Under the pieces are notes generated by a model. It saw only the letters and a program-made list of their open reading frames with translations. It was not told the origin of the DNA and made no database searches. Source: Elusimicrobiota bacterium (GTDB lineage: Bacteria; Elusimicrobiota; Elusimicrobia; FEN-1173). From it: 64,000 nucleotides of DNA. A program made the translations under genes and the position numbers. The number at the start of each line of letters is the position of its first letter. Position 1 is the first letter of the stretch. This document shows positions 1 through 64,000 of this stretch, one piece after another. Where the stretch lies: the NCBI GenBank assembly GCA_016722575.1, contig JADKIY010000001.1, positions 704,810 to 768,809 on the forward strand, given 5' to 3'.

Positions 1-951
1 CACCGGGTGTTTTCCGAATTGCCGGACTTTTTTTCGCCCGGCGACGCCCTGGTGTTGAACGACGCCCGGGTGATTCCCGCCCGGTTGACCGCCCGAAAAC
101 CCACGGGCGGGCGCGTCGCCCTCCTGCTCCTCAAACGGTTTCCACCCGAGGCGGGCGGGGAACGCTGGACCTCCCTGGCGACCCCGAAACCGAAACCCGG
201 CCTTCGTCTCGTCTTGTCGGACGGAACCGCCGCGACCGTTCTGGGCCCCGCCCCCGACGGGGAGCACGAAATCCTCTTCGAGCGATCCATCGCCGGGGAT
301 TTGGACCGGCTGGGGCGTCCGCCGCTCCCACCCTACATCGCCGCGCCGGCTTCGGCCGAAACGGATCAACGGGACCGGGAGTACTATCAAACCGTGTATG
401 CCGCCGACGGGCCCCTTCCCGACGACGGCCGGGCCCACGCTCCCGGCGCCGTCGCGGCCCCCACGGCCGGGCTCCACTTCACGCCGGCGCTCTTGGACGC
501 TCTGCGGGCCCGGGGCGTCCAGGTCCTGTTCCTGACCCTGCGCGTCGGGTGGGGGACTTTCCGACCCATCGCGGCGGACTTCCGGGACCATCGCATGCTG
601 CCCGAAGAATTCTATTTGCCGGCGTCCACCGCCGATGCCGTCAACGAAACCCGACGGCGCGGCGCGGCCGTCTGGGCCTGCGGCACGACCGCGGTCCGCG
701 TGTTGGAATCCCAAGCCGACGAACAGGGACGCCTTCGGGCGGGCGCCGGCGAAACGGGGCTCTACATCGTTCCCGGCCATCGTTTCCGTATCGTCGACCG
801 GTTGATCACGAATTTCCACATGCCCCGCCACACGCCGCTTCTGCTGGCCGCCGCCTTCGCGGGCGTGGATCTCCTTCGGGATTCCTACCGCCAAGCCGTC
901 GATCGCCGTTACCGTTTCATGTCCTACGGCGATGCCATGGCGATTCTTTAG
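1..951 (+). CDS. queA: S-adenosylmethionine:tRNA ribosyltransferase-isomerase QueA, 5'-truncated at window edge
   Basis: Motif PGDALVLNDARVIPARL matches the QueA region about 50 aa into the protein, and the reading frame is open from nt 1. The C-terminal part is QueA-like throughout. The GTG at 7 used in the track is not a real start. Confidence 0.85.
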   Translation, partial: HRVFSELPDFFSPGDALVLNDARVIPARLTARKPTGGRVALLLLKRFPPEAGGERWTSLATPKPKPGLRLVLSDGTAATVLGPAPDGEHEILFERSIAGDLDRLGRPPLPPYIAAPASAETDQRDREYYQTVYAADGPLPDDGRAHAPGAVAAPTAGLHFTPALLDALRARGVQVLFLTLRVGWGTFRPIAADFRDHRMLPEEFYLPASTADAVNETRRRGAAVWACGTTAVRVLESQADEQGRLRAGAGETGLYIVPGHRFRIVDRLITNFHMPRHTPLLLAAAFAGVDLLRDSYRQAVDRRYRFMSYGDAMAIL

Positions 952-962
952 TCCCGCATTCG

Positions 963-982
963 TTTACACAAGATTTACAATT
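963..982 (+). promoter_or_regulatory. Tandem TTTACA direct repeat (TTTACAcaagaTTTACAA) upstream of giant gene 1, followed about 30 nt later by TATCAT-TAGG
   Basis: Near-identical arrangement upstream of giant gene 2: TTTACAaaacaTTTACAA at 60032-60050, then about 30 nt, then TATACT-AAGG. The repeat spacing (11 nt) is the same in both. Confidence 0.35.
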
Positions 983-1215
983 CCCCAAGGGCGCGTTAAC
1001 CTCCCGAAATTATCATTAGGTTGTTCCTAAGATGTTTGCCGATTCCCCGGGAGGGACGCCTTGCACCGATTAATTGCCTCCGATTGCCAATGCGACGCCT
1101 GCCGCCAACGGCGCGTCGCCTATCTGTGGGTTCGCGGCGGCCGACGGGACCACCGGTCTCGGCCCCCCCACACCGAAACCTCGAAACGACCCCCCGAAAA
1201 AACCAAATTGCGCCA

Positions 1216-4200
1216 ATGGTGGAGCAACCTTTTCCGATGCGGATAAACGGCCGATCCTTTTCGACCGCGTTGCGCCGCGGCGCCCGCCCCGTTCTGGGCG
1301 GCGCCCTGGCCGCCGTTTATTTCCTGGTCAACGTTCCGGGGGTATACGCCGTCGAATCCAGCTTTTGGTCGGACCGGCGGGAGCGCGCCGGACGACGGCG
1401 GTCGCCGGACAATCCAACCCTTTTAGCGCAATTGCCGTCGGGGGCTCGTGCGCCGTTGGGGGACGCGGTCCTTCCCCCGGTCGCCGGTCGATTGTCCGAG
1501 GAGTCCCTGGGCGGCGCCGCCCGCCTTCCGGCCAAGACGCCCGCCTCCCCCGCCCTGCAACGGGCGTTCGGCTGGTTGCCCGCCGTGGTCGCCCCCTACG
1601 GGGACGTTCGCGACGTTTATTTGTCGCCCCGCCCCGGCGCGCCCACCATCATCCACCTTCAAGACGCCCACGAAATCGCCGAAGCCCAAAGGAACCTCGC
1701 GGGCCTGACCACGGCCCTGAAATCCGCCCGGGGGCTCTCCCTGGTGGGCCTGGAAGGCGCGGTGGGCGCCTTCGCCCTGGATCCCTATCGCCGTTATCCC
1801 AACGCCGACATCACCCGGGCCTTGGCGGACACCTTTTTGGGATTGGGCTATTTGACCGGCCCCGAAGCGGCCGCCGTGACCGGCGACAAGCCGCCGCTCC
1901 TCTGGGGCGTGGAAGACGCCGGCCTTTACCGGGACAACATTTCCGCCTTCGAAAATTCCGAACGAACCCGGGCTCGCGTTCAAGCCTTGGCCGCGAAATT
2001 GTCGGCCGCCGCCGACGAGGCTCGCGACCGTTATTACTCCCCCGCCCTTCGGGCGCTGGACGACCACCGCCGGGCCTACCACGAGCGGAAAGAAGGTTTG
2101 GCCGCTTACGCCGCGTATCTGTGGGGTCTGCGCAAAGGATCGCGGACCGAATTCGAGAACACGCGCCTGTTGCGGGAAGCCCTGCAATGGGAGGAGCGCC
2201 TCGACTTCGTCCAAGTCGAGAACGAGCGCCGGGCCCTGGTGGAGGGTCTTTCGCGCCGTTTGCCCGAGGACGCCCTGGCCGGACTGGTCCGGGAAAGTCT
2301 GGATTACCGGGCGGGCCGCCTCTCCTACGGGGACTACCACCGGTATCTCCGCCGTCTCTGCGCGGACCACGGGTTGGGGTTGGAGCGTTATCCTCAATTA
2401 AGCGCTTACGTGTCTTACGTCTTGTTGGCCGAGCGGATCGACCGGGACGGTCTTCTTCAAGAGCTGGTCGCCCTGGAAAAATCGGCGGAATCCGCCCTGG
2501 CGGTTTCCCCGGAGGAAAAGGCCCTGGTCTCCGTGCGCCGCGGTCTGACTCTGCTGGACAAATTAACCACCCACGGATTGACCCCGGCCGAGTGGCAGTC
2601 CTATCTGGTCGAAAGGCCCCGGTTGTTGGCCCTTCCCAAAACCCTTTCGACCCTGGTTCCCGGACGGATCGCCGGCGCCGACGCCCTGACGCCGGAAACC
2701 CTCGATTCCTTCGAGCGTTTTTGCTCCCGGGCCCTGGACCGCAACGGCGCGCTGATCAAAAACCTGTTGGAAAAAATGCGGGCCGAGGGCGCCTCGGCCG
2801 CCGTCCTCGTGGCGGGGGGCTTCCACACGGCGGGGCTGGCCCAGCTTTGCCGTCAACAGGGTCTATCCTACGCCGTCGTTTCCCCCCGACTGGCCAAAGT
2901 GCCCGCCGAGACCCGGCCCCTGGACGTGTTCGCCCGTTCGCCGCTCCCCTTGGAGAAAATCCTCGCGGGCGACGTCATCCATCTGGCCTACCCCCGGCTC
3001 GGCCAGGCCGCCGGCGAAGGATTGGCGGCCCAGGGCGCCGCCGCGGCCCGCCAGCAGACGGCCCAAATCCTCTGGGCGTCCTTTCAGGAATTTCTGGGGG
3101 GCCTCGCCACCAATTTTTCCGAAGGCGACCGCGACCGATTCGCCGAATTTGCCCGCCAATTTACCGCCGTGAGCGATTTAAGTGCCGACGTGTTGGAGTT
3201 GGGCGGGGGGATACGCGCTCTCGCCGTTCGGGTCACGGTTTCCAATGGGGACAAGAAGGAATTGGCGCTCCTGAGCGCCCCGGACGGCCGGGAAAACGTC
3301 TACGACCGCTTCGGCGCGGAGCCGGCCTTCGCGGGGCGGGTGGAATTGCCCTCGGGTCCCCTGGCCCTTCGGGTGTATGCGTTGAGCGATGTGTCCGGCC
3401 CGGGCCTGATCGGCCGGGTGGTTTGGTGGGGGGACCGCACACGGGGGTATTGGTCGGCCCACGCTCGGTCGTTGATCCAGCAATTGAATTTCCGGCTCGC
3501 CGGTTTGTCGGCCCCCAAAAAAGCCGTCGTTGAAACGGAGCTCTCCCTGGAGGAAGCCCACGGCCGGGCCATCGCTGAAGTTTCGGCCCGGTTGGGTCTG
3601 CGGACCCGGGAACTGGAACCCATCGCCCACCACATGGTCCGGGTTCGGGACCTCGCCGATCATCTGGCGCGGTCCCTCGGAACGAACGCGGAGGACATCG
3701 CGCTTCTCCGTTTGGCGGCGAGCGCCCACGACATCGGCAAATTCCACGAGGACTGCGTGGAGCACGTGATCACCCCCGATATCTTTCCCAAGGATTCCCC
3801 GGCGTTCCGGGCCCTGGCCGAACACGAACAATTGGTTTTCGACGTTCTGGGCCGGCAAAAACTCGTCCTGTCCGCGGAAGTGGCGATGATCCTCCGCGCC
3901 CACAGCGCCCTCGGGGCCGGGGCGAAGGAATCGCTGGACGCGGTGCCGGGCTTGACGGAGCGGCACGTCCGGCTGGCGTTGATTTTGTCGTTGGCCGACG
4001 TTTCCGACGGGTACCGCGACATGCACCGGCCGTACATTCAAGCCTTGGTGCAAAAAAGCGGTTTCCCGACGCTGGATCAACTTCGCCGCGAATTCCTGAA
4101 ATACGCCGCCAAAGCGGCCGGCAGTTCCTACGCCGGGGCCCTGCCCGACGCGGAGTCGGTGTTCGCCCGGGCGGCGGCGGAGCCCTGGTTCGCCGCCGCC

Positions 4201-7200
4201 ACGGAACGCACGTTGATCGAACACGTCGCCGGTTTGGTGGAAGCCGCCACGGCGGGCGATCCCGACGCGGAAAAAGCCCGGCGGCTTTCCCGGGAGATTT
4301 CATCCCACCGAATTCCCGCGTTGGCCACCCCGCCCGACCGGTGGTGGTCGGCGTTGGTCGAATCCCTTTTTGTTCGAGGCGCGACGGGCGATCAACGGGC
4401 GGCCGTCCTGGAGTCGCTGTTGACCACGCTCCAAACCGAAACGGCGGCGGGCCGCATCGATGGCGGTTTGGGGCTCGCGGGTCTGACCGCGGGCCTCCTT
4501 CCCGCCGGGCGGTCCCGTCCGGCCGCGGCCCGGGAAATTCTTTTGGCGCGGGAATGGACCTCCGAGAAAGCGTTGGCCAAGGACATCGACGCGACGGCCC
4601 AAGCCGTTCGCGAGCTCGCCGCGCAATACCCCGCGGTGGCCCCGGCGGCGTTGTCCTCGTTGACCAGTTACGCCCTGGGGGAAACCGAAGGCCACGGCGC
4701 CTGGGACGGTTCACCGGCCCGGCTGGAACTTTCCCGCCGAGGGAACACCCTGCGTCTCCGCATTGAAAACGACGGGGGGTATCCGCTTCCCAATCGGGCG
4801 CCCAAGAACATCCGCAACCGTTCCTTCACTCCCGCGACCGCGGAGCCGCTGATCTACAGTTCCCGGGGCGTGGAGTCCGGGTCGGGCGCCGGGACCGCCT
4901 ACATCGCCGTTTACTTCCATCAAATCTATCAAGCGGGTCTTCCGGACCAACTCACTTCCCGGGCCCGATTGGCCTGGACCCAGCGGGCCCTGGGCGAAAA
5001 TCGGTACCGCATCGCCCTGACGGTCCACCTTCCCTTGACGTCGGCGGCAACGATTCGGGGCGGCGCCATCCCCGCCGTCGCCGCTTTTTGGGAGCCCAAG
5101 TTCGTCTCTCTCCTGGGCGAACGTTGGGGCCGCTACTTTTATCGCGCGGTGGCCGGGCCCACCCTGGAAGACCTGTTCGGCGGGCTCCGCAACGCCGAAT
5201 CCATCAACAGCGCGCTTCTCTTTCCGCTCCTCGTTGGTTTCTTGATGAATCTCGGGGGCGATCCGGTCCTGGGCGCCTTCGTTCCCGCCTTTATCCTGTT
5301 CTTTAACCGCCTGCTGTTCGTGGCGCGCCATCCCGAAGGCCAGCGAACCGAAGCCGGGTTCGTCGCCGCGCTGGGAGGCGCCGGGGCTTTTGCCGTGGCC
5401 TGGATGGGCGCCTTTTCTCCGGTGGCGGTGGCTCTCGGTTTCCTCGCGGGATGGTCCTTCCACGTCGCGACCAACGCCGTGTTCAATTTGCCCGTCCTTT
5501 TCCAAGGGAAGTCGAAGGAACCGTCGGCGCCCGCGGCCCCGGCCCGAACAAAAATTGGATTGGTCCTCCTGATGATGGGGACCCTTTTCCTCTCGCCCAT
5601 GTACCGGGGCGGGGGGAGCGCCCTGATCGACGCGGCGGCCGACCGCTGGGCCGGGTTGGGCATCGCCGCGATCGGCCTGTTGATGTTGGCGACGTCGGGC
5701 AACCCCTTCGCGAACGCCAAGCGGGGAATCGACCGGATTTTGACCTCGTCCTTTGCCCAGGGCCTTTCCCGGCGCTGGACGGGACTGGTGCGCTGGATCG
5801 GCCGGAACAAAAGCCCCCTGTTGGCCGCGGGCTTCGCCGCCGCCCTGGGGTCCCTTTTCGGGCCCTCCAACCCCGAATTGATGATCGCGGCGGCCGCGGC
5901 CACCGGGACCCCCCTGGTGCGCCGGTCGGAACGCCGGGATCTGAACATCGCCTCGGTGAGCGTCGAGTTGGCCCCGCCCCACGGGGAGGTCAACCGGCAA
6001 ATCCGGGGTCTGATGGCTTTCGGTCACTCGATCCTTCGCCGCAACGCGGCGGGCGGGTGGAGCGCGGAGAACCACCGGGGCGCCCTGTCCCTGACGACCC
6101 GCGACGGGGAGGACCTGTCCCGGGACGGCGTTCTCAACGATTTCGAAATTCACCTGGTGGGCGACGGGGCGTTCCGTTACCTGCACGTTTGGCCTTGGGG
6201 CGCCCAGGAGGGCCACGGCGGGGGTTTAAGCACCGTCGGAACCCTGAACCCCGTCAAACGCGTCTTCATCGCCCGGGGGTTGTGGGAATCCGACCGGGAA
6301 CGGGCCTTGACCGTCCTGAAGCACGAAGCCACCGAAGTTAATTTGTGGTGGGAGCATTCGCTCAAGTTGGGTGACGAAAAACAAATCGTCAGCGTGGACC
6401 GAAAAGCCGAGGCGCTGGCCGCCGTCGCGGCCTTTCGCGGGCGCCCGCGCAAAAAAGCGGACGCGTTGGTCGCGGCCGACGCCAAATTGCCGACCATCCG
6501 CGAATGGATTCGGGCCAACGCCCTGGGGGCCGTGGTGGCCCTCACCAACCGGTTTCACAACATGGCGAACCGCCGCTACCGGACCGAACACCCCATGGAT
6601 TTCATTCCCCTTCCCAACACCCTGAGCGGTTCGGTCGCCATGGTGAGCTGGGAGCACCGGGACTTTTTCAAGAGGGGCGGCTTGGGCGACGCCATCAGTG
6701 AAGCGTCCTTCAATCTGGCCAAGCTGGGCCAGGACGTGGACCTTTACATGCCCATGCACAAGGAAATGGAAAACAAGGTCCCCTGGGTCGACACCCACCT
6801 CACCGTGCCGGTGGCGACCGCGGGGGAACGGGTGGTCTTCCATCTGTTCCGAACCGAGATCGACGTGCCGACCCCGGGCGCCGGCCGCTTAACGGTGTAC
6901 GCGCTGAAAGACGTCACCCCGCGGTCCGGCGACACCGAACGCTGGCGGCTCTTCCAGTACGGGTACAACCCCCCCAACGACCTGCGGTATTACGATTACC
7001 CGCTCAAGGAATCCGCCTTGGGAGCCAAAGCGGTGGTGGAGGCCATGAAATTGGTGAGCGGTGACCGGCGGGGCCGCGTTCGCTACCGGGCCGTCAACGC
7101 CCACGACTGGCAAGCCGCTTTGGTGCCCGTGCTCATGAAAGGGGACGCCTCTTTCGCCGGCGTCGGTCGCATTTTGACCGTTCACAACGGGGCGTACATG

Positions 7201-10200
7201 GGGAATTTCCGCCTTAAAAACGACGACGGGACCGACAGCTACAACCAGGAATTCCTCCGGGGGTTGGGCCTTCCCGCGGGCTACGATCGTTTCGGTCCCG
7301 GCGACCCCATTGAATTTCACGGCCAGATCGTTCTTCAGAAGGCGGCGCTGCTGGCCGCCCACAAGATCAACCCCGTCAGTCCCCAATACCGCAACGAATT
7401 GCTGAGCCCCGATGACTACGTGTTGCCCGGAAACACCCGGGACATGGCCGGGGTTTACCGCGCCCGTCAAGCCGATCTGGTCGGCGTGATGAACGGGTTG
7501 GACGACGACATCTGGAACCCCGAGCGGGACCCCGCCATCGCCGACGCGCCCTACGCCTACACCCCCTTCGTCGCCAGGGACGTGCGCGAGAAAAAACCCG
7601 CCAACAAGTCGAATTTTCAAAAAGCCCTGGGGTTGACCGTGGATCGCGATGCGCCGATGCTCTACACGTGCGCCCGCCTGTCGGAGCAAAAAGGGTTCGA
7701 TTTCGTGGCGGACGCCATGGAAGGCTTGTTGACGGAATTTCCCAAAGCGCAGTTCGTCCTCATGGGGGACAGCGACAACTCGGAAATGGGCAACGACCTC
7801 GCCCGGCGATTCACCGATTTCATGACACGCTACCCGGGCCGGGTTTGGTTCGGGCCTTTCGGGGGCCGCGGGGGGTGGGAACATTACATGGGGGCCGCGG
7901 CCGATTTCGTTTTGTCGCCCTCCCGCTTTGAGCCCTCCGGATTGACCGAGAAAAAGGGAATGCGTTTGGGCGCCGTCCCCATCGTCCGGGCCGTGGGGGG
8001 CCTGCAGGACACCGTCGTCGATCCGCGGGAGGACGCCGACAACGCCAACGGCTTCAAATTCATCGAGCCCACGGGCGCCGCTTTCGGCGAAGCCGCCCGC
8101 CGGGCTCTGCGGGCCTACGAGGCCGGCCACGGTCAACGTTTGGGCGACGAGCCCAACATCGATCTGCTCCAGCAAAACGCCATGCGCACGCCGAAATCCT
8201 GGGAGGACGTGGCGCGGGAGTATTTGGGACTCTATTCGGCCGCCCGGGACGCCGCCCACGACGAATCGACCGCCGAAGTGGCCGCGCGCCGCCACGCCGT
8301 TCCCCCCGCCGCTCCGCTGATCGGCCATTTGCCCGCGGGCGTCGACTTGGGCGCGATTCGCCTGGAACGGGGGGACGAAGTCCGCGGGGCCCTGGCCGAC
8401 CTCGAGGAATGGATGGCCACGGTCGTCAGCGGCCCGCCGCCGACGCTGGCCGGTTCCCGCCGGGGCGAGACGATCCCCCAAACGTTGGATATGCTCCGCC
8501 AGGAACTCGGGGCTTTGTCGTCCGACGCGGACGCCGGCCTTTTCGACGCCGACGCGTTCCAGCGCGAATCGGCCGGGCGGGTCCTGGGGTTCGGTTTCGC
8601 CGAAACCAAAACCGCCACCGGCCGGGCGCGTTTGGGATTGAGCGATGAATTTTTCAACCCCGACTCCGTTCTTTATCCCCACCGTCGGGAGGCCCTCTTT
8701 CACGAAGCGTACCACGTCGTCCTGGGGGTGGCGGACAACTCGACGATCCATCGCGACGCTCTGCGGATTCAGGCGGCCTTGTTTTGGGGCGTGCCGGTGG
8801 AAGAAGCCTACGCCCTTTCCCTGGAGCAATTGGAGGCTCATCCCAAGAACGCCCTCGGTCGAGCGCTTCGGGTGCGGCGCCTCCTCCGGGATTTCCGCGG
8901 CGAAGACGTCAACGGTTTGGCGGACCTGCTTGGGGAAAAACTCGAAAACGGCCAGCTGATTCCTTTTCTGACCGAGGCCGACGACGCGCTCAACGCCCCC
9001 CTGGCCCTGTCCCCGACCGCGTTGGAGCGTCGAACCTGGGAGCGGGTGGACCTCATGCGCCGCCTCGAAGGCCAACCGCCCAGGGGCCGCGGCGACCTGG
9101 ACCCCCGCTTCCTCGAAGCCCGGCGCGCCGAAGAGGATTGGTCCAAACCCCTCATCGAATCGGGTCCCGTGGAAGCCCCGCAACCTCTGCTGAAAGCCAT
9201 CGCTCTTTTAACGACCGAGCAGGAGGATCGCCTCCTGAACGAGTTGAGCGCCGCCGTCGCCCAGGATTCCGCTTTGGCCGACCGGCCCATCGTGGACGAC
9301 ATTTTTTTAATGACGGGACGGATCCCCAAGGGGTGGGCGAAGCTGCACGGAATCGCTTATCAGCGCGTTTACCATCTTTCCGCCGAAGGCCGGAAGGTTT
9401 GGGCGGGAGGGCTCGGGCCCGTGCAGGTGTTCCACAGCGACGCCGAACGGCAAATCACCCGGGATTCCGCATTCGACGTGGTGGACATCGAGCCCGATTA
9501 CACCCACCGTCGAACGGCCGAAGGCATGGTGCCCGCCGAGCGCGCGCGGCCCTCCACCCCGTTGAAGCCCTCCTTGGAGCCGCCCTTTGACCTGGAAGTG
9601 AAGTTCCAGGGCCGGCCCGTCAAAATTCGCGTTCGGCCCATGCGGGGCCCCGAAGGCAATCCCGTCTACCTGTTCCGGGACAATCCCGACGGGGACGCCC
9701 ATTTCACCAAACAGCTTTACGACTATCGGCCCAGCGGCGACAACCCGGCCTCCTGGGAGGAATTCACGGCGTTTTTCGGGGTGGCCACGCTCGCGGTCAT
9801 CGGCCGGTTGGAGGAAAATCGCTCCAAGGCTCTGGGCGCCCAATGGCGTCCGCCCGTGCTGCACGGCAACGACGCGCAAACGGCCATGGCCATCGTTCTC
9901 CTGGCCGAAATCGTCCGGGGGGGAAATCCCCGGTCCGAGGAATTGGTGCAGTCCGTTCCGTTCCTGGCGAAATTGGCTCCCCTGGCGGCCCGTACTTTTA
10001 AAACGCATACCTACGGGAACCGCCAGGGCTACACCTGGGGGAGGCCCGAGGATCACTACGGGGTGGCCTCCTATCTGAGCGGAATTCCCGAATGGGACCA
10101 CCAGCGATTGAATTTTTATTTTGCGCGCCGAGGGCCCGAAGCCCACGGGTATCCGGACGTCACCGCGGCGGCCATCGCCGCCACCCCGGGTCACGCCCAG

Positions 10201-13200
10201 GCGGTGGCCCGCAAGCACGGGTGGGACGTCATGCGGAAATACGACGATCCCCAATCGGTGGTGGGCATCACCAACGGCGCCAACCTGAAGTGGTCGGCGG
10301 GGCTTTTTTGGGATTATTTGGACGAGGTGGGGCACGAAAACGCCGACCGCCTGCGGCCCACCGCGGAACAGGTCCGGGACGCCAAACGGCTGGCGAAGGA
10401 GCGATTTTTCACGGATTTGTTGGTCCATCCGCAGCATGTGGAAGAGCAATTCTACCGGCGGTTTCGATTCATTTTGAACGATCCGGCCAAACGGGGGGAG
10501 CCGACCCCCGCCGTGGACCCCGCCCTGTTGAGCCAGCCGACGGTGGGTTTTGTGGGACGGCTGGTGAATGAAAAATTCAACATGAACCGCGGCTGGACCA
10601 CCCGAAACATTGAAGAACTCGTCAAAGCCGGCTACAACGTCGTGTTGTTCGCTCCGATTCAGCAGAAAAGCGACCCCACCAGCCCCAGCGCCGCCATGGC
10701 CCGGACCCTGGAGGCCCTTTCCGGAAACTTGGATCGGGAGTGGCGGCCGGGACACGGCCGGCTGATTTACATCGATTCCCGGGATTCGGAACTGAAAAAA
10801 TCCGCCCTGGCCTCTTTGGATATCCTCGTCCTCGATTCGGACAAGGACACGGAAGCCAACGGGTACACGGAAGTCGCGGCCTCCGCCTCCGGGGCCCTCG
10901 TTCTGTCGCCGCCCTTTCACAACGGCGAAGGGTTGATTCGCGGCCAAGGAATGCCCATCGATTTCTCGCAACCCGGCCACGGAAACACCCTGATCCCCGA
11001 CAATCAAAAGCCGGAATCGTACGTGGCGGTCTTGAAGAAGGCCCTGGAGGTCTACCAACAGCGTCCCATGGATTTCGCCGCCCACCAGGCGACCTCGGTC
11101 CGTCTAAGCCGCGTGCTGGAAGCGCGTCTCACCGCGGCGGCTTCCCTGCGGGATTTCAACTTGAGCTACTCCCTCCCCCTGGGGGTCGCGACGGATCCGT
11201 TGTGGTTCGGCGGGGTGAGCGTGGCCGAAAATCAACCCGCGAACCTGGAAGCGTGGGTGCGCGTGCGCCCGGGCGTGGATGCCACCCACTTGGACGTCCG
11301 GGCCCGTCTGGGCGAAGTCCCCGCGGGCCCCGCCTGGGGCGGGGAATGGTCCAACGGCCGGGAAATCCGGCTGGAGCCGGCGGGCCCCGCGGTCACGGCC
11401 GCGGACGGTACCGTGGCCCTGCGTTTTGCGAAATCGGTGGAACTTCCCCGCGGCGCCTACGAATTCGTCGTGGAGTCCCGGGATCGCCGGGAACCCCGGT
11501 ATTGGGTCCTTCAGGACGGCATTCGCTGGGGGCAAAACAACCGTTTGCTGGTGGGAACCCCGGCCCCGACCGGCGCTCCCGCGGGTCTTCTGCCGCTTTG
11601 GCGGCCCGTCATTCAGAATTTCCGGTTTGCCGGCTGGTCCGACCGAACCACCGTCCGGGTCCTGGGCGTGGTCGAAGAACTTTTCCTGATGGGCGCGGTC
11701 ACGCTCCTGGGCCGGGTTTTGGAAATGACGTTGGGTCTTCCCAGCGGCGTGAGCTTGTTGCTTTCCGCCGGGACGGCGGTGGCTCTCTTCCCCCTGGGTC
11801 ACGTGGGCGGCGTTCACTTCTTTGAACCCAGCGGGCGCCTGAAACTTTATCAAGCCACGGCGCGGGATTTAACGAAGCTCACGATCCTGGGGGCCGGACT
11901 GCGCACCGTCCACCTCGGTTTGGCCCTGGGTCTGCCCTGGTTGCTCACGGCCCTGGCCGGCGCTCCGATTTTGGGCCCGCCGGGCGCGTGGATCGAATTG
12001 GCCGCGCAACTCCTGCCCTTTTTGGCCGTGCCCCTCCTCCACGGCCGCTACAACGCCAACCCGCCCCGGGGATGGCCGCTGGGGATCCTCTCCTTTCAGC
12101 ACGCTCTTCTGGCCATCCGCTGGGGCACGACGGTCTCGGCCGGATTCTTTGAGCGCTTCGTTCCCCGTCAAGGCGTGCCCGTGGGGGACGGGTACATTTC
12201 AAATCCTCGCCGGACGGCGCTCATCGACCGGACGGTCGCGGCCCTGGCCGGCATGGCCGACGCCCGACTCAACGGCCTCAACCCCCTTTCCCTTAAGGGA
12301 ATCCTCGACATTGTTTTGAAAAACGTGGAGCAACACGGCGTTCCGGGGGCGGACGCCCAGGCCGCCGCGCGGATCGACGGCGGGGATTTTCTGTTGGAAA
12401 TTCGAAACGAAACCATCGCCCCGTTGTCGCCGGAATTGAACGGTGAATTTTCCGTCGGCCGGAGCAACCCCCGCGTGGCGGTCGAAAACCGGTCCCCCGG
12501 AACGGGGTATGGCATCGGGGTGACCCGGTTGCCGGGTTTGGTCCGGGGCTTGTACGACGTCGGCGCCGCCGATTTCGCCGAGCGGGCCCGATGGTCCTGG
12601 ACCACGGACGCCGCGACCCGGGAAGTCGTTTTTCAATTGCGCGCCCCCCTTCCGCCCGCGCCCGCGGCGGGGAAAGCCCACGAATTTGTTTCGGAATGGG
12701 AAATTCCGGGCGCCGTTCCCGAAGCGCCGGCCCCGGTCCCGATCTGGGGGTTGGTCGGCCGTCGGTTCGTGGCCCTGACGGCCTCCGTGGCTCTCTTTAT
12801 GAGCGGATTGGTTTCGGATTCTTCTCGGGCCTGGTCCCATCCGGTTTCCCCGGCGACCCGCGAAGCGTCGGCCGTTCCCGCCGGCTCCGATCAACCGTCC
12901 GCCTTGCTTTCCGCGGGGGCGATGGTCGTTCCCCTGGCCTCCCGCCGTCGGCGCAACGATTTTTGGCATCAAGTCGAAGCCGGGAAACACCCGGGTTGGC
13001 GGCTTCTGCGCGTCCCGGGGGCGAACGGCGAAACCATCGAAGCCGCGGTGAAGGAATCCGGCCAGGGCCCCCTGGTGGTCTGGAATTACGGCGGCGGGGC
13101 GGGTCCCGTTTTGAATCGGCAAGCCGATTGGTTCGCCAACCGGCCCGGGGTGGTCGTTCGCCGGCGGGACGCCGACGCCCACGTCCTGGTGGGTCAAACC

Positions 13201-16200
13201 GCCGGGGACACCGTCACGGTTTTGGAACAAATTCGCTCCCGCGGCGGTCCGGATTGGTCGGACGGCGGCGCCCTCGTCGTGGGGCATTCCTTGGGCGCCC
13301 ACGTCGCCACCACCGTGGCTCTGCGCCTTCAAGCGATGTCGCCGGGGGCCGTGCGGGGGGTCGTTCTTCTCAATCCGCCGGTGCCCAATGGCCTTTGGTA
13401 TTCCATGTTGATCGGCTGGCTCTCCTTCTTGAAGGGCGTCAGCGAGACTTTGGATTCCTGGATGGAGGCCGCGCGCTTCTCCTCCGCCTCCCGTCGGTCC
13501 CTTCGCCAACAGGAATCCCAGTGGTGGGGCCATTTCATCGAAAACTGGATCCCCTCGGCGGACGACGCTCGAACGACGGCCGACGCCCCGCCGGCCGTCC
13601 CCTGGGCCCTCTTCAACGGGTGGGACCACTTGCTGTCCGAGTCCCGGGCCCTGGGGAATTATTTGGAGACGACGCTGGCGGAATGCTTGGCCGAACTTTC
13701 GCGACTGCCCGCTCCGTTGCTGGTGGTCGGATCCCCCCACGATCCCCTGTGGGGGGAATTCGCGGCTTTTTATCGCGCGCTCCACCTTCGCGAGGTCGGC
13801 GAATCCGACGTTCTTCCGGAAACGGCCGCCCGGGCGCCCGCCCGCTTGTACGTCGAATTGTCGAACGGCGGCCAGGACGTATTGGCGGAGCACTCGCCCC
13901 ACATGTCGGCCCGCGCCGATCGGCTCAACGCGATTCTGGAGTCCTTTGCCCGGGCGGCCGACGGCCGCGGCCGCGCGGTGGGAGCCATCGGCCACCGCGT
14001 GGAGTTGGATTCGATTCGCTGGGGTCCCGACGGCTCCCTGATTTTCGCCCTTCAGCGGCCCGGCGGCTTCCCCCGGGACCTGCCCATCCTCTCGGCGACG
14101 CCGACGCGTTTTTCCGTTAAAGAGTCGATCGGCCGCCTGCGCCTTCGGGGCGGGGACCGCGGGACCCGATCCTCCGCGGACCCCCTGCGGCCCTTGGCGG
14201 ATCTTTTGGACCAACGGAGAATGTCGGCGCCCGCGGTCTACCGATTCGAGGATTCCCCCTTTAACCTTCGGGGGCTGGCTTTCGCCGGCACGGGGCTTCA
14301 CAACGCCGCCCTGGCGATTCACCAGGACCTGGCCCAATCCCAAGCGATCCGCGATCTGGCCATCCTCCACGAATTCCTCGAATACCTCTCCGCCAAAGGC
14401 TTCCTGGTCTACCGCTACGCGGCCGAAGAAGGGCTTCTTCGGATGAGTTTGAAAGTCCCGGGGACCTGGAGCGACTTCCAACGCCGGTGGGAGATCGAAC
14501 TGCCGCCGGCCGCCGCCGCTCTGGCCGCCCGGGGGGCGGAACGGGCCCACTACTTCCACCGCGCCCTGACCGCGGCCGCCTTGAACGACCTGGATGGGGA
14601 ATTGACCCGGACCATCCGGGAATCGGTGCGCCGACGGTTGCGGGTGGTGTCCGCGGCGAACGTCGGCGGTCGGGATAGAACCCTTCAGCCCGTTGTTCGA
14701 CGCCTGCGCCGCAACATGGAATCCGAGCATTTCATACCGCTCCTGGCCGAGTGGCTCCTCCACACGGGGATCCCCCGGAAGGACGGGTCCTTCAATTTGT
14801 TGCGCATGGAATTCCGGGCCTTTCCCAGCGGCGTGGTGTTGGAACGGCACGGCACGCTGGAGGAGCTCGACCTGAAAAGCCGCGGTTTTCAAACCGTTCG
14901 GTCCCTCCGTTCCGGGGACGTGGTCGTCCTTCCCTATTTGTTGAGCCAATTGATCGACGGTTACCGCCAACGCGTGGCCGAAACCGGGAAAGAACCGGAC
15001 GACGTTCATCCCAACGCCCTGCTGATGGATTTCCTCACCGCTCTTCCCGCCGGGGTGGTGCTGGCCTCGGTGGAGATGCCCTCGACCCTCGGGCAGTGGG
15101 GCCTGGAGGGGGCGCCCCTCGAGGGCTGGCTTCGCAATCACGCGCTGTGGGACGTGCCGCTCTGGCGGTTCATCCACGACACGGGTTGGTTCGACAACGT
15201 CTTGCCCCGGGCCGTGCCCCTCGACGCCCTGGACGGCGACCGGTTGAATCTGGACAACGGGACGTTCCTCACGCTCCAGGTCAAGCGGGATTCCCGGCTT
15301 CCGTCCGGCGGCCGGGCGGCGACCGGCGCCGTGTTGTCGCTGGCGTCCCCGAAGGGCGGGGACGGCGCTTTGTCCTCCCTCCTGACGCGCCGCTGGACGG
15401 AAAACGTTCTTCGACGGTGGGGGTTCCAACCGTCCGATCGATCCGTTCGCCTCGTCGCCGCCCTGGGCGTGGCCTGGTGGTACGAATTTCCGCGGACCCT
15501 CGCGGCGACCCGATTGGCCGATTTCGTTTACGAACACCCGGGGCCCCGGTGGATTCGTGTCGCCGGTTTGGCGGCGGTTTACGCGACGATGGGGTGGGCC
15601 TTCCTGGAAACCCTTCAATTCATGACCGGTCAAGCGAACCTCGTGCGTTTCGTCGCGGCCACGGCGGCGGCCCTGTTGGCCAATCCCCTGGGTCATTTCG
15701 CGTGGAATCTCGTTTTCGTTTGGACGGGGTGGGAACTGACCCGCGGTTCCGCCGTCCCCGCCCTCCCCATCCGCGCGGCCGGCCGTTCCCGGAGCGGATG
15801 GCGGGTGAAAACGGATTTGAGCGAACTGGAATTCCGTAACCGGAACACCGCGCCCGAAACCTGGACGCCCATTCCCCTTAAAGCCGAAGACAACGGAAGC
15901 TCCGCCCTCCCCTTCCTTCGACGCCCCTACGAACTTTTCCCCCGGTCCCCCCGCCGGGAAGGACCCGACGCCCCGAGCACTTCGGAAGTGGCCTACCTCC
16001 GGGTCGTCAAGGCCCTGGAATCCCTCGGCGCCTTGACGCCTCGATTGCTTTCGTACGACCCCGCCGCCCGGTTCCAGACCCCGGGCAAATCGGAACTTTT
16101 CGGACTGCGGGCGTTCTCCCATTGGATGCAAAAAAGCGACGGGGACTTGGTGGGCACGCCCGAGGGGTTGTCCTTCGTCGTCCTTCCCGCCGAGCTCTTT

Positions 16201-19200
16201 TCGGACCCCGCCGTCGCCCCGGCCGATCGCCGGGAGTATCTCGGAACGGCCGTCCTGATCGAGGCCATAAAAATTTTGCGTCTGGCCGGTCGCCTGACCC
16301 TGACCCTGGAGCGGGACGAACGGGGACCTTGGTTGTTGCTCTCGGTAACGAACGCCCAGGGGCGGGTGGAAACTTCGCGCTTCCTGGTGTACGGCGAGGT
16401 GGCCCGCATCCTAAGCCACCACCGGGATTTCCACCATTTGGCGCGGGCCCTCGTCGCCTATTGGATCCCGACCGCCGAAAAACGATTGAACGATTTTCTG
16501 GTGGCCCGGGACCTTCGCGGCTACGTGGAGATTTCGCCGGCGGCCGCGACCGCCGCCGCCCGCCCGCCGGCCCCGTGGGGCCGGGTCGCGGCGGCGCTTT
16601 TGGTCGGCGCGGCTCTGTCCTTCGGTCTGCCCGGAACGGATTTCATTTCCACGGCCGCCGCGGCGACCTGGACCCCCGCTTCCCCCGTCCGGTGGTTGGA
16701 TCCGTCCTTCGTGGCGACCGCCCTGACCTTGATTTTGCTCGCCGCGGCGGCGACGGTGGAGCCGCTTCGGGCCGGACTCCGCCGGTGGCCGGACCGCCTG
16801 GCGGCCGCCAAGGATTCGATTTTGATGATGGCCACGAGCCGCGGTCCCCCGGGCGGCCGCGGTCGCGGCGGGAATGGAAAACTCGGCGGAGAAGGCCCCC
16901 GCGTACCGGCCCGTGAAAAGGCCGAATTGCTTTTCAAGTTCAATGGGAAAATCGCCCTGGCGCGGAACGCCGGGGATTTTGAAACCCTCCGGGAAATATC
17001 GAATTGGGTGAAAGGCCTATCGCTTCGCCACGATCCCGACCTGGAGGCCGCCGTCCAACGATTGATCGCCGTCCACGACAGCCGCCGGGATTATCACTGG
17101 CGGCGGATGATCGGCAACGAAGAGCCCGCCGCGACGATCCAAGACGAATTGAAGTCCCTTTTGTTGAGTCGCCTGGGTTGGTCGCCCTCCCGACCGGCCC
17201 CCGCCGAAACGGAACGCCGGGCGACCGTTCTGTCGGCGGAAATTTTCAGCCGCGATCCTCGCAACAGCCGGGAATTGGATCAATGGATCGGCGAGGCCGT
17301 AAGATCATTGAGTCGGGACCTCCCCGCCAACGGCGGTTTGGAGCCGGCGATCCCCGTCGTTCCTTCCCCGTGGACGGGCGTGGCCACCGAAATAAAATCC
17401 GCGTCGGGCGAATTGCTGGCCACCATCCAAAAGGACGAGAACCGAAACGGATGGGTTCGGTTCTACGATGCGTCGGGTCGTCTTCGCCGGATGGAAAGCC
17501 GGGATCCGGCCCGTCCCGTCGTGGTTGTGAGGGAAGTCGGCCCCGGGGGCCGGCTCGACACCGTGATCGGCGGGCCGCGCTCGGCGGGGGGCGCTCCCCT
17601 GTCCCCCGTGTCCTTGGAGACGGACCGGTTGATCGAGGCCTTGGCGAATTACCACCGGTGGATCGCGGACTACGCGTCCTCCTTGCGGCGTCAAGGGGTT
17701 TCCGTGGAAGAAGCGACCGAGGCCGTGGAGTCCGCCCTTCGCGCGGGTCGCTACCGTTTGGCCGAACTGGTCGTGCGGAGCTGGCTGGACCTCCCGGGCA
17801 TGTACCGCCGGGCGGTGAACGGCGAAGAATCCTACCCGAACGAATTTCAAAGCCCACGGTTTCAGGGGACTTTTGCCGATTTTGTCAGAACGGTCGGGGA
17901 ACGGGGGGCGGTCCACGGCCTGAACAGCGCCACCTTGAAGGAGAATTCGGACGGCTCCCATTATTTTGTCCACGAGTTGATGCCGTTTACCTTGCTGGAA
18001 AACAGCATCAATTATCACTTTGCGAACATGCGCAATGACCTCAGCCCGGCGGGGGAAAACGAGCGGCCCGTCATCCTCTTCTTCGACATTGAGAAGTTGC
18101 CGCCCTTGTCCATGAAAAACCCGCTGGAAGTCAAATTCCGCGAAATGGTGGAAGCGCCCTTGGTCGCCCTGCGGCCCGAGAGTCGGCGGGTCGCGGAATC
18201 CCTCGTTGGCCCCCTCGAAGGATCGGGGGCGACGGCCGACGTTCGCCGGGCGCTGGACGACGCCGCCGGGTGGGCGCCGACTCCGGGGGCGGGACGAGCC
18301 CAACGGGGATACTCCCTGCCAATCGTTTTGGTGGGTTTATCGTTGGGGACTTTGGTGGCCCTTTCCGTGATTCCGTGGATTGGAATTTTCCCGTCTCTGG
18401 CGGCGGGCCTCCTCTCCGCGATCGCCGTTGCCTTGGCGGCGGAGAATTTGTTGATCCTCCCCGGCATCCGGTACGGACCTTCCCGGGCCGCTTTCGAGAC
18501 CCTGCGCCGGGCGGTGGCGGCGACCCAAACCATTCCCGAGGACGACCGGGCCCTGGCCGACCTTAAGAAATCGTTTACGGAGTTTAAGGCCGCGATGAAG
18601 GAATCGGCGGGCGGGATGCCCGACGCCTCCTCCTACCGCGCCTTCATGTGGGCGTTTTCCGACGGTTTGGACGCCGTGGTTCGGGAAGTGTTCCGGCGCG
18701 CGGCCCGGAAGCACCGCCTCTTGAACCGCACGGCCCTGATGGCCCACGGCAGTTACGGGTCCCGTCGGCCGGGCCTGATATCGGACGTCGATTTGCACCT
18801 TCTGCTTCCGAACGACTTGGCCTACCCGGCCCCGGACAACGAGACGGGCGCCGCCGCCGAGGCCCTGTATTACGGATTGGAAAAAGTCCTGAGCGCCCAG
18901 GACCCCAAGCCGCTGAAGGATTATCAGCACGCCGGCGACGTTGAGCGCGCCATGGCCTTTTGGGAACCCAGGTCCCATGAGATGGGGAGTCTCTACACGG
19001 GCGTGGACGCTCTGCGGGTCTACGGGTTGAACGCGCGCCCGGTGGCCGGCAACGCCCGGTTGTTCGAGGAGGGCGTCCGGCCGGGCTACCGGCGCCTGCT
19101 TTCCCGAAATCGGCGCGAAATCCTGCGCGGGGTGATCTTGGAGAGGGAGGCCCAATTTGAAAGGGCCGATTCCAGCTTGCTGCGCCCGGATTTCAAGGCC

Positions 19201-21474
19201 GGACTCGGGGGGGTCCGAGAATACGACGCCATCACTTGGATGAGCCGGTTCCTCTTTCCCCGGGGGGCCGAGGGGTTGGTCGGCCTTCTGTCGGGCTGGG
19301 CCGTTCTGGCGATTCAGCGTCGGGTGTCGCTCGGGCAACTGCTCCGGGCGCGGCAAGCGTTCCTTCGTCAAGCGCGCCTTCGGGACCGGCGCGTTGAATT
19401 CGAATCATTGACTCGCCCGGAGAAAATCCAATACGTCCAGGACGCCAGCCTCTTGTTCGACACGTTGGTGTCCCTTCAGCAGTCCTTCTGGCTCGAGGTG
19501 CGCCGACCCGAGGACCCGGAATATTTGCCCTTCTTTTTGGCCAGCGCGGGCTGGCGTCCGCCTTCGGCCACGACCGTCCAAGGGGCATTGGACGACGCGC
19601 TTTCGAAACGACAAGGCGGGGTGGTGGCCGTCGGGGCGCGGCGTTCCGGGGCCGACGGCATGGCCGAATTCTCCATCGAAGTCCTTCGGGACCGGCCCGG
19701 CGTTTTGGCCGTGCTTTCGGGCCTCATGGCGTCCCAGGGATTCAGCATCCGAGCGGCCGAGGCCCGATTTGAGCGGGGCCGGATCTTTGACCGGTTTTAC
19801 GTCCATCTCGGTTCCCTCGCCGCGGCGGACAAGAAAGTCCAGGACCGGGAAATCGCCCGTCTGGGTCAAACCGTGGAAAACGCGGCCGCCGATGTTTTGA
19901 GGGGCGAGCGGATCGACCTGGGGCGCGTGGCGGGGGAGTTCCGGGCCGCCGGCCGGGATTACCGCTTCGTCTTGCCGCGCAGTCGGCCGGTGGTCAAAAC
20001 CCTGGCTTACTTCTCCGGAGCGGCGGAGGCCCGGTCGCTCACGGTTTTAACCTCGGACCGGGTGCTGGGCGACGATGCGGGGGAGAAAGAATATCTCGGA
20101 ACCCTGCACGTCATCACCCGGTGGCTGGCGGAAAGGGGCCTCAACATCGTCGGGGATCCCAGCATCCGCACCCAGCGGGGCATCGTGATGGACACCTTCG
20201 GCCTGCGTCATTCGGACGGATCGTCCTTGACGGCCGCGGACGAGTCGACGGTGGAGGCGGTTCTCCAGCAATTCCTGGACCTCCCTGAAATCAGCGAAAG
20301 CGATTTCGGCCGGGACTCCGCGCTTCCCCCGATCCACGGCTCGGGGGAAGCCCCGGCGGGAATTCCGCTTCTTGGGGGGATGCCGAAGGCGACGCTCTTC
20401 GGGTGGAGCGCGCCCCTGTTGGCCGGGTTCCTCCCCGGCGGCCCCGCGTTCTTGCTCGTGGGGGGTATGGTTTTCTTGGCCGTTCACTGGTTCCAAAGCC
20501 GGGCCAAGACACGGGCGGAGAAGCCGGCGCCCGCGACGTCGCCCGTGGGGACGAGGCTTCTTTCCCGGGACCTGCTGAAGAGCGCTCTTTTGGGCGGTCC
20601 CGTCGGCCAAGTCATTGATTTCTCGCGGTACGACCTGGACGCGGCGTCCCTGCGCGCCGACGCCCTGGCCGGCCGCGCGGCGGCCCGGGACCGGCGGGAA
20701 CAGTTGGCCCGGGATTTGGGTTTGGAGCACGGCGCGTCCCTGGACGACATCGGTTATCGCCTGGGCCAACGGCACCGCGCGGGCCGGACGCCGTTGTCGC
20801 GGACGGAAGACCCCACCGCGCGGTTCGCCGACGAAATCGGCCTCTTGGCCCTCCTTTCCGACGGGTGGACCCGCGCCGGCGACCTGCCCGCCGACGCGTC
20901 TTCCGCCCTCGCCCAATACCACCGGGGCCAGGGACTCCTCGGCCTGCCCGCGCGCGTGACCGAGGCCTTGGCCGACGGCCGCCGTTTGGCCTTTGAAATT
21001 CCCACCGATCTGTTGCGTGGAAGAATCGCCGGGGAGCGGGACGCTTCGCTGGTCCGGGCTCTGGCCCTCGCGGCCGCGGCGTCCCCCGAGAACGAACGCT
21101 TGTCCTGGATCCTCCCCGCGGGAGTCGGTCGGGCGGAGCTGGACCGGTTCTTCGCCGAACGGCCCGAATTGGCCGCGCTTCAATCCCGGGGGAACGTGGT
21201 GGCGAAAGACAGCGCCCGCCTGGACGCCGCCGTCGGGCCCGCCTATTCCGTAAAGAGGCTGCTTCTGGAAGTCCAGGGCGTCAAAGACGAGTCCCGCTTG
21301 GCGGCCACGGACCTTTTCCTCTTGAACCGGGGCGAATGGAAGCTGGACTTGAGCGACGGCGCCAAGGGCTTGGTCAAGCTCTTGATCCTCTTGGCCGGCG
21401 ACGTGGTCTTCGACGCCACCGACCGCCTCGCCGACGACGTGAAGCGCCTGAACGTCGTTTCCACCAACGCCTAG
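1216..21474 (+). CDS. Giant multidomain secreted/membrane protein (about 6,750 aa). Domains in order: signal peptide, paralog-shared N-module, HD, GHKL-like, TM helices, GT5 glycogen-synthase-like, GT35-like glucan phosphorylase, alpha/beta-hydrolase, GlnD/GlnE-type nucleotidyltransferase, two ACT domains
   Basis: Single uninterrupted ORF with high GC3 throughout and a TAG stop at 21472-21474. The track start at TTG 1021 is unlikely because 1021-1215 is rich in A-ending codons. ATG 1216 and ATG 1237 (the latter with GGTGGAG upstream) are candidate starts; both give an Arg-rich then hydrophobic signal-like N-terminus. Recognisable motifs include HDIGK, KRGGLGD, AHDWQAA, RFEPSGLTE, WAGGLGPV, GHSLGAH and GSYGSRRPGLISDVDLHLLLP, plus two DRPG-type ACT signatures. 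Confidence 0.8.
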   Translation: MVEQPFPMRINGRSFSTALRRGARPVLGGALAAVYFLVNVPGVYAVESSFWSDRRERAGRRRSPDNPTLLAQLPSGARAPLGDAVLPPVAGRLSEESLGGAARLPAKTPASPALQRAFGWLPAVVAPYGDVRDVYLSPRPGAPTIIHLQDAHEIAEAQRNLAGLTTALKSARGLSLVGLEGAVGAFALDPYRRYPNADITRALADTFLGLGYLTGPEAAAVTGDKPPLLWGVEDAGLYRDNISAFENSERTRARVQALAAKLSAAADEARDRYYSPALRALDDHRRAYHERKEGLAAYAAYLWGLRKGSRTEFENTRLLREALQWEERLDFVQVENERRALVEGLSRRLPEDALAGLVRESLDYRAGRLSYGDYHRYLRRLCADHGLGLERYPQLSAYVSYVLLAERIDRDGLLQELVALEKSAESALAVSPEEKALVSVRRGLTLLDKLTTHGLTPAEWQSYLVERPRLLALPKTLSTLVPGRIAGADALTPETLDSFERFCSRALDRNGALIKNLLEKMRAEGASAAVLVAGGFHTAGLAQLCRQQGLSYAVVSPRLAKVPAETRPLDVFARSPLPLEKILAGDVIHLAYPRLGQAAGEGLAAQGAAAARQQTAQILWASFQEFLGGLATNFSEGDRDRFAEFARQFTAVSDLSADVLELGGGIRALAVRVTVSNGDKKELALLSAPDGRENVYDRFGAEPAFAGRVELPSGPLALRVYALSDVSGPGLIGRVVWWGDRTRGYWSAHARSLIQQLNFRLAGLSAPKKAVVETELSLEEAHGRAIAEVSARLGLRTRELEPIAHHMVRVRDLADHLARSLGTNAEDIALLRLAASAHDIGKFHEDCVEHVITPDIFPKDSPAFRALAEHEQLVFDVLGRQKLVLSAEVAMILRAHSALGAGAKESLDAVPGLTERHVRLALILSLADVSDGYRDMHRPYIQALVQKSGFPTLDQLRREFLKYAAKAAGSSYAGALPDAESVFARAAAEPWFAAATERTLIEHVAGLVEAATAGDPDAEKARRLSREISSHRIPALATPPDRWWSALVESLFVRGATGDQRAAVLESLLTTLQTETAAGRIDGGLGLAGLTAGLLPAGRSRPAAAREILLAREWTSEKALAKDIDATAQAVRELAAQYPAVAPAALSSLTSYALGETEGHGAWDGSPARLELSRRGNTLRLRIENDGGYPLPNRAPKNIRNRSFTPATAEPLIYSSRGVESGSGAGTAYIAVYFHQIYQAGLPDQLTSRARLAWTQRALGENRYRIALTVHLPLTSAATIRGGAIPAVAAFWEPKFVSLLGERWGRYFYRAVAGPTLEDLFGGLRNAESINSALLFPLLVGFLMNLGGDPVLGAFVPAFILFFNRLLFVARHPEGQRTEAGFVAALGGAGAFAVAWMGAFSPVAVALGFLAGWSFHVATNAVFNLPVLFQGKSKEPSAPAAPARTKIGLVLLMMGTLFLSPMYRGGGSALIDAAADRWAGLGIAAIGLLMLATSGNPFANAKRGIDRILTSSFAQGLSRRWTGLVRWIGRNKSPLLAAGFAAALGSLFGPSNPELMIAAAAATGTPLVRRSERRDLNIASVSVELAPPHGEVNRQIRGLMAFGHSILRRNAAGGWSAENHRGALSLTTRDGEDLSRDGVLNDFEIHLVGDGAFRYLHVWPWGAQEGHGGGLSTVGTLNPVKRVFIARGLWESDRERALTVLKHEATEVNLWWEHSLKLGDEKQIVSVDRKAEALAAVAAFRGRPRKKADALVAADAKLPTIREWIRANALGAVVALTNRFHNMANRRYRTEHPMDFIPLPNTLSGSVAMVSWEHRDFFKRGGLGDAISEASFNLAKLGQDVDLYMPMHKEMENKVPWVDTHLTVPVATAGERVVFHLFRTEIDVPTPGAGRLTVYALKDVTPRSGDTERWRLFQYGYNPPNDLRYYDYPLKESALGAKAVVEAMKLVSGDRRGRVRYRAVNAHDWQAALVPVLMKGDASFAGVGRILTVHNGAYMGNFRLKNDDGTDSYNQEFLRGLGLPAGYDRFGPGDPIEFHGQIVLQKAALLAAHKINPVSPQYRNELLSPDDYVLPGNTRDMAGVYRARQADLVGVMNGLDDDIWNPERDPAIADAPYAYTPFVARDVREKKPANKSNFQKALGLTVDRDAPMLYTCARLSEQKGFDFVADAMEGLLTEFPKAQFVLMGDSDNSEMGNDLARRFTDFMTRYPGRVWFGPFGGRGGWEHYMGAAADFVLSPSRFEPSGLTEKKGMRLGAVPIVRAVGGLQDTVVDPREDADNANGFKFIEPTGAAFGEAARRALRAYEAGHGQRLGDEPNIDLLQQNAMRTPKSWEDVAREYLGLYSAARDAAHDESTAEVAARRHAVPPAAPLIGHLPAGVDLGAIRLERGDEVRGALADLEEWMATVVSGPPPTLAGSRRGETIPQTLDMLRQELGALSSDADAGLFDADAFQRESAGRVLGFGFAETKTATGRARLGLSDEFFNPDSVLYPHRREALFHEAYHVVLGVADNSTIHRDALRIQAALFWGVPVEEAYALSLEQLEAHPKNALGRALRVRRLLRDFRGEDVNGLADLLGEKLENGQLIPFLTEADDALNAPLALSPTALERRTWERVDLMRRLEGQPPRGRGDLDPRFLEARRAEEDWSKPLIESGPVEAPQPLLKAIALLTTEQEDRLLNELSAAVAQDSALADRPIVDDIFLMTGRIPKGWAKLHGIAYQRVYHLSAEGRKVWAGGLGPVQVFHSDAERQITRDSAFDVVDIEPDYTHRRTAEGMVPAERARPSTPLKPSLEPPFDLEVKFQGRPVKIRVRPMRGPEGNPVYLFRDNPDGDAHFTKQLYDYRPSGDNPASWEEFTAFFGVATLAVIGRLEENRSKALGAQWRPPVLHGNDAQTAMAIVLLAEIVRGGNPRSEELVQSVPFLAKLAPLAARTFKTHTYGNRQGYTWGRPEDHYGVASYLSGIPEWDHQRLNFYFARRGPEAHGYPDVTAAAIAATPGHAQAVARKHGWDVMRKYDDPQSVVGITNGANLKWSAGLFWDYLDEVGHENADRLRPTAEQVRDAKRLAKERFFTDLLVHPQHVEEQFYRRFRFILNDPAKRGEPTPAVDPALLSQPTVGFVGRLVNEKFNMNRGWTTRNIEELVKAGYNVVLFAPIQQKSDPTSPSAAMARTLEALSGNLDREWRPGHGRLIYIDSRDSELKKSALASLDILVLDSDKDTEANGYTEVAASASGALVLSPPFHNGEGLIRGQGMPIDFSQPGHGNTLIPDNQKPESYVAVLKKALEVYQQRPMDFAAHQATSVRLSRVLEARLTAAASLRDFNLSYSLPLGVATDPLWFGGVSVAENQPANLEAWVRVRPGVDATHLDVRARLGEVPAGPAWGGEWSNGREIRLEPAGPAVTAADGTVALRFAKSVELPRGAYEFVVESRDRREPRYWVLQDGIRWGQNNRLLVGTPAPTGAPAGLLPLWRPVIQNFRFAGWSDRTTVRVLGVVEELFLMGAVTLLGRVLEMTLGLPSGVSLLLSAGTAVALFPLGHVGGVHFFEPSGRLKLYQATARDLTKLTILGAGLRTVHLGLALGLPWLLTALAGAPILGPPGAWIELAAQLLPFLAVPLLHGRYNANPPRGWPLGILSFQHALLAIRWGTTVSAGFFERFVPRQGVPVGDGYISNPRRTALIDRTVAALAGMADARLNGLNPLSLKGILDIVLKNVEQHGVPGADAQAAARIDGGDFLLEIRNETIAPLSPELNGEFSVGRSNPRVAVENRSPGTGYGIGVTRLPGLVRGLYDVGAADFAERARWSWTTDAATREVVFQLRAPLPPAPAAGKAHEFVSEWEIPGAVPEAPAPVPIWGLVGRRFVALTASVALFMSGLVSDSSRAWSHPVSPATREASAVPAGSDQPSALLSAGAMVVPLASRRRRNDFWHQVEAGKHPGWRLLRVPGANGETIEAAVKESGQGPLVVWNYGGGAGPVLNRQADWFANRPGVVVRRRDADAHVLVGQTAGDTVTVLEQIRSRGGPDWSDGGALVVGHSLGAHVATTVALRLQAMSPGAVRGVVLLNPPVPNGLWYSMLIGWLSFLKGVSETLDSWMEAARFSSASRRSLRQQESQWWGHFIENWIPSADDARTTADAPPAVPWALFNGWDHLLSESRALGNYLETTLAECLAELSRLPAPLLVVGSPHDPLWGEFAAFYRALHLREVGESDVLPETAARAPARLYVELSNGGQDVLAEHSPHMSARADRLNAILESFARAADGRGRAVGAIGHRVELDSIRWGPDGSLIFALQRPGGFPRDLPILSATPTRFSVKESIGRLRLRGGDRGTRSSADPLRPLADLLDQRRMSAPAVYRFEDSPFNLRGLAFAGTGLHNAALAIHQDLAQSQAIRDLAILHEFLEYLSAKGFLVYRYAAEEGLLRMSLKVPGTWSDFQRRWEIELPPAAAALAARGAERAHYFHRALTAAALNDLDGELTRTIRESVRRRLRVVSAANVGGRDRTLQPVVRRLRRNMESEHFIPLLAEWLLHTGIPRKDGSFNLLRMEFRAFPSGVVLERHGTLEELDLKSRGFQTVRSLRSGDVVVLPYLLSQLIDGYRQRVAETGKEPDDVHPNALLMDFLTALPAGVVLASVEMPSTLGQWGLEGAPLEGWLRNHALWDVPLWRFIHDTGWFDNVLPRAVPLDALDGDRLNLDNGTFLTLQVKRDSRLPSGGRAATGAVLSLASPKGGDGALSSLLTRRWTENVLRRWGFQPSDRSVRLVAALGVAWWYEFPRTLAATRLADFVYEHPGPRWIRVAGLAAVYATMGWAFLETLQFMTGQANLVRFVAATAAALLANPLGHFAWNLVFVWTGWELTRGSAVPALPIRAAGRSRSGWRVKTDLSELEFRNRNTAPETWTPIPLKAEDNGSSALPFLRRPYELFPRSPRREGPDAPSTSEVAYLRVVKALESLGALTPRLLSYDPAARFQTPGKSELFGLRAFSHWMQKSDGDLVGTPEGLSFVVLPAELFSDPAVAPADRREYLGTAVLIEAIKILRLAGRLTLTLERDERGPWLLLSVTNAQGRVETSRFLVYGEVARILSHHRDFHHLARALVAYWIPTAEKRLNDFLVARDLRGYVEISPAAATAAARPPAPWGRVAAALLVGAALSFGLPGTDFISTAAAATWTPASPVRWLDPSFVATALTLILLAAAATVEPLRAGLRRWPDRLAAAKDSILMMATSRGPPGGRGRGGNGKLGGEGPRVPAREKAELLFKFNGKIALARNAGDFETLREISNWVKGLSLRHDPDLEAAVQRLIAVHDSRRDYHWRRMIGNEEPAATIQDELKSLLLSRLGWSPSRPAPAETERRATVLSAEIFSRDPRNSRELDQWIGEAVRSLSRDLPANGGLEPAIPVVPSPWTGVATEIKSASGELLATIQKDENRNGWVRFYDASGRLRRMESRDPARPVVVVREVGPGGRLDTVIGGPRSAGGAPLSPVSLETDRLIEALANYHRWIADYASSLRRQGVSVEEATEAVESALRAGRYRLAELVVRSWLDLPGMYRRAVNGEESYPNEFQSPRFQGTFADFVRTVGERGAVHGLNSATLKENSDGSHYFVHELMPFTLLENSINYHFANMRNDLSPAGENERPVILFFDIEKLPPLSMKNPLEVKFREMVEAPLVALRPESRRVAESLVGPLEGSGATADVRRALDDAAGWAPTPGAGRAQRGYSLPIVLVGLSLGTLVALSVIPWIGIFPSLAAGLLSAIAVALAAENLLILPGIRYGPSRAAFETLRRAVAATQTIPEDDRALADLKKSFTEFKAAMKESAGGMPDASSYRAFMWAFSDGLDAVVREVFRRAARKHRLLNRTALMAHGSYGSRRPGLISDVDLHLLLPNDLAYPAPDNETGAAAEALYYGLEKVLSAQDPKPLKDYQHAGDVERAMAFWEPRSHEMGSLYTGVDALRVYGLNARPVAGNARLFEEGVRPGYRRLLSRNRREILRGVILEREAQFERADSSLLRPDFKAGLGGVREYDAITWMSRFLFPRGAEGLVGLLSGWAVLAIQRRVSLGQLLRARQAFLRQARLRDRRVEFESLTRPEKIQYVQDASLLFDTLVSLQQSFWLEVRRPEDPEYLPFFLASAGWRPPSATTVQGALDDALSKRQGGVVAVGARRSGADGMAEFSIEVLRDRPGVLAVLSGLMASQGFSIRAAEARFERGRIFDRFYVHLGSLAAADKKVQDREIARLGQTVENAAADVLRGERIDLGRVAGEFRAAGRDYRFVLPRSRPVVKTLAYFSGAAEARSLTVLTSDRVLGDDAGEKEYLGTLHVITRWLAERGLNIVGDPSIRTQRGIVMDTFGLRHSDGSSLTAADESTVEAVLQQFLDLPEISESDFGRDSALPPIHGSGEAPAGIPLLGGMPKATLFGWSAPLLAGFLPGGPAFLLVGGMVFLAVHWFQSRAKTRAEKPAPATSPVGTRLLSRDLLKSALLGGPVGQVIDFSRYDLDAASLRADALAGRAAARDRREQLARDLGLEHGASLDDIGYRLGQRHRAGRTPLSRTEDPTARFADEIGLLALLSDGWTRAGDLPADASSALAQYHRGQGLLGLPARVTEALADGRRLAFEIPTDLLRGRIAGERDASLVRALALAAAASPENERLSWILPAGVGRAELDRFFAERPELAALQSRGNVVAKDSARLDAAVGPAYSVKRLLLEVQGVKDESRLAATDLFLLNRGEWKLDLSDGAKGLVKLLILLAGDVVFDATDRLADDVKRLNVVSTNA

Positions 21475-21512
21475 TCCGGCCCGCCGTTGATTTTTTGTAT
21501 CGTGTCGGTCCC

Positions 21513-22679
21513 ATGACCGATCGAGCCCCCGGGTTTTTCGATCTGGAAACCACCGACGGCGCCGCCCGGGCCGGCCGCTTGACGCTGGCCCACGCGGCGG
21601 TGGAAACCCCGATCTTCATGCCGGTGGGAACCCAGGCCACGGTCAAAACCCTCTCCGCCGACGACCTCGAAACCCTGGGCTATTCCTTTATCCTCTCCAA
21701 CACCTACCACCTTTGGCTTCGTCCGGGGATCGACCTTCTGGAAAAATCCGGGGGGCTCCATTCCTTTATGTCCTGGAAGGGCGCGATCCTGACGGATTCC
21801 GGGGGATTCCAGGTGTTCTCCCTGGCCAACCGGCGCGACGTCTCGGAAGAGGGGGTCGCTTTTTCCTCCCACGTGGACGGCGCCCGCCACCGGTTGACGC
21901 CGGAAACCGTGGTGGACGCCCAGCTCCGGATGGGGGTGGACGTGGCCATGTGCCTGGACGAATGCCCGCCTTACCCCGTGGCCGAAGCCGACGCCCGGGA
22001 CATGATGGAACGCACCTTGCGTTGGACCGCCCGGGCCCGGGACCGCTGGGCGGCCGACGAGCGCCGGACAAAAACCCTCCTTTTTCCCATCGTTCAAGGG
22101 GCGACCTTCCCGGCCCTCCGCGCCGAAAGCGCGCGCCGTACCGTGGAAATGAATTTTCCGGGCTACGCCGTGGGCGGGTTGTCCGTGGGGGAACCCCGGG
22201 CGCTGTTGGGGGAAATGATCGAGGCGAGCGTCCGGGAGCTGCCGGCCGAAAAACCGCGCTATTTGATGGGGGTGGGCCGCCCCGAGGACGTCTTGACCGC
22301 CGTGGAGCGGGGCGTCGACATGTTCGATTGCGTCTGGCCCACGCGCAACGCCCGGAACGGCCAGGTCATGACCTGGGACGGGTCTTACAACGTTCGCGTG
22401 GCGGCCCTCCGGGAGGACGGCCGTCCCCTGGAGGCGAATTGCGCCTGCCCGGTCTGCCGGCGCTACTCCCGCCGGTACCTCGCCCATCTCTTCCGGGCGG
22501 GGGAAACCACGGCCCTCCGGCTCTTAACTTTACACAACTTGGCCTTTATGTTAGACTTCCTCCGTCAAATCCGACGGGCCATCGTCCGTCGAGAATTCAC
22601 CGAATTTAAACGCGCGTTTTTGGAGCGTCAATCCCGGGCCGATGGTGCGCCCGCCGGAAACTCCCAGGGGGTCTTGTGA
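21513..22679 (+). CDS. tgt: Queuine tRNA-ribosyltransferase
   Basis: Full-length similarity to Tgt (LETPIFMPVGTQATVK, DSGGFQ, zinc-binding CxCxxC ... H region). ATG at 21513 is the first in-frame start after the giant gene stop. Confidence 0.9.
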   Translation: MTDRAPGFFDLETTDGAARAGRLTLAHAAVETPIFMPVGTQATVKTLSADDLETLGYSFILSNTYHLWLRPGIDLLEKSGGLHSFMSWKGAILTDSGGFQVFSLANRRDVSEEGVAFSSHVDGARHRLTPETVVDAQLRMGVDVAMCLDECPPYPVAEADARDMMERTLRWTARARDRWAADERRTKTLLFPIVQGATFPALRAESARRTVEMNFPGYAVGGLSVGEPRALLGEMIEASVRELPAEKPRYLMGVGRPEDVLTAVERGVDMFDCVWPTRNARNGQVMTWDGSYNVRVAALREDGRPLEANCACPVCRRYSRRYLAHLFRAGETTALRLLTLHNLAFMLDFLRQIRRAIVRREFTEFKRAFLERQSRADGAPAGNSQGVL

Positions 22680-23065
22680 AACGAATTTCAAGTCTGCTTC
22701 TTCTATTGTCGGCGGCCGTGCCCGCCTGGGCCGACGGTCGTCCCGCCGGCGCGCCCAACGGGGGACTCATGATGATGGTCCCTTGGATCGCGATCCTGGG
22801 CGTCTTTTATTTCCTTCTGATCCGTCCCCAGCAAAAACAGGCCAAACAGCACCAGGCGCTCTTGGACAATTTGAAGCGCGGCGACCGCGTTCTCACCCAG
22901 GGCGGAATTTACGCCACCATCCAGTCCGTCAAAGGGAAAGTCCTGGAAGTGAAGTTGTCCGAAGACGTCAAGGTCCTTCTGTCGCGCAGCCACGTGGCCC
23001 AAGTGGTCCCCAACGACCCGGCCCAGGAAACCGAAACGACCGCCACCAACGGCGCCCATGCCTAA
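22676..23065 (+). CDS. yajC: Preprotein translocase subunit YajC
   Basis: YajC core (FLLIRPQQKQAKQHQALLDNLKRGDRVLTQGGIYATI). GTG start overlaps the tgt stop (GTGA). Confidence 0.85.
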   Translation: MKRISSLLLLLSAAVPAWADGRPAGAPNGGLMMMVPWIAILGVFYFLLIRPQQKQAKQHQALLDNLKRGDRVLTQGGIYATIQSVKGKVLEVKLSEDVKVLLSRSHVAQVVPNDPAQETETTATNGAHA

Positions 23066-24497
23066 GGCTTATTGGAAGTCCCTCGCCATCCTGGCGACGG
23101 TCCTGCTGTCGGGGTGGTACCTTTTCCCGTCCTACCGGTTTTACCGCCTTCCTCGGGAAAAACAACAAGAGTTGCGCGACCGCCGCAACCCCCTCCTCAA
23201 CCGCATTCTCAACCTCGGCCTGGACCTTCAAGGCGGGATTCACCTTCTTTTGGAACTGCAAACGGACAAATTGCCCGATGACACCCCGGAAACCCTGCGC
23301 GAAGCCATCGACCGCGCCATGGAGGTGGTCCGCAACCGCATCGACCAATACGGCCTTTCCGAGCCGTTGATCGTCCGCCAGGGCGACAAATGGATTGTCG
23401 TTCAACTGCCGGGCGTTAAAGACCGCGCGCAAGCCAAGGATCTGATCGGTCGGACGGCGCTCCTGGAATTCCGTTTGCTGGACTCCGACGACGTTCCCGA
23501 AGCCGTGATCAACAAAGCCCGGGAGATGGGCCTGACCGCCGCCCGGTTGCGCCCGGGGAAAATGCCCAAAGAGATCGCCGCCCTGCTTCCCGCCGGCACG
23601 GAGCTTCTCGCGGGCAAGGAATCCGCTTTTTACGTGGTGAAAGCCTCCGCCGCCTTGACGGGCGCCGGATTGGCCAACGCCCGGGTGGAAATGGGCGCCC
23701 ATGAATTTTCCGGCGCTTCGCCCCACGTGTCCCTGGAGTTCAATCCCGAAGGCGCCAAGCGCTTCGCGGATTTAACCGAAGCCAACGTGGGCCGCCGCCT
23801 GGCCATCGTCTTGGACGGCGTGGTGCAATCGGCCCCCTCCATCCGGTCCCGGATTCCGGACGGCCACGCCATCATCGAGGGGAATTTCTCCCCCGAAGAG
23901 GCCAAATTTTTGAAGTCGGTCCTTCAGGCGGGCGCGTTGCCGGCGCCGCTGGAAATCGTGGAGGAACGAACCGTCGGCGCCACCCTGGGCGACGACTCGG
24001 TGCGCGCCGGGGTTCTGGCGGGCGCCATCGGATTGGGCGCGATTTTCCTCTTCATGGCGATTTATTATCGTTGGTCGGGCATGTTGGCCAATCTCGCCCT
24101 GGTGCTCAACCTGGTGCTCCTCCTGGCCGCCATGGCGGCCCTTCACGCCACTTTGACCCTGCCCGGCATCGCCGGCATTATTTTGACCATCGGCATGGCG
24201 GTGGACGCCAACGTGCTTATTTTGGAGCGGATGCGGGAAGAGGTTCGCCTCGGGAAATCCCCCCGGATGGTGGTGGACCAGGGGTACGACAAGGCGTTTT
24301 CCGCCATCTTGGACGGCAATTTGACCACCATCATCGCGGCGGTCTTTATGTTTCAGTTCGGCACAGGCCCTGTCAAAGGGTTCGGCGTCAGCTTGATGTT
24401 GGGCCTCGCGGTGTCCATGTTCACGGCCATCGTCGTCACCCACACGGTTTACGACCTCTGGTTATCGCACCGCGACGTGCAGAAATTGAGCGTGTAA
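23058..24497 (+). CDS. secD: Protein translocase subunit SecD
   Basis: SecD/SecF RND-type membrane protein with an N-terminal TM helix, a periplasmic domain and six C-terminal TM helices. It sits in the conserved tgt-yajC-secD-secF order. Confidence 0.9.
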   Translation: MPKAYWKSLAILATVLLSGWYLFPSYRFYRLPREKQQELRDRRNPLLNRILNLGLDLQGGIHLLLELQTDKLPDDTPETLREAIDRAMEVVRNRIDQYGLSEPLIVRQGDKWIVVQLPGVKDRAQAKDLIGRTALLEFRLLDSDDVPEAVINKAREMGLTAARLRPGKMPKEIAALLPAGTELLAGKESAFYVVKASAALTGAGLANARVEMGAHEFSGASPHVSLEFNPEGAKRFADLTEANVGRRLAIVLDGVVQSAPSIRSRIPDGHAIIEGNFSPEEAKFLKSVLQAGALPAPLEIVEERTVGATLGDDSVRAGVLAGAIGLGAIFLFMAIYYRWSGMLANLALVLNLVLLLAAMAALHATLTLPGIAGIILTIGMAVDANVLILERMREEVRLGKSPRMVVDQGYDKAFSAILDGNLTTIIAAVFMFQFGTGPVKGFGVSLMLGLAVSMFTAIVVTHTVYDLWLSHRDVQKLSV

Positions 24498-25450
24498 TGG
24501 AATTTTTTAAAACCCCCAATTTCGACTACATCAAATACCACAAGCTGTTTTTCGGCTTGTCGGGCCTCCTGGCCGCCGCCACGGTGGCGGGCCTGGTGGT
24601 TCGCGGTCCCTCCCTCCTGAGCATCGATTTCACGGGGGGAACGTTGGTCCAAGGGTATTTTCAAAAAGCGGGCGACGCCGCCGGGGCCGACGCCCAAGGC
24701 GCGGAAATTTCCCTGGACCGCGTTCGGGCCGCCCTCGCCACCGCCGGCCTCAACGGCGCCGAACTTCAGAACGTGCCCAACCACAACGCCATCATTCTCC
24801 GATTCAAATCGAACGCCGGCGAAGCCAAGACCGAACTGGTCGGCAAAGTCACCGAGGCCTTCGCCCGGGCCTTTGAGGGATACGCCTTCGTGACCGAGCG
24901 CGCCGAGTTCGTGGGCCCCGTGGTCGGTCGACAAATGGTGTCCAAAGCCGTGTTGGCCGTCTTCTTTTCCATGTTGGGGATCGTGGTGTACGTCGCTTTC
25001 CGTTTTCGAAACTGGATCTGGGGCGCGGCGGGCGTGTTCGCCCTCGTGCACGACGTCTTCCTGGCTTTGGGGTTCATGGCCCTCACGGGCCGGGAAGTCT
25101 CCATCACGGTGGTCGCGGCCCTGCTCACTTTGGCCGGCTATTCCATCAACGACACGATCGTCATTTTTGACCGTATCCGGGAAAACATCCGCCTGCGCGG
25201 GCGTCATTCCAAGGAGCCTCTGGACGCGCTGATCAACCGCTCCTGCAACGAAACCCTCTCGAGGACCATCATCACCTCGTTGACCGTGTTCATCGTGCTT
25301 CTCTCCCTGCTTTTCCTGGGCGGCGAAGTGATTCGGGATTTTTCCCTGGCGTTGACCTTCGGCGTGATCGTGGGCTCCTACTCCACGATCTTCATCGCCA
25401 CTCCGATGGTTTATCTCTGGCAACGCAAACGCAGCAAGCCCCTCCACTGA
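24497..25450 (+). CDS. secF: Protein translocase subunit SecF
   Basis: SecF-like membrane protein. ATG overlaps the secD stop (TAATG). Confidence 0.88.
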   Translation: MEFFKTPNFDYIKYHKLFFGLSGLLAAATVAGLVVRGPSLLSIDFTGGTLVQGYFQKAGDAAGADAQGAEISLDRVRAALATAGLNGAELQNVPNHNAIILRFKSNAGEAKTELVGKVTEAFARAFEGYAFVTERAEFVGPVVGRQMVSKAVLAVFFSMLGIVVYVAFRFRNWIWGAAGVFALVHDVFLALGFMALTGREVSITVVAALLTLAGYSINDTIVIFDRIRENIRLRGRHSKEPLDALINRSCNETLSRTIITSLTVFIVLLSLLFLGGEVIRDFSLALTFGVIVGSYSTIFIATPMVYLWQRKRSKPLH

Positions 25451-26058
25451 TGGCCGAGACGGTTCTTTCCGTCAAAAAGATCAAAAAGTTTCGTCTCCAG
25501 CCGCGCGCGCAAGCCGTGATGCGGAACCTCCGCGCCCTGTCGGAAAACGCCCAGGCGACCCCCGAATTGGAAAAAGCCGTCGAGACGGAGATCCGTGCCG
25601 TCGCCGGTTTATTGGAAACCGCGGCCCTGTACGCCACCTTCGCGCCCGACGCGTGCCCCCCGGGGTTGACCTCCGTTCGGGCGGCCGAGGGCGAGCGCCC
25701 GCCTCTTTCGTTGACGCTGTTCGCCGCCACCGTCGGCGTGGGCCTCGAGGAGGAAATCGCCCGGGCTCTCTCGCGGGGCGAAGCCCTCCGCAGCCGCGTG
25801 CTGACCGCCTTGGGGGAAGAGCTGGCCGATCAGTCCGCGCAGTTTGTGGCCCGGCTGGTCAACGAAGAAGCCAAAGACGACGCTTTCGAGTTGTCGGACC
25901 GACGTCCCCTGGCCTCGATGGACGAGCAAAAAACCCTTTTGAACACCCTTGACGCGGCCCGAATCCCTCTCTCCTTCGACGCCGGCGGGCACCTGACGCC
26001 CCGGTTTTCCCGCCTGGGGTACGTGTTGTGGTGGCCGCCCTCTAAAAAACGCTCCTGA
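25450..26058 (+). CDS. Hypothetical protein (about 200 aa), translationally coupled to secF
   Basis: ATG overlaps the secF TGA (cacTGATGg). Good high-GC3 coding signature. No family recognised with confidence. Confidence 0.5.
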   Translation: MAETVLSVKKIKKFRLQPRAQAVMRNLRALSENAQATPELEKAVETEIRAVAGLLETAALYATFAPDACPPGLTSVRAAEGERPPLSLTLFAATVGVGLEEEIARALSRGEALRSRVLTALGEELADQSAQFVARLVNEEAKDDAFELSDRRPLASMDEQKTLLNTLDAARIPLSFDAGGHLTPRFSRLGYVLWWPPSKKRS

Positions 26059-26112
26059 GGGCCTGAGTTAAAATACCTTGAACATTTTGCCGGATGCTTT
26101 TGGCCCCGTGCC

Positions 26113-26874
26113 GTGTTGCTCCTCGGTCACAGACGACCGGTATGCTCCCTCGTCGCGCCTTGCCCAGGGCCAAAATCCTCTCGGCAAAACGCTCAATTTA
26201 TTTTGACTCAAGCCCCAAACGAATCCCGCTCCCGTCGCGACCGGTTTTGGCCCTGGGTCGTCTCCTGGTTGGGGTGGCTGATTCTCCAATTCATTGGACG
26301 CACCTCCCGAATGGTGGTCCGTTGGTCCCCCGCCGCCCAATCGCTTCGAGAAAGTTCCCGCCCGATGATTTTTGCCTTCTGGCATCGTTACCAGTTGCTG
26401 ATGGCCTGGGAACACCGGGGCCGGGGCGTGACCGTGCTGGTCAGCCGCAGCCGGGACGGGGAATTCATCGCCGGGGTTCTGGAGCGCCTGGGATATCGGA
26501 CGGCGCGGGGGTCTTCCAGCCGGGGCGGGCCCGCGGCGTTTATGGAATTGCTGGACGTCGTGAACGCGGGCGGCCGGGTGGCCTTCACCCCCGACGGACC
26601 CCGGGGGCCCGCGCGGTCCATTCAGCCGGGCGTGTTGGCCCTGGCGGCCAAAACCGGGGTTCCCATCGTCCCCGTGGCCTGGGCCGGGACGCCGGTCAAA
26701 ACCCTTTCCAGCTGGGACCGATTCATGATCCCCCTGCCTTTCGGGCGGTTCCACGTGGTTTTCGGCGATCCCCTGATCGTGACGGCGGCCGATGGTGCGG
26801 CGGAGGAAAATTTGCGTCGGGCTCTAAATCAAGCCGAAGCCGACGCGGGTGAAGAACGGGAGACCGCGTGTTGA
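26113..26874 (+). CDS. DUF374-family protein (lysophospholipid-acyltransferase-like), of the kind often found next to Kdo transferase
   Basis: Conserved block FAFWHRYQLL...SRSRDGEF...GYRTARGSSSRGG...VAFTPDGPRGP typical of DUF374. Lies immediately upstream of and overlapping waaA. The start is uncertain and may be downstream of 26113. Confidence 0.65.
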   Translation: MLLLGHRRPVCSLVAPCPGPKSSRQNAQFILTQAPNESRSRRDRFWPWVVSWLGWLILQFIGRTSRMVVRWSPAAQSLRESSRPMIFAFWHRYQLLMAWEHRGRGVTVLVSRSRDGEFIAGVLERLGYRTARGSSSRGGPAAFMELLDVVNAGGRVAFTPDGPRGPARSIQPGVLALAAKTGVPIVPVAWAGTPVKTLSSWDRFMIPLPFGRFHVVFGDPLIVTAADGAAEENLRRALNQAEADAGEERETAC

Positions 26875-28166
26875 GCCTCTATTCCTTCCTAACGCTCCTA
26901 CTGTCGCCCCTGATCCTTCTCGTGTTTGTTTGGCGTTACGGCCTTCGACGAACCCTTCGGGGTCTTCCCGAACGCATGGGGTGGGGGCGGGGCGACGGCT
27001 CCCAAAAGCCGACCCTCTGGATTCACGCGGCTTCGGTGGGGGAAGTTCGTGCGGCGGAGGCGTTTTTGCGCGCGGCCCCGGTCCGGTTCCCCGGCCTGGC
27101 GCGCCTGCTCACGACCACCACGGTGAACGCCAAAGAGTTGGCGGAACGGCTGGACCTGGCGGAGTTCGTGCGGCTGGCGCCCGTGGACCGCCCCGGGCCC
27201 CTGGCGCGCTTTGTTAAACGTTGGGCCCCCCGCGCGCTGGTTCTCGTTGAAACCGAACTCTGGCCCCACTGGCTGAAGGGCCTGTCGGAGAAAAATGTCC
27301 CGGTGTGCGTGATCAACGGGCGGATGTCCGATGGGGCTTTCCCGCTTTACTACCGGGTGCGGTCCTTTTGGGAACCCTTGATGGCGAGCCTGTCGCGGGT
27401 GGGCGTTCAAAGCCCCACGAACGCCTCGCGCTTCCTCCAACTGGGGGCCTTCCCGGACGCCGTGGCCATCACCGGAAATCTTAAATTCGACGTGCCGCTG
27501 CCGGACCCGGCGCGGCGCGCGGCCCTGCGCGCCCTCTACAAAGTCGAGGGCGACGCCCCGGTGTGGGTGGCCGGAAGCACCCACGACAGCGAAGAGGAAA
27601 TTTTACTCGGGGCCTTCCTTCGCCTTCGACGGGAGGGCGTCCCCCTTCGCCTGGTCCTGGCGCCCCGCCACGTGGAGCGGGCGGCCGAGGTTCGCCGCTA
27701 CGCCGAGAACACGGGGTTTCGCGCCGCGCTTCGGACTCGCTTGTCCGGGGAAGAGGCGCCCTGGGACATCTTGGTTTTGGACACCGTCGGGGAATTGGCC
27801 GACCTTTACGGGGTGGCGACCGTGGCCTACGTGGGGGGGAGCTTAATACCGCGGGGGGGCCAAAACCCTCTGGAGCCCGCGCGCTGGGGCGTTCCCGTCC
27901 TTTTCGGCCCCCACATGTCGAATTTTAAAGAAATGGCCAAGGGGTTTGAAGAACGGTCCGCGGCGATCCGCGTGACGGACGCCGAATCCCTGTTGACGGC
28001 GTTGCGGGAATTGATCGTTTCGCCGGCCAAACGGGCCGCGTTGGGCGACGCCGCTCGGGCCTTTGCCGACGCTCAGCGCGGAGCCCTGGAAGCGAATTTG
28101 ACCCTCGTGGCCGAGGCGCTGGCGTCGGGCCCGCGTCGCCCCCGAGGCACCTGCGGCGGATGTTAA
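26868..28166 (+). CDS. waaA: 3-deoxy-D-manno-octulosonic acid (Kdo) transferase
   Basis: N-terminal TM helix and the WIHAASVGE signature. GT30 family length. GTG start overlaps the upstream stop. Confidence 0.88.
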   Translation: MLSLYSFLTLLLSPLILLVFVWRYGLRRTLRGLPERMGWGRGDGSQKPTLWIHAASVGEVRAAEAFLRAAPVRFPGLARLLTTTTVNAKELAERLDLAEFVRLAPVDRPGPLARFVKRWAPRALVLVETELWPHWLKGLSEKNVPVCVINGRMSDGAFPLYYRVRSFWEPLMASLSRVGVQSPTNASRFLQLGAFPDAVAITGNLKFDVPLPDPARRAALRALYKVEGDAPVWVAGSTHDSEEEILLGAFLRLRREGVPLRLVLAPRHVERAAEVRRYAENTGFRAALRTRLSGEEAPWDILVLDTVGELADLYGVATVAYVGGSLIPRGGQNPLEPARWGVPVLFGPHMSNFKEMAKGFEERSAAIRVTDAESLLTALRELIVSPAKRAALGDAARAFADAQRGALEANLTLVAEALASGPRRPRGTCGGC

Positions 28167-29185
28167 CCCGGTCCGCTCTCGTTGTCCGCTTGTCGTCCCT
28201 CGGGGACGTGCTTCTCACGATCCCGGTGTTTGAAAATCTTCGCCGGGCGTGGCCCGAGGCGCGGCTCACCCTCCTGGTTAAAAAAGCCTTCGCCCCCGCC
28301 CTGGCCGGCCATCCCGCCGTCGATGAATTGTTGATTTTTGAGGATTTGGGGTTTTGGGGCGTTCTCCGCGAAATCCGTCGCCGACGGTTCGATGCGCTGA
28401 TCGATTTGCACGACACGCCCCGCTCGAGGCTTTGGACCGCGCTGTCAAAGGCCGGTCGCGTGGTTCGTTATCGGAAACGCGCGTGGGCTCGGCGCCGTCT
28501 GGTTTGGTTCAAACGGCCGTCGGCGGAGTTGGCCGGGAAAACGGTCGACCGCTATTTGGAAACCCTGGCGGACCTCGGGGTCGAGGTGAGGGACCGGGTG
28601 CCTCGATTGCCCTCGCCCCCGGACGCGCTTCCGGCCCCCGCGACGACGGTCGCTCCGGGCCCCTGGATCGTCGTGGCGCCCGGCGCGTTGCACGCCACGA
28701 AACGTTGGCCCTCGGACCGCTTCGCCGCGGCCGCCGATCGCCTGGCGGAAGAGTTTCGCGCCGCGGGCGGGCCACCGCCCACGGTGGTCGTCGTCGGGTC
28801 CGCCTCGGACGGTCCGGCGGCCGAAGAGGTGTTGGAAACCCTTCAGGGACCGGCCCTTAATTTGACGGGCCGAACCTCGTTGAGGGAATTGATGGCCCTC
28901 CTTTCCCGCGCGGCGGTCCTTTTGTGCAACGATTCGGGCGCCATGCACCTGGGCGCGGCCCTGGGCGTTCCCACCGTGGCCGTGTTCGGGCCCACGGTCG
29001 AAGCCTTCGGCTTTTTTCCCTCCGGCGAAAAAACCGCCGTGGTTCAAAACGGGGGGTTGAATTGCCGACCCTGCGCCCTTCACGGCGGACGCCGATGTCC
29101 CCAAAAACATTTCCGGTGCATGACCGACGTGACGGTGGACCGCGTGGTGGGGGAAGCCCGACGGCTCCTCCGGGGGGCATCTTGA
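28160..29185 (+). CDS. LPS heptosyltransferase (GT9 family)
   Basis: N-terminus MLTRSALVVRLSSLGDVLL is the typical GT9 start. ATG overlaps the waaA stop. Confidence 0.85.
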   Translation: MLTRSALVVRLSSLGDVLLTIPVFENLRRAWPEARLTLLVKKAFAPALAGHPAVDELLIFEDLGFWGVLREIRRRRFDALIDLHDTPRSRLWTALSKAGRVVRYRKRAWARRRLVWFKRPSAELAGKTVDRYLETLADLGVEVRDRVPRLPSPPDALPAPATTVAPGPWIVVAPGALHATKRWPSDRFAAAADRLAEEFRAAGGPPPTVVVVGSASDGPAAEEVLETLQGPALNLTGRTSLRELMALLSRAAVLLCNDSGAMHLGAALGVPTVAVFGPTVEAFGFFPSGEKTAVVQNGGLNCRPCALHGGRRCPQKHFRCMTDVTVDRVVGEARRLLRGAS

Positions 29186-30231
29186 AGATCCTTCATGTTT
29201 TGGATGAGCGATGGGATTCGGGTTTGACCGCCTACGGCTTGGGCGCGGCCCGGGCCCTGCGGGACCGGGGCCACGCCCTGTGGATCGCCGCTTGTCCCGG
29301 GAGCCCGGCGGACCGGACCGCTCGGGCGGAGGGTTTTTCAACGGTGTCGCCGTCCCTCCTCGCCCTTCGGCGCTCCGTGGTCCAAAATCAAATCGACATC
29401 CTGAACGCCCACACCGGATCCGGGCACAGCCGGGGATTTCTGGCGACCCGTGGAACGCCGGCGGCCTTGGTCCGCACCCGGGCCGAGGCTCGGCGGTTGT
29501 CCCCGCGCCCCGGGCAGGGGTTTTTGTTCCGACGGACCGACGCGGTGGTGGCGGCTTCGCGCGCCTTGGGCGAGGCGTACGCGGCGGCGTACCCCTTTTT
29601 GAGGGAACGAACGCGGGTGATTTTTCCCGGCGTGCCTCTTTCCCCGGCGAGGCCGGAGCCTCCGGCGCCTTGGCGGGTGGCCTTGGTGGGCCGGCTGGAT
29701 CCGGTCAAGGGCCACGACTATTTTCTGGAAGCGGTGGAGCGTTTGCGGGACCATTTCTCTGCCGCGGAGTTTTGGATCGCCGGCGAGGACAAAAACCTGT
29801 CCCGGGCCGACTTGGAAAAGGACGCGGCGCGCCGGGGGGTCGCCGACCGGGTTCGGTTCGCGGGCCGGCTTCCGGACGCGGCGTCTTTTATGCGTTCCTG
29901 CCACCTGGGCGTCGTCTGTTCCGTGGGGAGCGAGGCGGTGTCCCGGGTGGCCCTCGAATGGTTGGCCCAGGGTCGGCCGGTCGTGGCCACGGCGGTCGGC
30001 GCCCTGCCGGAACTGGTGGAGGACGGACAGAACGGGCGCTTGGTCCCGCCCCGGGACGGGACCGCCCTGGCGGAGGCGATCGGAAGCCTGTTGAACGATC
30101 CCGAGGCCCGGCGCCGGATGGGCGCGGAAGCCCGGCGTCGCGCGGAGAATCAATTTTCTTTTTCCCGTTTGGGGGAAGAAACCGAGGAAGTTTACGGGCA
30201 GGCCCTGGGACGACGCCGGAGGTCCGCGTGA
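29181..30231 (+). CDS. Glycosyltransferase family 4 (GT4)
   Basis: Starts with the KILHVL motif and has a GT4 C-terminal region (EAVSRVALEWLAQGRPVVATAVGALPELV). TTG start at 29181 overlaps the upstream TGA (TTGA). The longer track ORF from 28924 would overlap the GT9 gene. Confidence 0.8.
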
Positions 30232-31328
30232 GTTTTCGAATCCTTCACGTGAACACGGAAAGGGGCTGGCGGGGGGGCGAGCGTCAAACCCTGTGGCTCG
30301 CCCGGGAGTTGGAACGGCGGGGGCATGGGAACGTGGTGGCGGCGCGGCCCAAAGGCCCGCTGGCGCGGGCCGCCGCGGAAGCGGGCCTCCGGGTCTTTCC
30401 CCTCGCTCCTTGGTCGGAATGGGATTTTCGGTCCGCCGGCCGCCTTCGGGCCTTTCTGCGCCAAGAAAACATTCAAGTGGTGCACGCCCACACGGGTCAC
30501 GCCGTCGGTTTCGGGGCTTTGGCGCGGCGGGGGACCACGGCCCGTCTGGTGGCGACCCGCCGGGTGGATTTCCCCTTAAAAAATAATTTTCTCAGCCGTT
30601 GGAAATACCGCTCCGTGGACGCCCTGGCGGCCATTTCCACCGCGGTGCGCCGCGTGGTGATCGAAGGCGGCGTGCCCGAATCGAAGATTTCGGTCATCCC
30701 CAGCGGCGTGGACCCCGCCGCCCATCCCTCCGTGGCCGACCGGAATCGGTTTCGCTCTGAGCGCGGGTTCACGCCCGCGGACCGCTTGGTCGTGCACGTG
30801 GGCGCCCTGGTGCCGCACAAGGACCAGGCGACCCTGCTCCGGGCTTTTGCCCTTCTCCGGGCCCGGGGAGCGGCCGATCGATTGCTGATCCTGGGCGACG
30901 GCCCCCGGCGGGAGGAACTGGAACGGTTGACCGCCGCTCTTCGATTGGAGGACGCCGTCTCTTTCCTCGGGCACCGCGGCGACGTGTTAGAATATACGGC
31001 CATGGCGGATCTTTTCGTTTTCCCATCGGTGGACGAAGGCCTGGGGACGGCCCTGTTGGACGCGCTCGTGTTGGGCGTGCCCACGGCCGCCACGGCCGCG
31101 GGCGGGATCCCGGACCTTTACGGCGGCCCCGGGGCCCCGGAACTGACGCCCCCGGGGGACGTCGAATCCCTGGCGCGCAACATGGCCGCCGTTTTGGAAA
31201 ACCCGGAGGAAGCCCGCCGCCGCGCGGAACGCGGGCGGGAGCGGGCCCGGGGTTTCTCGGTGTCCGCCATGACGGACCGTTACGAAGCGTTGTACCAAAA
31301 ACTGTTGGAGGCCCCGTGCCCCGCTTGA
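30228..31328 (+). CDS. Glycosyltransferase family 4 (GT4)
   Basis: RILHVNTERGWRGGE N-terminus and the EGLGTALLDALVLGVPTAATAAGGIPD GT4 motif. GTG start overlaps the previous stop (GTGA). Confidence 0.8.
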   Translation: MSFRILHVNTERGWRGGERQTLWLARELERRGHGNVVAARPKGPLARAAAEAGLRVFPLAPWSEWDFRSAGRLRAFLRQENIQVVHAHTGHAVGFGALARRGTTARLVATRRVDFPLKNNFLSRWKYRSVDALAAISTAVRRVVIEGGVPESKISVIPSGVDPAAHPSVADRNRFRSERGFTPADRLVVHVGALVPHKDQATLLRAFALLRARGAADRLLILGDGPRREELERLTAALRLEDAVSFLGHRGDVLEYTAMADLFVFPSVDEGLGTALLDALVLGVPTAATAAGGIPDLYGGPGAPELTPPGDVESLARNMAAVLENPEEARRRAERGRERARGFSVSAMTDRYEALYQKLLEAPCPA

Positions 31329-32065
31329 GCGCCATTTTGATCGCCCGCAACGAAGAGCGCGACCTTCCCGCCTGCCTGGAAAGCCTGCGGGGCGTGGCCG
31401 ACGAGATCGTTCTGGTCGACAGCCATTCCACCGACCGCACCCGGGACATCGCCCGCGAGCACGGCGCCCGGGTCATTGAGCGGGATTTCGCGGGGTTCGG
31501 CCCCCAAAAACAATACGCCCTGGAACAAGCCGCCGGGGACTGGGTGCTCAACATCGACGCCGATGAGCGATTGACGCCGGAGTTGGCCGACGACATTCGG
31601 CGGGCCCTGGCGTCTTCGCCCACGGTCAACGGATACGAATTGCCGTTTCAGGTTTACTTCCTGGGTCGGCGTCTGCGTTTCGGCGGCTGTTTCCGGGAGT
31701 TCCATCTTCGGCTTTTTCGCCGGGACAAAGCCCATTACGCCGGGGCCGAAATTCACGAGGGCATCTCGGTGCCGGGCCCCTGGGGGCGGCTGGCCCACCC
31801 CGTGCGCCACGAAAGTTACCGAAATTTTCAGGAATATCTGGAGAAATGCGCCCGGTACACGGGCTTGATCGCCCGCAAAAAATACGCCGAGGGCCGCCGG
31901 TTCGCTGTTTGGCAGCACCTTCGCCTGCCCTGGGAGTTCCTGGTCCGCTACGTTTTAAAGGGCGGGTTCCTGGACGGCAACGCCGGGCTGATATACGCCG
32001 TTCTCAGCTCCTATTACGCCTGGTTGAAGCACGTCCGACTTTTGGACGGGGGGGGGAAGGCGTGA
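31316..32065 (+). CDS. Glycosyltransferase family 2 (GT2)
   Basis: LSAILIARNEERDLPACLESL...VLVDSHSTDRT...NIDADE, with the typical GT2 DxD region. GTG start. Confidence 0.8.
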   Translation: MPRLSAILIARNEERDLPACLESLRGVADEIVLVDSHSTDRTRDIAREHGARVIERDFAGFGPQKQYALEQAAGDWVLNIDADERLTPELADDIRRALASSPTVNGYELPFQVYFLGRRLRFGGCFREFHLRLFRRDKAHYAGAEIHEGISVPGPWGRLAHPVRHESYRNFQEYLEKCARYTGLIARKKYAEGRRFAVWQHLRLPWEFLVRYVLKGGFLDGNAGLIYAVLSSYYAWLKHVRLLDGGGKA

Positions 32066-32865
32066 TCGGCGCGGCGTTGGCGGCGGGCGCCGTGGCCGCG
32101 GCGGGATTTTCCGCGCGTTGGAACTGGTGGCGCCCCCGGGCCCCGGGCCTTCCGGTGCTCATGTACCACAAAGTCGGGTTCCCGCCGCCGGGATCCAAAC
32201 TCAAAAAACTGTGGGTGTCCCCGGAGCAATTCCGGGCGCAGATGGCCTATTTGAAAAAACACGGGTACGCGCCCCGGACGCTGGCCGCGGTCGCCGCCGA
32301 CCTCGACGCCGGCTTGCCCCTGCCGGAAAAAAGCGTGGTCCTCACTTTTGACGACGGCTACCGGAACAATTTGGAAAACGCGCTCCCGATCCTGCGGGAA
32401 TTCGGGTTCCCGGCGGTGATCTACGTGGTGGTCAACGCCGTGGGCCGGGACAACTTCTGGCACGACCCGGCTTCCGAAACGCGGATTCCGATGCTCGACT
32501 GGGACGGCGTCCGGGCCCTTCAAAGCGCCGGTTGGGAAATCGGATCCCACACCCTGAACCACGCGCGCCTCTCCCGGCTGTCTCCCGACGCGGTCCGGAC
32601 GGAATTGACCCAGAGCCGGACGGTGTTGGCCGAAAAATTGGGGGTCGCGCCGGTTTCCTTCGCCAACCCCTACGGGGACGCCGCGGACGATCCCGCGGTC
32701 CAGGCGCTCATCCGCGAAGCCGGGTATCGCACCGCGGTGTCCGTCCATCAAGGAAAGGCGGACCTGTCCGGCAACCCCTATTGCCTCCGCCGTCTCTTCG
32801 TCCGCGGGGACGACACCGCCTGGGACTTTCATTTGAACATGACCCGCGGCCGCGCCCGCCTTTAA
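32062..32865 (+). CDS. Polysaccharide deacetylase (NodB-homology, CE4) family protein
   Basis: LTFDDGY...EIGSHTLNH motifs. GTG start overlaps the GT2 stop (GTGA). Confidence 0.8.
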   Translation: MIGAALAAGAVAAAGFSARWNWWRPRAPGLPVLMYHKVGFPPPGSKLKKLWVSPEQFRAQMAYLKKHGYAPRTLAAVAADLDAGLPLPEKSVVLTFDDGYRNNLENALPILREFGFPAVIYVVVNAVGRDNFWHDPASETRIPMLDWDGVRALQSAGWEIGSHTLNHARLSRLSPDAVRTELTQSRTVLAEKLGVAPVSFANPYGDAADDPAVQALIREAGYRTAVSVHQGKADLSGNPYCLRRLFVRGDDTAWDFHLNMTRGRARL

Positions 32866-32870
32866 TCCCC

Positions 32871-33878
32871 GTGAAGATCCTCATCGTCCAGCCCCGCCGG
32901 ATCGGCGACGTTATCGTCACCACCCCCGTCATCGACGCCCTGCGGACGCGGTTTCCCGACGCGCGCATCGAATTCCTGGTGGAAAAAGGCATGGCGCCGG
33001 TGCTCGAAGGCTACCCGGGATTGGACGAGGCGTTGGTTTTCGAAAAGTCCCGGTTTTGGTTTTGGCTTCGGGAAATCCATCGGCGTCGCTACGACTGGGT
33101 GTTGGATTTCATGAACAACCCCCGAACCGCCCAGTTGACCTGGGCCAGCCGGGCGCCCGTGCGGGCCGGTTTTGAAACCCCCTTCTGGGGAATGGTGTAC
33201 ACCCACCGGGTGGAACGCCCCCCGCGCCCGCTCTACGCCGTTCAAATCAAATTCAATTTGCTTCGTCGGCTGGGCCTGACCCCGGCGGACCCAGTCCTCC
33301 CTCGGATCCCTTTGCGCCCGGCGGATTTTCAGCCCGCGGCGGGGTGGTGGGCCGAAAAAGGCTTGGACGCCTTTCGGGAACGGGTCGCGGTCCTTCCCAT
33401 GCATCGGCGCCCCATCCGCCAGTGGCCCGTGGCGCGTTTTTCGGAAACGATCCGACGTCTCTTGGCGGTTCCGGACCGGGCGATCCTCCTGTTCGGCGGG
33501 CCGGAGGAGCGGGGGGAACTTGAAAAAATGGCCGCGGCTTTTCCGGGGCGGGTGTTCGTGATTCCCCCCGGTGGATTGCGTCAGGCGGCGGCCCTCCTGT
33601 CGCGGTGCCACGCGGCGGTCACCAACGATTCGGGGTTGATGCATTTGTCGGTGGCGGTGGGGATTCCGACGGTGACCGTTTACGGCCCCACCTGGCCCGA
33701 GTCCTGGAACCCGCGCGCCGCCCCCCACCGATACCTTCAAGCCCGGGGGCTCTCTTGCCTGGGGTGCAACCGCGATCAATGCCCCTTCGGCCACGAGTGC
33801 ATGGACTGGGTGTCGGTGGATCGGGTGGTCGCCGAGGTCGAAGGCGCCCTCGCCGCGCGGCCCGCCGGGACGCCGTGA
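32871..33878 (+). CDS. LPS heptosyltransferase (GT9 family), second copy
   Basis: VKILIVQPRRIGDVIVTTP start and a GT9 C-terminal region (VTNDSGLMHLSVAVGIPTVTVYGPT). GTG start 5 nt after the upstream stop. Confidence 0.82.
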   Translation: MKILIVQPRRIGDVIVTTPVIDALRTRFPDARIEFLVEKGMAPVLEGYPGLDEALVFEKSRFWFWLREIHRRRYDWVLDFMNNPRTAQLTWASRAPVRAGFETPFWGMVYTHRVERPPRPLYAVQIKFNLLRRLGLTPADPVLPRIPLRPADFQPAAGWWAEKGLDAFRERVAVLPMHRRPIRQWPVARFSETIRRLLAVPDRAILLFGGPEERGELEKMAAAFPGRVFVIPPGGLRQAAALLSRCHAAVTNDSGLMHLSVAVGIPTVTVYGPTWPESWNPRAAPHRYLQARGLSCLGCNRDQCPFGHECMDWVSVDRVVAEVEGALAARPAGTP

Positions 33879-34948
33879 ATTTGCCGTCGATGGATTCGCC
33901 CGGGGGCGTGTGGTGGCGAGCGGTTCTTTGGGGTCCCGCCCGGCTGTTCGGGGTCGCGACCGCGGCCCGGGCCCGGGCCTATCAACGTGGATTTTTCGAG
34001 ACCGTCCGGATTCCCGTTCCCGTGGTGTGCGTGGGGAATCTGACGGTGGGCGGTTCGGGAAAGACCCCGGTGGTCGAGTGGTTGGCGGAACGTTGGATCG
34101 CCGCCGGGCGTCGCCCCGCGATTCTCTCCCGGGGTTTCGGGCGTTCCGCCCGCGCCCCGGCGTTGGTGCCCAATCGTCCGGGGGACGCTCCGCCTTCCGT
34201 CGAGTCGGTGGGGGACGAGCCGCGCTGGCTGGCCGGGCGTTTGCCCGGGGTTCCCCTGGGGATCGGCGCCGACCGGGCCCGGTCCGCGGAGCGGGTGTGG
34301 GAGGAATTTCGCCCCGAGGTCCTGATTCTGGACGACGGTTTGCAGCATCACCGGCTCCATCGCGACCGCAATTTGATTTGCTTGGACGCCCGTCTCGCCC
34401 ACGGGGTGTGGGGGGAAGGGCGGTCGGCGCCGCTTCTTCCGGCCGGTCCCTGGCGGGAGCCCCCCTCCGCGTTGGTCCGGGGGGACGCGCTCCTTCTCAC
34501 CCGCGCCGAACGCCTGGACCCGTCCCAACGGGAGAATCTCCGTCAACGCTTATCGTTTTTTTCCGGGCCGATCGGGGTGGCCCATTACCGGCTCCGTCTT
34601 CGGGACGGCGAGCGGGCCGTTCCCGCCTCCGAAATGACGGGGCGGCCGGTGTTGGCCCTCTCCGGCTTGGCGGATCCGGCGTCTTTCGAGGAAGGCCTCG
34701 CCCGGCTGGGAGGCCAGGTCGTCGGGGAGCGTTTCGGGGATCATCACGCGTTTTCGGCGTCGGAAGCGGCCCGGGCGGTGGAGCGGGCCCGACGGGAGGG
34801 CCGCCTTCTGATCACCACCGAAAAGGACGCCCAGCGACTGCCCCCCGGGTTTCCGGCCTGGGTGGCGCGCCTGGATTTGGAATGGGAGGACACGGCGTGG
34901 ACGACGGTCGTCGATTCCGCTATCGGCTCGAATCCCTCGGCGTCTTAG
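33875..34948 (+). CDS. lpxK: Tetraacyldisaccharide 4'-kinase
   Basis: P-loop VVCVGNLTVGGSGKTP, characteristic of LpxK. Start is either GTG 33875 (overlapping the upstream stop) or ATG 33890. Confidence 0.85.
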   Translation: MNLPSMDSPGGVWWRAVLWGPARLFGVATAARARAYQRGFFETVRIPVPVVCVGNLTVGGSGKTPVVEWLAERWIAAGRRPAILSRGFGRSARAPALVPNRPGDAPPSVESVGDEPRWLAGRLPGVPLGIGADRARSAERVWEEFRPEVLILDDGLQHHRLHRDRNLICLDARLAHGVWGEGRSAPLLPAGPWREPPSALVRGDALLLTRAERLDPSQRENLRQRLSFFSGPIGVAHYRLRLRDGERAVPASEMTGRPVLALSGLADPASFEEGLARLGGQVVGERFGDHHAFSASEAARAVERARREGRLLITTEKDAQRLPPGFPAWVARLDLEWEDTAWTTVVDSAIGSNPSAS

Positions 34949-35778
34949 GCCTCGTCCGGGCCCTGGGCGTTCTGCCGCCGGCCATGGGCCGCCGGATCGG
35001 CGCCGCCTTGGGAACGGCGTTGGGCGCCGTCGCGGGGAAACGCCGCCGACGGGCCGAGGAAAATATGCGCCTGGCCTTTCCCGAGGTCGGCGATTCCCAG
35101 CGGGCGGCTTGGGCCCGGGACCTCTGGCCCCAGCTCGGACGCGCCGCCTGGGAATTCGCGCGTTTGGCCCGCCTCTCTCCCGACGAATATCTCGCCGCCG
35201 TCGAGGTGCGCGGGCTGGACCGGGTCGTGGCGTCGGCGGCCGCGGGAAAGGGCGTGCTGCTCTTCACCGCCCACATCGGCAACTGGGAATACGCCACCCC
35301 CTTTCTGTCCTTGGCCGGCCTTCGCCTGGCCGCGATCGCGCGGCGCATCAAGAACCCTTTCGTGGACGCTCTGGTGACCCGGGTCCGGGCGCGCTTCAAC
35401 ACCCGGGTGATCCTTCACCGGGAAGCGGTCCGGGAATCCCTCCGGTGGTTGCGCTCCGGGGGCGTGCTGGGTCTCCTCTTCGACCAGCGCATCACCGAGG
35501 GGGGATTGTCGGTCCCGTTTTTTGGACGCCCGGCCCGCACGACGGGTCTTCCGGCGCTTCTGGCTCTTCGAGTCGGATGCCCGGTGCACCCCATCCATTC
35601 TTACCGGGAAAACGGCCGGTTGATCATCGAATGCGACCCGGCCTTGGACATCTCGACGGGTCCGCCGACCGAAGACAATCTCCGGGCGCTCATGGAGCAA
35701 ATGACGAAGGTGGTCGAAGGGTGGATCCGTCGTCATCCGTCCCAGTGGCTCTGGATTCACGACCGGTGGAAACCCTGA
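34882..35778 (+). CDS. Lipid A biosynthesis acyltransferase (LpxL/HtrB family)
   Basis: LFTAHIGNWE...GLLFDQR motif of lysophospholipid/lipid-A acyltransferases. Start is ambiguous (ATG 34882 or GTG 34897) and overlaps the lpxK 3' end. Confidence 0.78.
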   Translation: MGGHGVDDGRRFRYRLESLGVLGLVRALGVLPPAMGRRIGAALGTALGAVAGKRRRRAEENMRLAFPEVGDSQRAAWARDLWPQLGRAAWEFARLARLSPDEYLAAVEVRGLDRVVASAAAGKGVLLFTAHIGNWEYATPFLSLAGLRLAAIARRIKNPFVDALVTRVRARFNTRVILHREAVRESLRWLRSGGVLGLLFDQRITEGGLSVPFFGRPARTTGLPALLALRVGCPVHPIHSYRENGRLIIECDPALDISTGPPTEDNLRALMEQMTKVVEGWIRRHPSQWLWIHDRWKP

Positions 35779-35819
35779 GACGGCGCCAATGAACCCGTCG
35801 GCCCCGAATGATATGATCC

Positions 35820-36971
35820 ATGGTTGAACGGCGTTTAAAAATCGCCGTCGCCGCCCGCAACGCCGCCGGGTTGTCGGGGGCCTCGACCCTCCTGTGGGAG
35901 GAAACCCGCCGCCTGGCCGCCCTCGGGCACGACGTTCACGTTTTCGCCGAGCGGGTGGACGACGCCCGTTTCGTCGGCGGCGGGGTCCGCGCGGTTCGCG
36001 TGGCCCGGTGGCCCTGGGGGAGCCGCCTTAAGCGGCGGTGGTTCGCCGGCCGGGTGGGGCGCGCCGTCCGCCGGGGCGGATTTGACCTGGTTCACGGCCA
36101 CGGGGACCTTCTGAATCAGGACGTGCTCAGCCTTCACAACTGCGTCCACACGGCGCACGAACGGGTGTACGGGGCTCCCCTCCCGTCGGGGTCCGGCGTC
36201 GGGTGGATGCACGAACGTCAACTGCGCGGGCGGCGGTTTCGCCTTTTGATCGCCAACTCCCGCCTCATGAAAAACGACGTGGAAAAGCGGTTCGGCGTTC
36301 CGCCGGGGCGGATCCGGGTGGTTTACCCCGGGGTCGACCCCGCCCGTTTTCGCCCCGAGGACCGGGGGGTTTGGCGGGAGGCTCAGCGGCGCCGATGGGC
36401 GGTGGGCGAAGGGGACGTGGTCGTGGGCCTCGTCACCTCCGGGGATTTCGAGAAGAGGGGGCTGCCCATTTTCCTGCGCGCGTTGGCCCAATTGCCGACG
36501 GAGGTCCAAGGTCGTGTGCGGGCGGTGGTGGTGGGGAAAGAAACCCGTCCCGGTCCTTATTTGGATTTGGTTCGGTCCCTCGGCTTGGGCGACCGGGTGC
36601 AATTTGAATCGCCCCAGGTTCACGTCGAAGCCCTCTACCACGCGCTCGACGTCTACGTCCACCCGGCGCCCTTCGAGGAATTCGGCATGAGCGTTCAAGA
36701 GGCCATGGCCTGCGGCGTCCCGGTGCTGACGAGCCGCCGGGTGGGGGCGGCGGAACTCTGGCCGGCCGCGTGGGACGACTGGTTGGCCGACGAGCCGGAC
36801 GCCCCGGGGCTTTCCGCCCGTTTGGCCGCCTTGGCGAAGGACGCCTCCCTCCGCCGGTCCCTGGGCGCCGCCCTGCCGTCCGCGGTTCGCGGCAACGATT
36901 GGGACGCGCATTTTCTGAAATTGCGGGCGTGTTACGACGAGACCTTGGACCTCGTCGGTCGCCCCGAATGA
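35820..36971 (+). CDS. Glycosyltransferase family 4 (GT4)
   Basis: EEFGMSVQEAMACGVPVLTSRRVGAAE GT4 signature. ATG start. Confidence 0.8.
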   Translation: MVERRLKIAVAARNAAGLSGASTLLWEETRRLAALGHDVHVFAERVDDARFVGGGVRAVRVARWPWGSRLKRRWFAGRVGRAVRRGGFDLVHGHGDLLNQDVLSLHNCVHTAHERVYGAPLPSGSGVGWMHERQLRGRRFRLLIANSRLMKNDVEKRFGVPPGRIRVVYPGVDPARFRPEDRGVWREAQRRRWAVGEGDVVVGLVTSGDFEKRGLPIFLRALAQLPTEVQGRVRAVVVGKETRPGPYLDLVRSLGLGDRVQFESPQVHVEALYHALDVYVHPAPFEEFGMSVQEAMACGVPVLTSRRVGAAELWPAAWDDWLADEPDAPGLSARLAALAKDASLRRSLGAALPSAVRGNDWDAHFLKLRACYDETLDLVGRPE

Positions 36972-36987
36972 ACAACGGAGTACGCCC

Positions 36988-38085
36988 ATGATCGGTTCCC
37001 CCATCGGGATCGCGGTTCGCGATTTGGCCTCCAGCGGCGGGCGCGCCGCCCTGGAATTGGCCCGCCGGCTCTCGCCCAACGGGTACGAGCCGCGCCTCGC
37101 CGTCCACCGGCTCGGGAACGAACCGACCGAGGCGTCGGACGGACGATCGGTCGAGGTGTCGACCGTCGCGGAATGGCCCCTTTCGTCGTGGTTGGCGGCG
37201 TACAGTTTTGATCGGAGCGCCCGGGCGCGCCTCCGCCGGTGCGACGCCCAATTGATCCACGGGTACGGGGGTTTGGTCGTTCAGGATCTGTTGACCCTTC
37301 CCACGCTGGAGCGGCTCCGCCAGCGCCACGTGCCGGGGGCGCCGCCGCCGTCGTCGGGGATCGGTTACCTTCGGCGGTTGCAGTTGGGCCCCGGGGGCGC
37401 CCGGGCCGTGACGGTGTTTTCCGAAATGGCCCGCCGCGATTTGGCGGAGGTCTACGAGGTGCCGTTGACGTCCGTTCGCGCGATTGCGCCCGGCGTGGAT
37501 TCGAGGCGTTTTCGGCCCGACGACCGGGGGCCCAGCCGGTTTACCCTGTTTCGGGTCTCGGGGTGGACGGACCACTACAAGATCGTTTTGGCCGTCGTGA
37601 CGGACGACCCCGCCACCCAGGATTTCTCGCTCCTGGCCCGGGCCGTGGACTTGTTGGCGGACCGTGTGCCGTCGGCTCTTTGCGTCCTGGGGCGGGTCGA
37701 TTTGTCGAAAAATCCGGCGGTTCAGCATCTCGCCCGGCGCGGGCGGTTTTTCCAGGTGCCGGCCACCCAGCACGTTGAAAAATATTTTGTCGCCGCCGAC
37801 GTCTACGCCCTCCCGGCCCATTACGAGGAATTCGGATTGCCGGTCCTGGAGTCCCTGTCGTCCGGGACCCCCGTGGTCGTGAGCGGAAGGACCGGCGCCA
37901 AAGAAGTGGTGTCGAACGGGACCGACGGCATCGTCGTCGACGATATGCAGGACCCGAACGTCTGGGCCATGGCGTTGGAGCGCGCCTGGTCCCTGGACCG
38001 GACGGTGTGCCGCCGTTCCGCCGAAACCCGCCCCTGGGACGCCCACGTGGCCGCGATCGTTCAGCTTTACCGAGGGCTGATGTGA
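36988..38085 (+). CDS. Glycosyltransferase family 4 (GT4)
   Basis: YEEFGLPVLESLSSGTPVVVSGRTGAKEVV GT4 signature. GGAG ribosome-binding site 8 nt upstream of the ATG. Confidence 0.8.
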   Translation: MIGSPIGIAVRDLASSGGRAALELARRLSPNGYEPRLAVHRLGNEPTEASDGRSVEVSTVAEWPLSSWLAAYSFDRSARARLRRCDAQLIHGYGGLVVQDLLTLPTLERLRQRHVPGAPPPSSGIGYLRRLQLGPGGARAVTVFSEMARRDLAEVYEVPLTSVRAIAPGVDSRRFRPDDRGPSRFTLFRVSGWTDHYKIVLAVVTDDPATQDFSLLARAVDLLADRVPSALCVLGRVDLSKNPAVQHLARRGRFFQVPATQHVEKYFVAADVYALPAHYEEFGLPVLESLSSGTPVVVSGRTGAKEVVSNGTDGIVVDDMQDPNVWAMALERAWSLDRTVCRRSAETRPWDAHVAAIVQLYRGLM

Positions 38086-39296
38086 CCCCCCGGCCCGCGG
38101 ACGGCGCCGCCTTTTGGCTGGAGCGGGGGCGGTCCTGGGCCCTGGCGGCCCTGGCGCTGGCCCTTCCCCTTTCGTTGGCGGGCGCCAACGCGTGCTGGGC
38201 CCTGGCCCTGGCCTGCTGGTTGGGCCTTTTGGTGGTCGACCCCGCGGCTCGGCGGTTTCGCCCCACGGGATTGGAAATCCCTTGGCTCCTTTATTTGGCG
38301 GTGGAAGTCGCCACCGCGCTTTGGTCGGACCGCCCCGTCCACAGCTTGGGCAAGGTGAAAAGCGAAATTTTGTTCGTGGTGTTTTTGCTTTACGCCCAGG
38401 CGCCCGCGGAGCGGCGCCGCCACCTGGGTTTGTTTCTTCTGGGGGCGGGAATCGCCGCGGCCTTGGGGCTGGTTCAGAAAAGCCTCGGCTGGACGTCCGA
38501 GGGGCTCCACGGGGTCGCCCGCCTGCTCGACACCCACCGGGGGCGGGCCCAGGGGTTTTACAGCAATCCGATCACCTACGCGGAGATGCTCCTTTTCGCC
38601 ATATTCCTTTCCTTGTCCCGCCGTCGGGCGAGCGGCGCCGGTTCCGCGGCCTGGCCTTGGGGGGTTTTCGTCTTGGCCGTGGCCGCGGCCGCGGCCAGCG
38701 CCACCCGGGCGGTGTGGTTGGCCGGGCCGCTGGCGTTGGGGGGGTGGGCTTTTTGGCGGAGAGATCGACGGGTGGCCCTGGCCTTGGGGGCGGTTCTCCT
38801 GGGCGCGGGCGTCACCGGGTTTGCGTCGCCGGCTTTTCGCGCCCGGGCCGCCAGCATCACGGACGCCCGGACCGACACGTCCCATTTGATCCGAAAGGGC
38901 GTCTGGGTCCGTTGCGCGGAATTGATTCGCCAACATCCCGGACGCGGGGTGGGCATCGGGAACCTGCACATCGCCGGCCGCGACCTGCCCTGGGGCGGGG
39001 CAAGCCCGGATTCGGATTGGACGGAAGCCCACAACATATATCTTCAAATGGCGGTGGAGCGCGGGGTGCCGGGATTTCTGGTTTTTCTCGCTTTGCTGGT
39101 CGTCTATTGGCGTTTCCTTGTTAAAGCGGCGGCCGCCGATCCGGAGTTGGACGGATTGCTTTTCGGGTTTTTGGCGCTTTGTCTGGCGGGTTTGACCGAA
39201 TCGTGGACCCACGACTCGGAAGTGGTCCTGTGCCTATATATGTTGCTGGGGGTGGCGGCGGCCCGTCCTCGGGTCCCGCCCGTCGGGGGAATTTAG
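38082..39296 (+). CDS. O-antigen ligase (Wzy_C) family polytopic membrane protein
   Basis: About 10 predicted TM helices and a Wzy_C-like loop (AHNIYLQMAVERGVPGFLVFL). GTG start overlaps the upstream stop (GTGA). The longer track ORF from 38007 would overlap the upstream GT4 gene. Confidence 0.72.
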   Translation: MTPRPADGAAFWLERGRSWALAALALALPLSLAGANACWALALACWLGLLVVDPAARRFRPTGLEIPWLLYLAVEVATALWSDRPVHSLGKVKSEILFVVFLLYAQAPAERRRHLGLFLLGAGIAAALGLVQKSLGWTSEGLHGVARLLDTHRGRAQGFYSNPITYAEMLLFAIFLSLSRRRASGAGSAAWPWGVFVLAVAAAAASATRAVWLAGPLALGGWAFWRRDRRVALALGAVLLGAGVTGFASPAFRARAASITDARTDTSHLIRKGVWVRCAELIRQHPGRGVGIGNLHIAGRDLPWGGASPDSDWTEAHNIYLQMAVERGVPGFLVFLALLVVYWRFLVKAAAADPELDGLLFGFLALCLAGLTESWTHDSEVVLCLYMLLGVAAARPRVPPVGGI

Positions 39297-39423
39297 AACG
39301 GGTTTCGCAAATCCCCTGGGAGCCGCCAACGCGGCTTTCGGCCGGCGCGGCTCGAAATTCGTATTCCCGTTCCGAGTGGATTTTCGGAACCGGTTCTAAT
39401 AAAATGCGTTTAAGGAGACTTGA

Positions 39424-39978
39424 GTGATTGCACGTTTTCGCGTGTTCATGGGTTTTATCGCCGGAGCGTTGTTCCTGTTCCTCTCCCACGCCGGGGGTTG
39501 GCCCCGCGTGGCGCTCGGGCTGGCGATCGCCTTCGGGGGGTTGTTCCTTCGCGGGCGGGCCGCCGGTTATTTGGAAAAAGGAAAACGTCTGGCCCAGGAC
39601 GGTCCCTACGCCTGGATCCGCCACCCTCTCTACGCCGGAAGCTTCCTGATGGCCCTGGGTTTCACCGTGGCGGGCACCTCCTCGTACTGGCCCGTGCACG
39701 GATGGATCCTCTGGGCGGTCTTTTTGACTCTTTTTGTCGGCATTTACCCGCGGCGCATTAAAGAAGAGGAAGCGTCTCTGGAGAAATATTTCGGCGACGC
39801 TTGGCGGCAATTCACCTCTCGGAACCGGCGGTTCCTGCCCCGCTGTTCCCCCGTCCGCCGCGAAAACCCCGACCGCTTCGAGTGGGCGCGCTACCGCAAA
39901 AACAAGGAACACAACGCCGCTTTGGGGTGGTTGGCCGGGGTGGCCGTGGTGCTGATTAAAGGGGCGTTGAATGGCTGA
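39424..39978 (+). CDS. Isoprenylcysteine carboxyl methyltransferase (ICMT/PEMT) family membrane protein
   Basis: GPYAWIRHPLYAGSFL motif. AAGGAG ribosome-binding site 6 nt upstream of the GTG start. Confidence 0.7.
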   Translation: MIARFRVFMGFIAGALFLFLSHAGGWPRVALGLAIAFGGLFLRGRAAGYLEKGKRLAQDGPYAWIRHPLYAGSFLMALGFTVAGTSSYWPVHGWILWAVFLTLFVGIYPRRIKEEEASLEKYFGDAWRQFTSRNRRFLPRCSPVRRENPDRFEWARYRKNKEHNAALGWLAGVAVVLIKGALNG

Positions 39979-40825
39979 GCGGGGGGCGGCGGTCCTCGCC
40001 GCGCTCCTGTTCCTCGGCCTCGGGACGGCCGCCGCCGAGGGGGCGCCCGCGGCGGCCCCGGCTCCTTTTGTTTGGCGGCAGAAGCCCAACACGGTTTTCG
40101 CCGTTGGCGAATCCATCGTTTACGCCATTAAATACGGCATCGTGCCCGCCGGCACCGCCCGCTTGGACGTTCGCGCCGAAGAAAAGATCAACGGCCGATC
40201 CGCTTACCGCTTGGAATGCGTGGCCCGCAGCAACGCCGCCATGGACGCTGTTTTTAAGGTACGGGACCGCAACGAATCCTGGTTGGACCGGGAAAGCCTT
40301 TGCTCCCTCCGCTTTCGCCAGGACATGCGGGAGGGGCTTTTCAAGCGCAAAGTCGAAACCGCCTACGATCCGGTCACCGGCCGCTTCCTTTACCGAAAAT
40401 GGCGGAAGGGCAAGGAGTTTGTTTACGACGGCCCGTCCCCCACCTACACGCAGGACGTCCTTTCCAGCCTCTATTACCTCCGCACCTGCGATTTGATCGT
40501 CGGGGAATCCGTGTTGGTGGACGCCAATTCGGGAAGCAACAACTGGACGCTGCGGGTCCACGTGATCGCGCGGGAAACCGTCGAGGTGCCCGCGGGCCGG
40601 TTTGTCTGCCTGAAATTGGAGCCCGTGTTGGCCGGCGACGGATTGTTTCGTTCCAAAGGGCGGCTCGAAGTGTGGGTGACCGCCGACGCGCGGCGCGTCC
40701 CGGTCCTCCTTCGTTCCCGGGTGACCGTGGGCGCTTTCGACGCCGAAATGGCGGAATACACGCCGGGGGGCGGCGAAGTGCCGACGGTCGCCGGCGCGAC
40801 CAGCGTTCAAACCCTTCGACCCTAG
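39971..40825 (+). CDS. DUF3108 domain-containing protein
   Basis: Signal peptide, then sequence typical of DUF3108 family proteins. ATG overlaps the ICMT stop. Confidence 0.65.
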   Translation: MAERGAAVLAALLFLGLGTAAAEGAPAAAPAPFVWRQKPNTVFAVGESIVYAIKYGIVPAGTARLDVRAEEKINGRSAYRLECVARSNAAMDAVFKVRDRNESWLDRESLCSLRFRQDMREGLFKRKVETAYDPVTGRFLYRKWRKGKEFVYDGPSPTYTQDVLSSLYYLRTCDLIVGESVLVDANSGSNNWTLRVHVIARETVEVPAGRFVCLKLEPVLAGDGLFRSKGRLEVWVTADARRVPVLLRSRVTVGAFDAEMAEYTPGGGEVPTVAGATSVQTLRP

Positions 40826-40840
40826 ACGCCGCGGGCGATG

Positions 40841-40849
40841 TGGTATAAT
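40841..40849 (+). promoter_or_regulatory. Extended -10 promoter element TGgTATAAT upstream of the hldE-kinase/kdsB/pyrG genes
   Basis: Perfect TATAAT hexamer with an upstream TGn, about 70-100 nt before the candidate starts of the next gene. Confidence 0.35.
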
Positions 40850-40918
40850 TCCGTCGTCCCACACACCGTTGGTTCGGCCCTTTAGGATTTTACGCGTGAT
40901 CAACCCGTTGTCCTCCCA

Positions 40919-41928
40919 TTGCCTTCCCCGTCGCACGGACCGACCGTGACACCCCCCCTTCTCTCCCGGGTCGCCCGTTTTTCCGGCATGCCCGTTTTGG
41001 TCGTCGGCGATTTGATGGTGGACCGGTTTCTTCGGGGGGCGGTGCATCGCCTGTCGCCCGAGGCGCCGGTGCCCGTCGTTGATGTGCGGGAGGACAAGTC
41101 CATGCCCGGCGGCGCCGGCAACGTGGCCGCCAACATCGCCGCCCTCGGCGGCCGGCCTTTGCTGGTGTCGGTCGTCGGGGAAGATCCCGAGGGCGACCGC
41201 CTGGTGGACGCTCTGCGCGCCGTCCGGGTGGACGTGGACGGCGTGGTGGCCGACGCCCACCGCCCCACCATCGTCAAAACCCGGGTGATCGCCGGGCACC
41301 AGCAAGTGGTCCGCTTCGATCGGGAAGACCGTGCGCCGTTGGCCCCCGCCGTGCTAAACCGTTTGTTGGAACGAATCCGGGAGAAAATGACCACGGCCCG
41401 GGCCGTCATCCTTTCGGATTACGGGAAAGGCGTTATCGGGCCCCGGCTCTTGAAGGCGGTCCTGACCCTCGCCCATCGGCAAAAAAAATTCGTCACGGTC
41501 GATCCGAAGGTCGAACATTTTCTGCGTTATCGGCGGGTCGATTGCATCACCCCCAACCTCAAAGAAGCCACCGAAGGCCTCCGAGGCCTGCCCCCCAAAA
41601 ACGACGGCGAGGTGGACGCCCTGGGCCGGCGCATTCTTCGTCGCCTCCGCTGCCATTCCGTTTTGATCACCCGCGGCGAGCGCGGCATGAGCCTTTACCG
41701 GGAGGGGAAGCCGCCCCTGCACATCCCTTCCGAAGCGCGCGAAGTCTTCGACGTCACCGGCGCGGGCGACACGGTGATTTCCACCTTGAGCCTGGCCCTG
41801 GCGGCCGGCGCGAATCTCGAAGACGCCGCGCGCTTGTCCAACGCCGCGGCCGGGGTTGTGGTCGGCAAGCTCGGCACGGCCACGGTGTCCCCCGCGGAGT
41901 TGATCGCGGCGCTGAAGGCGCGGCGCCC

Positions 41929-41932
<4 letters not shown>
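40919..41932 (+). CDS. D-glycero-beta-D-manno-heptose-7-phosphate kinase (RfaE/HldE domain I, PfkB family). No domain-II adenylyltransferase is present
   Basis: VLVVGDLMVDRF...SPEAPVPVV...PGGAGNVAANIAALGG matches the HldE N-terminal kinase domain. Start is ambiguous (TTG 40919, GTG 40946 or ATG 40988). Confidence 0.8.
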
Positions 41933-44285
<2,353 letters not shown>

Positions 44286-44894
44286 ATGCGTCGTCGGGTT
44301 CGACGGTGGTTTCGCCCCGTCGGCCTCTACGCGTTGGGTCTTCTGTGGGGGGCCGCGCTGTTGGTGGCGGTTCGTCGACACCTCGACGCCGATCGCCGCT
44401 CCCGTTGGCGGTCCGACGGCCTCCGCGCTCTCGCGCTCGCGGCCGCCGGCTTGGGCGATCCGGGCCTCCCCCCGTCTTTCCGGTCGACGCGGGTCCGCCG
44501 TCTTTCCGGCGAACCGGACACCCGCTTCGCCGCGCTTTGGACGGCCGCGGGAGATCCGGTCGTCGTTTTCGGGCCGGCGCCTTGTTCCCGCGCGCCCGCC
44601 GCGTGGACGGACGGAAGCGCCGACCGCCTCGAAGAGGACCCCGGGGACTCCACGGCGAGCGTGTTCCTGTCGCCTCTCTGGCGGGAGGGGAAAAAAGCGG
44701 GGGTCCTCTCCTGGGGCCGGTGGCGCCCCCTCCCGGGGGCGGCCGGGGAGGCCGAGGGTCGGGCCCTGTGGGCGGCCTTCCTTTGGTGGGCCGCGGCGGG
44801 CGCTTTGGGGATTTGGGGAATCGGCCGTCGTCGGACCTTGGTCAAATCACGGCCGGCGGTCGCCCCCCTGGACAATCCCCCGTTTGAGGGGTAG
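44286..44894 (+). CDS. Hypothetical membrane protein with N- and C-terminal hydrophobic segments
   Basis: ATG lies directly after the pyrG TAA. High-GC3 codon pattern. No recognisable family. Confidence 0.4.
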   Translation: MRRRVRRWFRPVGLYALGLLWGAALLVAVRRHLDADRRSRWRSDGLRALALAAAGLGDPGLPPSFRSTRVRRLSGEPDTRFAALWTAAGDPVVVFGPAPCSRAPAAWTDGSADRLEEDPGDSTASVFLSPLWREGKKAGVLSWGRWRPLPGAAGEAEGRALWAAFLWWAAAGALGIWGIGRRRTLVKSRPAVAPLDNPPFEG

Positions 44895-44977
44895 ATATGG
44901 AGGAAGGACGTTCGCGTTTTGGGCGAACGGCGCGTCCCGGTGACCGTGCCCGGGGCGACAACAGGAGGTAGCGCTTC

Positions 44978-46795
44978 ATGGCCACCCGTGGCAACATCGG
45001 CCGAAAACAGGCCAAAGAAATTTTGTTCGAAGCGCGCCTGGTCAACGCCGACGGTTTGGCGGCGGCGGAAAAAGAAACCCTGAAGTCCGACCGCCCCCTT
45101 CAGCAAGTCGTGGTCGATTTAAAATTGGCCGACAAAGTGGACGTGCTCCAGGCGCTCTCCCGGGAGTGGCGCACCAAAGCCGTCGACTTGGCCGAGATGG
45201 AAATCGATCCCGAAGTCGTCCGCATCCTTCCCGAATCCTCCGCCCGCAAAAGCCTCGTGCTCCCCTTCGCCAAGGAAGATCAGGTCCTGCTGGTGGCCAT
45301 GGCCGATCCCCGGGACTTTTTGGTTTCCGAGGACATCCACCTTCGAACGGGCCTGGAAGTCCAGCGCTATCTGGCCATGCCCGAGGACATCCTCAAGGAA
45401 TTGGACAAAGTCTACGGCGTGGGCGCCGCGGGCAAAGCCGAAGAACTGCTCAAGTCCGTCACCGATTCCGCGATTCCGGAGGGCGAAGGGTTGGAGCGGG
45501 TGCAGGAGAAGTCCGACGTTACCGAGGTCGACGCCTCCGCCCCCGAAGTCGAGAAGATCGTCAACGCCATCATCTTGTCGGCGTTGCAAATGAAGGCCTC
45601 CGACATTCACGTCGAACCGTTTGAAGACCCCGCCGGGAAGCACTCTAAAATCCTGGTGCGGTTCCGGGTGGACGGCTTTTTGCGCATGGCGAATTTTCAA
45701 GTGCCTTGGATGTACCGCGCCGCCGTCATGGCCAAGATCAAAATCATGACCAACAGCATGAACATCACCGAGCGGCGCATCCCGCAATCCGGGCGCATCC
45801 AGGTCATGGCGAAAGGAAGCCCCATCGAGTTCCGCGTTGAAATCATCCCCACGGTCTATGGCGAAGCCTGCGTCATGCGTATTTTGGACCGAAAAGCGGT
45901 CCAAGTGGACATTCAACGCTTGGGGTTCTACCCGGAAACCTTGGACAAATTTCTGGGTCTTCTGAAGGGCGTCGGGGGCAAAAAGAACTTCGGCATTGTC
46001 ATTGTTTGCGGTCCGACGGGGTCCGGCAAATCGACCACGCTGTACGCGGCGCTCAACCACATCAACCGGCCGGACATCAAGATCCTGACCGCGGAAAACC
46101 CCGTCGAATACAACCTGGACGGCATCGTGCAGGTCCAAGTGAACCCCGACCTCCACATGGGGGAAGACAAGTGCTTCGACTTTGCCACCGCCCTGCGATC
46201 CTTTTTGCGGTTGGACCCCGACGTCATCATGGTCGGTGAAATCCGGGACCAGGAGACGGCCCACATCGCCATGGAAGCCGCCATGACCGGTCACTTGGTG
46301 TTCTCCACCATTCACACCAACGACGCGCCGTCGACGGTGGCCCGGTTGGTGGACATGGGCATTCCCTCCTTCATGGTGGCGAGCACGGTCAAATGCGTCT
46401 TGGCTCAGCGGCTTTGCCGCCGCGTTTGCGTCGATTGCAAAACCGCCCGGGCGCCGACGCCGGACGAAATTGAAGTCTACAAGACGGCCAATTTCCCCCT
46501 GCCCGCCAACGCCCAGCTTTATTACGGAAAAGGGTGTTCCACCTGCAACGATTCCGGGTTTAAAGGCCGGTGCGGTATTCACGAGCTGTTGGTGGTGGAC
46601 GATCCGGTCCGCGCCGCGGTGCTCAAAGACGTGAACGCCGACACGGTGCGGGAAGCGGCCACGGCGGTGTCCCCCCAGAAAATGCGGACCATCATTGCCG
46701 ACGGGCTGCAAAAGGCCTTGGACGGCATGACCACGGTCCGCGAGGTTCTGGGCGGCGCCAGCGAAGAAATCGAAGGGAAAGAAAAAAAGAAATAA
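44978..46795 (+). CDS. Type II/IV secretion system ATPase (PilB/GspE family) with N-terminal T2SSE_N/MshEN-like domains
   Basis: Walker A GPTGSGKSTT, Asp box, His box and tetracysteine motif (CRRVCVDCK ... CSTCNDSGFKGR). GGAGG ribosome-binding site upstream of the ATG. Confidence 0.85.
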   Translation: MATRGNIGRKQAKEILFEARLVNADGLAAAEKETLKSDRPLQQVVVDLKLADKVDVLQALSREWRTKAVDLAEMEIDPEVVRILPESSARKSLVLPFAKEDQVLLVAMADPRDFLVSEDIHLRTGLEVQRYLAMPEDILKELDKVYGVGAAGKAEELLKSVTDSAIPEGEGLERVQEKSDVTEVDASAPEVEKIVNAIILSALQMKASDIHVEPFEDPAGKHSKILVRFRVDGFLRMANFQVPWMYRAAVMAKIKIMTNSMNITERRIPQSGRIQVMAKGSPIEFRVEIIPTVYGEACVMRILDRKAVQVDIQRLGFYPETLDKFLGLLKGVGGKKNFGIVIVCGPTGSGKSTTLYAALNHINRPDIKILTAENPVEYNLDGIVQVQVNPDLHMGEDKCFDFATALRSFLRLDPDVIMVGEIRDQETAHIAMEAAMTGHLVFSTIHTNDAPSTVARLVDMGIPSFMVASTVKCVLAQRLCRRVCVDCKTARAPTPDEIEVYKTANFPLPANAQLYYGKGCSTCNDSGFKGRCGIHELLVVDDPVRAAVLKDVNADTVREAATAVSPQKMRTIIADGLQKALDGMTTVREVLGGASEEIEGKEKKK

Positions 46796-46811
46796 ATTCG
46801 CGTTGATTTCG

Positions 46812-46873
46812 GCGCCCGCGGGGTTTTCCCCAGTTTTGGTGGAAACCTGGCCGCGGGCGTTTTGGCTTTTTGG
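46812..46873 (+). terminator. Putative rho-independent terminator after the PilB-like gene
   Basis: Perfect 9-bp inverted repeat CGCCCGCGG ... CCGCGGGCG followed by TTTTGGCTTTTTGG. Confidence 0.45.
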
Positions 46874-46988
46874 GGGGGGCGAAGGACGACCGACCGTGCA
46901 CCCGGCGGGGACTCGTTTGCCCCCGTGGGCCTGGAGCGTTGCCGAAAATCCGGCGGCCAAGCGGAACAAACAGTAAAGACATGACGAA

Positions 46989-47017
46989 TTGAAAAAAAGT
47001 TTAAATATTAGTATTGT
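46989..47017 (+). promoter_or_regulatory. Sigma70-like promoter TTGAAA-17 nt-TATTGT upstream of mdh
   Basis: AT-rich island in otherwise GC-rich DNA, about 45 nt upstream of the mdh ATG, which has a GAGGGAGGG ribosome-binding site. Confidence 0.35.
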
Positions 47018-47061
47018 GGTATCCATTCAGCGCACTGCGCGGGAATTCGAGGGAGGGCATC

Positions 47062-48012
47062 ATGAGGCGGAAAATCAGCGTCATCGGAGCGGGAAACGTC
47101 GGGGCCACGTTGGCTCAGCGGTTGGCGGAAGCGGAGTTGGGCGATGTGGTGATGGTCGACATTCCCCAAACCGAAGGCATGCCGGCGGGGAAAGCCCTCG
47201 ACATTTTGCAGTCCGGCGCGGTGTACGGCTACGACAGCCGAGTGACCGGCGCGACGGACTACGCCCCGACGGCCGGGTCCGACGTGGTGGTGATCACGGC
47301 GGGCATTCCGCGAAAGCCCGGCATGAGCCGCGACGATCTTTTAAACACCAACGCGGGCATCGTGAAAGCGGTGTCGGCCCAGGTCGCGGCGCACTCGCCC
47401 CAGGCCATTGTCATCGTGGTGTCGAACCCCTTGGACGCCATGGCCCACGTGGCGCTGCGCACCACGGGGTTCCCCAAAAACCGGGTCATCGGCATGGCGG
47501 GGGTGTTGGACTCCGCCCGCATGGCCACCTTTTTAGCGGAAGCCTTGGGAGTGTCCGTGGAGGATATTCAGCCGACGGTGCTGGGCGGCCACGGAGACAC
47601 CATGGTCCCCTTGGCGCGTTACACCACGGTGGCGGGCGTGCCGGTCACCGAGCTGCTGGCGAAAGACAAGTTGGAAGCCATTTTGCAGCGCACCCGGGAC
47701 GGCGGCGCTGAAATCGTTAAATTGCTCAAAACGGGTTCCGCCTATTACGCGCCCTCGGCGAGCGTGGTGGCGATGGTCAAGTCCATCCTGCTCGATAAGA
47801 AACGGATTCTGCCCTGCGCGGCCTATTTGGAGGGCGAATACGGGGCGCGGGGTCTTTTTGTGGGCGTCCCGGTCAAGTTGGGCGCCCGGGGCGTGGAACA
47901 GGTTCTACAGCTTTCCTTGACGGCGGAGGAGTCGGCGGCTCTTCAAAAGTCCATCGCCGCCGTTCAAGAGTTGGTGGACGTTTTAAAAAAACAGAACATC
48001 GTCACTTCGTAG
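47062..48012 (+). CDS. mdh: Malate dehydrogenase (LDH-like NAD-dependent MDH family)
   Basis: [11 protein letters not shown] Rossmann motif and LDH/MDH catalytic region. ATG 47062 has a strong Shine-Dalgarno sequence. The track start at 47014 is upstream of the ribosome-binding site. Confidence 0.88.
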
Positions 48013-48045
48013 ACGGCGGCGCCCCACGCGGCGCGCCCGGGGAGA

Positions 48046-48330
48046 ATGGGCATGAGCACGGAAACCGTCCAGTGCGGCAAGCGGGAATACACCTTGGAAT
48101 GTCAAATCACCAAGAACGGCCATCGGTTCCTGATGATCACGGAACGCAGTTTCGGCCGGATGTCCAAGGTGATGGTTTTTCAGGATCATTACCAAGCTTT
48201 CCGGGAAGCCCTGGACCGGGTTTGCCAATCCGCCCCGGGTCCCGCCGGCGAGGCCGACGGGTCCTGCCCACGGGAGGCGTCCCCCCTCGGGGCGGCCCCG
48301 GCCGAGGTTCCCCAGCCGACGTTGAGTTGA
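48046..48330 (+). CDS. Small conserved protein, possibly a PUR-like nucleic-acid-binding repeat protein (DUF3276-like)
   Basis: CGKREYTLECQITKNGHRFLMITE resembles a PUR-type repeat. The start may be the second ATG at 48052. Confidence 0.45.
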   Translation: MGMSTETVQCGKREYTLECQITKNGHRFLMITERSFGRMSKVMVFQDHYQAFREALDRVCQSAPGPAGEADGSCPREASPLGAAPAEVPQPTLS

Positions 48331-48407
48331 CCCCTCCGCGTCTCTCCGGACCGGGCGAGACCGGGGCGAAATTGCTACACTGACCCGCGCGTCCGACGAC
48401 GCCTTCC

Positions 48408-49232
48408 ATGCTTGTCGCCATCGACATCGGAAACACCAACATCACGCTCGGCGTTTTTCCCGCCGATCCGGCGGTGGCCCGTCCCTCGGGCCGTCCCTCC
48501 CCCCCGAAAGCCGTCCACACCTGGCGCCTCTCCACCCGCGCCCACCTGACCGTCGACGACTACGGCCCGTCTCTCCTTTCCTTGTTGAAAAGCGCGGGCC
48601 TCGGTCCGGGCGGGTTCGCCGGCGTGGCCGTGGCCAGCGTGGTCCCGGCGTTGGACCCCGTGTTTCGCGAAGTGTCCGCGCGCTATCTGGGCCGGGAAGC
48701 CCTCTTTGTGGGCCCCGATGTGCTGACCGGGGTGCGGGTCCTTGTGGACGCTCCGGCCGAGGTGGGGGCCGATCGTATCGTCAACGCCGCGGCCGCCTTC
48801 GACCGGAAGCGGCGGGCCTGCATCGTGGTGGATTTCGGCACCGCGACGACCTTTGATTGCGTGTCCCCGCGGGGGGAGTACCGCGGCGGGGTGATCGCCC
48901 CGGGGCCGGTGATGGCCGCCGAGGCTTTGGCCCGGCGAACCGCCAAACTGCCGCACTTGGGCGTTTTCCGCCGTCCCGTCCGGGCCCTGGGCACCAACAC
49001 CCTGGACAGCATCGCCTCGGGCCTTTACCACGGCTACGTGGGCCTCACCCGGGAAATTTTGCGACGACTCGTCCGTGAAATGAAAGGCCGGCCGGCCGTT
49101 TTGGCCACGGGCGGCCTCGCCCCCTTGATCGGTCCCGAAATCGGGGATATAAAAGAGATTGTACCGGACCTGACTCTGGAAGGGCTGTGGTTGATTTGGC
49201 GGTTGAATCAAGGAAAACGCCGCGGGACGTGA
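48408..49232 (+). CDS. coaX: Type III pantothenate kinase
   Basis: MLVAIDIGNTNITLGVF N-terminus and ASKHA fold motifs (GADRIVNAAAA, TATTFD). Confidence 0.85.
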   Translation: MLVAIDIGNTNITLGVFPADPAVARPSGRPSPPKAVHTWRLSTRAHLTVDDYGPSLLSLLKSAGLGPGGFAGVAVASVVPALDPVFREVSARYLGREALFVGPDVLTGVRVLVDAPAEVGADRIVNAAAAFDRKRRACIVVDFGTATTFDCVSPRGEYRGGVIAPGPVMAAEALARRTAKLPHLGVFRRPVRALGTNTLDSIASGLYHGYVGLTREILRRLVREMKGRPAVLATGGLAPLIGPEIGDIKEIVPDLTLEGLWLIWRLNQGKRRGT

Positions 49233-49259
49233 GTCCCGCGACAAACCCGGGAGGGCACC

Positions 49260-50207
49260 ATGCGATTGACGAGTTTAAAGGCGGTTCCCATGGCGGCGCT
49301 AATGTTGGCCGCCGGGACAACGTTGCACGCGGCGAACGCGGACGCCGATCTCTACATCGACGGCGGGACGCTGGCCCACTGGTTCAGCGAGCAATTGTCC
49401 AACGCCAGCGCCTTTAGCGCGGCGGGTTCCCTGCCCCGCCCCGGGGTCGTGCACGACCTGTTGGGCGTCGAAGTCGGTTTGTCCGGCGCGGTGACGTCGA
49501 CGCCTTTGGACGTGGACGGTTTCCACGGACTGCCCTTGACCCGTTACGATGGAACCACCGTTGACCTGCCGAGCCGCCTGTTGATGCCGGTGCCGGTGTT
49601 TCACGTTAAAGTGGGGGTGCCGGGGGGGTTCGACGTCGGCCTTCGCTTTGGGTCCGCCAATTCCAACGAGAACACCAACGACGCGAAAAGTGAATTTAAG
49701 AATCGGGTGGTCGGCGTGGAAGTCCGTCGGCGGCTGTTGGGCGGCGGTTTGACCGGGGTGGCCCTGCCGGACGTGGCCCTGGCGGTCTCCTACGACCGTT
49801 CCACGGGAAAAGTGGATCGGACGGAAGTCTACAACGGTCCCCTGAGCGGGGGCGGTTCCTTGAACGCCACGACCCGATGGAAATCGGATTGGAACACCTC
49901 CGCGCTGGCCCTCCGGGCCACGGCGTCCAAGACGTTGTTGATGTTCACGCCCTATCTGGGGGTCGGTTACGCCAAATACATGGGCGACACCGACACCTCC
50001 ATCAACATCGCCGGCACCGTGTCGGACCCCGCGCCCACGGCCATCGACCAAACGTCGACGGCCAAGGCCAAACCCCGTTCGGGGGAGGCGCAGGTGACGG
50101 GCGGCGTGGAAATCGCCTTCTTCCCGCTGGTCCATTTGAATCTGGGCGGCGTGGTCGGCCAAAAAAATTGGGGCGCCAACGTCGGGTTGGTGGTGGGTTT
50201 TCGATAA
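49260..50207 (+). CDS. Outer-membrane beta-barrel protein (signal peptide plus alternating amphipathic strands)
   Basis: Signal peptide MRLTSLKAVPMAALMLAAGTTLHAANA, glycine/aromatic-rich alternating strands, and a C-terminal GLVVGFR. Confidence 0.6.
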   Translation: MRLTSLKAVPMAALMLAAGTTLHAANADADLYIDGGTLAHWFSEQLSNASAFSAAGSLPRPGVVHDLLGVEVGLSGAVTSTPLDVDGFHGLPLTRYDGTTVDLPSRLLMPVPVFHVKVGVPGGFDVGLRFGSANSNENTNDAKSEFKNRVVGVEVRRRLLGGGLTGVALPDVALAVSYDRSTGKVDRTEVYNGPLSGGGSLNATTRWKSDWNTSALALRATASKTLLMFTPYLGVGYAKYMGDTDTSINIAGTVSDPAPTAIDQTSTAKAKPRSGEAQVTGGVEIAFFPLVHLNLGGVVGQKNWGANVGLVVGFR

Positions 50208-50220
50208 GACCGGATTTTAA

Positions 50221-50262
50221 AAGCCCCCTTCCCCGTCCCGGGGAGGGGGGCTTTTTTTTAAG
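50221..50262. terminator. Bidirectional rho-independent terminator shared by the convergent OMP (+) and def (-) genes
   Basis: GCCCCCTTCCCC-gtccc-GGGGAGGGGGGC hairpin followed by T8 on the plus strand. On the minus strand the def stop codon lies in the run and is followed by TTTTAAAAT. Confidence 0.6.
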
Positions 50263-50779
50263 GGCGGGGGGGTTGTTTTCGGCGGAACAGATCCGTTTTA
50301 AGGTTGGAAACCCGGTCGAGGAACAGTAGACCGTCCAAATGGTCCATCTCGTGCTGAAGGGCGACGGCTTCGAACCCTTCGGCGTCGATGGCGATGGGGG
50401 AACCGTCGCGGTTAAGCGCTTCCACCCTTACGGCGGCCGCGCGACGGACGTCCGCCAGGAATTCCGGGATGGACAAGCACCCCTCCCGGAAAACCAATTC
50501 CCCTTCCCGTTTTACGATTCTTGGATTGACGAGCGCCAGGAGGCCGTGTCCCTTGATGGGGGGGTGTCCTTTTCGGGGGGGATAGCGCGTCGCGTCCACC
50601 ACCACCGCCCGCGTCAGAGCGCCGATTTGGGGCGCGGCCAATCCCACCCCGGGCGAGGCGTAAAGGGTGTCCGTCAGGTCCGTTAAAAGAGCGGCCAGGG
50701 CCGCGTTCACGACGGGGGCTTCCGCGCAGATTTTTTTTAACCCTTCGTCGGGGAAGAGCAGGATGGGGCGAACGGCCAC
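50258..50779 (-). CDS. def: Peptide deformylase
   Basis: GVGLAAPQIG, EGCLSIP and HEMDHLDG motifs. Confidence 0.9.
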   Translation of the reverse strand: MAVRPILLFPDEGLKKICAEAPVVNAALAALLTDLTDTLYASPGVGLAAPQIGALTRAVVVDATRYPPRKGHPPIKGHGLLALVNPRIVKREGELVFREGCLSIPEFLADVRRAAAVRVEALNRDGSPIAIDAEGFEAVALQHEMDHLDGLLFLDRVSNLKTDLFRRKQPPRP

Positions 50780-50789
50780 GAGGAAAAGA

Positions 50790-51326
50790 CTAAAGGGCCG
50801 ACGCGGCCAGAGGTTTGACTTGAACGGTGACGCCCCAGGCGGCGGCGCCGTCCCGGAGGGCGGATTGAAGGGATTCCGGGGTCAAACCCCGCGGCAATTC
50901 CCCCTCGATGTAGAGGATGTACCCGGCGCTTTTTCCGGCGCCCGTTCGGTGGGTCGATAAATCGGTGATGTTGACCTTGGCCCGGGCCAATCGGTCCGTG
51001 ACGTGGTACACAATGCCCGGGCGATCGGCGCCGTAGACCGACACCAACACCCCTTCTCCGCCGGATTTGGGGGACCGTGTTTCCCGGCCCGAAAGCGCTT
51101 TGACGTGGGTCACGAGCCCGGTTTTCTTTCCAAGACGTTTTAGCGTTTTTTCAAGCGGGGCCGTCGAGACCGGGCCGGAGAAAATCAGAAGGATGGCGAA
51201 TTCGCCCTGAAGCCGGGTCATGGCGCTGTCTTCCAAATTGCAACCGTGGTCGAACAAGGAGTGGGTCACGGCGGCCACGAGCCCCGGGCGATCGCCGCCG
51301 GCGGCGGTCAATAAATAGCGTTTCAT
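50790..51326 (-). CDS. Tandem ACT-domain protein (GcvR-like glycine cleavage system regulator family)
   Basis: Two GDRPGLV / GADRPGIV ACT signatures. Lies upstream of def on the same strand. Confidence 0.65.
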   Translation of the reverse strand: MKRYLLTAAGGDRPGLVAAVTHSLFDHGCNLEDSAMTRLQGEFAILLIFSGPVSTAPLEKTLKRLGKKTGLVTHVKALSGRETRSPKSGGEGVLVSVYGADRPGIVYHVTDRLARAKVNITDLSTHRTGAGKSAGYILYIEGELPRGLTPESLQSALRDGAAAWGVTVQVKPLAASAL

Positions 51327-51407
51327 GGGATTTTTTTACCACATTCCCGTCGGAGAAGCAACCGCGTCCTCTGGAACGTTCCCCCAAAAGGGTACAATGG
51401 GTTTTCC

Positions 51408-53432
51408 ATGATTTCCGGTTGGATTGAAAAACTTCGAAAAGCCCTCGGCGACGACGCCGTGCGGACCGCGCCCGGGGACCTCTTCGCGTACGCCTTCGAC
51501 GCGGCGCTGGAAAAAAGGCTGCCCGGCGCCGTCGCCCTGCCCCGCACCGCCGAGGACGTGGCGCTCGCCGTCCGGATCGCCGTGGACCACGGCGTGCCGT
51601 ACGCCGCCCGGGGCGCCGGCACGAACCTCTGCGGCGGCGCCGTTCCCGCGACCGGCGGTTTGGTGATCCATTTGGCCCGGCTGAACCGCGTCTTGTCGAT
51701 CGACCGGGACCGTCGGCGCGCCTGGGTCGAGCCGGGCGTCGTCAACCTCCACCTCCACAAACTCCTGGCCCCGCTGGGGCTCTTTTACGCCCCGGACCCC
51801 GCGAGCCAGAAGGCCTGCACGCTGGGCGGCAACGTCGGGACCAACGCGGGAGGCCCCCACTGTCTGAAATACGGCGTCACGACCACCCACGTCACGGGCC
51901 TGGAGATGGTTCTGCCCGACGGGACGCCGGGGCGTTTCTCCATCGACGACCCCGGGTTCGACCTTCCGGGGTTGCTCGTGGGGTCCGAGGGGACTCTGGG
52001 CGTCGCGACGAAGATTGAATTGAATCTGATGCCCGCGCCGGAAGCGGTGGAGACCTTTTTGGTCGCCTTTCCCTCCATGGAGGCGGCGGCTCAAACCGTG
52101 ACCGACACGATCTCCACCGGCATCGTGCCCGCGACCTTGGAAGTCATGGACCGCCTCACCGTGGACGCCGTGGAGGCTTTCGTCGGCGCGGGCTATCCCC
52201 GGGGGGCCGAGGCCGTTTTGCTGATCGAGTTGGACGGCCCGCGGGCGGTGATCGCCGAAGAAGGAGAACGCGTTCGCGCGATTTGCCGGAAAAACGGCGC
52301 GACGGAATTCCGCCGGGCGGCCAACGAACGCGACCGGGAAAAATTCTGGGAAGGCCGCCGGGGGGCTTACCCCGCCATGGCGCGCCTGGCGCCGAACGTG
52401 CTGGTGGAAGACGGCGTCGTCCCCCGCACCCGCCTGCCGGAGGCCGTCCGCCGAGTTCGCGCCATCGCCGACCGGGAGAAACTGCGCATGGGACTCATTG
52501 CCCACGCCGGGGACGGGAACCTCCACCCCAATTTAATTTTCGACGAGCGGGATCCCGCCGAAACCCAGCGCGTCAAAGCCGCCGGCCACGAAATGCTTCG
52601 GGTGTGCGTGGAGTTGGGCGGGTCCATATCCGGGGAGCACGGCATCGGCCTGGACAAGCGGGAGGCCATGCGTTGGTTGTTCACCCCCCCCACCCTGGAC
52701 CTTTTTCGGCGCCTCAAAACCGCGTTGGACCCGGCGGGCCTCTGCAACCCGGACAAGCTCATTCCCGCGGCGGACCCGGCGTCGGTCGCCGTCGAACTCC
52801 CCGTCGAAGAAAACGAGGTGTTGAACGCGACGATCTCCTCCGCGGTCCAGGCGCAACAATGGCTGCGACGGGCGGCGGCCGAAAAGCGCCCCGTCACCCT
52901 CGTCGGACACAAGAAGCGTTTGGCGGGGGAGGCGCGGGGCACGCTCCTGGACACGACCGGCCTGTCGGCGGTGGTGCGCCACGACCAAGCCAATTTCACC
53001 CTGACGGTGCAGGCGGGGGCCCTCGTTTCGGACGTGCATCGCCAATTGGCCGCGTCGGGCCAGTTCCTGTATGTTTTTGGCGAGGGCACCCTGGGGGGCG
53101 TGGTTTCGCGCAACGCCGGACGCGGGCCGCGCTTGCGCGATCAGATCCTCGGAATGACCGTCGCCCTGCCCGGGGGGGATCTGGTGGCCCTCGGCGCCCC
53201 GGTCGTCAAAAACGTCGCGGGTTACGACGCCGCCAAATTGTTCATCGGCGCCTGGGGTTCTTTGGGGATGATCATCGATTTGACGTTCCGGCTTCACCCG
53301 GTGCCCGCCCCGGCGGGGGAAGTCTCCGACCCGACCCGCCCCCCTTTTTGGAACGTTCCCGCGCTCGGGACCGTCCGGAACGCCTTCGATCCGGACCATT
53401 TGATGAACCCGATGCTGTTTGAACGCCCATGA
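51408..53432 (+). CDS. FAD-linked oxidase, GlcD-GlcE-like fusion (glycolate/D-lactate oxidase family)
   Basis: N-terminal FAD-binding PCMH domain (AARGAGTNLCGG) with a GlcD-like C-terminal domain, then a second FAD-binding domain resembling GlcE (about 674 aa in total). Confidence 0.78.
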   Translation: MISGWIEKLRKALGDDAVRTAPGDLFAYAFDAALEKRLPGAVALPRTAEDVALAVRIAVDHGVPYAARGAGTNLCGGAVPATGGLVIHLARLNRVLSIDRDRRRAWVEPGVVNLHLHKLLAPLGLFYAPDPASQKACTLGGNVGTNAGGPHCLKYGVTTTHVTGLEMVLPDGTPGRFSIDDPGFDLPGLLVGSEGTLGVATKIELNLMPAPEAVETFLVAFPSMEAAAQTVTDTISTGIVPATLEVMDRLTVDAVEAFVGAGYPRGAEAVLLIELDGPRAVIAEEGERVRAICRKNGATEFRRAANERDREKFWEGRRGAYPAMARLAPNVLVEDGVVPRTRLPEAVRRVRAIADREKLRMGLIAHAGDGNLHPNLIFDERDPAETQRVKAAGHEMLRVCVELGGSISGEHGIGLDKREAMRWLFTPPTLDLFRRLKTALDPAGLCNPDKLIPAADPASVAVELPVEENEVLNATISSAVQAQQWLRRAAAEKRPVTLVGHKKRLAGEARGTLLDTTGLSAVVRHDQANFTLTVQAGALVSDVHRQLAASGQFLYVFGEGTLGGVVSRNAGRGPRLRDQILGMTVALPGGDLVALGAPVVKNVAGYDAAKLFIGAWGSLGMIIDLTFRLHPVPAPAGEVSDPTRPPFWNVPALGTVRNAFDPDHLMNPMLFERP

Positions 53433-54739
53433 CCGACCGCGCCGCGCCCGATCTCGTGACCACCAAAGCGGTTCTCCCCGGTGGGGAGGACCGGCGGTCC
53501 TACGACGACACCCTGCACTGCAACCGGTGCGGGTTTTGCACGTCCTATTGCCCCACCTACCTGGCCACGGGGGACGAAACCCTCTCGCCCCGGGCGCGCA
53601 ATCAGTCGTTCCGGGCCCTGCTCGAAAACCGCCTGGCGCCCGAGGACGCCAAGCGGGCCTTCGACACCTGCTTGTTGTGCGGGATCTGCACGTCGGTTTG
53701 CTTCGCCCAGGTGCCCACGGCCAAGCTCATGTCCGCCGCCCGGGAGAAGGCCCAGGAAACCCTGGGCGCGCCGTTTCTGGCCCGCCTGGTGGTCCGGGGG
53801 CTTCTGCCCCGTCCGCGCCTCTTTGAAGCCTTTTTGAAATGGGTCTACGCGCCCAAACGATGGGGACTCTCGGGCCTCTTGGCCCGTTGGGGAATTTTAA
53901 ACCGGTTGTCTCCGCGTCTGGCGGCGGCCGAGGCCATGGTCGAGGAGGTGCCCGCGCGGTTCCTCCGGGCGGAACTCTCCCCCGCGCCGGTCGACGCCGA
54001 GGCGGTTCAATTCATCGCCTGCGGTCCCAACGTCGTTCTCCCCGAGGTGGGGCGGGCGACGGCCCGGCTTTTAAAGAAAACCGCCGCCCGGTCGGGGGCC
54101 GCGCCCAACGTGTGCTGCGGCCTGCCGGGTTTGAGTTTGGGCGACCGGGAAGGGGCCCGGGCGTTGGCGCGCCAAAACATCGAAATTTTGGAGAGGTATC
54201 CCCAAGCGCTGGTCCTGGTGGACGATTCCTCCTGCGCCGCGACGATCAAGGAATATCCCGCCCTTTTTGCCGACGACGCCCCCTGGCGGGAGCGGGCGGA
54301 GGCCTTGCGCGCGCGAACCCGGGACCTCTTGGAATGGTTGGCCCGGGCCGGGACGCTTTCGCCGGAAACGAAGGGCCCGGTGACCTACCACGACGCCTGC
54401 AAGGCCCGCCAGGGCCAGGGGCTCGTCCAGGAACCCCGGCGCGCCCTGACCGGGGCGGGGGTGGATTGGCGGGAGCTTCCCGAGGCGGACCAATGTTGCG
54501 GCGGTGGGGGGACCTACAGTTTCATCCAGCCGGGGATCTCCCGGGCCGTGGGCGCCCGAAAAATCGATCGGATTCTTTCCACCGGCGCGGGGGTCGTCCT
54601 GACCTCCAGCGTGTCCTGTCTGCTGCAGCTGCGGGCGGGCCTTCGGCGGGCCGGCTCCCGCGTCCGGGCCCTCCACATCGCGTCGTTTTTTTTCCCGGAC
54701 CCTTCGGCTGGTTCTCCGGGGCCCTCCGACGATCTTTGA
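53429..54739 (+). CDS. glcF: Glycolate oxidase iron-sulfur subunit-like (Fe-S)-binding protein with two CCG domains
   Basis: CNRCGFCTSYCP and CLLCGICTSVC 4Fe-4S motifs plus cysteine-rich CCG regions. ATG overlaps the upstream stop (ATGA). Confidence 0.78.
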   Translation: MTDRAAPDLVTTKAVLPGGEDRRSYDDTLHCNRCGFCTSYCPTYLATGDETLSPRARNQSFRALLENRLAPEDAKRAFDTCLLCGICTSVCFAQVPTAKLMSAAREKAQETLGAPFLARLVVRGLLPRPRLFEAFLKWVYAPKRWGLSGLLARWGILNRLSPRLAAAEAMVEEVPARFLRAELSPAPVDAEAVQFIACGPNVVLPEVGRATARLLKKTAARSGAAPNVCCGLPGLSLGDREGARALARQNIEILERYPQALVLVDDSSCAATIKEYPALFADDAPWRERAEALRARTRDLLEWLARAGTLSPETKGPVTYHDACKARQGQGLVQEPRRALTGAGVDWRELPEADQCCGGGGTYSFIQPGISRAVGARKIDRILSTGAGVVLTSSVSCLLQLRAGLRRAGSRVRALHIASFFFPDPSAGSPGPSDDL

Positions 54740-54855
54740 CAGCCCCCCGCCGGTGTGGTAAACTGGCCGACAGCGCGTCGCCCCGAGGGAACTTTCGACC
54801 GGTCGGCGTGTTGAAGTAAGCGATCCCCCTTTTCCCAATCCGAAAGGAGCCTTTC

Positions 54856-55176
54856 ATGGAAGTCCAACTCAGCGACAACGCTTTCGACAAAGACGTTTTG
54901 AAATCCCCCAAACCCGTGCTGGTGGACTTTTGGGCTCCCTGGTGCGGTCCCTGCCGCGTCCTGGGTCCGATCGTCGAAGAGCTCGCCAAGGAATACGACG
55001 GCAAAATCGTCGTGGGCAAGCTGAACACCGACGACAACCCAAACACCGCCTCCCACTACAACATCTCCGCCATTCCGACCATGCTCTTCTTCAAGGGCGG
55101 CCAGGTCGTGGACCAAATGGTCGGCGTCTACTCCAAAAAAGACATTAAAGCCAAGCTCGACGGCCTCCTGAAGTAA
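54856..55176 (+). CDS. trxA: Thioredoxin
   Basis: WAPWCGPCR active site. About 106 aa. AAAGGAG ribosome-binding site. Confidence 0.9.
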   Translation: MEVQLSDNAFDKDVLKSPKPVLVDFWAPWCGPCRVLGPIVEELAKEYDGKIVVGKLNTDDNPNTASHYNISAIPTMLFFKGGQVVDQMVGVYSKKDIKAKLDGLLK

Positions 55177-55181
55177 CCCGA

Positions 55182-55748
55182 TTGAACCGCCGCTTCCTCC
55201 CGCTGGCCGCGTTGCCCCTGTTGTGGCCCGCCCTGGGCGGTTGCGGCCGTCCGGAGCACGGCGGCGGGGCGGTCGCGGCCGACGCGGCGCCCGCCGGCGC
55301 GCCGGTCTTCTCCCTGCCGAACCTGGCGGGGAAAACCGTGTCCTTGGCGGAGTTCAAGGGGCGCGTGGTGTTCCTCGATTTTTGGGCCACCTGGTGCCCG
55401 CCGTGCCGGGCCTCCGTGCCCGAGGTGGAAAAACTCTTTGGCGATTACCGGGGACAGAATCTTCAAATCCTCGGCATGAACCTGGACGAAGACGCCGCCG
55501 ACGTCGCCCGGTTCGTGCAGAAAAAGGGTCTGTCCTACCCGGTGATCCTGGCGGGCGGGTCCGGGGTGGCCGACCTTTACGGGGTCCGGGGGATTCCCCA
55601 TTTCGTGCTCATCGACAAAAACGGCAAGGTGGCCGAATGGTGGGCCGGGTACTCCCCCGACATGCCGGCCGCCTGGCGGGCGGCCATCGACCGACTTTTG
55701 GTGGCGCCCCCCGCCGCGCCGGCCCAGAGCGGTCCCCGCACCTACTGA
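55182..55748 (+). CDS. TlpA-like thiol-disulfide oxidoreductase (redoxin), probable lipoprotein
   Basis: FWATWCPPCR active site. N-terminal signal with LGGC. TTG start. Confidence 0.72.
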   Translation: MNRRFLPLAALPLLWPALGGCGRPEHGGGAVAADAAPAGAPVFSLPNLAGKTVSLAEFKGRVVFLDFWATWCPPCRASVPEVEKLFGDYRGQNLQILGMNLDEDAADVARFVQKKGLSYPVILAGGSGVADLYGVRGIPHFVLIDKNGKVAEWWAGYSPDMPAAWRAAIDRLLVAPPAAPAQSGPRTY

Positions 55749-55767
55749 TTTTTCCCTCGGGACAACC

Positions 55768-58572
55768 GTGACAAGTCCCGCCCGCCAAACCCTCTGCCTC
55801 ATCGACGCCCACGGCTATCTCCACCGGGCGTACCACGCCCTGTCGCGGATGGGCCGTCCGATGACGAATTCCCGGGGCGAGCCCACCGGCGCCCTCTTCG
55901 GTTTCGCCAAGCTGCTGATCAAAATTCTCCGGGAGAACCGACCCGACCGCGTGGCGGTTTGTTTCGACGCGCCCGGGCCGACCTTCCGCCACCGGGCCTA
56001 CGCCGAGTACAAGGCGCACCGGAAAGAGATTGAGCCGGACCTGAAGTTTCAGCTGCCCCTCGCCCAGGACCTGGTTCGGGCCTGGGGGCTGCCGATGGTC
56101 GTCAAACCCGGCTACGAAGCCGACGATTTGATCGCCACCCTGGCCGCGCGGGGGGTGCGGGACGGTTTTGACGTGTTGGTCGTCACCGGGGACAAGGACG
56201 CCCTTCAGCTCGTGGACGACCGCGTCTCGGTCTTGAACGAGGCCAAAAACATCGTCTACACCCCGGCGGAGGTGGAGAAAAAATACGGCCTGCGGCCCGA
56301 CCAGCTCGTGGATTATTTCGCCTTGACGGGGGACGCGTCGGACAACGTGCCCGGCGTCCCCGGCGTGGGGGAAAAGACGGCGACCAAGCTTTTACAAGAA
56401 TTCGCCACCCTGGAGGCGATCTACCGCCAACCCGACCGGGTCCCGGAAAAAGTCCGACAAAAACTTCTGGACCACCGGAACGACGCCGAGATGAGCCGCC
56501 GGTTGGTGGTGTTGGACCGGGAGGCCCCCATCGACGATAAACCCGCCGATTGCCGTCCGCCCGAGGGGTCGCGGCCCGCGCTGATGGATTTTCTGCGGCG
56601 GTATGAATTTAATTCCCTGTTGGTCGAACTGGGTGGCGGGCCGCGCCCGACCCCCGCGGTCCGTCCGTCCGGGACCCGGACCGACGGTGTTTCGGCGGCG
56701 GTTGAACTTCCGGCCCGCCCCGCGCCCGCGGCGGCCGCCCCGCCGGTGGAACGGCGGGTCCGTACCGTCCTCACCCCCGCGGATTTAAAAGACCTGGCGG
56801 CGGACATTGGGGGCGCCGATCAATTGGCCGTGGACGTGGAAACCACCGGATTGGACCCCTTCGCCTGTGCGTTGGTCGGGATCGCCCTCTCCACGCGGCC
56901 CGGGGAAGCCTGGTATGTCCCGGTCGGCCATCGCCTTCTGGGGGAGCCGCCCTCCTGGCCCCTGGACAAAATTCGCCCCGTTCTCGGCCCCCCGTTGGCC
57001 GACCCGAAAATTCCCAAAGTGGGACAAAACCTCAAATTCGACGGGCACGTGTTGGAGCGCCACGGGTTGCCCCTGGCCGGTGTCGCCTTCGACACGCTGG
57101 TCGCGTCCTATTGCCTCAATCCGTCCCGCCCGAACCACGGCTTAAAAACCCTGGCGTTGGATTTGTTGGGCGAGTCCATGACGCCCATTGAAAATCTCAT
57201 CGGTTCCGGCGTCAAGGCGCTTACCATGGACCAAGTGCCCATCGAGCGGGCCGCGGCCTACGCCGGCGCCGACGCCGAAGTCACCTTGCGTCTCAAGGCG
57301 TTGATGGAAAAAGACCTTCGAGACCAGAAAATGGAACGGCTCTTTTATGACGTGGAAATGCCCCTGGTGGGCATCCTGGCGGACATGGAAACCGCGGGGC
57401 TGGGGCTCAACGTGCCCTACCTGCAAAAACTGTCCCGGGAGTTCGGCGACGCCCTGTCGGGCCTGGAAAAAGAGATTCACGGGTTGGCCGGGGAAACCTT
57501 CAACGTCAATTCGCCCAAACAATTGGCCGTCGTGCTTTTTGAAAAATTGAAATTGCCGGTGGTGCGGAAAACCAAAACGGGGTATTCGACGGACGAGGAA
57601 GTCCTGCGGAAATTGTCGGACCGGCACCCCCTGCCCGCCCGGATGGTGGCCTACCGGGAACTGGCGAAACTCAAATCCACCTACGTCGACGGACTCCTGG
57701 AACTGGTCGATCCCAAAACCCACCGGGTTCACACGCGATTAAACCAGGCCGTGGCCGCCACGGGGCGGTTGTCCTCGAGCGATCCCAATCTTCAAAACAT
57801 CCCCATCCGAACGGAGGAAGGCCGTAAAATCCGCCGGGCCTTCGTGCCCGCCGAGGGGAATCTTTTTCTGTCGGCGGATTACTCCCAGATCGATCTTCGG
57901 GTGCTCGCCCACATGTCGGGGGACCCCGCGCTGGTCCGGGCCTTCCGCCGGGGGGAGGACATTCACGCGGCGACCGCCCGGGATATTTTCGACCTCGGGG
58001 CCGACGCCCCCGTCACCGATGAGCAACGGCGCGTCGCCAAGTCGGTCAACTTCGGCATCGTGTACGGTCAAACCCCCTTCGGGCTGTCCCAGCAGCTGGG
58101 CCTTCCTCTCCCCCAGGCCCAGGATTACATCCGGCGCTACCTGGAGAAATACGCGGGCGTAAAAGACTGGGTGGAAGCCACCTTGGCGCGGGCGCGGAAG
58201 GACGGCTACGTCACCACGCTTCTCCACCGCCGACGGTACCTCCCGGAGATCAACGCTTCCAACGGCAACCTGCGCGCCTTTGCCGAGCGCACGGCCATGA
58301 ACACCCCGATCCAGGGGACCAGCGCGGACCTGATCAAGGTGGCCATGCGGGAGGTGGCGGCGTGGATGGCCAAAAGCGGCGGGCGGGCCCGCCTGTTGCT
58401 CCAGGTTCACGACGATTTGCTTTTCGAAGCTCCCCCGGGGGAATTGTCGACGTTGGCCCCGGCGGTGAAACGGGTGATGGAGTCCGCCGTGCCGCTCGAC
58501 GTTCCCGTGGTCGTGGACGTGAAGACGGGCCCCAATTGGGCGGACTTGAAAAAAGAGAGAGCCGGCGCGTGA
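55768..58572 (+). CDS. polA: DNA polymerase I
   Basis: 5'-nuclease N-terminus (LIDAHGYLHRAYHA), 3'-5' exonuclease region and a polymerase domain with the RRxAKxxNFGxxYG motif. Confidence 0.95.
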   Translation: MTSPARQTLCLIDAHGYLHRAYHALSRMGRPMTNSRGEPTGALFGFAKLLIKILRENRPDRVAVCFDAPGPTFRHRAYAEYKAHRKEIEPDLKFQLPLAQDLVRAWGLPMVVKPGYEADDLIATLAARGVRDGFDVLVVTGDKDALQLVDDRVSVLNEAKNIVYTPAEVEKKYGLRPDQLVDYFALTGDASDNVPGVPGVGEKTATKLLQEFATLEAIYRQPDRVPEKVRQKLLDHRNDAEMSRRLVVLDREAPIDDKPADCRPPEGSRPALMDFLRRYEFNSLLVELGGGPRPTPAVRPSGTRTDGVSAAVELPARPAPAAAAPPVERRVRTVLTPADLKDLAADIGGADQLAVDVETTGLDPFACALVGIALSTRPGEAWYVPVGHRLLGEPPSWPLDKIRPVLGPPLADPKIPKVGQNLKFDGHVLERHGLPLAGVAFDTLVASYCLNPSRPNHGLKTLALDLLGESMTPIENLIGSGVKALTMDQVPIERAAAYAGADAEVTLRLKALMEKDLRDQKMERLFYDVEMPLVGILADMETAGLGLNVPYLQKLSREFGDALSGLEKEIHGLAGETFNVNSPKQLAVVLFEKLKLPVVRKTKTGYSTDEEVLRKLSDRHPLPARMVAYRELAKLKSTYVDGLLELVDPKTHRVHTRLNQAVAATGRLSSSDPNLQNIPIRTEEGRKIRRAFVPAEGNLFLSADYSQIDLRVLAHMSGDPALVRAFRRGEDIHAATARDIFDLGADAPVTDEQRRVAKSVNFGIVYGQTPFGLSQQLGLPLPQAQDYIRRYLEKYAGVKDWVEATLARARKDGYVTTLLHRRRYLPEINASNGNLRAFAERTAMNTPIQGTSADLIKVAMREVAAWMAKSGGRARLLLQVHDDLLFEAPPGELSTLAPAVKRVMESAVPLDVPVVVDVKTGPNWADLKKERAGA

Positions 58573-58596
58573 ACGGCCGGCCGCGGGAAAGGCCCC

Positions 58597-59430
58597 GTGC
58601 CTGAACTTCCCGAAGTCGAAACCATTCGCCGGGACTTGGCCGCGCTGTTGGCGGGCCAAACCATCTTGGCCGTCCGGGTTCGGGATCCCCGGGCGGTCCA
58701 GGGGTTCGGCCCCGACGGAGCGCCGCGGCGCGCCGTCGAACCCGGGGACTTCGCCGGGCGCCTCGTCGGCCGACGGATCGCCGACGTCCGGCGACGGGGA
58801 AAATACCTGGCGATCGTTTTGTCGGACGGAGTTTTGCTGGCCCATTTGCGGATGACCGGCCAATTGATCTGGGGGCCGCCGTCGGCCCGGGCCCGGGTCG
58901 TTCTCGAATTTCGGGGAACGCCGACGGTGCTCAATTATTGCGACACGCGCCGTTTCGGGGAGCTCTGGACCGTGGACGCTTTGGCCGACGACCCCGCTCT
59001 GGCCGCCCTGGGACCGGAGCCCCTGGAGGATTTCGACGTCGACGCCTGGGGGCGGGCGCTCCGCCGGTCGGACGCCCGCGTGCAATCCGCCCTGCTCGAT
59101 CAACACCGGATTGCCGGGTTGGGGAATATTTACGTGACCGAGGCGTTGTTTTTGACGGGCGTTCGGCCCACGCGCCGTTGCGGGCGACTTTCCCCCTCGG
59201 AGATTCCACCGTTGGTGGCAAACATCCGCCGGGTCCTGTCGGACGGTCTCCGCCACCGGGGCGTGTCGTTTCGGGACTACCGGGACGCCCGGGGCGAGCG
59301 GGGTCAAGCCCGGGCGACCCTGAACGTTTACGGAAAGGCGGGGCGGCCCTGCCCCCGCTGCCGCTCGGTTCTGCGGGGCGTGAAAGTGAACGGGCGGGGA
59401 ACGGTTTTTTGCGCGAGGTGCCAAGAATGA
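58597..59430 (+). CDS. mutM: Formamidopyrimidine-DNA glycosylase
   Basis: MPELPEVE N-terminus and a C-terminal zinc finger (CPRCRSVLRGVKVNGRGTVFCARCQ). Confidence 0.9.
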   Translation: MPELPEVETIRRDLAALLAGQTILAVRVRDPRAVQGFGPDGAPRRAVEPGDFAGRLVGRRIADVRRRGKYLAIVLSDGVLLAHLRMTGQLIWGPPSARARVVLEFRGTPTVLNYCDTRRFGELWTVDALADDPALAALGPEPLEDFDVDAWGRALRRSDARVQSALLDQHRIAGLGNIYVTEALFLTGVRPTRRCGRLSPSEIPPLVANIRRVLSDGLRHRGVSFRDYRDARGERGQARATLNVYGKAGRPCPRCRSVLRGVKVNGRGTVFCARCQE

Positions 59431-60020
59431 AAAAAAAGATTCGCGTGATCGGCCTGACCGGCGGGTTGGGCTCCGGAAAATCCACGGTGGCGGCGGCCCT
59501 GCGGGCCCGGCGAATCCCGGTGGTGGACGCGGATCGAATAGTCCGGCGGGCTTTGGCGCCGGGCGGCGCGGCCCACGCCCGGGTGGTCCGCTTGTTCGGC
59601 CCGGGGGGCGGGGGTCCGGGGCGTCCCCTGGACCGAAAAAAAATCGCCGCCGTTATTTTTTCCGACCCCCCCTTAAGACGCCGACTGGAGGGAATTCTTC
59701 ATCCGCTGGTCGCGCGGGAAATCCGCCGGGCGATCGCCCGGCGCCCCAAGTTGCTTGTGCTCGACGTTCCGCTTCTCTTTGAAAGCGGCCTTCACCGTTT
59801 GGCCGACGCGACCGCCGTGGTTTGGGCGCCTTGGCCTCTGCGGTATCGGCGGGTGGTTCGAAGCGGCCGGTTGACCGCGTCGGACGCTCGCCGTCGGGAA
59901 GCCGTCCAAATGCCCCTGGCGGAAAAAAAACGGCGGGCGGATTACGTGATCGATAACCGCGGGACTCTCCAGGACTTGGCTCGAGAAATAGGACGATTTC
60001 TAGAGGCGATAAAAAAATAA
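59427..60020 (+). CDS. coaE: Dephospho-CoA kinase
   Basis: IGLTGGLGSGKST P-loop. ATG overlaps the mutM stop (ATGA). Confidence 0.85.
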   Translation: MKKKIRVIGLTGGLGSGKSTVAAALRARRIPVVDADRIVRRALAPGGAAHARVVRLFGPGGGGPGRPLDRKKIAAVIFSDPPLRRRLEGILHPLVAREIRRAIARRPKLLVLDVPLLFESGLHRLADATAVVWAPWPLRYRRVVRSGRLTASDARRREAVQMPLAEKKRRADYVIDNRGTLQDLAREIGRFLEAIKK

Positions 60021-60031
60021 AAGCCTTTCCT

Positions 60032-60050
60032 TTTACAAAACATTTACAAA
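60032..60050 (+). promoter_or_regulatory. Tandem TTTACA direct repeat (TTTACAaaacaTTTACAA) upstream of giant gene 2, then TATACT-AAGG 9 nt before the ATG
   Basis: Same motif, repeat spacing and downstream TATnnT-[T/A]AGG box as upstream of giant gene 1. Confidence 0.35.
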
Positions 60051-60094
60051 CCCTTCCCCGGTTCTTTCCCCCGGACCTTCTATACTAAGGCTCT

Positions 60095-63000
60095 ATGAAC
60101 CGCCGTCGAGTCCGCCCCCCCCATCGATCGTTCTCGAACCCCGTTCGGCCCGTCTGGCGTCTGGGGATGGCGGCCTCCGTCTTTTTGACTTCCATCGGGC
60201 CCCTCGCCGCGGACGATTTGTGGTCCGATCGCCGCCGCGCCGCCCGTTCCCGGTTCGCCGACGAGATCGCCCCCGCGGCCGATTCCCTGAAGGCCGTTCT
60301 CCCGTCGGCCGAGGAGGCCTGGAGCGGCCGGATTTTCGGCCCCACCGAGGCCGCGGCCGGTGCGTCGATCCCGGGTCCCGGCCTGTTGCCGGCCTGGGTC
60401 CGCTCCACGGTCGGAATGGACGGCGACGTGCGGGACGTTCGTTTTCCGAATTCAGCGCCCCGGCGGGTCGTCATCCACATTCAGGATTTGCACGACGTGG
60501 AGGAAGCCCAGCGTCGGGTGGCGGGCCTCCTGGAGCAGCTGGCGGCTTCCCGGCCGGGGCCCCTGCCGGTGGTCCTGGAGGGCGCCGCGGGCGCTTTTGA
60601 GCTCCCCGCCTTCCGGGCTTTCGCCGACGATCGGGCCCGGGCCCGCGCGGCGGACCTGTTGCTCCGCCACAACGTGTTGTCCGGCCCCGAGGCCTTCGGC
60701 CTAACCACGGCCCGGGACGCGCGTCTGCGCGGGGCGGAAGATCCGGATTTGTACCGGGAAAACGTCGCCGTCCTGCGGGACGCTTTGCCGCGCCGCGAGG
60801 CCGATGCCGCCCGTTTGGCCGCCGTCGTCCGAGTTTTCGAGGGTCTTCGGGAAAAAAAGCTGCCCCCGGCCCTCCTCGCCCTGGAACGGAATTCCGACGC
60901 CTACGAAGCCGGGGCCCTGCCCCTGGCGGCCTACGTGAGCGCCCTCTCGTCGCCCGAATCGGCGGGGGGGGAAGGCCCGACGGTTCGCCGCCTGCGGCGC
61001 GTGTTGGACATCGAGCGCCGGGTTCGTCCCGAGCGCGTGGCCGAAGAGCGCGTGCGCCTCGTGGAGCGGTTGGCGCCCCTTTTGTCCCCGTCGGAAACCC
61101 GGGATTTGATGCGCGCCGGGTTGGACCACCGCCTCGGACGCGGCGCCCCCGATTTATTTCACGCCGCGTTGACCGCGTTGGCCGCCTCGCACGGCGTTTC
61201 CTGGTCGGAATTCCCCGCCTACGCCGCCTACGAAACCTCCCGAGCCGAGGCGGAAAAAATCGATCCCGCGCGCCTTCACGAAGAACTGGCCGCCCTCGCG
61301 GCCGCGCGGCGGGCCGCCCTCGCGACGGACGACGGGGCGCGTCAGCTCCTGGCGGCCGGGGAGGACCTTCGCTTGATCCGCCGCTTGACGGCGTTCGGCC
61401 TTTTGCCGGGGGATCTGCCGCGTCTGCAAGAACGGCAAAAAGAGTTGGAGCAATGGGCCGAGCGCGTGGCCGACTGGTCGCGGACGGACGTTCCCTCCGT
61501 CGCGGAAAGCGTTCGGCGGAGCGCGTTGTTTTATTCCTTGGCCGAACGCCGGAACGGGGCCTTGGCCGACCGGTTGATCGAAACCTTTGAGGACGCCGCG
61601 CCCGCGGGCGCCCCGTCCGTCGTCGTGCTGGTGGCCGGCGGTTTCCACGGCCCCGGCGTTCGGGACGCCCTTTTGGGTCGCGGGGTGGGTTACATCGGGC
61701 TCGTGCCCCGCGCCTTGGGATCGTCGGCGGCTTCGTTGGACGATTTTCGCCCCGGGTCTTCCCCCGTCGATCGAATGTGGTCCGGCGCCCGTCGGGCCCT
61801 CCACCGCCCGCTCGTTTTGGCGGCCGACCCGCTGGACGACGCGCCCGGCGCCTCGGAGCGGGCCCGCGGACTCTTGGCGGGCGCCCTGGCCGCGGTGTCC
61901 CTCGCGGGGGCGGCCGTGGACGCCCAGGCCGGTCCTCTTGCCCCGGGCCAACGCGTGTCCTTGGCCCGGTTCTCCCCGGAAGGGCGCGATCGATTGAACG
62001 CCCTGGCGCAAACCGCCCAGGAACGGGCCGCCGATCTGACGCCGCCCCTGGATTTGACGGTGGGCGTCGGGGGGCTGACCCTCGTTCGCGCGCCGGAAGG
62101 GGGACCGCAACTTCGGCTGCCCCTGGCGTTGGCCGGGCCCGCGGGCCCGGACCGACGGACGGCGGTGGTGACCTTTTCGCCGGACGGTTCGACGGTGGTC
62201 GATTTGGTTTTCGAGCGGGCCGCCGCCGAATGGCGCGCGTGGGCGAAGGACGAATGGCGGAAATTGATCGGTATTCCGGTTCGCCAAGGGTTGGCGGTTT
62301 TTCGAAGTTCCCTGGTGTCCCCCTGGAGCCCCGGGTTGGACGAATGGATGGGCCGCCGGTTGGCGGCGCTCGGCACCCGGAGCCTCTGGTCCGTCGGACA
62401 AGCCACGGGCGGCGTGGCTTCTTTCGGGTTGCTGGAAATAAACCGCGCCGCCCGTTGGACCGGTTGGAGCGGCCTGGCCCGGTGGACCGAGAATTTGCGC
62501 GAACGCCTTCTTTTGGACGAGGAGCGCCGGTGGGTCGGCCTCCTCCTTCGAAACGCTCCGTTGGGCGTCCGGTCCGCCCTCTTCCACCGCCTGGCCCTCG
62601 CCCACGGAATGCCCTGGGACCGGGCTTGGACCGAAGCCCTGCGGGAGTCGTTGCCGCGCCTGGGCCCCGGCGTGCCGCCGTTGTCCGTCGTCGGCGTGGA
62701 CCTCCGCCCGGCGTTGCCGGGGGACCCCGGCGGGGCCACCGTCCATGTTCTTTTGAACGGGCAACCCCGAACCCTTCAGTTTTCGGCTTCGCGTTCGGCG
62801 GCTCTGGCCGATCGCGCGATGGACCACGCGTTGGTTCAAGTGTCGTGGGGTCGGAACGCGGCCGCTCCCTGGGTGACGCTTCAGGCGGCCGCCTTGGCCG
62901 ACACCACGGTCATGGCCTCGGTGTTGCGCCACACGGTGCGGGAGTGGGACGCGCTCTTGACCGACCCGGACCTTTCCTTCAGCGAAGCCCACGCGTTGGT

Positions 63001-64000
63001 TCGCGAGGAGGGCGAGGATTTGCGCCTGGATTTGGTCCTTGAGCGCCGACGGTGGATCGACCCCGTGCAGACCTTCGAAAACGGTTTGTTGAACGGAAAC
63101 TTGGTGGACGTGGAAATCGATCGGAGCCGCCTCCGGGGCCCCGCGTGGACGCCGGCCGACGCGGCCGCCGCCGTGCGCGTGCGTCCGTTGTCGACCAATC
63201 GGACCATCGAGCAGGGACGCCAGGGATTCTTTTCCGATTTCGGCCTCTCGCCGTATTTGTTGGGAACCACCGGCCCCTCGGCCTCGGAGATTTTGGAGGA
63301 CGTGAATCGTTTGACCGCGCGGCTTCGTTCCCTGGACGTGCCCGAGCCCCGGGCCTGGGCGGAGCGGCTCGCGGAAGTTTCCTTGAAGGAAAAAATCGAC
63401 GCCCTGCGCCTGTTGGCCCGTTATTTCCGGGCCCGGGACCGCCAAGGGGAGTTCTTCCCGTTGGGAAGCAAACGCGCTCCCCGGGTGCGGGCGTTGTCGG
63501 ATTTTGTGTTGGGGCTCGCGCGTTCCGTGGGCCGGGAAGCCGGTCAGCTGGCCGCCCTTCGCGGGGGGGCCGTGCGACCGGCCGCGCCGGACGCGCTCCT
63601 CCGCGCCCGGGCGCAAAGCGCCGTGGAGCGTTTTCCGTCTCTGGCGCGCACCTTGTTCGCTCTGTTGGAAGAAGCCGGCGTGACGCCCGTTCCCGGAAAA
63701 GAAGCGGAGCGGACCGCCTTTGCCGCCGATTTGTTGATGGTCTACGCCCACGCCTTTGACGAGGGCTACGGCCGTCTCGCCGTTTTGACCACGGCGTTCG
63801 CCGCCCGGGAAGCCCCGGACGCCAAGGGCCTGGTCGTGGGGGTTTTCCATGTGCGCGACTCCCTGCGCGATTCCCTGGCCGCCGGCGAACTGGTCCGCTC
63901 CCTGCTCGAGCGTGGGCGTCAAGGGACGTCGGCCGGATTCGCCCCCGTCGTTCTCCTGGACGGGGCGGGTTTCGAGAACGCCACCGCCCGCCAACTGTCG
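60095..64000 (+). CDS. Second giant secreted/membrane protein, paralog of the 1216-21474 gene. 3'-partial: it continues beyond the window end
   Basis: My manual translation from ATG 60095 in frame 2 runs open to nt 64000 (about 1,300 codons) with high GC3. It is not in the supplied ORF track, apparently because it has no in-window stop. Signal-like N-terminus MNRRRVRPPHRSFS...GMAASVFLTSIGPLAA. Conserved blocks shared with gene 1 include VIHIQDLHDVEEAQR vs IIHLQDAHEIAEAQR and VVLVAGGFHGPG vs VLVAGGFHTAG. Confidence 0.75.
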   Translation, partial: MNRRRVRPPHRSFSNPVRPVWRLGMAASVFLTSIGPLAADDLWSDRRRAARSRFADEIAPAADSLKAVLPSAEEAWSGRIFGPTEAAAGASIPGPGLLPAWVRSTVGMDGDVRDVRFPNSAPRRVVIHIQDLHDVEEAQRRVAGLLEQLAASRPGPLPVVLEGAAGAFELPAFRAFADDRARARAADLLLRHNVLSGPEAFGLTTARDARLRGAEDPDLYRENVAVLRDALPRREADAARLAAVVRVFEGLREKKLPPALLALERNSDAYEAGALPLAAYVSALSSPESAGGEGPTVRRLRRVLDIERRVRPERVAEERVRLVERLAPLLSPSETRDLMRAGLDHRLGRGAPDLFHAALTALAASHGVSWSEFPAYAAYETSRAEAEKIDPARLHEELAALAAARRAALATDDGARQLLAAGEDLRLIRRLTAFGLLPGDLPRLQERQKELEQWAERVADWSRTDVPSVAESVRRSALFYSLAERRNGALADRLIETFEDAAPAGAPSVVVLVAGGFHGPGVRDALLGRGVGYIGLVPRALGSSAASLDDFRPGSSPVDRMWSGARRALHRPLVLAADPLDDAPGASERARGLLAGALAAVSLAGAAVDAQAGPLAPGQRVSLARFSPEGRDRLNALAQTAQERAADLTPPLDLTVGVGGLTLVRAPEGGPQLRLPLALAGPAGPDRRTAVVTFSPDGSTVVDLVFERAAAEWRAWAKDEWRKLIGIPVRQGLAVFRSSLVSPWSPGLDEWMGRRLAALGTRSLWSVGQATGGVASFGLLEINRAARWTGWSGLARWTENLRERLLLDEERRWVGLLLRNAPLGVRSALFHRLALAHGMPWDRAWTEALRESLPRLGPGVPPLSVVGVDLRPALPGDPGGATVHVLLNGQPRTLQFSASRSAALADRAMDHALVQVSWGRNAAAPWVTLQAAALADTTVMASVLRHTVREWDALLTDPDLSFSEAHALVREEGEDLRLDLVLERRRWIDPVQTFENGLLNGNLVDVEIDRSRLRGPAWTPADAAAAVRVRPLSTNRTIEQGRQGFFSDFGLSPYLLGTTGPSASEILEDVNRLTARLRSLDVPEPRAWAERLAEVSLKEKIDALRLLARYFRARDRQGEFFPLGSKRAPRVRALSDFVLGLARSVGREAGQLAALRGGAVRPAAPDALLRARAQSAVERFPSLARTLFALLEEAGVTPVPGKEAERTAFAADLLMVYAHAFDEGYGRLAVLTTAFAAREAPDAKGLVVGVFHVRDSLRDSLAAGELVRSLLERGRQGTSAGFAPVVLLDGAGFENATARQLS

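What the first reader, a model, noticed from the sequence alone, without database searches (positions are those of the whole stretch)
18600..20250. GlnD/GlnE-type nucleotidyltransferase followed by two ACT domains near the C-terminus, with an HD motif about 15 kb upstream in the same ORF
ALMAHGSYGSRRPGLISDVDLHLLLP is the GS-x9-DxD signature of the GlnD/GlnE polymerase-beta-type nucleotidyltransferases. It is followed by two ACT modules (DRPGVLAVLSGLMASQGFSIRAAEA...FDRFYV, then LHVITRWLAERGLNIVGDPSIRTQRGIVMDTFGL). This is the same domain order as the PII uridylyltransferase GlnD, whose HD domain corresponds here to the HDIGK-containing segment at about nt 3610-3900. The arrangement suggests that the enzymatic core of the giant protein is under amino-acid or nitrogen-metabolite-sensing control, or that it (de)nucleotidylylates a partner.
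Basis: partly seen in the sequence, partly recalled or inferred. Interest (0 to 1): 0.7.

Follow-up and report, generated by a model that had tools for sequence, protein, structure and literature searches.

The report
HD-less GlnD-like cassette in giant protein
Near the end of a roughly 6,800-residue membrane protein of an Elusimicrobiota bacterium lies a diverged copy of the nitrogen-sensor enzyme GlnD that keeps the nucleotide-transferring domain and both amino-acid-sensing ACT domains but has lost the HD 'eraser' domain, a new arrangement of known parts whose target is unknown.

Summary

The roughly 370-residue HD region of GlnD is missing from the cassette. The HD domain 5,000 residues upstream is a generic, HD-GYP-like domain (3.9 bits against a GlnD profile), so it is neither in GlnD order nor GlnD-like.

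The cassette sits between membrane hairpins and is probably cytoplasmic. It is one of the few blocks conserved in orthologous giant genes, which also lie between queA and tgt. The ACT pair belongs to a frame shared by a small family of giant proteins: N-terminal domain, variable enzyme cargo, ACT pair, C-terminal domain.

The likely function is inferred, not shown: a ligand-gated protein nucleotidylyltransferase or sensor. I rate it a new variant of a known kind, of moderate interest.

The parts
1021..21474 (+). Giant ORF of 6817 codons including the stop. The real start is probably the ATG at nt 1216 or 1237.
   Evidence: The coding signature is uniform. Colinear orthologous giant genes occur in L002, L003, L004 and L005. 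Orthologs align from aa 89, and P0183 starts about 14 residues before that.
18316..18441 (+). Membrane hairpin in front of the cassette: two hydrophobic helices (aa 5766-5784 and 5789-5807) joined by the 4-residue loop PWIG.
   Evidence: Kyte-Doolittle scan. K/R residues are on both outer flanks and none in the loop. The hairpin is included in the block conserved with L002/L003.
18538..19512 (+). GlnD-type nucleotidyltransferase domain plus helical (PF08335) domain, aa 5840-6164, equivalent to E. coli GlnD 28-324.
18748..18795 (+). Catalytic signature GSYGSRRPGLISDVDL (G5910, S5911, D5922, D5924). It aligns with E. coli GlnD GGYGRGELHPLSDVDL.
   Evidence: The motif is conserved in L002, L003, P0002, P0005, P0004 and P0008.
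18901..18903 (+). Asp5961 (in SAQDP), the candidate third metal-binding carboxylate. It shares a column with the Asp of the GlnD 'LWD' motif.
   Evidence: MAFFT alignment (position). Asp is present in every cassette sequence that reaches this column (P0005 ends before it) and in 5 of 6 GlnDs shown. The GlnD 'GHSVRT' motif that follows is not conserved.
19138..19398 (+). Pfam PF08335 (GlnD_UR_UTase) match, aa 6040-6126. It contains KAGLGGVREYD (nt 19195-19227), the counterpart of GlnD K-x-x-x-GG-L-R-D.
   Evidence: (25.8 bits, gathering cut-off 21).
19621..19902 (+). ACT1, aa ~6201-6294, with the D-R-P-G-V-L loop at nt 19690-19713 and F-D-R-F-Y-V.
   Evidence: hhalign to E. coli GlnD 694-888, 99.9%, E 2.5e-33. 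NCBIfam TIGR01693 positions 665-849. Weak Pfam ACT, 19.5 bits. D410, G413, L415 and G420 (cassette numbering; giant aa = number + 5814) are invariant or nearly invariant in the family.
19975..20289 (+). ACT2, aa ~6319-6423. Its ligand loop (SDR...GTLHVITRWLAERG) carries an insertion of about 9-11 residues (VLGDDAGEKEY, about nt 20062-20094).
   Evidence: The long insertion is present in the window, P0001, L002 and L003. It is absent from P0004, P0007, P0008 and P0122 and is only one residue long in P0006.
20359..20484 (+). Hydrophobic stretch after the cassette (aa ~6447-6488), probably a second membrane hairpin, followed by the basic stretch HWFQSRAKTRAEK.
20806..21471 (+). C-terminal domain, aa ~6596-6817, of unknown function. 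It is part of the frame shared by the giant-protein family.
   Evidence: BLAST matches to L002/L003 (35-37% identity), to P0007 and P0122, and to the C-terminus of the upstream paralog in L005. There is no Pfam hit.
3625..4002 (+). HD domain, aa 869-994 (HDIGK at nt 3727-3741). It is not the GlnD HD. I list it because the finding invoked it.
   Evidence: Pfam HD 27.8-30.7 bits. Best solved relative is the HD-GYP phosphodiesterase 4mcw, E 3.4e-5. The GlnD profile gives 3.9 bits over the HD signature only. The region is conserved in orthologs L004 and L005.
6634..8241 (+). Glycogen/starch-synthase-like (GT5, GlgA-type) module, aa 1872-2407.
   Evidence: Pfam Glyco_transf_5, E 1.2e-36. NCBIfam TIGR02095 glgA, E 3e-84, 283 bits, below the 328-bit cut-off.
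9574..9912 (+). Second, weak GT5-like match (aa 2852-2964). It lies inside the most conserved block of the protein, aa 2433-3433.
   Evidence: Pfam Glyco_transf_5, 24.9 bits against a cut-off of 22.7. The block is 64-68% identical to L004 and L005. No PDB sequence match.
1237..3000 (+). N-terminal family domain, aa 73-660, of unknown function. Together with the ACT pair and the C-terminal domain it defines the giant-protein family.
   Evidence: BLAST to P0007 (42% identity), P0122 (38%), P0008 and P0033 (25-26%). Homologs P0183-P0186. No Pfam hit.

Best explanation
Giant-protein aa ~5840-6423 is a GlnD-derived cassette: nucleotidyltransferase, helical domain, ACT1 and ACT2. It has lost the central HD (uridylyl-removing) region of GlnD. 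It is held at the membrane between two hydrophobic hairpins, near the C-terminus of a multi-module giant protein of an Elusimicrobiota bacterium.

Shown:
- Homology to GlnD over both halves.
- Absence of the HD region from the cassette.
- Retention of the three catalytic carboxylates and the glycine-rich loop.
- A GlnE/DrrA-type fold for the N-terminal half.
- Conservation of the cassette in orthologous giant genes.

Inferred:
- The cassette faces the cytoplasm.
- The NT domain is an active protein nucleotidylyltransferase. It would transfer UMP or AMP from an NTP to a hydroxyl, most likely a tyrosine. This is the chemistry of its characterised relatives GlnD, GlnE and DrrA.
- The ACT pair binds a small metabolite, by analogy glutamine or another amino acid, and gates that activity and/or neighbouring modules.
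- With no HD in the cassette, modification would be one-way. Alternatively it is reversed by another activity.
- The substrate is unknown. It could be a site in the giant protein itself (for example near the two glycogen-synthase-like modules) or a soluble partner.
For: Homology:
- Pfam PF08335 scores above its gathering cut-off.
- NCBIfam GlnD models reach E 5e-12 with colinear N-terminal, middle and C-terminal stretches.
- The exhaustive profile search gives 418 hits. After about 10 giant-protein relatives and fragments, most are 800-950-aa proteins with 3-4 colinear stretches. One was checked and is a canonical GlnD.
- hhalign gives 98.6% and 99.9% to E. coli GlnD 28-324 and 694-888.
- The GlnD HMM hits only this region of the 6,817-aa protein significantly.

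Fold:
- Foldseek gives the same three as top hits.
- The family profile hits the GlnE sequence in the PDB at E 2.7e-4.

Catalytic residues:
- G-S...S-D-V-D is conserved down to 25-30% identity, in P0004 and P0008. Asp5961 and K-x-G-x-GG-x-R-[DE] are kept in the window clade and P0004. P0008 keeps the Asp but has A-E in place of R-[DE].

ACT hallmarks:
- The D-R-P-G-x-L loop and the D-x-F strand are present in both ACTs. The corresponding residues are noted as conserved in GlnD/ACR-type ACT domains in PMC11190351.

Selection:
- The cassette is one of only about five blocks alignable between the window protein and its L002/L003 orthologs (45-47% identity). Flanking housekeeping proteins are 75-78% identical, and most of the giant protein is unalignable.

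Topology:
- K/R residues lie on both outer flanks of the preceding hairpin and after the following hydrophobic stretch.

Precedent:
- GlnD-type ACT domains are fused to glucan-metabolising enzymes (Chlamydomonas alpha-amylase AMA2, activated by glutamine; starch phosphorylase STA4; PMC11190351).
Against: - There is no biochemical evidence of any kind.
- The GlnD 'GHSVRT' motif after the third Asp is not conserved.
- Three family members (P0007, P0033, P0122) keep the helical-plus-ACT-ACT part but have no detectable NT motif. The ACT pair, not the transferase, is therefore the universally conserved element.
- Pfam ACT and NTP_transf_2 do not reach their cut-offs.
- The ACT half of the structure model is of low confidence (pLDDT below 50). 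The modelled N-terminal half used an alignment containing GlnD and GlnE sequences, so the fold match is not independent of the sequence homology.
- ACT2 has an insertion in its ligand loop.
- Topology comes from a hydropathy scan and the positive-inside rule only.
- No PII gene lies in the window, and I could not inspect the rest of the genome.
Confidence: 0.55

Rival explanations
1. Sensor or assembly cassette only. The functional unit is the helical-plus-ACT-ACT part, acting as a ligand-binding or dimerisation switch for the giant protein. The NT domain is a vestige that no longer transfers nucleotides.
For: - P0007, P0033, P0122 and P0006 match only profile positions ~255-596, the helical end plus the ACT pair.
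- No NT motif or NT-profile hit is found in P0007, P0033 or P0122.
- In the 10-sequence family alignment, the only invariant or nearly invariant columns lie from W343 (cassette numbering; giant aa = number + 5814) onwards. Only six of the ten rows include the NT region.
- ACT pairs related to this one also occur fused to Kef-type antiporters, that is, as a portable regulatory unit (P0163, P0170).
- The GHSVRT motif is lost.
Against: - Wherever the NT domain is present (window clade, P0004, P0008), the G-S...D-x-D signature and the third Asp are all retained, despite only 25-50% overall identity.
- Such retention is not expected of a decaying domain.
- The NT domain models with high confidence as a complete GlnE/DrrA-type fold.
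Confidence: 0.25
2. Bona fide PII uridylyltransferase. The cassette is this organism's GlnD, fused into the giant protein. It modifies a soluble PII protein in response to glutamine, and removal is done by the upstream HD domain or another enzyme.
For: - GlnD proteins are the closest characterised relatives by sequence over both halves.
- PII is the only known GlnD substrate (PMC4285133).
- One family member, P0008, carries a genuinely GlnD-like HD elsewhere in the same polypeptide. Split arrangements of GlnD parts therefore exist in this family.
Against: - Scores are far below the GlnD equivalog cut-offs (44.8 against 519 bits).
- Identity to GlnDs is 17-22%.
- The HD is absent from the cassette, and the upstream HD is HD-GYP-like, not GlnD-like.
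- glnD is typical of Proteobacteria and Actinobacteria and only sporadic elsewhere (PMC4285133).
- No PII, amtB or glnA gene lies in the 64-kb window.
- The cassette is membrane-tethered inside a family of giant proteins whose other modules concern glycans, not nitrogen.
Confidence: 0.12
3. Artefact: a chance motif in a spurious long ORF of a GC-rich genome, or an assembly chimera.
For: - GC-rich DNA gives many long spurious ORFs (130 ORFs of 150 aa or more in this window).
- The first structure model was poor.
Against: - The coding signature is uniform over 20 kb.
- Colinear orthologous giant genes occur in four independent assemblies with the same queA/tgt/secD neighbours.
- Profile E-values reach 1e-33.
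- The motif is expected 0.08 times per shuffled protein.
Confidence: 0.01

Closest known systems
[quoted passage not shown]
   Same: - An N-terminal pol-beta-type nucleotidyltransferase with G-[GS]...D-x-D and a third Asp.
- The adjoining PF08335 helical domain with K-x-x-x-GG-x-R-[DE].
- Two C-terminal ACT domains with D-R-P-G loops.
- The parts are colinear with E. coli GlnD 28-324 and 694-888.
   Different: - The roughly 370-residue central region with the HD (uridylyl-removing) domain is missing.
- The GHSVRT motif is not conserved.
- Identity is 17-22% and scores are an order of magnitude below the equivalog cut-offs.
- ACT2 has a loop insertion.
- The cassette is not a free ~100-kDa cytoplasmic enzyme but a membrane-tethered part of a 6.8-kaa protein.
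- The host phylum (Elusimicrobiota) lies outside the usual GlnD range.
- The substrate is unknown.
GlnE (glutamine synthetase adenylyltransferase; PDB 1v4a, 3k7d) and the Legionella DrrA/SidM AMPylation domain (PDB 6yx5, 3nku)
   Different: - GlnE has two tandem NT units and no ACT domains.
- DrrA has GEF and P4M domains.
- Sequence similarity to GlnE is weaker than to GlnD (E 4e-7 or worse against 1e-14; no GlnE model hit).
GlnD-type ACT domains fused to other enzymes: plant ACR proteins, Chlamydomonas alpha-amylase AMA2, starch phosphorylase STA4 (PMC11190351) and Kef-type antiporters (P0163, P0170)
   Same: A GlnD-like ACT unit is used as a portable metabolite sensor. In AMA2 it couples glutamine to glucan metabolism. 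That is the kind of coupling conceivable here, given the two GT5 modules in the same polypeptide.
   Different: Those proteins lack the nucleotidyltransferase. Here the ACT pair is still attached to its NT domain and lies thousands of residues from the glycosyltransferase modules. Any functional coupling is speculative.
Giant multi-pass membrane proteins of Omnitrophota and related phyla ('Archaeovorins'; West-Roberts et al. 2023, bioRxiv 10.1101/2023.11.21.568195)
   Same: A very long ORF with numerous transmembrane regions and GT5 glycogen-synthase-like modules, mostly unannotatable sequence, and occurrence in Elusimicrobia noted.
   Different: - This protein (6.8 kaa) is much smaller than the proteins of over 30 kaa emphasised there.
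- No HEAT, TPR, SecA_DEAD or dockerin hits were found.
- That paper's text mentions no GlnD, ACT or nucleotidyltransferase module.
- I did not test homology to Archaeovorins.

Membership tests
GlnD (PII uridylyltransferase/uridylyl-removing enzyme) | N-terminal pol-beta-type nucleotidyltransferase domain with G-G/S...D-x-D (UTase active site) | tested here: met
   GSYGSRRPGLISDVDL aligns to E. coli GlnD GGYGRGELHPLSDVDL. GlnD HMM positions 7-110 match at E 5e-15.
GlnD (PII uridylyltransferase/uridylyl-removing enzyme) | PF08335 GlnD_UR_UTase helical domain following the NT domain | tested here: met
   25.8 bits against a gathering cut-off of 21, E 1.2e-5. GlnD HMM positions 142-224 match at E 6e-16.
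GlnD (PII uridylyltransferase/uridylyl-removing enzyme) | HD (uridylyl-removing) domain between the NT and ACT domains | tested here: not met
   GlnD 325-693 has no counterpart. The cassette has about 40 residues there. The only HD in the protein is 5,000 residues upstream, scores 3.9 bits against the GlnD profile and is nearest to an HD-GYP enzyme.
GlnD (PII uridylyltransferase/uridylyl-removing enzyme) | Two C-terminal ACT domains | tested here: met
   hhalign to E. coli GlnD 694-888, 99.9%, E 2.5e-33. NCBIfam TIGR01693 positions 665-849. The generic Pfam ACT model is below its cut-off (19.5 against 27 bits).
GlnD (PII uridylyltransferase/uridylyl-removing enzyme) | Full-length score above the curated equivalog cut-off | tested here: not met
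   TIGR01693 gives 44.8 bits against a cut-off of 519.4. The other GlnD models give 10-44 bits against cut-offs of 631-1299.
GlnD (PII uridylyltransferase/uridylyl-removing enzyme) | Uridylylates or adenylylates PII Tyr51 and is regulated by glutamine | not testable with these tools
   This needs biochemistry and the full genome. No PII gene lies in the window.
GlnE (glutamine synthetase adenylyltransferase) | Two tandem NT units (PF03710 plus PF08335, twice), about 950 aa, no ACT domains | tested here: not met
   There is a single NT unit. No GlnE model hit at E<=1 in NCBIfam and no PF03710 hit. GlnE proteins are only weak profile hits (E 4e-7 to 8e-4). The fold is shared.
ACT domain (PF01842 superfamily) | A beta-alpha-beta-beta-alpha-beta unit with a ligand loop (D/N-x-P-G) between beta1 and alpha1 | tested here: inconclusive
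   The sequence motifs are present in both units, and the predicted secondary structure is partly compatible. However, Pfam is below its cut-off and the model of this half has pLDDT below 50. Homology to the GlnD ACT pair is nevertheless secure.
Archaeovorin-type giant proteins (West-Roberts et al. 2023) | Very large size (tens of kaa), numerous transmembrane regions, extracellular HEAT/TPR repeats, GT5/GT1 modules, often a divergent SecA_DEAD domain | tested here: inconclusive
   Transmembrane clusters and GT5 modules are present. HEAT, TPR and SecA_DEAD are not detected. The size is 6.8 kaa. I made no direct sequence comparison with Archaeovorins.

The most novel reading that the evidence does not exclude
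A PII-independent branch of GlnD-type signalling. In a family of membrane-anchored giant 'enzyme-string' proteins of Elusimicrobiota, an HD-less GlnD cassette senses an amino acid, perhaps glutamine, through its ACT pair. It then nucleotidylylates the giant protein itself, or a partner other than PII. This would couple nitrogen status to the glycogen-synthase-like and other cargo modules carried on the same polypeptide. It would give GlnD-family enzymes a second substrate class and give these giant proteins their first mechanistic handle.
Probability: 0.15. Interest if true: 0.75.

Novelty: new variant of a known kind. Interest (0 to 1): 0.5.

Why it matters
GlnD is regarded as a stand-alone, four-domain enzyme with PII as its only known substrate. 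It occurs mainly in Proteobacteria and Actinobacteria (PMC4285133).

This locus shows that the NT-ACT-ACT part of GlnD can exist without the HD domain. It does so as a membrane-tethered cassette inside giant multi-enzyme proteins of a different phylum, where it is conserved while most of the protein diverges beyond recognition.

For the poorly understood giant proteins of Elusimicrobiota and Omnitrophota, this is a recognisable signalling element that can be tested experimentally. It also helps define a conserved frame: N-terminal domain, variable cargo, ACT pair, C-terminal domain. If the cassette is active, its substrate would reveal either a new target class for GlnD-type enzymes or how such giant proteins are regulated.

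Tried and rejected
- Single-sequence phmmer of the cassette against PDB sequences found nothing meaningful.
- The first AlphaFold run, with a 3-sequence alignment, was unusable (pLDDT 44.6). It was replaced by a 26-sequence alignment, whose ACT half is still poor.
- The scan of GTDB species-representative genomes for the cassette found no relative. The source genome and its close relatives are evidently not among those representatives, or the back-translated patterns missed them.
- The afdb50 fold library was unavailable.
- Self-BLAST and chunked BLAST of the giant protein found no internal repeats. The two GT5-like modules are therefore not recent duplicates.
- My first test for NT domains in P0007, P0033 and P0122 was circular, because the HMM contained those sequences. 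I repeated it with an HMM built from NT-bearing members only, and the result was negative.
- I tested the idea that the upstream HD is the displaced GlnD HD and rejected it.
- A PDB sequence search of the most conserved block (aa 2433-3540) found nothing.
- Zhang et al. 2010 (PMC2876476), the primary paper on GlnD domains, is not held. I used Merrick 2015 instead.
- Literature searches found no description of a GlnD-like module in giant proteins.
- tRNA scan of the window: none found.
Full report
**1. What is there**

The window holds a single 6,817-codon ORF (nt 1021-21474, + strand). Its composition is uniformly coding: GC3 is 0.76-0.85 in every 900-nt block.
- The G-S...D-V-D signature is at aa 5905-5930 (nt 18733-18810).
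- The two ACT-like stretches are at nt 19690-19803 and nt 20104-20205.
- HDIGK is at nt 3727-3741, 15.0 kb upstream.

The gene lies between queA (nt 7-951) and tgt/secD (from nt ~21534), in an ordinary chromosomal neighbourhood. That neighbourhood includes lipid A/LPS-core genes, pyrG, a type II secretion ATPase, mdh, glycolate oxidase and polA. There are no tRNA genes and no PII, glnA or amtB genes.

**2. Is it a GlnD-type module?**

Yes. The evidence is as follows.
- Pfam PF08335 (GlnD_UR_UTase) passes its gathering cut-off (25.8 against 21 bits).
- Five NCBIfam GlnD models hit at E 5e-12 to 9e-6. Their best-matching stretches fall in the N-terminal, middle or C-terminal part of the models.
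- I built a profile of the module and its two close relatives and searched it exhaustively against 1.84 billion representative proteins. It returned 418 hits. First come about ten giant proteins or fragments. Most of the rest are 800-950 residues long and match in 3-4 colinear stretches.
- The first of those, P0009, is a canonical GlnD by Pfam (PF08335, HD and ACT). Named hits of a second search are annotated [protein-PII] uridylyltransferase, with GlnE weaker.
- Profile-profile alignment places module residues 26-350 on E. coli GlnD 28-324 (98.6%, E 8.6e-16). It places residues 387-609 on GlnD 694-888, the ACT1-ACT2 pair (99.9%, E 2.5e-33).
- A GlnD HMM run without filters against the whole giant protein gives significant domains only at aa 5842-5952, 6002-6082 and 6200-6419.

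One caveat applies. The GlnD alignment was assembled from hits of the module profile, which may inflate these values somewhat. The independent curated Pfam and NCBIfam models agree with it.

**3. Fold**

With a 26-sequence alignment, AlphaFold gives a usable model of the N-terminal half (pLDDT mostly 70-95) and a poor one of the ACT half (below 50).
- Foldseek gives the same three as top hits.
- The family profile also hits the GlnE sequence in the PDB (E 2.7e-4).
- No GlnD chain appeared among the matches of any PDB search.

These relatives are protein-tyrosine nucleotidylyltransferases. For GlnD this is stated in PMC4285133. For GlnE and DrrA it rests on my own knowledge.

**4. Active-site and ligand-site residues**

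- GSYGSRRPGLISDVDL aligns with E. coli GGYGRGELHPLSDVDL.
- An Asp (D5961 in SAQDP) shares the column of the GlnD 'LWD' aspartate.
- KAGLGGVREYD matches GlnD K-x-x-x-GG-L-R-D.
- The G-S...S-D-V-D signature and the third Asp are kept in every family member that has an NT domain and reaches those columns, down to 25-30% identity (L002, L003, P0002, P0004, P0008; P0005 ends before the Asp column). P0008 departs from the K-x-G-x-GG-x-R-[DE] motif (GGIAEW in place of GGVRE[YW]D).
- The GlnD 'GHSVRT' motif is not kept.
- Both ACT units carry the D-R-(P-G) loop and the D-x-F strand. ACT2 of the window clade has an insertion of about 9-11 residues in that loop. P0004, P0007, P0008 and P0122 lack it, and P0006 has only one extra residue there.

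**5. What is missing, and the HD question**

GlnD is NT-HD-ACT-ACT. The HD domain provides uridylyl removal (PMC4285133). The cassette has about 40 residues where E. coli GlnD has residues 325-693.

The HD at aa 869-994 is a real HD domain (Pfam 27.8-30.7 bits). However:
- It lies 5,000 residues N-terminal of the NT domain.
- It scores only 3.9 bits against the GlnD profile, over the generic HD signature.
- Its best solved relative is an HD-GYP phosphodiesterase (4mcw, E 3.4e-5).

One distant family member, P0008, does have a GlnD-type HD (GlnD HMM positions 349-546, E 8e-18). It lies about 550 residues downstream of that protein's own NT-ACT-ACT unit.

**6. Context in the protein**

Detectable modules:
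- An N-terminal domain of unknown function (aa 73-660).
- The HD domain.
- A GlgA-like GT5 glycogen/starch synthase (aa 1872-2407; Pfam E 1e-36, NCBIfam glgA E 3e-84).
- A second weak GT5-like match (aa 2852-2964).
- A weak alpha/beta-hydrolase signature around GHSLGA (aa ~4062-4158, below the Pfam cut-off).
- The GlnD-like cassette.
- A C-terminal domain (aa ~6596-6817).

Hydrophobic helices occur mostly as closely spaced pairs. The cassette is bracketed by one such hairpin (aa 5766-5807, loop PWIG) and by a hydrophobic stretch at aa ~6447-6488. Basic residues lie on the cassette-proximal and distal flanks and not in the loop. By the positive-inside rule the cassette is cytoplasmic, which an NTP- and amino-acid-dependent module requires. 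This is an inference from a crude scan, not a topology prediction.

**7. Relatives and conservation**

The closest relatives are an Elusimicrobiota MAG fragment (P0001, 83% identity) and a JGI fragment (P0002, 49%). Four independent assemblies carry colinear orthologous giant genes in the same neighbourhood.
- L002 and L003 have giant gene-tgt-secD. The neighbouring proteins are 75-78% identical.
- L004 has ruvCAB-spoIID-queA followed by genes of 968 and 8,202 aa.
- L005 is from an Elusimicrobia bacterium MAG (GCA_016721625.1). It has genes of 391 and 5,670 aa, preceded by a paralogous giant gene with a CofD module.

Between the window protein and L002/L003 only about five blocks align, and the cassette with its hairpin is one of them (45-47% identity). 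The cassette is therefore under constraint in a fast-evolving protein.

More distant proteins show a family frame (P0007 3,493 aa; P0122 1,917 aa; P0008 2,842 aa; P0033 3,843 aa).
- They share the N-terminal domain and the helical-plus-ACT-ACT unit. P0007 and P0122 also share the C-terminal domain.
- They carry different cargo in between: CofD, DUF4922, and in P0008 a GlnD-type HD detected with the GlnD profile.
- P0004 (4,392 aa) shares only the cassette with the window protein.
- The NT domain is detectable only in the window clade, P0004 and P0008.

The near relative P0003 is 73% identical through ACT2 and then diverges completely. This suggests that module boundaries are shuffling points.

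**8. Mechanism**

Shown: homology, architecture, residue conservation, fold of the NT half and conservation among orthologs.

Inferred, in decreasing order of confidence:
- (a) The cassette is cytoplasmic and membrane-tethered.
- (b) The ACT pair binds a small metabolite, by analogy with GlnD glutamine. [quoted passage not shown] GlnD-type ACT domains confer glutamine activation on a Chlamydomonas alpha-amylase (PMC11190351).
- (c) The NT domain transfers UMP or AMP to a protein hydroxyl.
- (d) With no HD in the cassette, the mark is one-way or is removed elsewhere.
- (e) The target is part of the giant protein or a partner.

The main rival is that the ACT pair is the working part and the NT domain is dispensable, given the NT-less relatives. 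A second rival is that this is simply the organism's PII-modifying GlnD. Neither can be excluded without the rest of the genome and biochemistry.

**9. Novelty and score**

Giant multi-pass proteins with GT5 modules are described for Omnitrophota and noted for Elusimicrobia (West-Roberts et al. 2023). The paper texts I searched mention no GlnD, ACT or nucleotidyltransferase module. My other literature searches found no HD-less GlnD cassette in such proteins.

All the parts are known. The architecture (GlnD minus HD, membrane-tethered inside a giant protein, outside the usual GlnD phyla) is new. I rate it a new variant of a known kind, with interest 0.5. It would be a real surprise for nitrogen-signalling specialists and a useful handle on giant proteins. 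However, function and target are entirely inferred.

Noticed in passing
window 1021-21474 (whole giant ORF); also P0007, P0008, P0033, P0122: The giant protein belongs to a small family with a shared frame: N-terminal domain (aa 73-660), variable enzyme cargo, helical-plus-ACT-ACT unit, membrane segment, C-terminal domain (aa ~6596-6817). Cargo differs between members: two GT5 modules, HD and alpha/beta-hydrolase here; CofD in P0007; DUF4922 in P0033.
   Followed up: partly
window 8317-11319 (aa 2433-3433): This is the most conserved block of the giant protein, 64-68% identical to orthologs L004 and L005, against 45% or less elsewhere. It has only a weak GT5 Pfam hit and no PDB sequence match. 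It may be the functional core of the protein.
   Followed up: partly
P0008 aa 2161-2373 (representative-library protein, 2842 aa): This distant family member carries a genuinely GlnD-type HD domain (GlnD HMM 349-546, E 8e-18) about 550 residues downstream of its own NT-ACT-ACT unit. A possible further ACT lies near its C-terminus. It looks like a 'split GlnD' arrangement.
   Followed up: partly
window 3625-4002 (aa 869-994): The HD domain is nearest to HD-GYP cyclic-di-GMP phosphodiesterases (4mcw, E 3.4e-5). It keeps an 'ADVSDGYRDMHRPY' stretch, which to my recollection resembles the HD-GYP A-D-x-x-D-A...R-P-Y motif. Read by eye, it lacks a clear HHE...GYP motif. It is conserved in L004 and L005.
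   Followed up: partly
L005 1529-9532 and 10001-21176; L004 128-1753 (minus strand): Related genomes carry additional paralogous giant genes next to the orthologous one. L005 has a tandem paralog with a CofD module and the same C-terminal domain. L004 has a 2,390-aa protein on the opposite strand with the same N-terminal domain. In L004 and L005 the ortholog is split into two ORFs (968+8202 aa and 391+5670 aa), possibly by frameshifts or sequencing errors.
   Followed up: no
P0003 (557 aa) compared with window 19783-20319: A close relative is 73% identical through ACT2 and then becomes unrelated immediately after the cassette, continuing into TPR-like sequence. This suggests recombination or shuffling at module boundaries within giant genes.
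   Followed up: no
window 7-951, 21534-22679, 23058-24497: The giant gene is wedged between queA and tgt-secD, genes that are commonly adjacent in bacteria. The same placement is seen in L002-L005. The tgt ORF as listed (21336..) overlaps the giant gene's end, but homology starts at ORF residue 67 (~nt 21534).
   Followed up: partly
P0163, P0170 (hits): ACT pairs related to this one are fused to Kef-type cation:proton antiporters (PF00999). This is another case of the GlnD-like ACT pair serving as a portable regulator of membrane proteins.
   Followed up: no
P0154 (764 aa, JGI, 35.6-kb contig): This protein is annotated [protein-PII] uridylyltransferase. Its precomputed Pfam hits are PF08335 and ACT but no HD. 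It may be a stand-alone HD-less GlnD relative and an evolutionary intermediate.
   Followed up: no
window 26868-39296: A run of lipid A/LPS-core genes lies on the + strand: Kdo transferase, heptosyltransferase (GT9), several GT4 and GT2 glycosyltransferases, lipid A acyltransferase and an O-antigen ligase-like Wzy_C protein.
   Followed up: no

Follow-up and report, generated by a model that had tools for sequence, protein, structure and literature searches.

Gene B, which begins at position 60095 of the 64,000-nt stretch of Elusimicrobiota DNA analyzed here (the window) and runs off its end, belongs with the giant gene A of the same window to one very large, mainly Elusimicrobiota protein family. 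Homology and domain layout give this family a fixed "bookend" plan of head, cargo and tail, and the family is uncurated. Taken as a whole, it is probable that gene B is a real paralogue of A in this family, whose proteins are exported and have a hydrolase head, a dedicated tail and a promoter that co-regulates the genes.

Gene B occupies 60095–64000 on the plus strand. Frame 2 from ATG 60095 is uninterrupted to base 64000 in translation (1,302 codons), and GC content at the three codon positions is 0.74/0.55/0.81, with the coding pattern present in each 600-nt block; the preliminary description of this DNA was right on both the open frame and the high-GC3 bias. Since the only in-frame stop upstream is at 60086–60088, 60095 is the earliest possible start. 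The window part is 100% identical over its full length to the 1,422-aa protein MBL0349413.1 (P0001, IPP68_03420) of an Elusimicrobia MAG, so gene B ends about 120 codons beyond the window. For the downstream extension that had been proposed, this identical protein serves as a stand-in and places the expected stop codon about 363 nt past the window end. Orthologues are conserved at 1,311–1,430 aa. By frame, composition and conservation, gene B is thus an intact, real gene with a predicted 1,422-aa product, large rather than the "second giant" first described.

Long spurious ORFs arise in high-GC genomes, and many overlapping ORFs lie on both strands of the window. Nevertheless, the chance that gene B is such an ORF, or that the antisense 946-aa ORF (61154–63994, minus strand) is the true gene, is vanishingly small. 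The plus frame has coding GC3. In the antisense ORF GC1 exceeds GC3 (0.81 against 0.73), the pattern of a shadow, and Pfam yields no match for it. Homologues of the gene B protein keep the invariant motifs across identities of 86% to about 30%. For practical purposes the chance-ORF explanation is already refuted. We reject the antisense ORF as a gene, with a conserved protein on the opposite strand, and regard it as a shadow of high-GC coding DNA. It appears in the ORF track in place of gene B, as had been noticed, because the track omits ORFs running off the window.

Giant gene A (1237–21474, plus strand; GC3 0.80) encodes 6,745 aa from ATG 1237, a start picked by alignment to family N-termini; the mechanical ORF (1021–21474) begins at TTG 1021 and has about 6,800 residues. 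In the pairwise comparison that had been suggested, BLASTP aligns residues 11–564 of B with 78–650 of A at 32% identity over 585 columns (E=5e-48), and BLAST detects no similarity past B residue 564. The family profile matches the A head (1237–2949) with 742 bits and the B head (60095–61771, aa 1–559) with 646 bits over profile positions 2–555. The N-terminal homology first described is therefore real, but it spans about 555–560 aa and not about 800. All four motif pairs proposed as common to A and B are present in both translations; the A head has IIHLQDAH, LEGA, DRN and VAGGFH, and its catalytic motifs are the same as in B. The alignment identifies A and B as anciently diverged paralogues. 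Both window genes are situated among housekeeping genes.

A profile search with the head (N-module) finds 9,718 representatives at E≤1e-3 and 6,582 at E≤1e-30. The module lies at about residues 2–600 in proteins of up to 7,623 aa, and family members measure between about 1.2 and 7.6 kaa. Of 78 loci, about 73 belong to Elusimicrobia/ota MAGs, and at least one Omnitrophota MAG (L068) has a head homologue. The proposed search for further copies gives at least 5–12 per Elusimicrobiota MAG, with the genes scattered, and the suspected family with a common N-terminal module has thousands of members. Between head and tail, the cargo is variable and cassette-like, as judged from domain scans. In A it extends from 3625 to 20277 (Pfam, NCBIfam and a crude hydropathy scan) and includes HD (3625–4002), GlgA-like GT5/GT1 (6634–8241), GlnD-type nucleotidyltransferase-like (18493–19398) and GlnD C-terminal/ACT-like (19648–20277) domains, an alpha/beta-hydrolase-like segment under the Pfam cut-off (13207–13491), long unassigned stretches and about seven hydrophobic helices. 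In 20 relatives the same scans recognize ABC1 and Ser/Thr kinases, LMW-PTP, FHA, phosphatases, PPDK and peptidases. In the cargo of gene B (61772–64000, aa 560–1302 in the window, continuing to 1422), Pfam and NCBIfam scans recognize nothing, and it gives no functional clue.

The A tail (20563–21471, the last ~300 aa) is common to P0037, P0118, P0060, P0082, P0073 and others. Its C-terminal cap (21244–21471, the last 76 aa) ends in VVSTNA-COOH. A C-cap HMM gives 31.2 bits right at the C-terminal end of A, against at most 8.5 bits in 400 shuffles; its scores of 31 and 20 bits both stand above this shuffle maximum. All eight positives of this HMM in ~1 M aa are at C-termini of family genes. HHalign comparison of tails gives P=1e-5, in register (control P=0.86), and Ala is the last residue in 114 of 134 long family members versus 11% background. 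The family tail is, by these profile comparisons, a conserved C-terminal domain, with an invariant Ala closing its predicted last helix. In gene B the conserved tail is located beyond the window.

The head continues for ~520 aa past the signal-like N-terminus. Its AlphaFold model (B head, pLDDT 74.8) shows a parallel alpha/beta core that resembles solved TIKI-superfamily members, with ChaN as the best structural match. The core is formed by two halves, 60404–60760 (aa 104–222) and 61514–61729 (aa 474–545), separated by a helical insertion or "lid" of ~250 aa (60761–61513, aa 223–473). Helices occupy 217–501 in the model, and R346, G348, E307 and other lid residues are invariant in alignment A1. 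The first half contributes D131-x-H133 (60485–60493), Q139, E162 (60578–60580), E199 and E215; the second contributes R486-N487 (61550–61555) and G515-G-F-H518 (61637–61648), invariant in 153/153 aligned representatives. D131, H133, E162 and H518 are invariant in 153–156 of 156 head representatives with pairwise identity of at most 50%, and Q139 and R486 are invariant too. In the model, D131, H133, E162 and H518 follow core strands, at the strand C-terminal ends. The TIKI catalytic set is 2His/2Glu plus Arg, represented in RRSP by E3900-x-H3902, E3930, H4030 and R4001 (PMC6254334). The head matches this set in order, with Asp (D131) replacing the first Glu; the H-to-E spacing is 29 in the head and 28 in RRSP, and the R-to-H spacing is 32 and 29 (PMC6254334). 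The invariant R486, 32 residues ahead of H518, is the counterpart of R4001, with residues mapped via motif order, spacing and secondary structure rather than 3D superposition.

Sequence scores for this core stay under curated thresholds. PF04187 (ChaN) is the only recurrent Pfam match, in 9 of 23 core sequences and 2 of 13 full modules, all sub-threshold; the matches are confined to profile positions 161–204 of 213, always the R-N...GGFH segment, with a best score of 17.5 bits (E=0.0042) under the 27.7-bit gathering threshold, and gene B itself has none. PF05139 (erythromycin esterase) and PF01963 (TraB) are absent from head matches even at E≤1–10, profile searches of PDB sequences give no match, and Foldseek returns nothing significant (EreC is top-ranked). 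We assign the core, at fold level and from the model, to the TIKI/TraB/ChaN/erythromycin-esterase type with its full catalytic constellation. The view that the N-module is of unknown function is therefore not entirely right, as the fold and constellation of its core can be named.

The closest known proteins are those of the TIKI/TraB-PrgY/ChaN/erythromycin-esterase superfamily (ChaN 2G5G, EreC 6XCQ, Bcr135/136, HopBA1 5T09, RRSP 5W6L). The head core shares with them the alpha/beta architecture with a parallel sheet, the acid-x-His after a strand, the Glu after the next and the Arg followed by G-x-x-His ~30 residues on; Ere enzymes also have a helical insertion between core halves, fusion to other domains is frequent in the superfamily, and the superfamily also occurs in large toxins. 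Unlike these proteins, the head is under threshold for every curated model, has Asp as its first acid, additional invariant Q139, E199, E215 and N487 and a far larger lid. It invariably occupies the N-terminal region, preceded by a conserved signal-like peptide and FW-x-E-R-R, and in every case comes with its own particular tail at the C-terminus. Because ChaN, a haem-binding lipoprotein, heads the structural matches and alone recurs among the Pfam signals, the head could be a non-catalytic binding module, e.g. for ChaN-like haem/ligand binding or PrgY-like peptide sequestration, and the TIKI fold includes inactive proteins, PMT C1/C2 among them (PMC6254334). We consider this improbable. Inactive TIKI members typically lose the 2His/2Glu set (PMC6254334), whereas all catalytic-type residues are invariant across the 156 head representatives, which favors chemistry over mere binding. 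The head would then be an active peptidase or esterase with one job in all members whatever the cargo. The likeliest such job is to process or mature either the exported multi-domain protein itself or an envelope substrate common to all.

Upstream of gene B, 47 nt ahead of its ATG, is a direct repeat TTTACA-N5-TTTACA (60032–60048, plus strand). A -10-like hexamer TATACT (60081–60086) follows 32 nt past the second repeat and 8 nt before the ATG, suggesting a leaderless or near-leaderless B mRNA. Gene A has the same repeat at 963–979 (plus strand), 12 nt past the queA stop, and the hexamer TATCAT at 1011–1016, 31 nt past the repeat; the resulting ~215-nt leader to ATG 1237 matches no Rfam family, and its fold is unremarkable. 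These are the only two matches in the window (0.01 expected). In other genomes the repeat precedes a further 40 N-module genes (none on the opposite strand), and a TAnnnT hexamer lies 31–32 nt past repeat 2 in 42/49 sites. Repeat and hexamer are established as an element, in all likelihood the promoter common to family genes. OmpR/PhoB-type boxes, e.g. the PhoP box (T/G)GTTTA-N5-(T/G)GTTTA, are similar. Like them, the family element is a hexamer direct repeat with an 11-bp period, upstream of a -10 without a good -35. Unlike them, it has an additional conserved TTCTTAAG, and its repeats end ~32 nt ahead of the -10-like hexamer, more upstream than in the classic pho box. A factor binding these 11-bp-spaced repeats may co-regulate the family, and the element points to a regulon and a regulator to be sought in Elusimicrobiota genomes.

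The N-terminus of B (60095–60214, aa 1–40) is signal-peptide-like, with an Arg-rich n-region, a short hydrophobic stretch and a small-x-small site PLAA/DD, and LWSDRRR (60218–60238) follows right after. By heuristic statistics on 117 family N-termini, the n-region has a median of 3 K/R, the h-region a median of 13 aa, and a small-x-small site is present in 96; these values fit Sec/SPase I criteria (positive n-region, 7–15-residue h-region, small-x-small), while the post-site Arg cluster is atypical. In the motif [FL]-W-x-[ED]-R-R, W is present in 115/117 and [ED] and R in 117/117 motif-bearing N-termini. The hydrophobic/cleavage region also shows sequence conservation (..TNV..[HY]A[AS]E, then F-W-x-E-R-R); such conservation is atypical of plain Sec signals. 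We infer that the family proteins are exported, by a Sec-type signal.

Export sits badly with some of the cargo, as kinases, GlnD-like nucleotidyltransferase, ADP-glucose-type glycosyltransferase and PPDK need cytoplasmic nucleotides. The proteins might instead stay inside, with the hydrophobic segment buried or serving as a cytoplasmic-face inner-membrane tether, and act as membrane-associated multi-enzyme or signaling scaffolds with head and tail for assembly. The HD, GlgA-like GT5 and GlnD NTase/ACT domains of A, typically cytoplasmic and nucleotide-dependent, favor this, as do the ABC1, Ser/Thr kinase, LMW-PTP, FHA and PPDK domains of relatives, the sequence conservation of the stretch and the W-x-E-R-R-R cluster directly after it. 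Arg clusters just after a hydrophobic stretch normally disfavor Sec translocation. We nevertheless find a cytoplasmic location unlikely. A median of 13 residues is too short to span a membrane, and small-x-small sites are frequent. The same promoter element also precedes genes of clearly secreted proteins, namely small ones with signal peptides and an S8-Ig-FN3 protease. ChaN and PrgY have extracytoplasmic roles. More generally, bacterial TIKI-superfamily domains of known role are extracytoplasmic or toxin-borne (PMC6254334), and comparable Omnitrophota multi-enzyme giants are likewise predicted to have signal peptides and TM helices.

For proteins exported in this way, the tail may be a common docking or recognition element. 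MARTX toxins offer a parallel: conserved regions at either end flank central enzyme domains that can be exchanged, the protein has a processing hydrolase of its own (putative for the family head), and one effector, RRSP, has a TIKI fold. The family could accordingly be a multi-effector delivery platform like MARTX or polymorphic toxins, with the central enzymes as effectors into prey, host or competitors and with head and tail for secretion, translocation or autoprocessing. Conserved ends around variable cassettes, the many paralogues per genome, a cargo repertoire that seems to resemble effector arsenals, and published interpretations of giant proteins in related phyla as weapons for predation or at the cell surface all agree with delivery, but we judge it quite unlikely. 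Scanned against Pfam and NCBIfam, A, B and 20 relatives show no RTX-type glycine-rich repeats, cysteine protease domain (CPD), Rhs/PT-domains or known toxin domains. The predicted N-terminal signal peptide differs from the T1SS-only export of MARTX, no secretion genes are adjacent, and MARTX lacks the many paralogues per genome. In contrast to polymorphic toxins, the C-terminus is the conserved part, and no immunity, transporter or partner gene recurs alongside (at most 5/78 N-module loci have a neighbor in common); A and B lie among housekeeping genes.

A broader form of the exported, bookended reading is tentative, and we would not expect it to hold in full: head, tail and promoter may constitute a system, so far undescribed, that spans the phylum. 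Each cell would have at least 5–12 co-regulated, exported bookended proteins, in which a TIKI-like hydrolase head and an Ala-terminated tail jointly put exchangeable enzyme cassettes to work beyond the cytoplasm, e.g. via head–tail docking, autoprocessing/cargo release or envelope anchoring. If true, it would be a new general way of handling very large secreted multi-enzyme proteins, and may underlie giant proteins of Omnitrophota and Planctomycetota relatives.

Giant or very large genes are common in Elusimicrobia and Omnitrophota, and their organization and function are essentially obscure. One large class gains a concrete anatomy: an enzymatic-type head with named residues, a diagnostic tail, cassette cargo and a common promoter. 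About 10,000 "hypothetical protein" clusters become a definable family, for which alignment A1 suits a Pfam- or NCBIfam-type model, and H133, E162, R486, H518 and the terminal Ala are targets for mutagenesis. The portions available to us of two accounts of giants from Omnitrophota, a neighboring phylum ("Archaeovorins" and related; West-Roberts et al. 2023, 10.1101/2023.11.21.568195; 2026 preprint, 10.64898/2026.06.07.730766), report very long ORFs with signal peptides, TM helices, mixed enzyme domains (including GT5 glycogen-synthase-like, GT1, PPDK and GGDEF) and N-terminal regions without identifiable domains. Classes are set there by cargo (HEAT, dockerin, C39/S8 peptidases) and size (>10–100 kaa), and those portions describe no TIKI-like head, Ala-ending tail or common promoter. 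The "Archaeovorin"-like class has no formal definition, and A is compared by domain content: at 6.7 kaa, it has GT5/GT1, HD, hydrolase and GlnD-like domains and hydrophobic helices, but no HEAT or dockerin; B has no recognizable cargo, and most members of the bookended family are 1.2–7.6 kaa.

The open frame that begins at ATG 60095 on the + strand (gene B) is a real gene for a 1,422-aa protein and an ancient paralogue of the giant gene A (1237–21474 on the same strand, mechanical ORF 1021–21474). Both belong to a very large uncurated family with a fixed N-terminal module (the head), a fixed C-terminal region (the tail), a fixed promoter and exchangeable cargo between head and tail. Read from ATG 60095, the frame stays free of stops for 1,302 codons, to base 64000. 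The nearest in-frame stop on the 5' side is at 60086–60088, so this ATG is the earliest start available to B. The coding bias is as described before, with a GC content of 0.74, 0.55 and 0.81 at codon positions 1, 2 and 3 and a GC3 of 0.79–0.84 in each 600-nt block. The antisense ORF at 61154–63994 shows the mirror-image shadow pattern (GC1 of 0.81, higher than GC3 of 0.73) and has no Pfam match. B is indeed absent from the ORF track, solely because the tool leaves out ORFs running off the window. The window contains 83 ORFs of at least 250 aa with much overlap on both strands, as is usual for DNA of 66% GC; the genes identified as real lie essentially all on the + strand.

All four motif pairs quoted for A and B are found in both translations, and formal alignment agrees with paralogy: BLASTP gives a single HSP of B 11–564 with A 78–650 at 32% identity (E=5e-48). 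The homologous stretch covers about 555 aa and not the proposed 800 aa. B was also taken for a second giant; its entire length in the window is 100% identical to MBL0349413.1 ('hypothetical protein IPP68_03420', 1,422 aa), from an 851-kb contig of an Elusimicrobia MAG, and by this match the stop codon of B would lie about 363 nt past the window end. The observation in the preliminary description is therefore partly confirmed and its interpretation partly supported: the gene, the paralogy and the family stand, the span and the giant size do not. A truncated or decayed giant is ruled out as well, since the orthologues of B (1,311–1,430 aa) retain its whole architecture, making B a stable mid-sized member.

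The head is not recognized by Pfam or NCBIfam. A 13-sequence alignment of it (A1) shows invariant polar residues, and the A1 profile finds 9,718 proteins at E≤1e-3 among 1.84 billion cluster representatives, 6,582 of them at E≤1e-30. In the best 150 of the 9,718, the head is almost always at residues ~2–600, in proteins of up to 7,623 aa. The AlphaFold model of B 1–559 (pLDDT 74.8) has an alpha/beta core of six strands, split by an all-helical insertion from ~217 to ~501. Foldseek with this model found nothing significant in the PDB; EreC again ranked first, and PMT and RRSP appear lower down among the ranked matches of the model. All three are members of the TIKI/TraB/ChaN/erythromycin-esterase (TIKI/ChaN/Ere) hydrolase superfamily. 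Neither the full module nor its core alone, used as a profile against PDB sequences, had a significant match. The sole recurrent family match is PF04187 (ChaN, 'Tiki superfamily'), to which 9 of 23 core-only sequences and 2 of 13 full modules align. Every such match stays below the cut-off of 27.7 bits (17.5 bits at best) and is confined to the R-N...V-A-G-G-F-H segment, which corresponds to ChaN profile positions 161–204 of 213.

According to the RRSP structure paper (PMC6254334), active TIKI enzymes use two His and two Glu (E3900-x-H3902, E3930 and H4030) together with the basic R4001. The counterparts in the head are D131-x-H133, E162, R486 and H518 (B numbering). The spacings are near-identical in the head and RRSP (29 versus 28 and 32 versus 29), and in the model each residue comes immediately behind a core strand or within the helix that leads to the last motif. 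These five residues are invariant in 153–156 of 156 representatives that share no more than 50% identity with one another. On this evidence we assign the head to the TIKI/ChaN/Ere hydrolase fold at the superfamily level, in no curated family. The head combines this fold with an intact catalytic constellation, and is predicted, with fair probability, to be catalytically active. After the last core strand an extended linker is conserved (B 61700–61790, residues ~536–565; A 2880–2990) with the pattern L-D-x-F-x-x-x-P-x-P-[LV]-[ED]-[KR]-[LIM]-[FW]-[AS]-G, which reads LDVFARSPLPLEKILAG in A and LDDFRPGSSPVDRMWSG in B. The linker has low pLDDT and could be a pseudo-substrate or processing site.

Among 117 family N-termini, the initial Met leads into a segment rich in K/R (median 3 K/R) and then a short one without charges, with a median length of 13 residues. 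Next comes, in 96 of the 117, a small-x-small site embedded in the conserved string ..T-N-V-x-x-[AV]-[HY]-A-[AS]-E-x-N-F-W-x-[ED]-R-R-x-A. This arrangement resembles a Sec/SPase I signal peptide with two oddities, its conserved sequence and the Arg cluster after it. We consider it fairly likely that the family proteins are exported via Sec.

The tail defines the other end of the family. Among head-bearing proteins with 1,200 aa or more, 114 of 134 have Ala as their last residue (background Ala 10.8%); in the genome loci this holds for 22 of the 28 complete ORFs of the family that reach 1,400 aa. The consensus is ...[LI]-[RKE]-x-[LI]-x-[FLY]-[ILV]-x-[IT]-[QSN]-A-COOH; among shorter sequences, mostly fragments, 1 of 23 has such an end. 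An HMM built on the C-terminal 70 residues, with A, B and close B orthologues left out of the training, scores 31.2 bits at the extreme C-terminus of A (tail at 20563–21471) and 20.4 bits at the tail of B, which lies beyond the window. The best score in 400 composition-matched shuffles was 8.5 bits, and elsewhere along the 6,800 residues of A no score exceeds zero. In the six-frame translation of 78 Elusimicrobiota loci (~1 million residues) there are eight positive matches, each of which coincides exactly with an ORF end. In seven cases the ORF bears a head; the eighth match, in an ORF directly 3' of a head-bearing ORF, looks like part of that same gene, split by a frameshift. HHalign aligns B-type and A-type tails in register with the C-terminus at 65–82% probability (P=1e-5 to 6e-5), and for an internal control region P is 0.86. 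Jackhmmer, started from the final 260 aa of either protein, failed to unite the two tail types; the homology came from the 70-aa family-wide HMM and HHalign. In the modelled B cargo the terminal helix completes a Rossmann-like alpha/beta domain.

In MAGs derived from long reads, many head-bearing ORFs below 1,300 aa lack the Ala tail at their end (loci L017, L020, L024, L063, L010, L042 and others). Some are followed by a tail-carrying ORF, as in L011 (9968–17437, then 17413–19353), which points to frameshifts in the assemblies or to decay of some family genes into pseudogenes.

Between head and tail, A carries HD, GlgA-like GT5/GT1, an alpha/beta-hydrolase-like stretch and GlnD-type NTase/ACT-like regions (Pfam, NCBIfam). 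The cargo of 20 relatives includes ABC1 and Ser/Thr kinases, LMW-PTP, FHA, PPDK/PEP-utilizer, LCM methyltransferase, M48 peptidase and DUF294/GlnD NTases, and in some nothing recognizable. When A is compared with representatives by BLAST, proteins with its head and its last ~300 aa have differing subsets of its internal blocks, with the order kept; the 1,766-aa representative P0082 is essentially head plus tail. Family cargo is cassette-like and exchangeable between fixed ends. The cargo of B is conserved in its own subfamily only; Pfam, NCBIfam, a structure model and PADLOC gave no functional clue to it, PADLOC having zero defence-system matches.

Much of the cargo is of a cytoplasmic, nucleotide-dependent type, and this is the main tension with the export suggested by the N-termini. 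It leaves room for the proteins being cytoplasmic scaffolds, or effectors that are delivered. For Omnitrophota giants the literature notes this puzzle too. For the head, we put forward only tentatively a role independent of cargo, either in processing/maturation or acting on an envelope substrate common to the family. Published work describes giant genes as common in Elusimicrobia and Omnitrophota, and West-Roberts et al. describe the N-terminal regions of their giants as generally without identifiable domains. In the library searched we found no paper tying Elusimicrobia or Omnitrophota to TIKI/TraB/ChaN domains or describing the head/tail/promoter architecture. Taken together, these proteins form a new family-level variant inside a known hydrolase superfamily, within a newly described architecture of which the common C-terminal tail and the common promoter element are new here.

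A sigma-70 consensus scan 5' of A and B found no promoter. The direct repeat TTTACA-N5-TTTACA, spotted by eye and tested afterwards, occurs exactly twice in the 64-kb window (up to one mismatch, both strands) against 0.01 expected, at 963–979 (+) 5' of A and at 60032–60048 (+) 5' of B. Across 1.14 Mb of related loci and the window, 49 sites occur (up to one mismatch), every one on the strand of the family gene and 0 on the opposite strand; 40 of the 47 sites in the loci (L002–L075) stand upstream of a head-bearing gene. The consensus is aaaa-TTTACA-aaaaa-TTTACAA-n-TtcTTAAGg, with the extended form TTTACA-N5-TTTACA(A-n-TTCTTAAG), and a TAnnnT hexamer follows 31–32 nt past the second repeat at 42 of 49 sites. 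In B and many relatives the ATG is 6–9 nt after this hexamer, suggesting leaderless mRNAs. A differs from B and most relatives in its ~215-nt leader (1022–1236) from the -10-like hexamer to ATG 1237. This leader holds an out-of-frame ATG ORF of 13 codons (1032–1073), has zero Rfam matches and is of ordinary fold stability (z=-0.07). Hexamer direct repeats that recur every 11 bp are characteristic of OmpR/PhoB-type response-regulator boxes, and we see about an even chance that a direct-repeat-binding activator co-regulates the family. Outside the family the element precedes only a few genes, and these are for secreted proteins (L055:2364–3002, L055:3109–3756, L050:2336–2974 and 3187–3762, L062:531–1085, L061:16063–20628). 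The products are tandem small beta-rich proteins (~175 aa mature) with classic signal peptides ending in ...IVAGL, and a 1,522-aa S8 subtilase with Ig/FN3 domains. They may form one regulon with the family genes.

Scanning one genome per GTDB species gave at least 78 loci, about 73 of them from Elusimicrobia or Elusimicrobiota MAGs; others are from Planctomycetia (two), Omnitrophota (one) and an unclassified genome (one). In these latter loci (L064, L068, L076 and L077) the head is N-terminal in large proteins and keeps all catalytic motifs (HIQDAHCNFEAQ, EGA, RD and GGFH) and lacks FW-x-E-R-R, so the family reaches past Elusimicrobiota in variant form. Copy number, estimated from other MAGs, is at least 5–12 per individual MAG, at times with two or three copies inside 20 kb; the 64-kb window has two heads only. 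No recurrent neighbour or partner gene was found among the 78 loci. A is lodged between queA (7–951) and tgt (~21555–22679), within the widely conserved queA-tgt-yajC-secD-secF cluster (yajC 22676–23065, secD-secF 23058–25450), and polA-fpg-coaE precede B. An LPS-type gene run at 26868–38085 (Kdo transferase, GT9 heptosyltransferase, lipid A acyltransferase, polysaccharide deacetylase and several GT4) indicates a diderm, LPS-bearing envelope.
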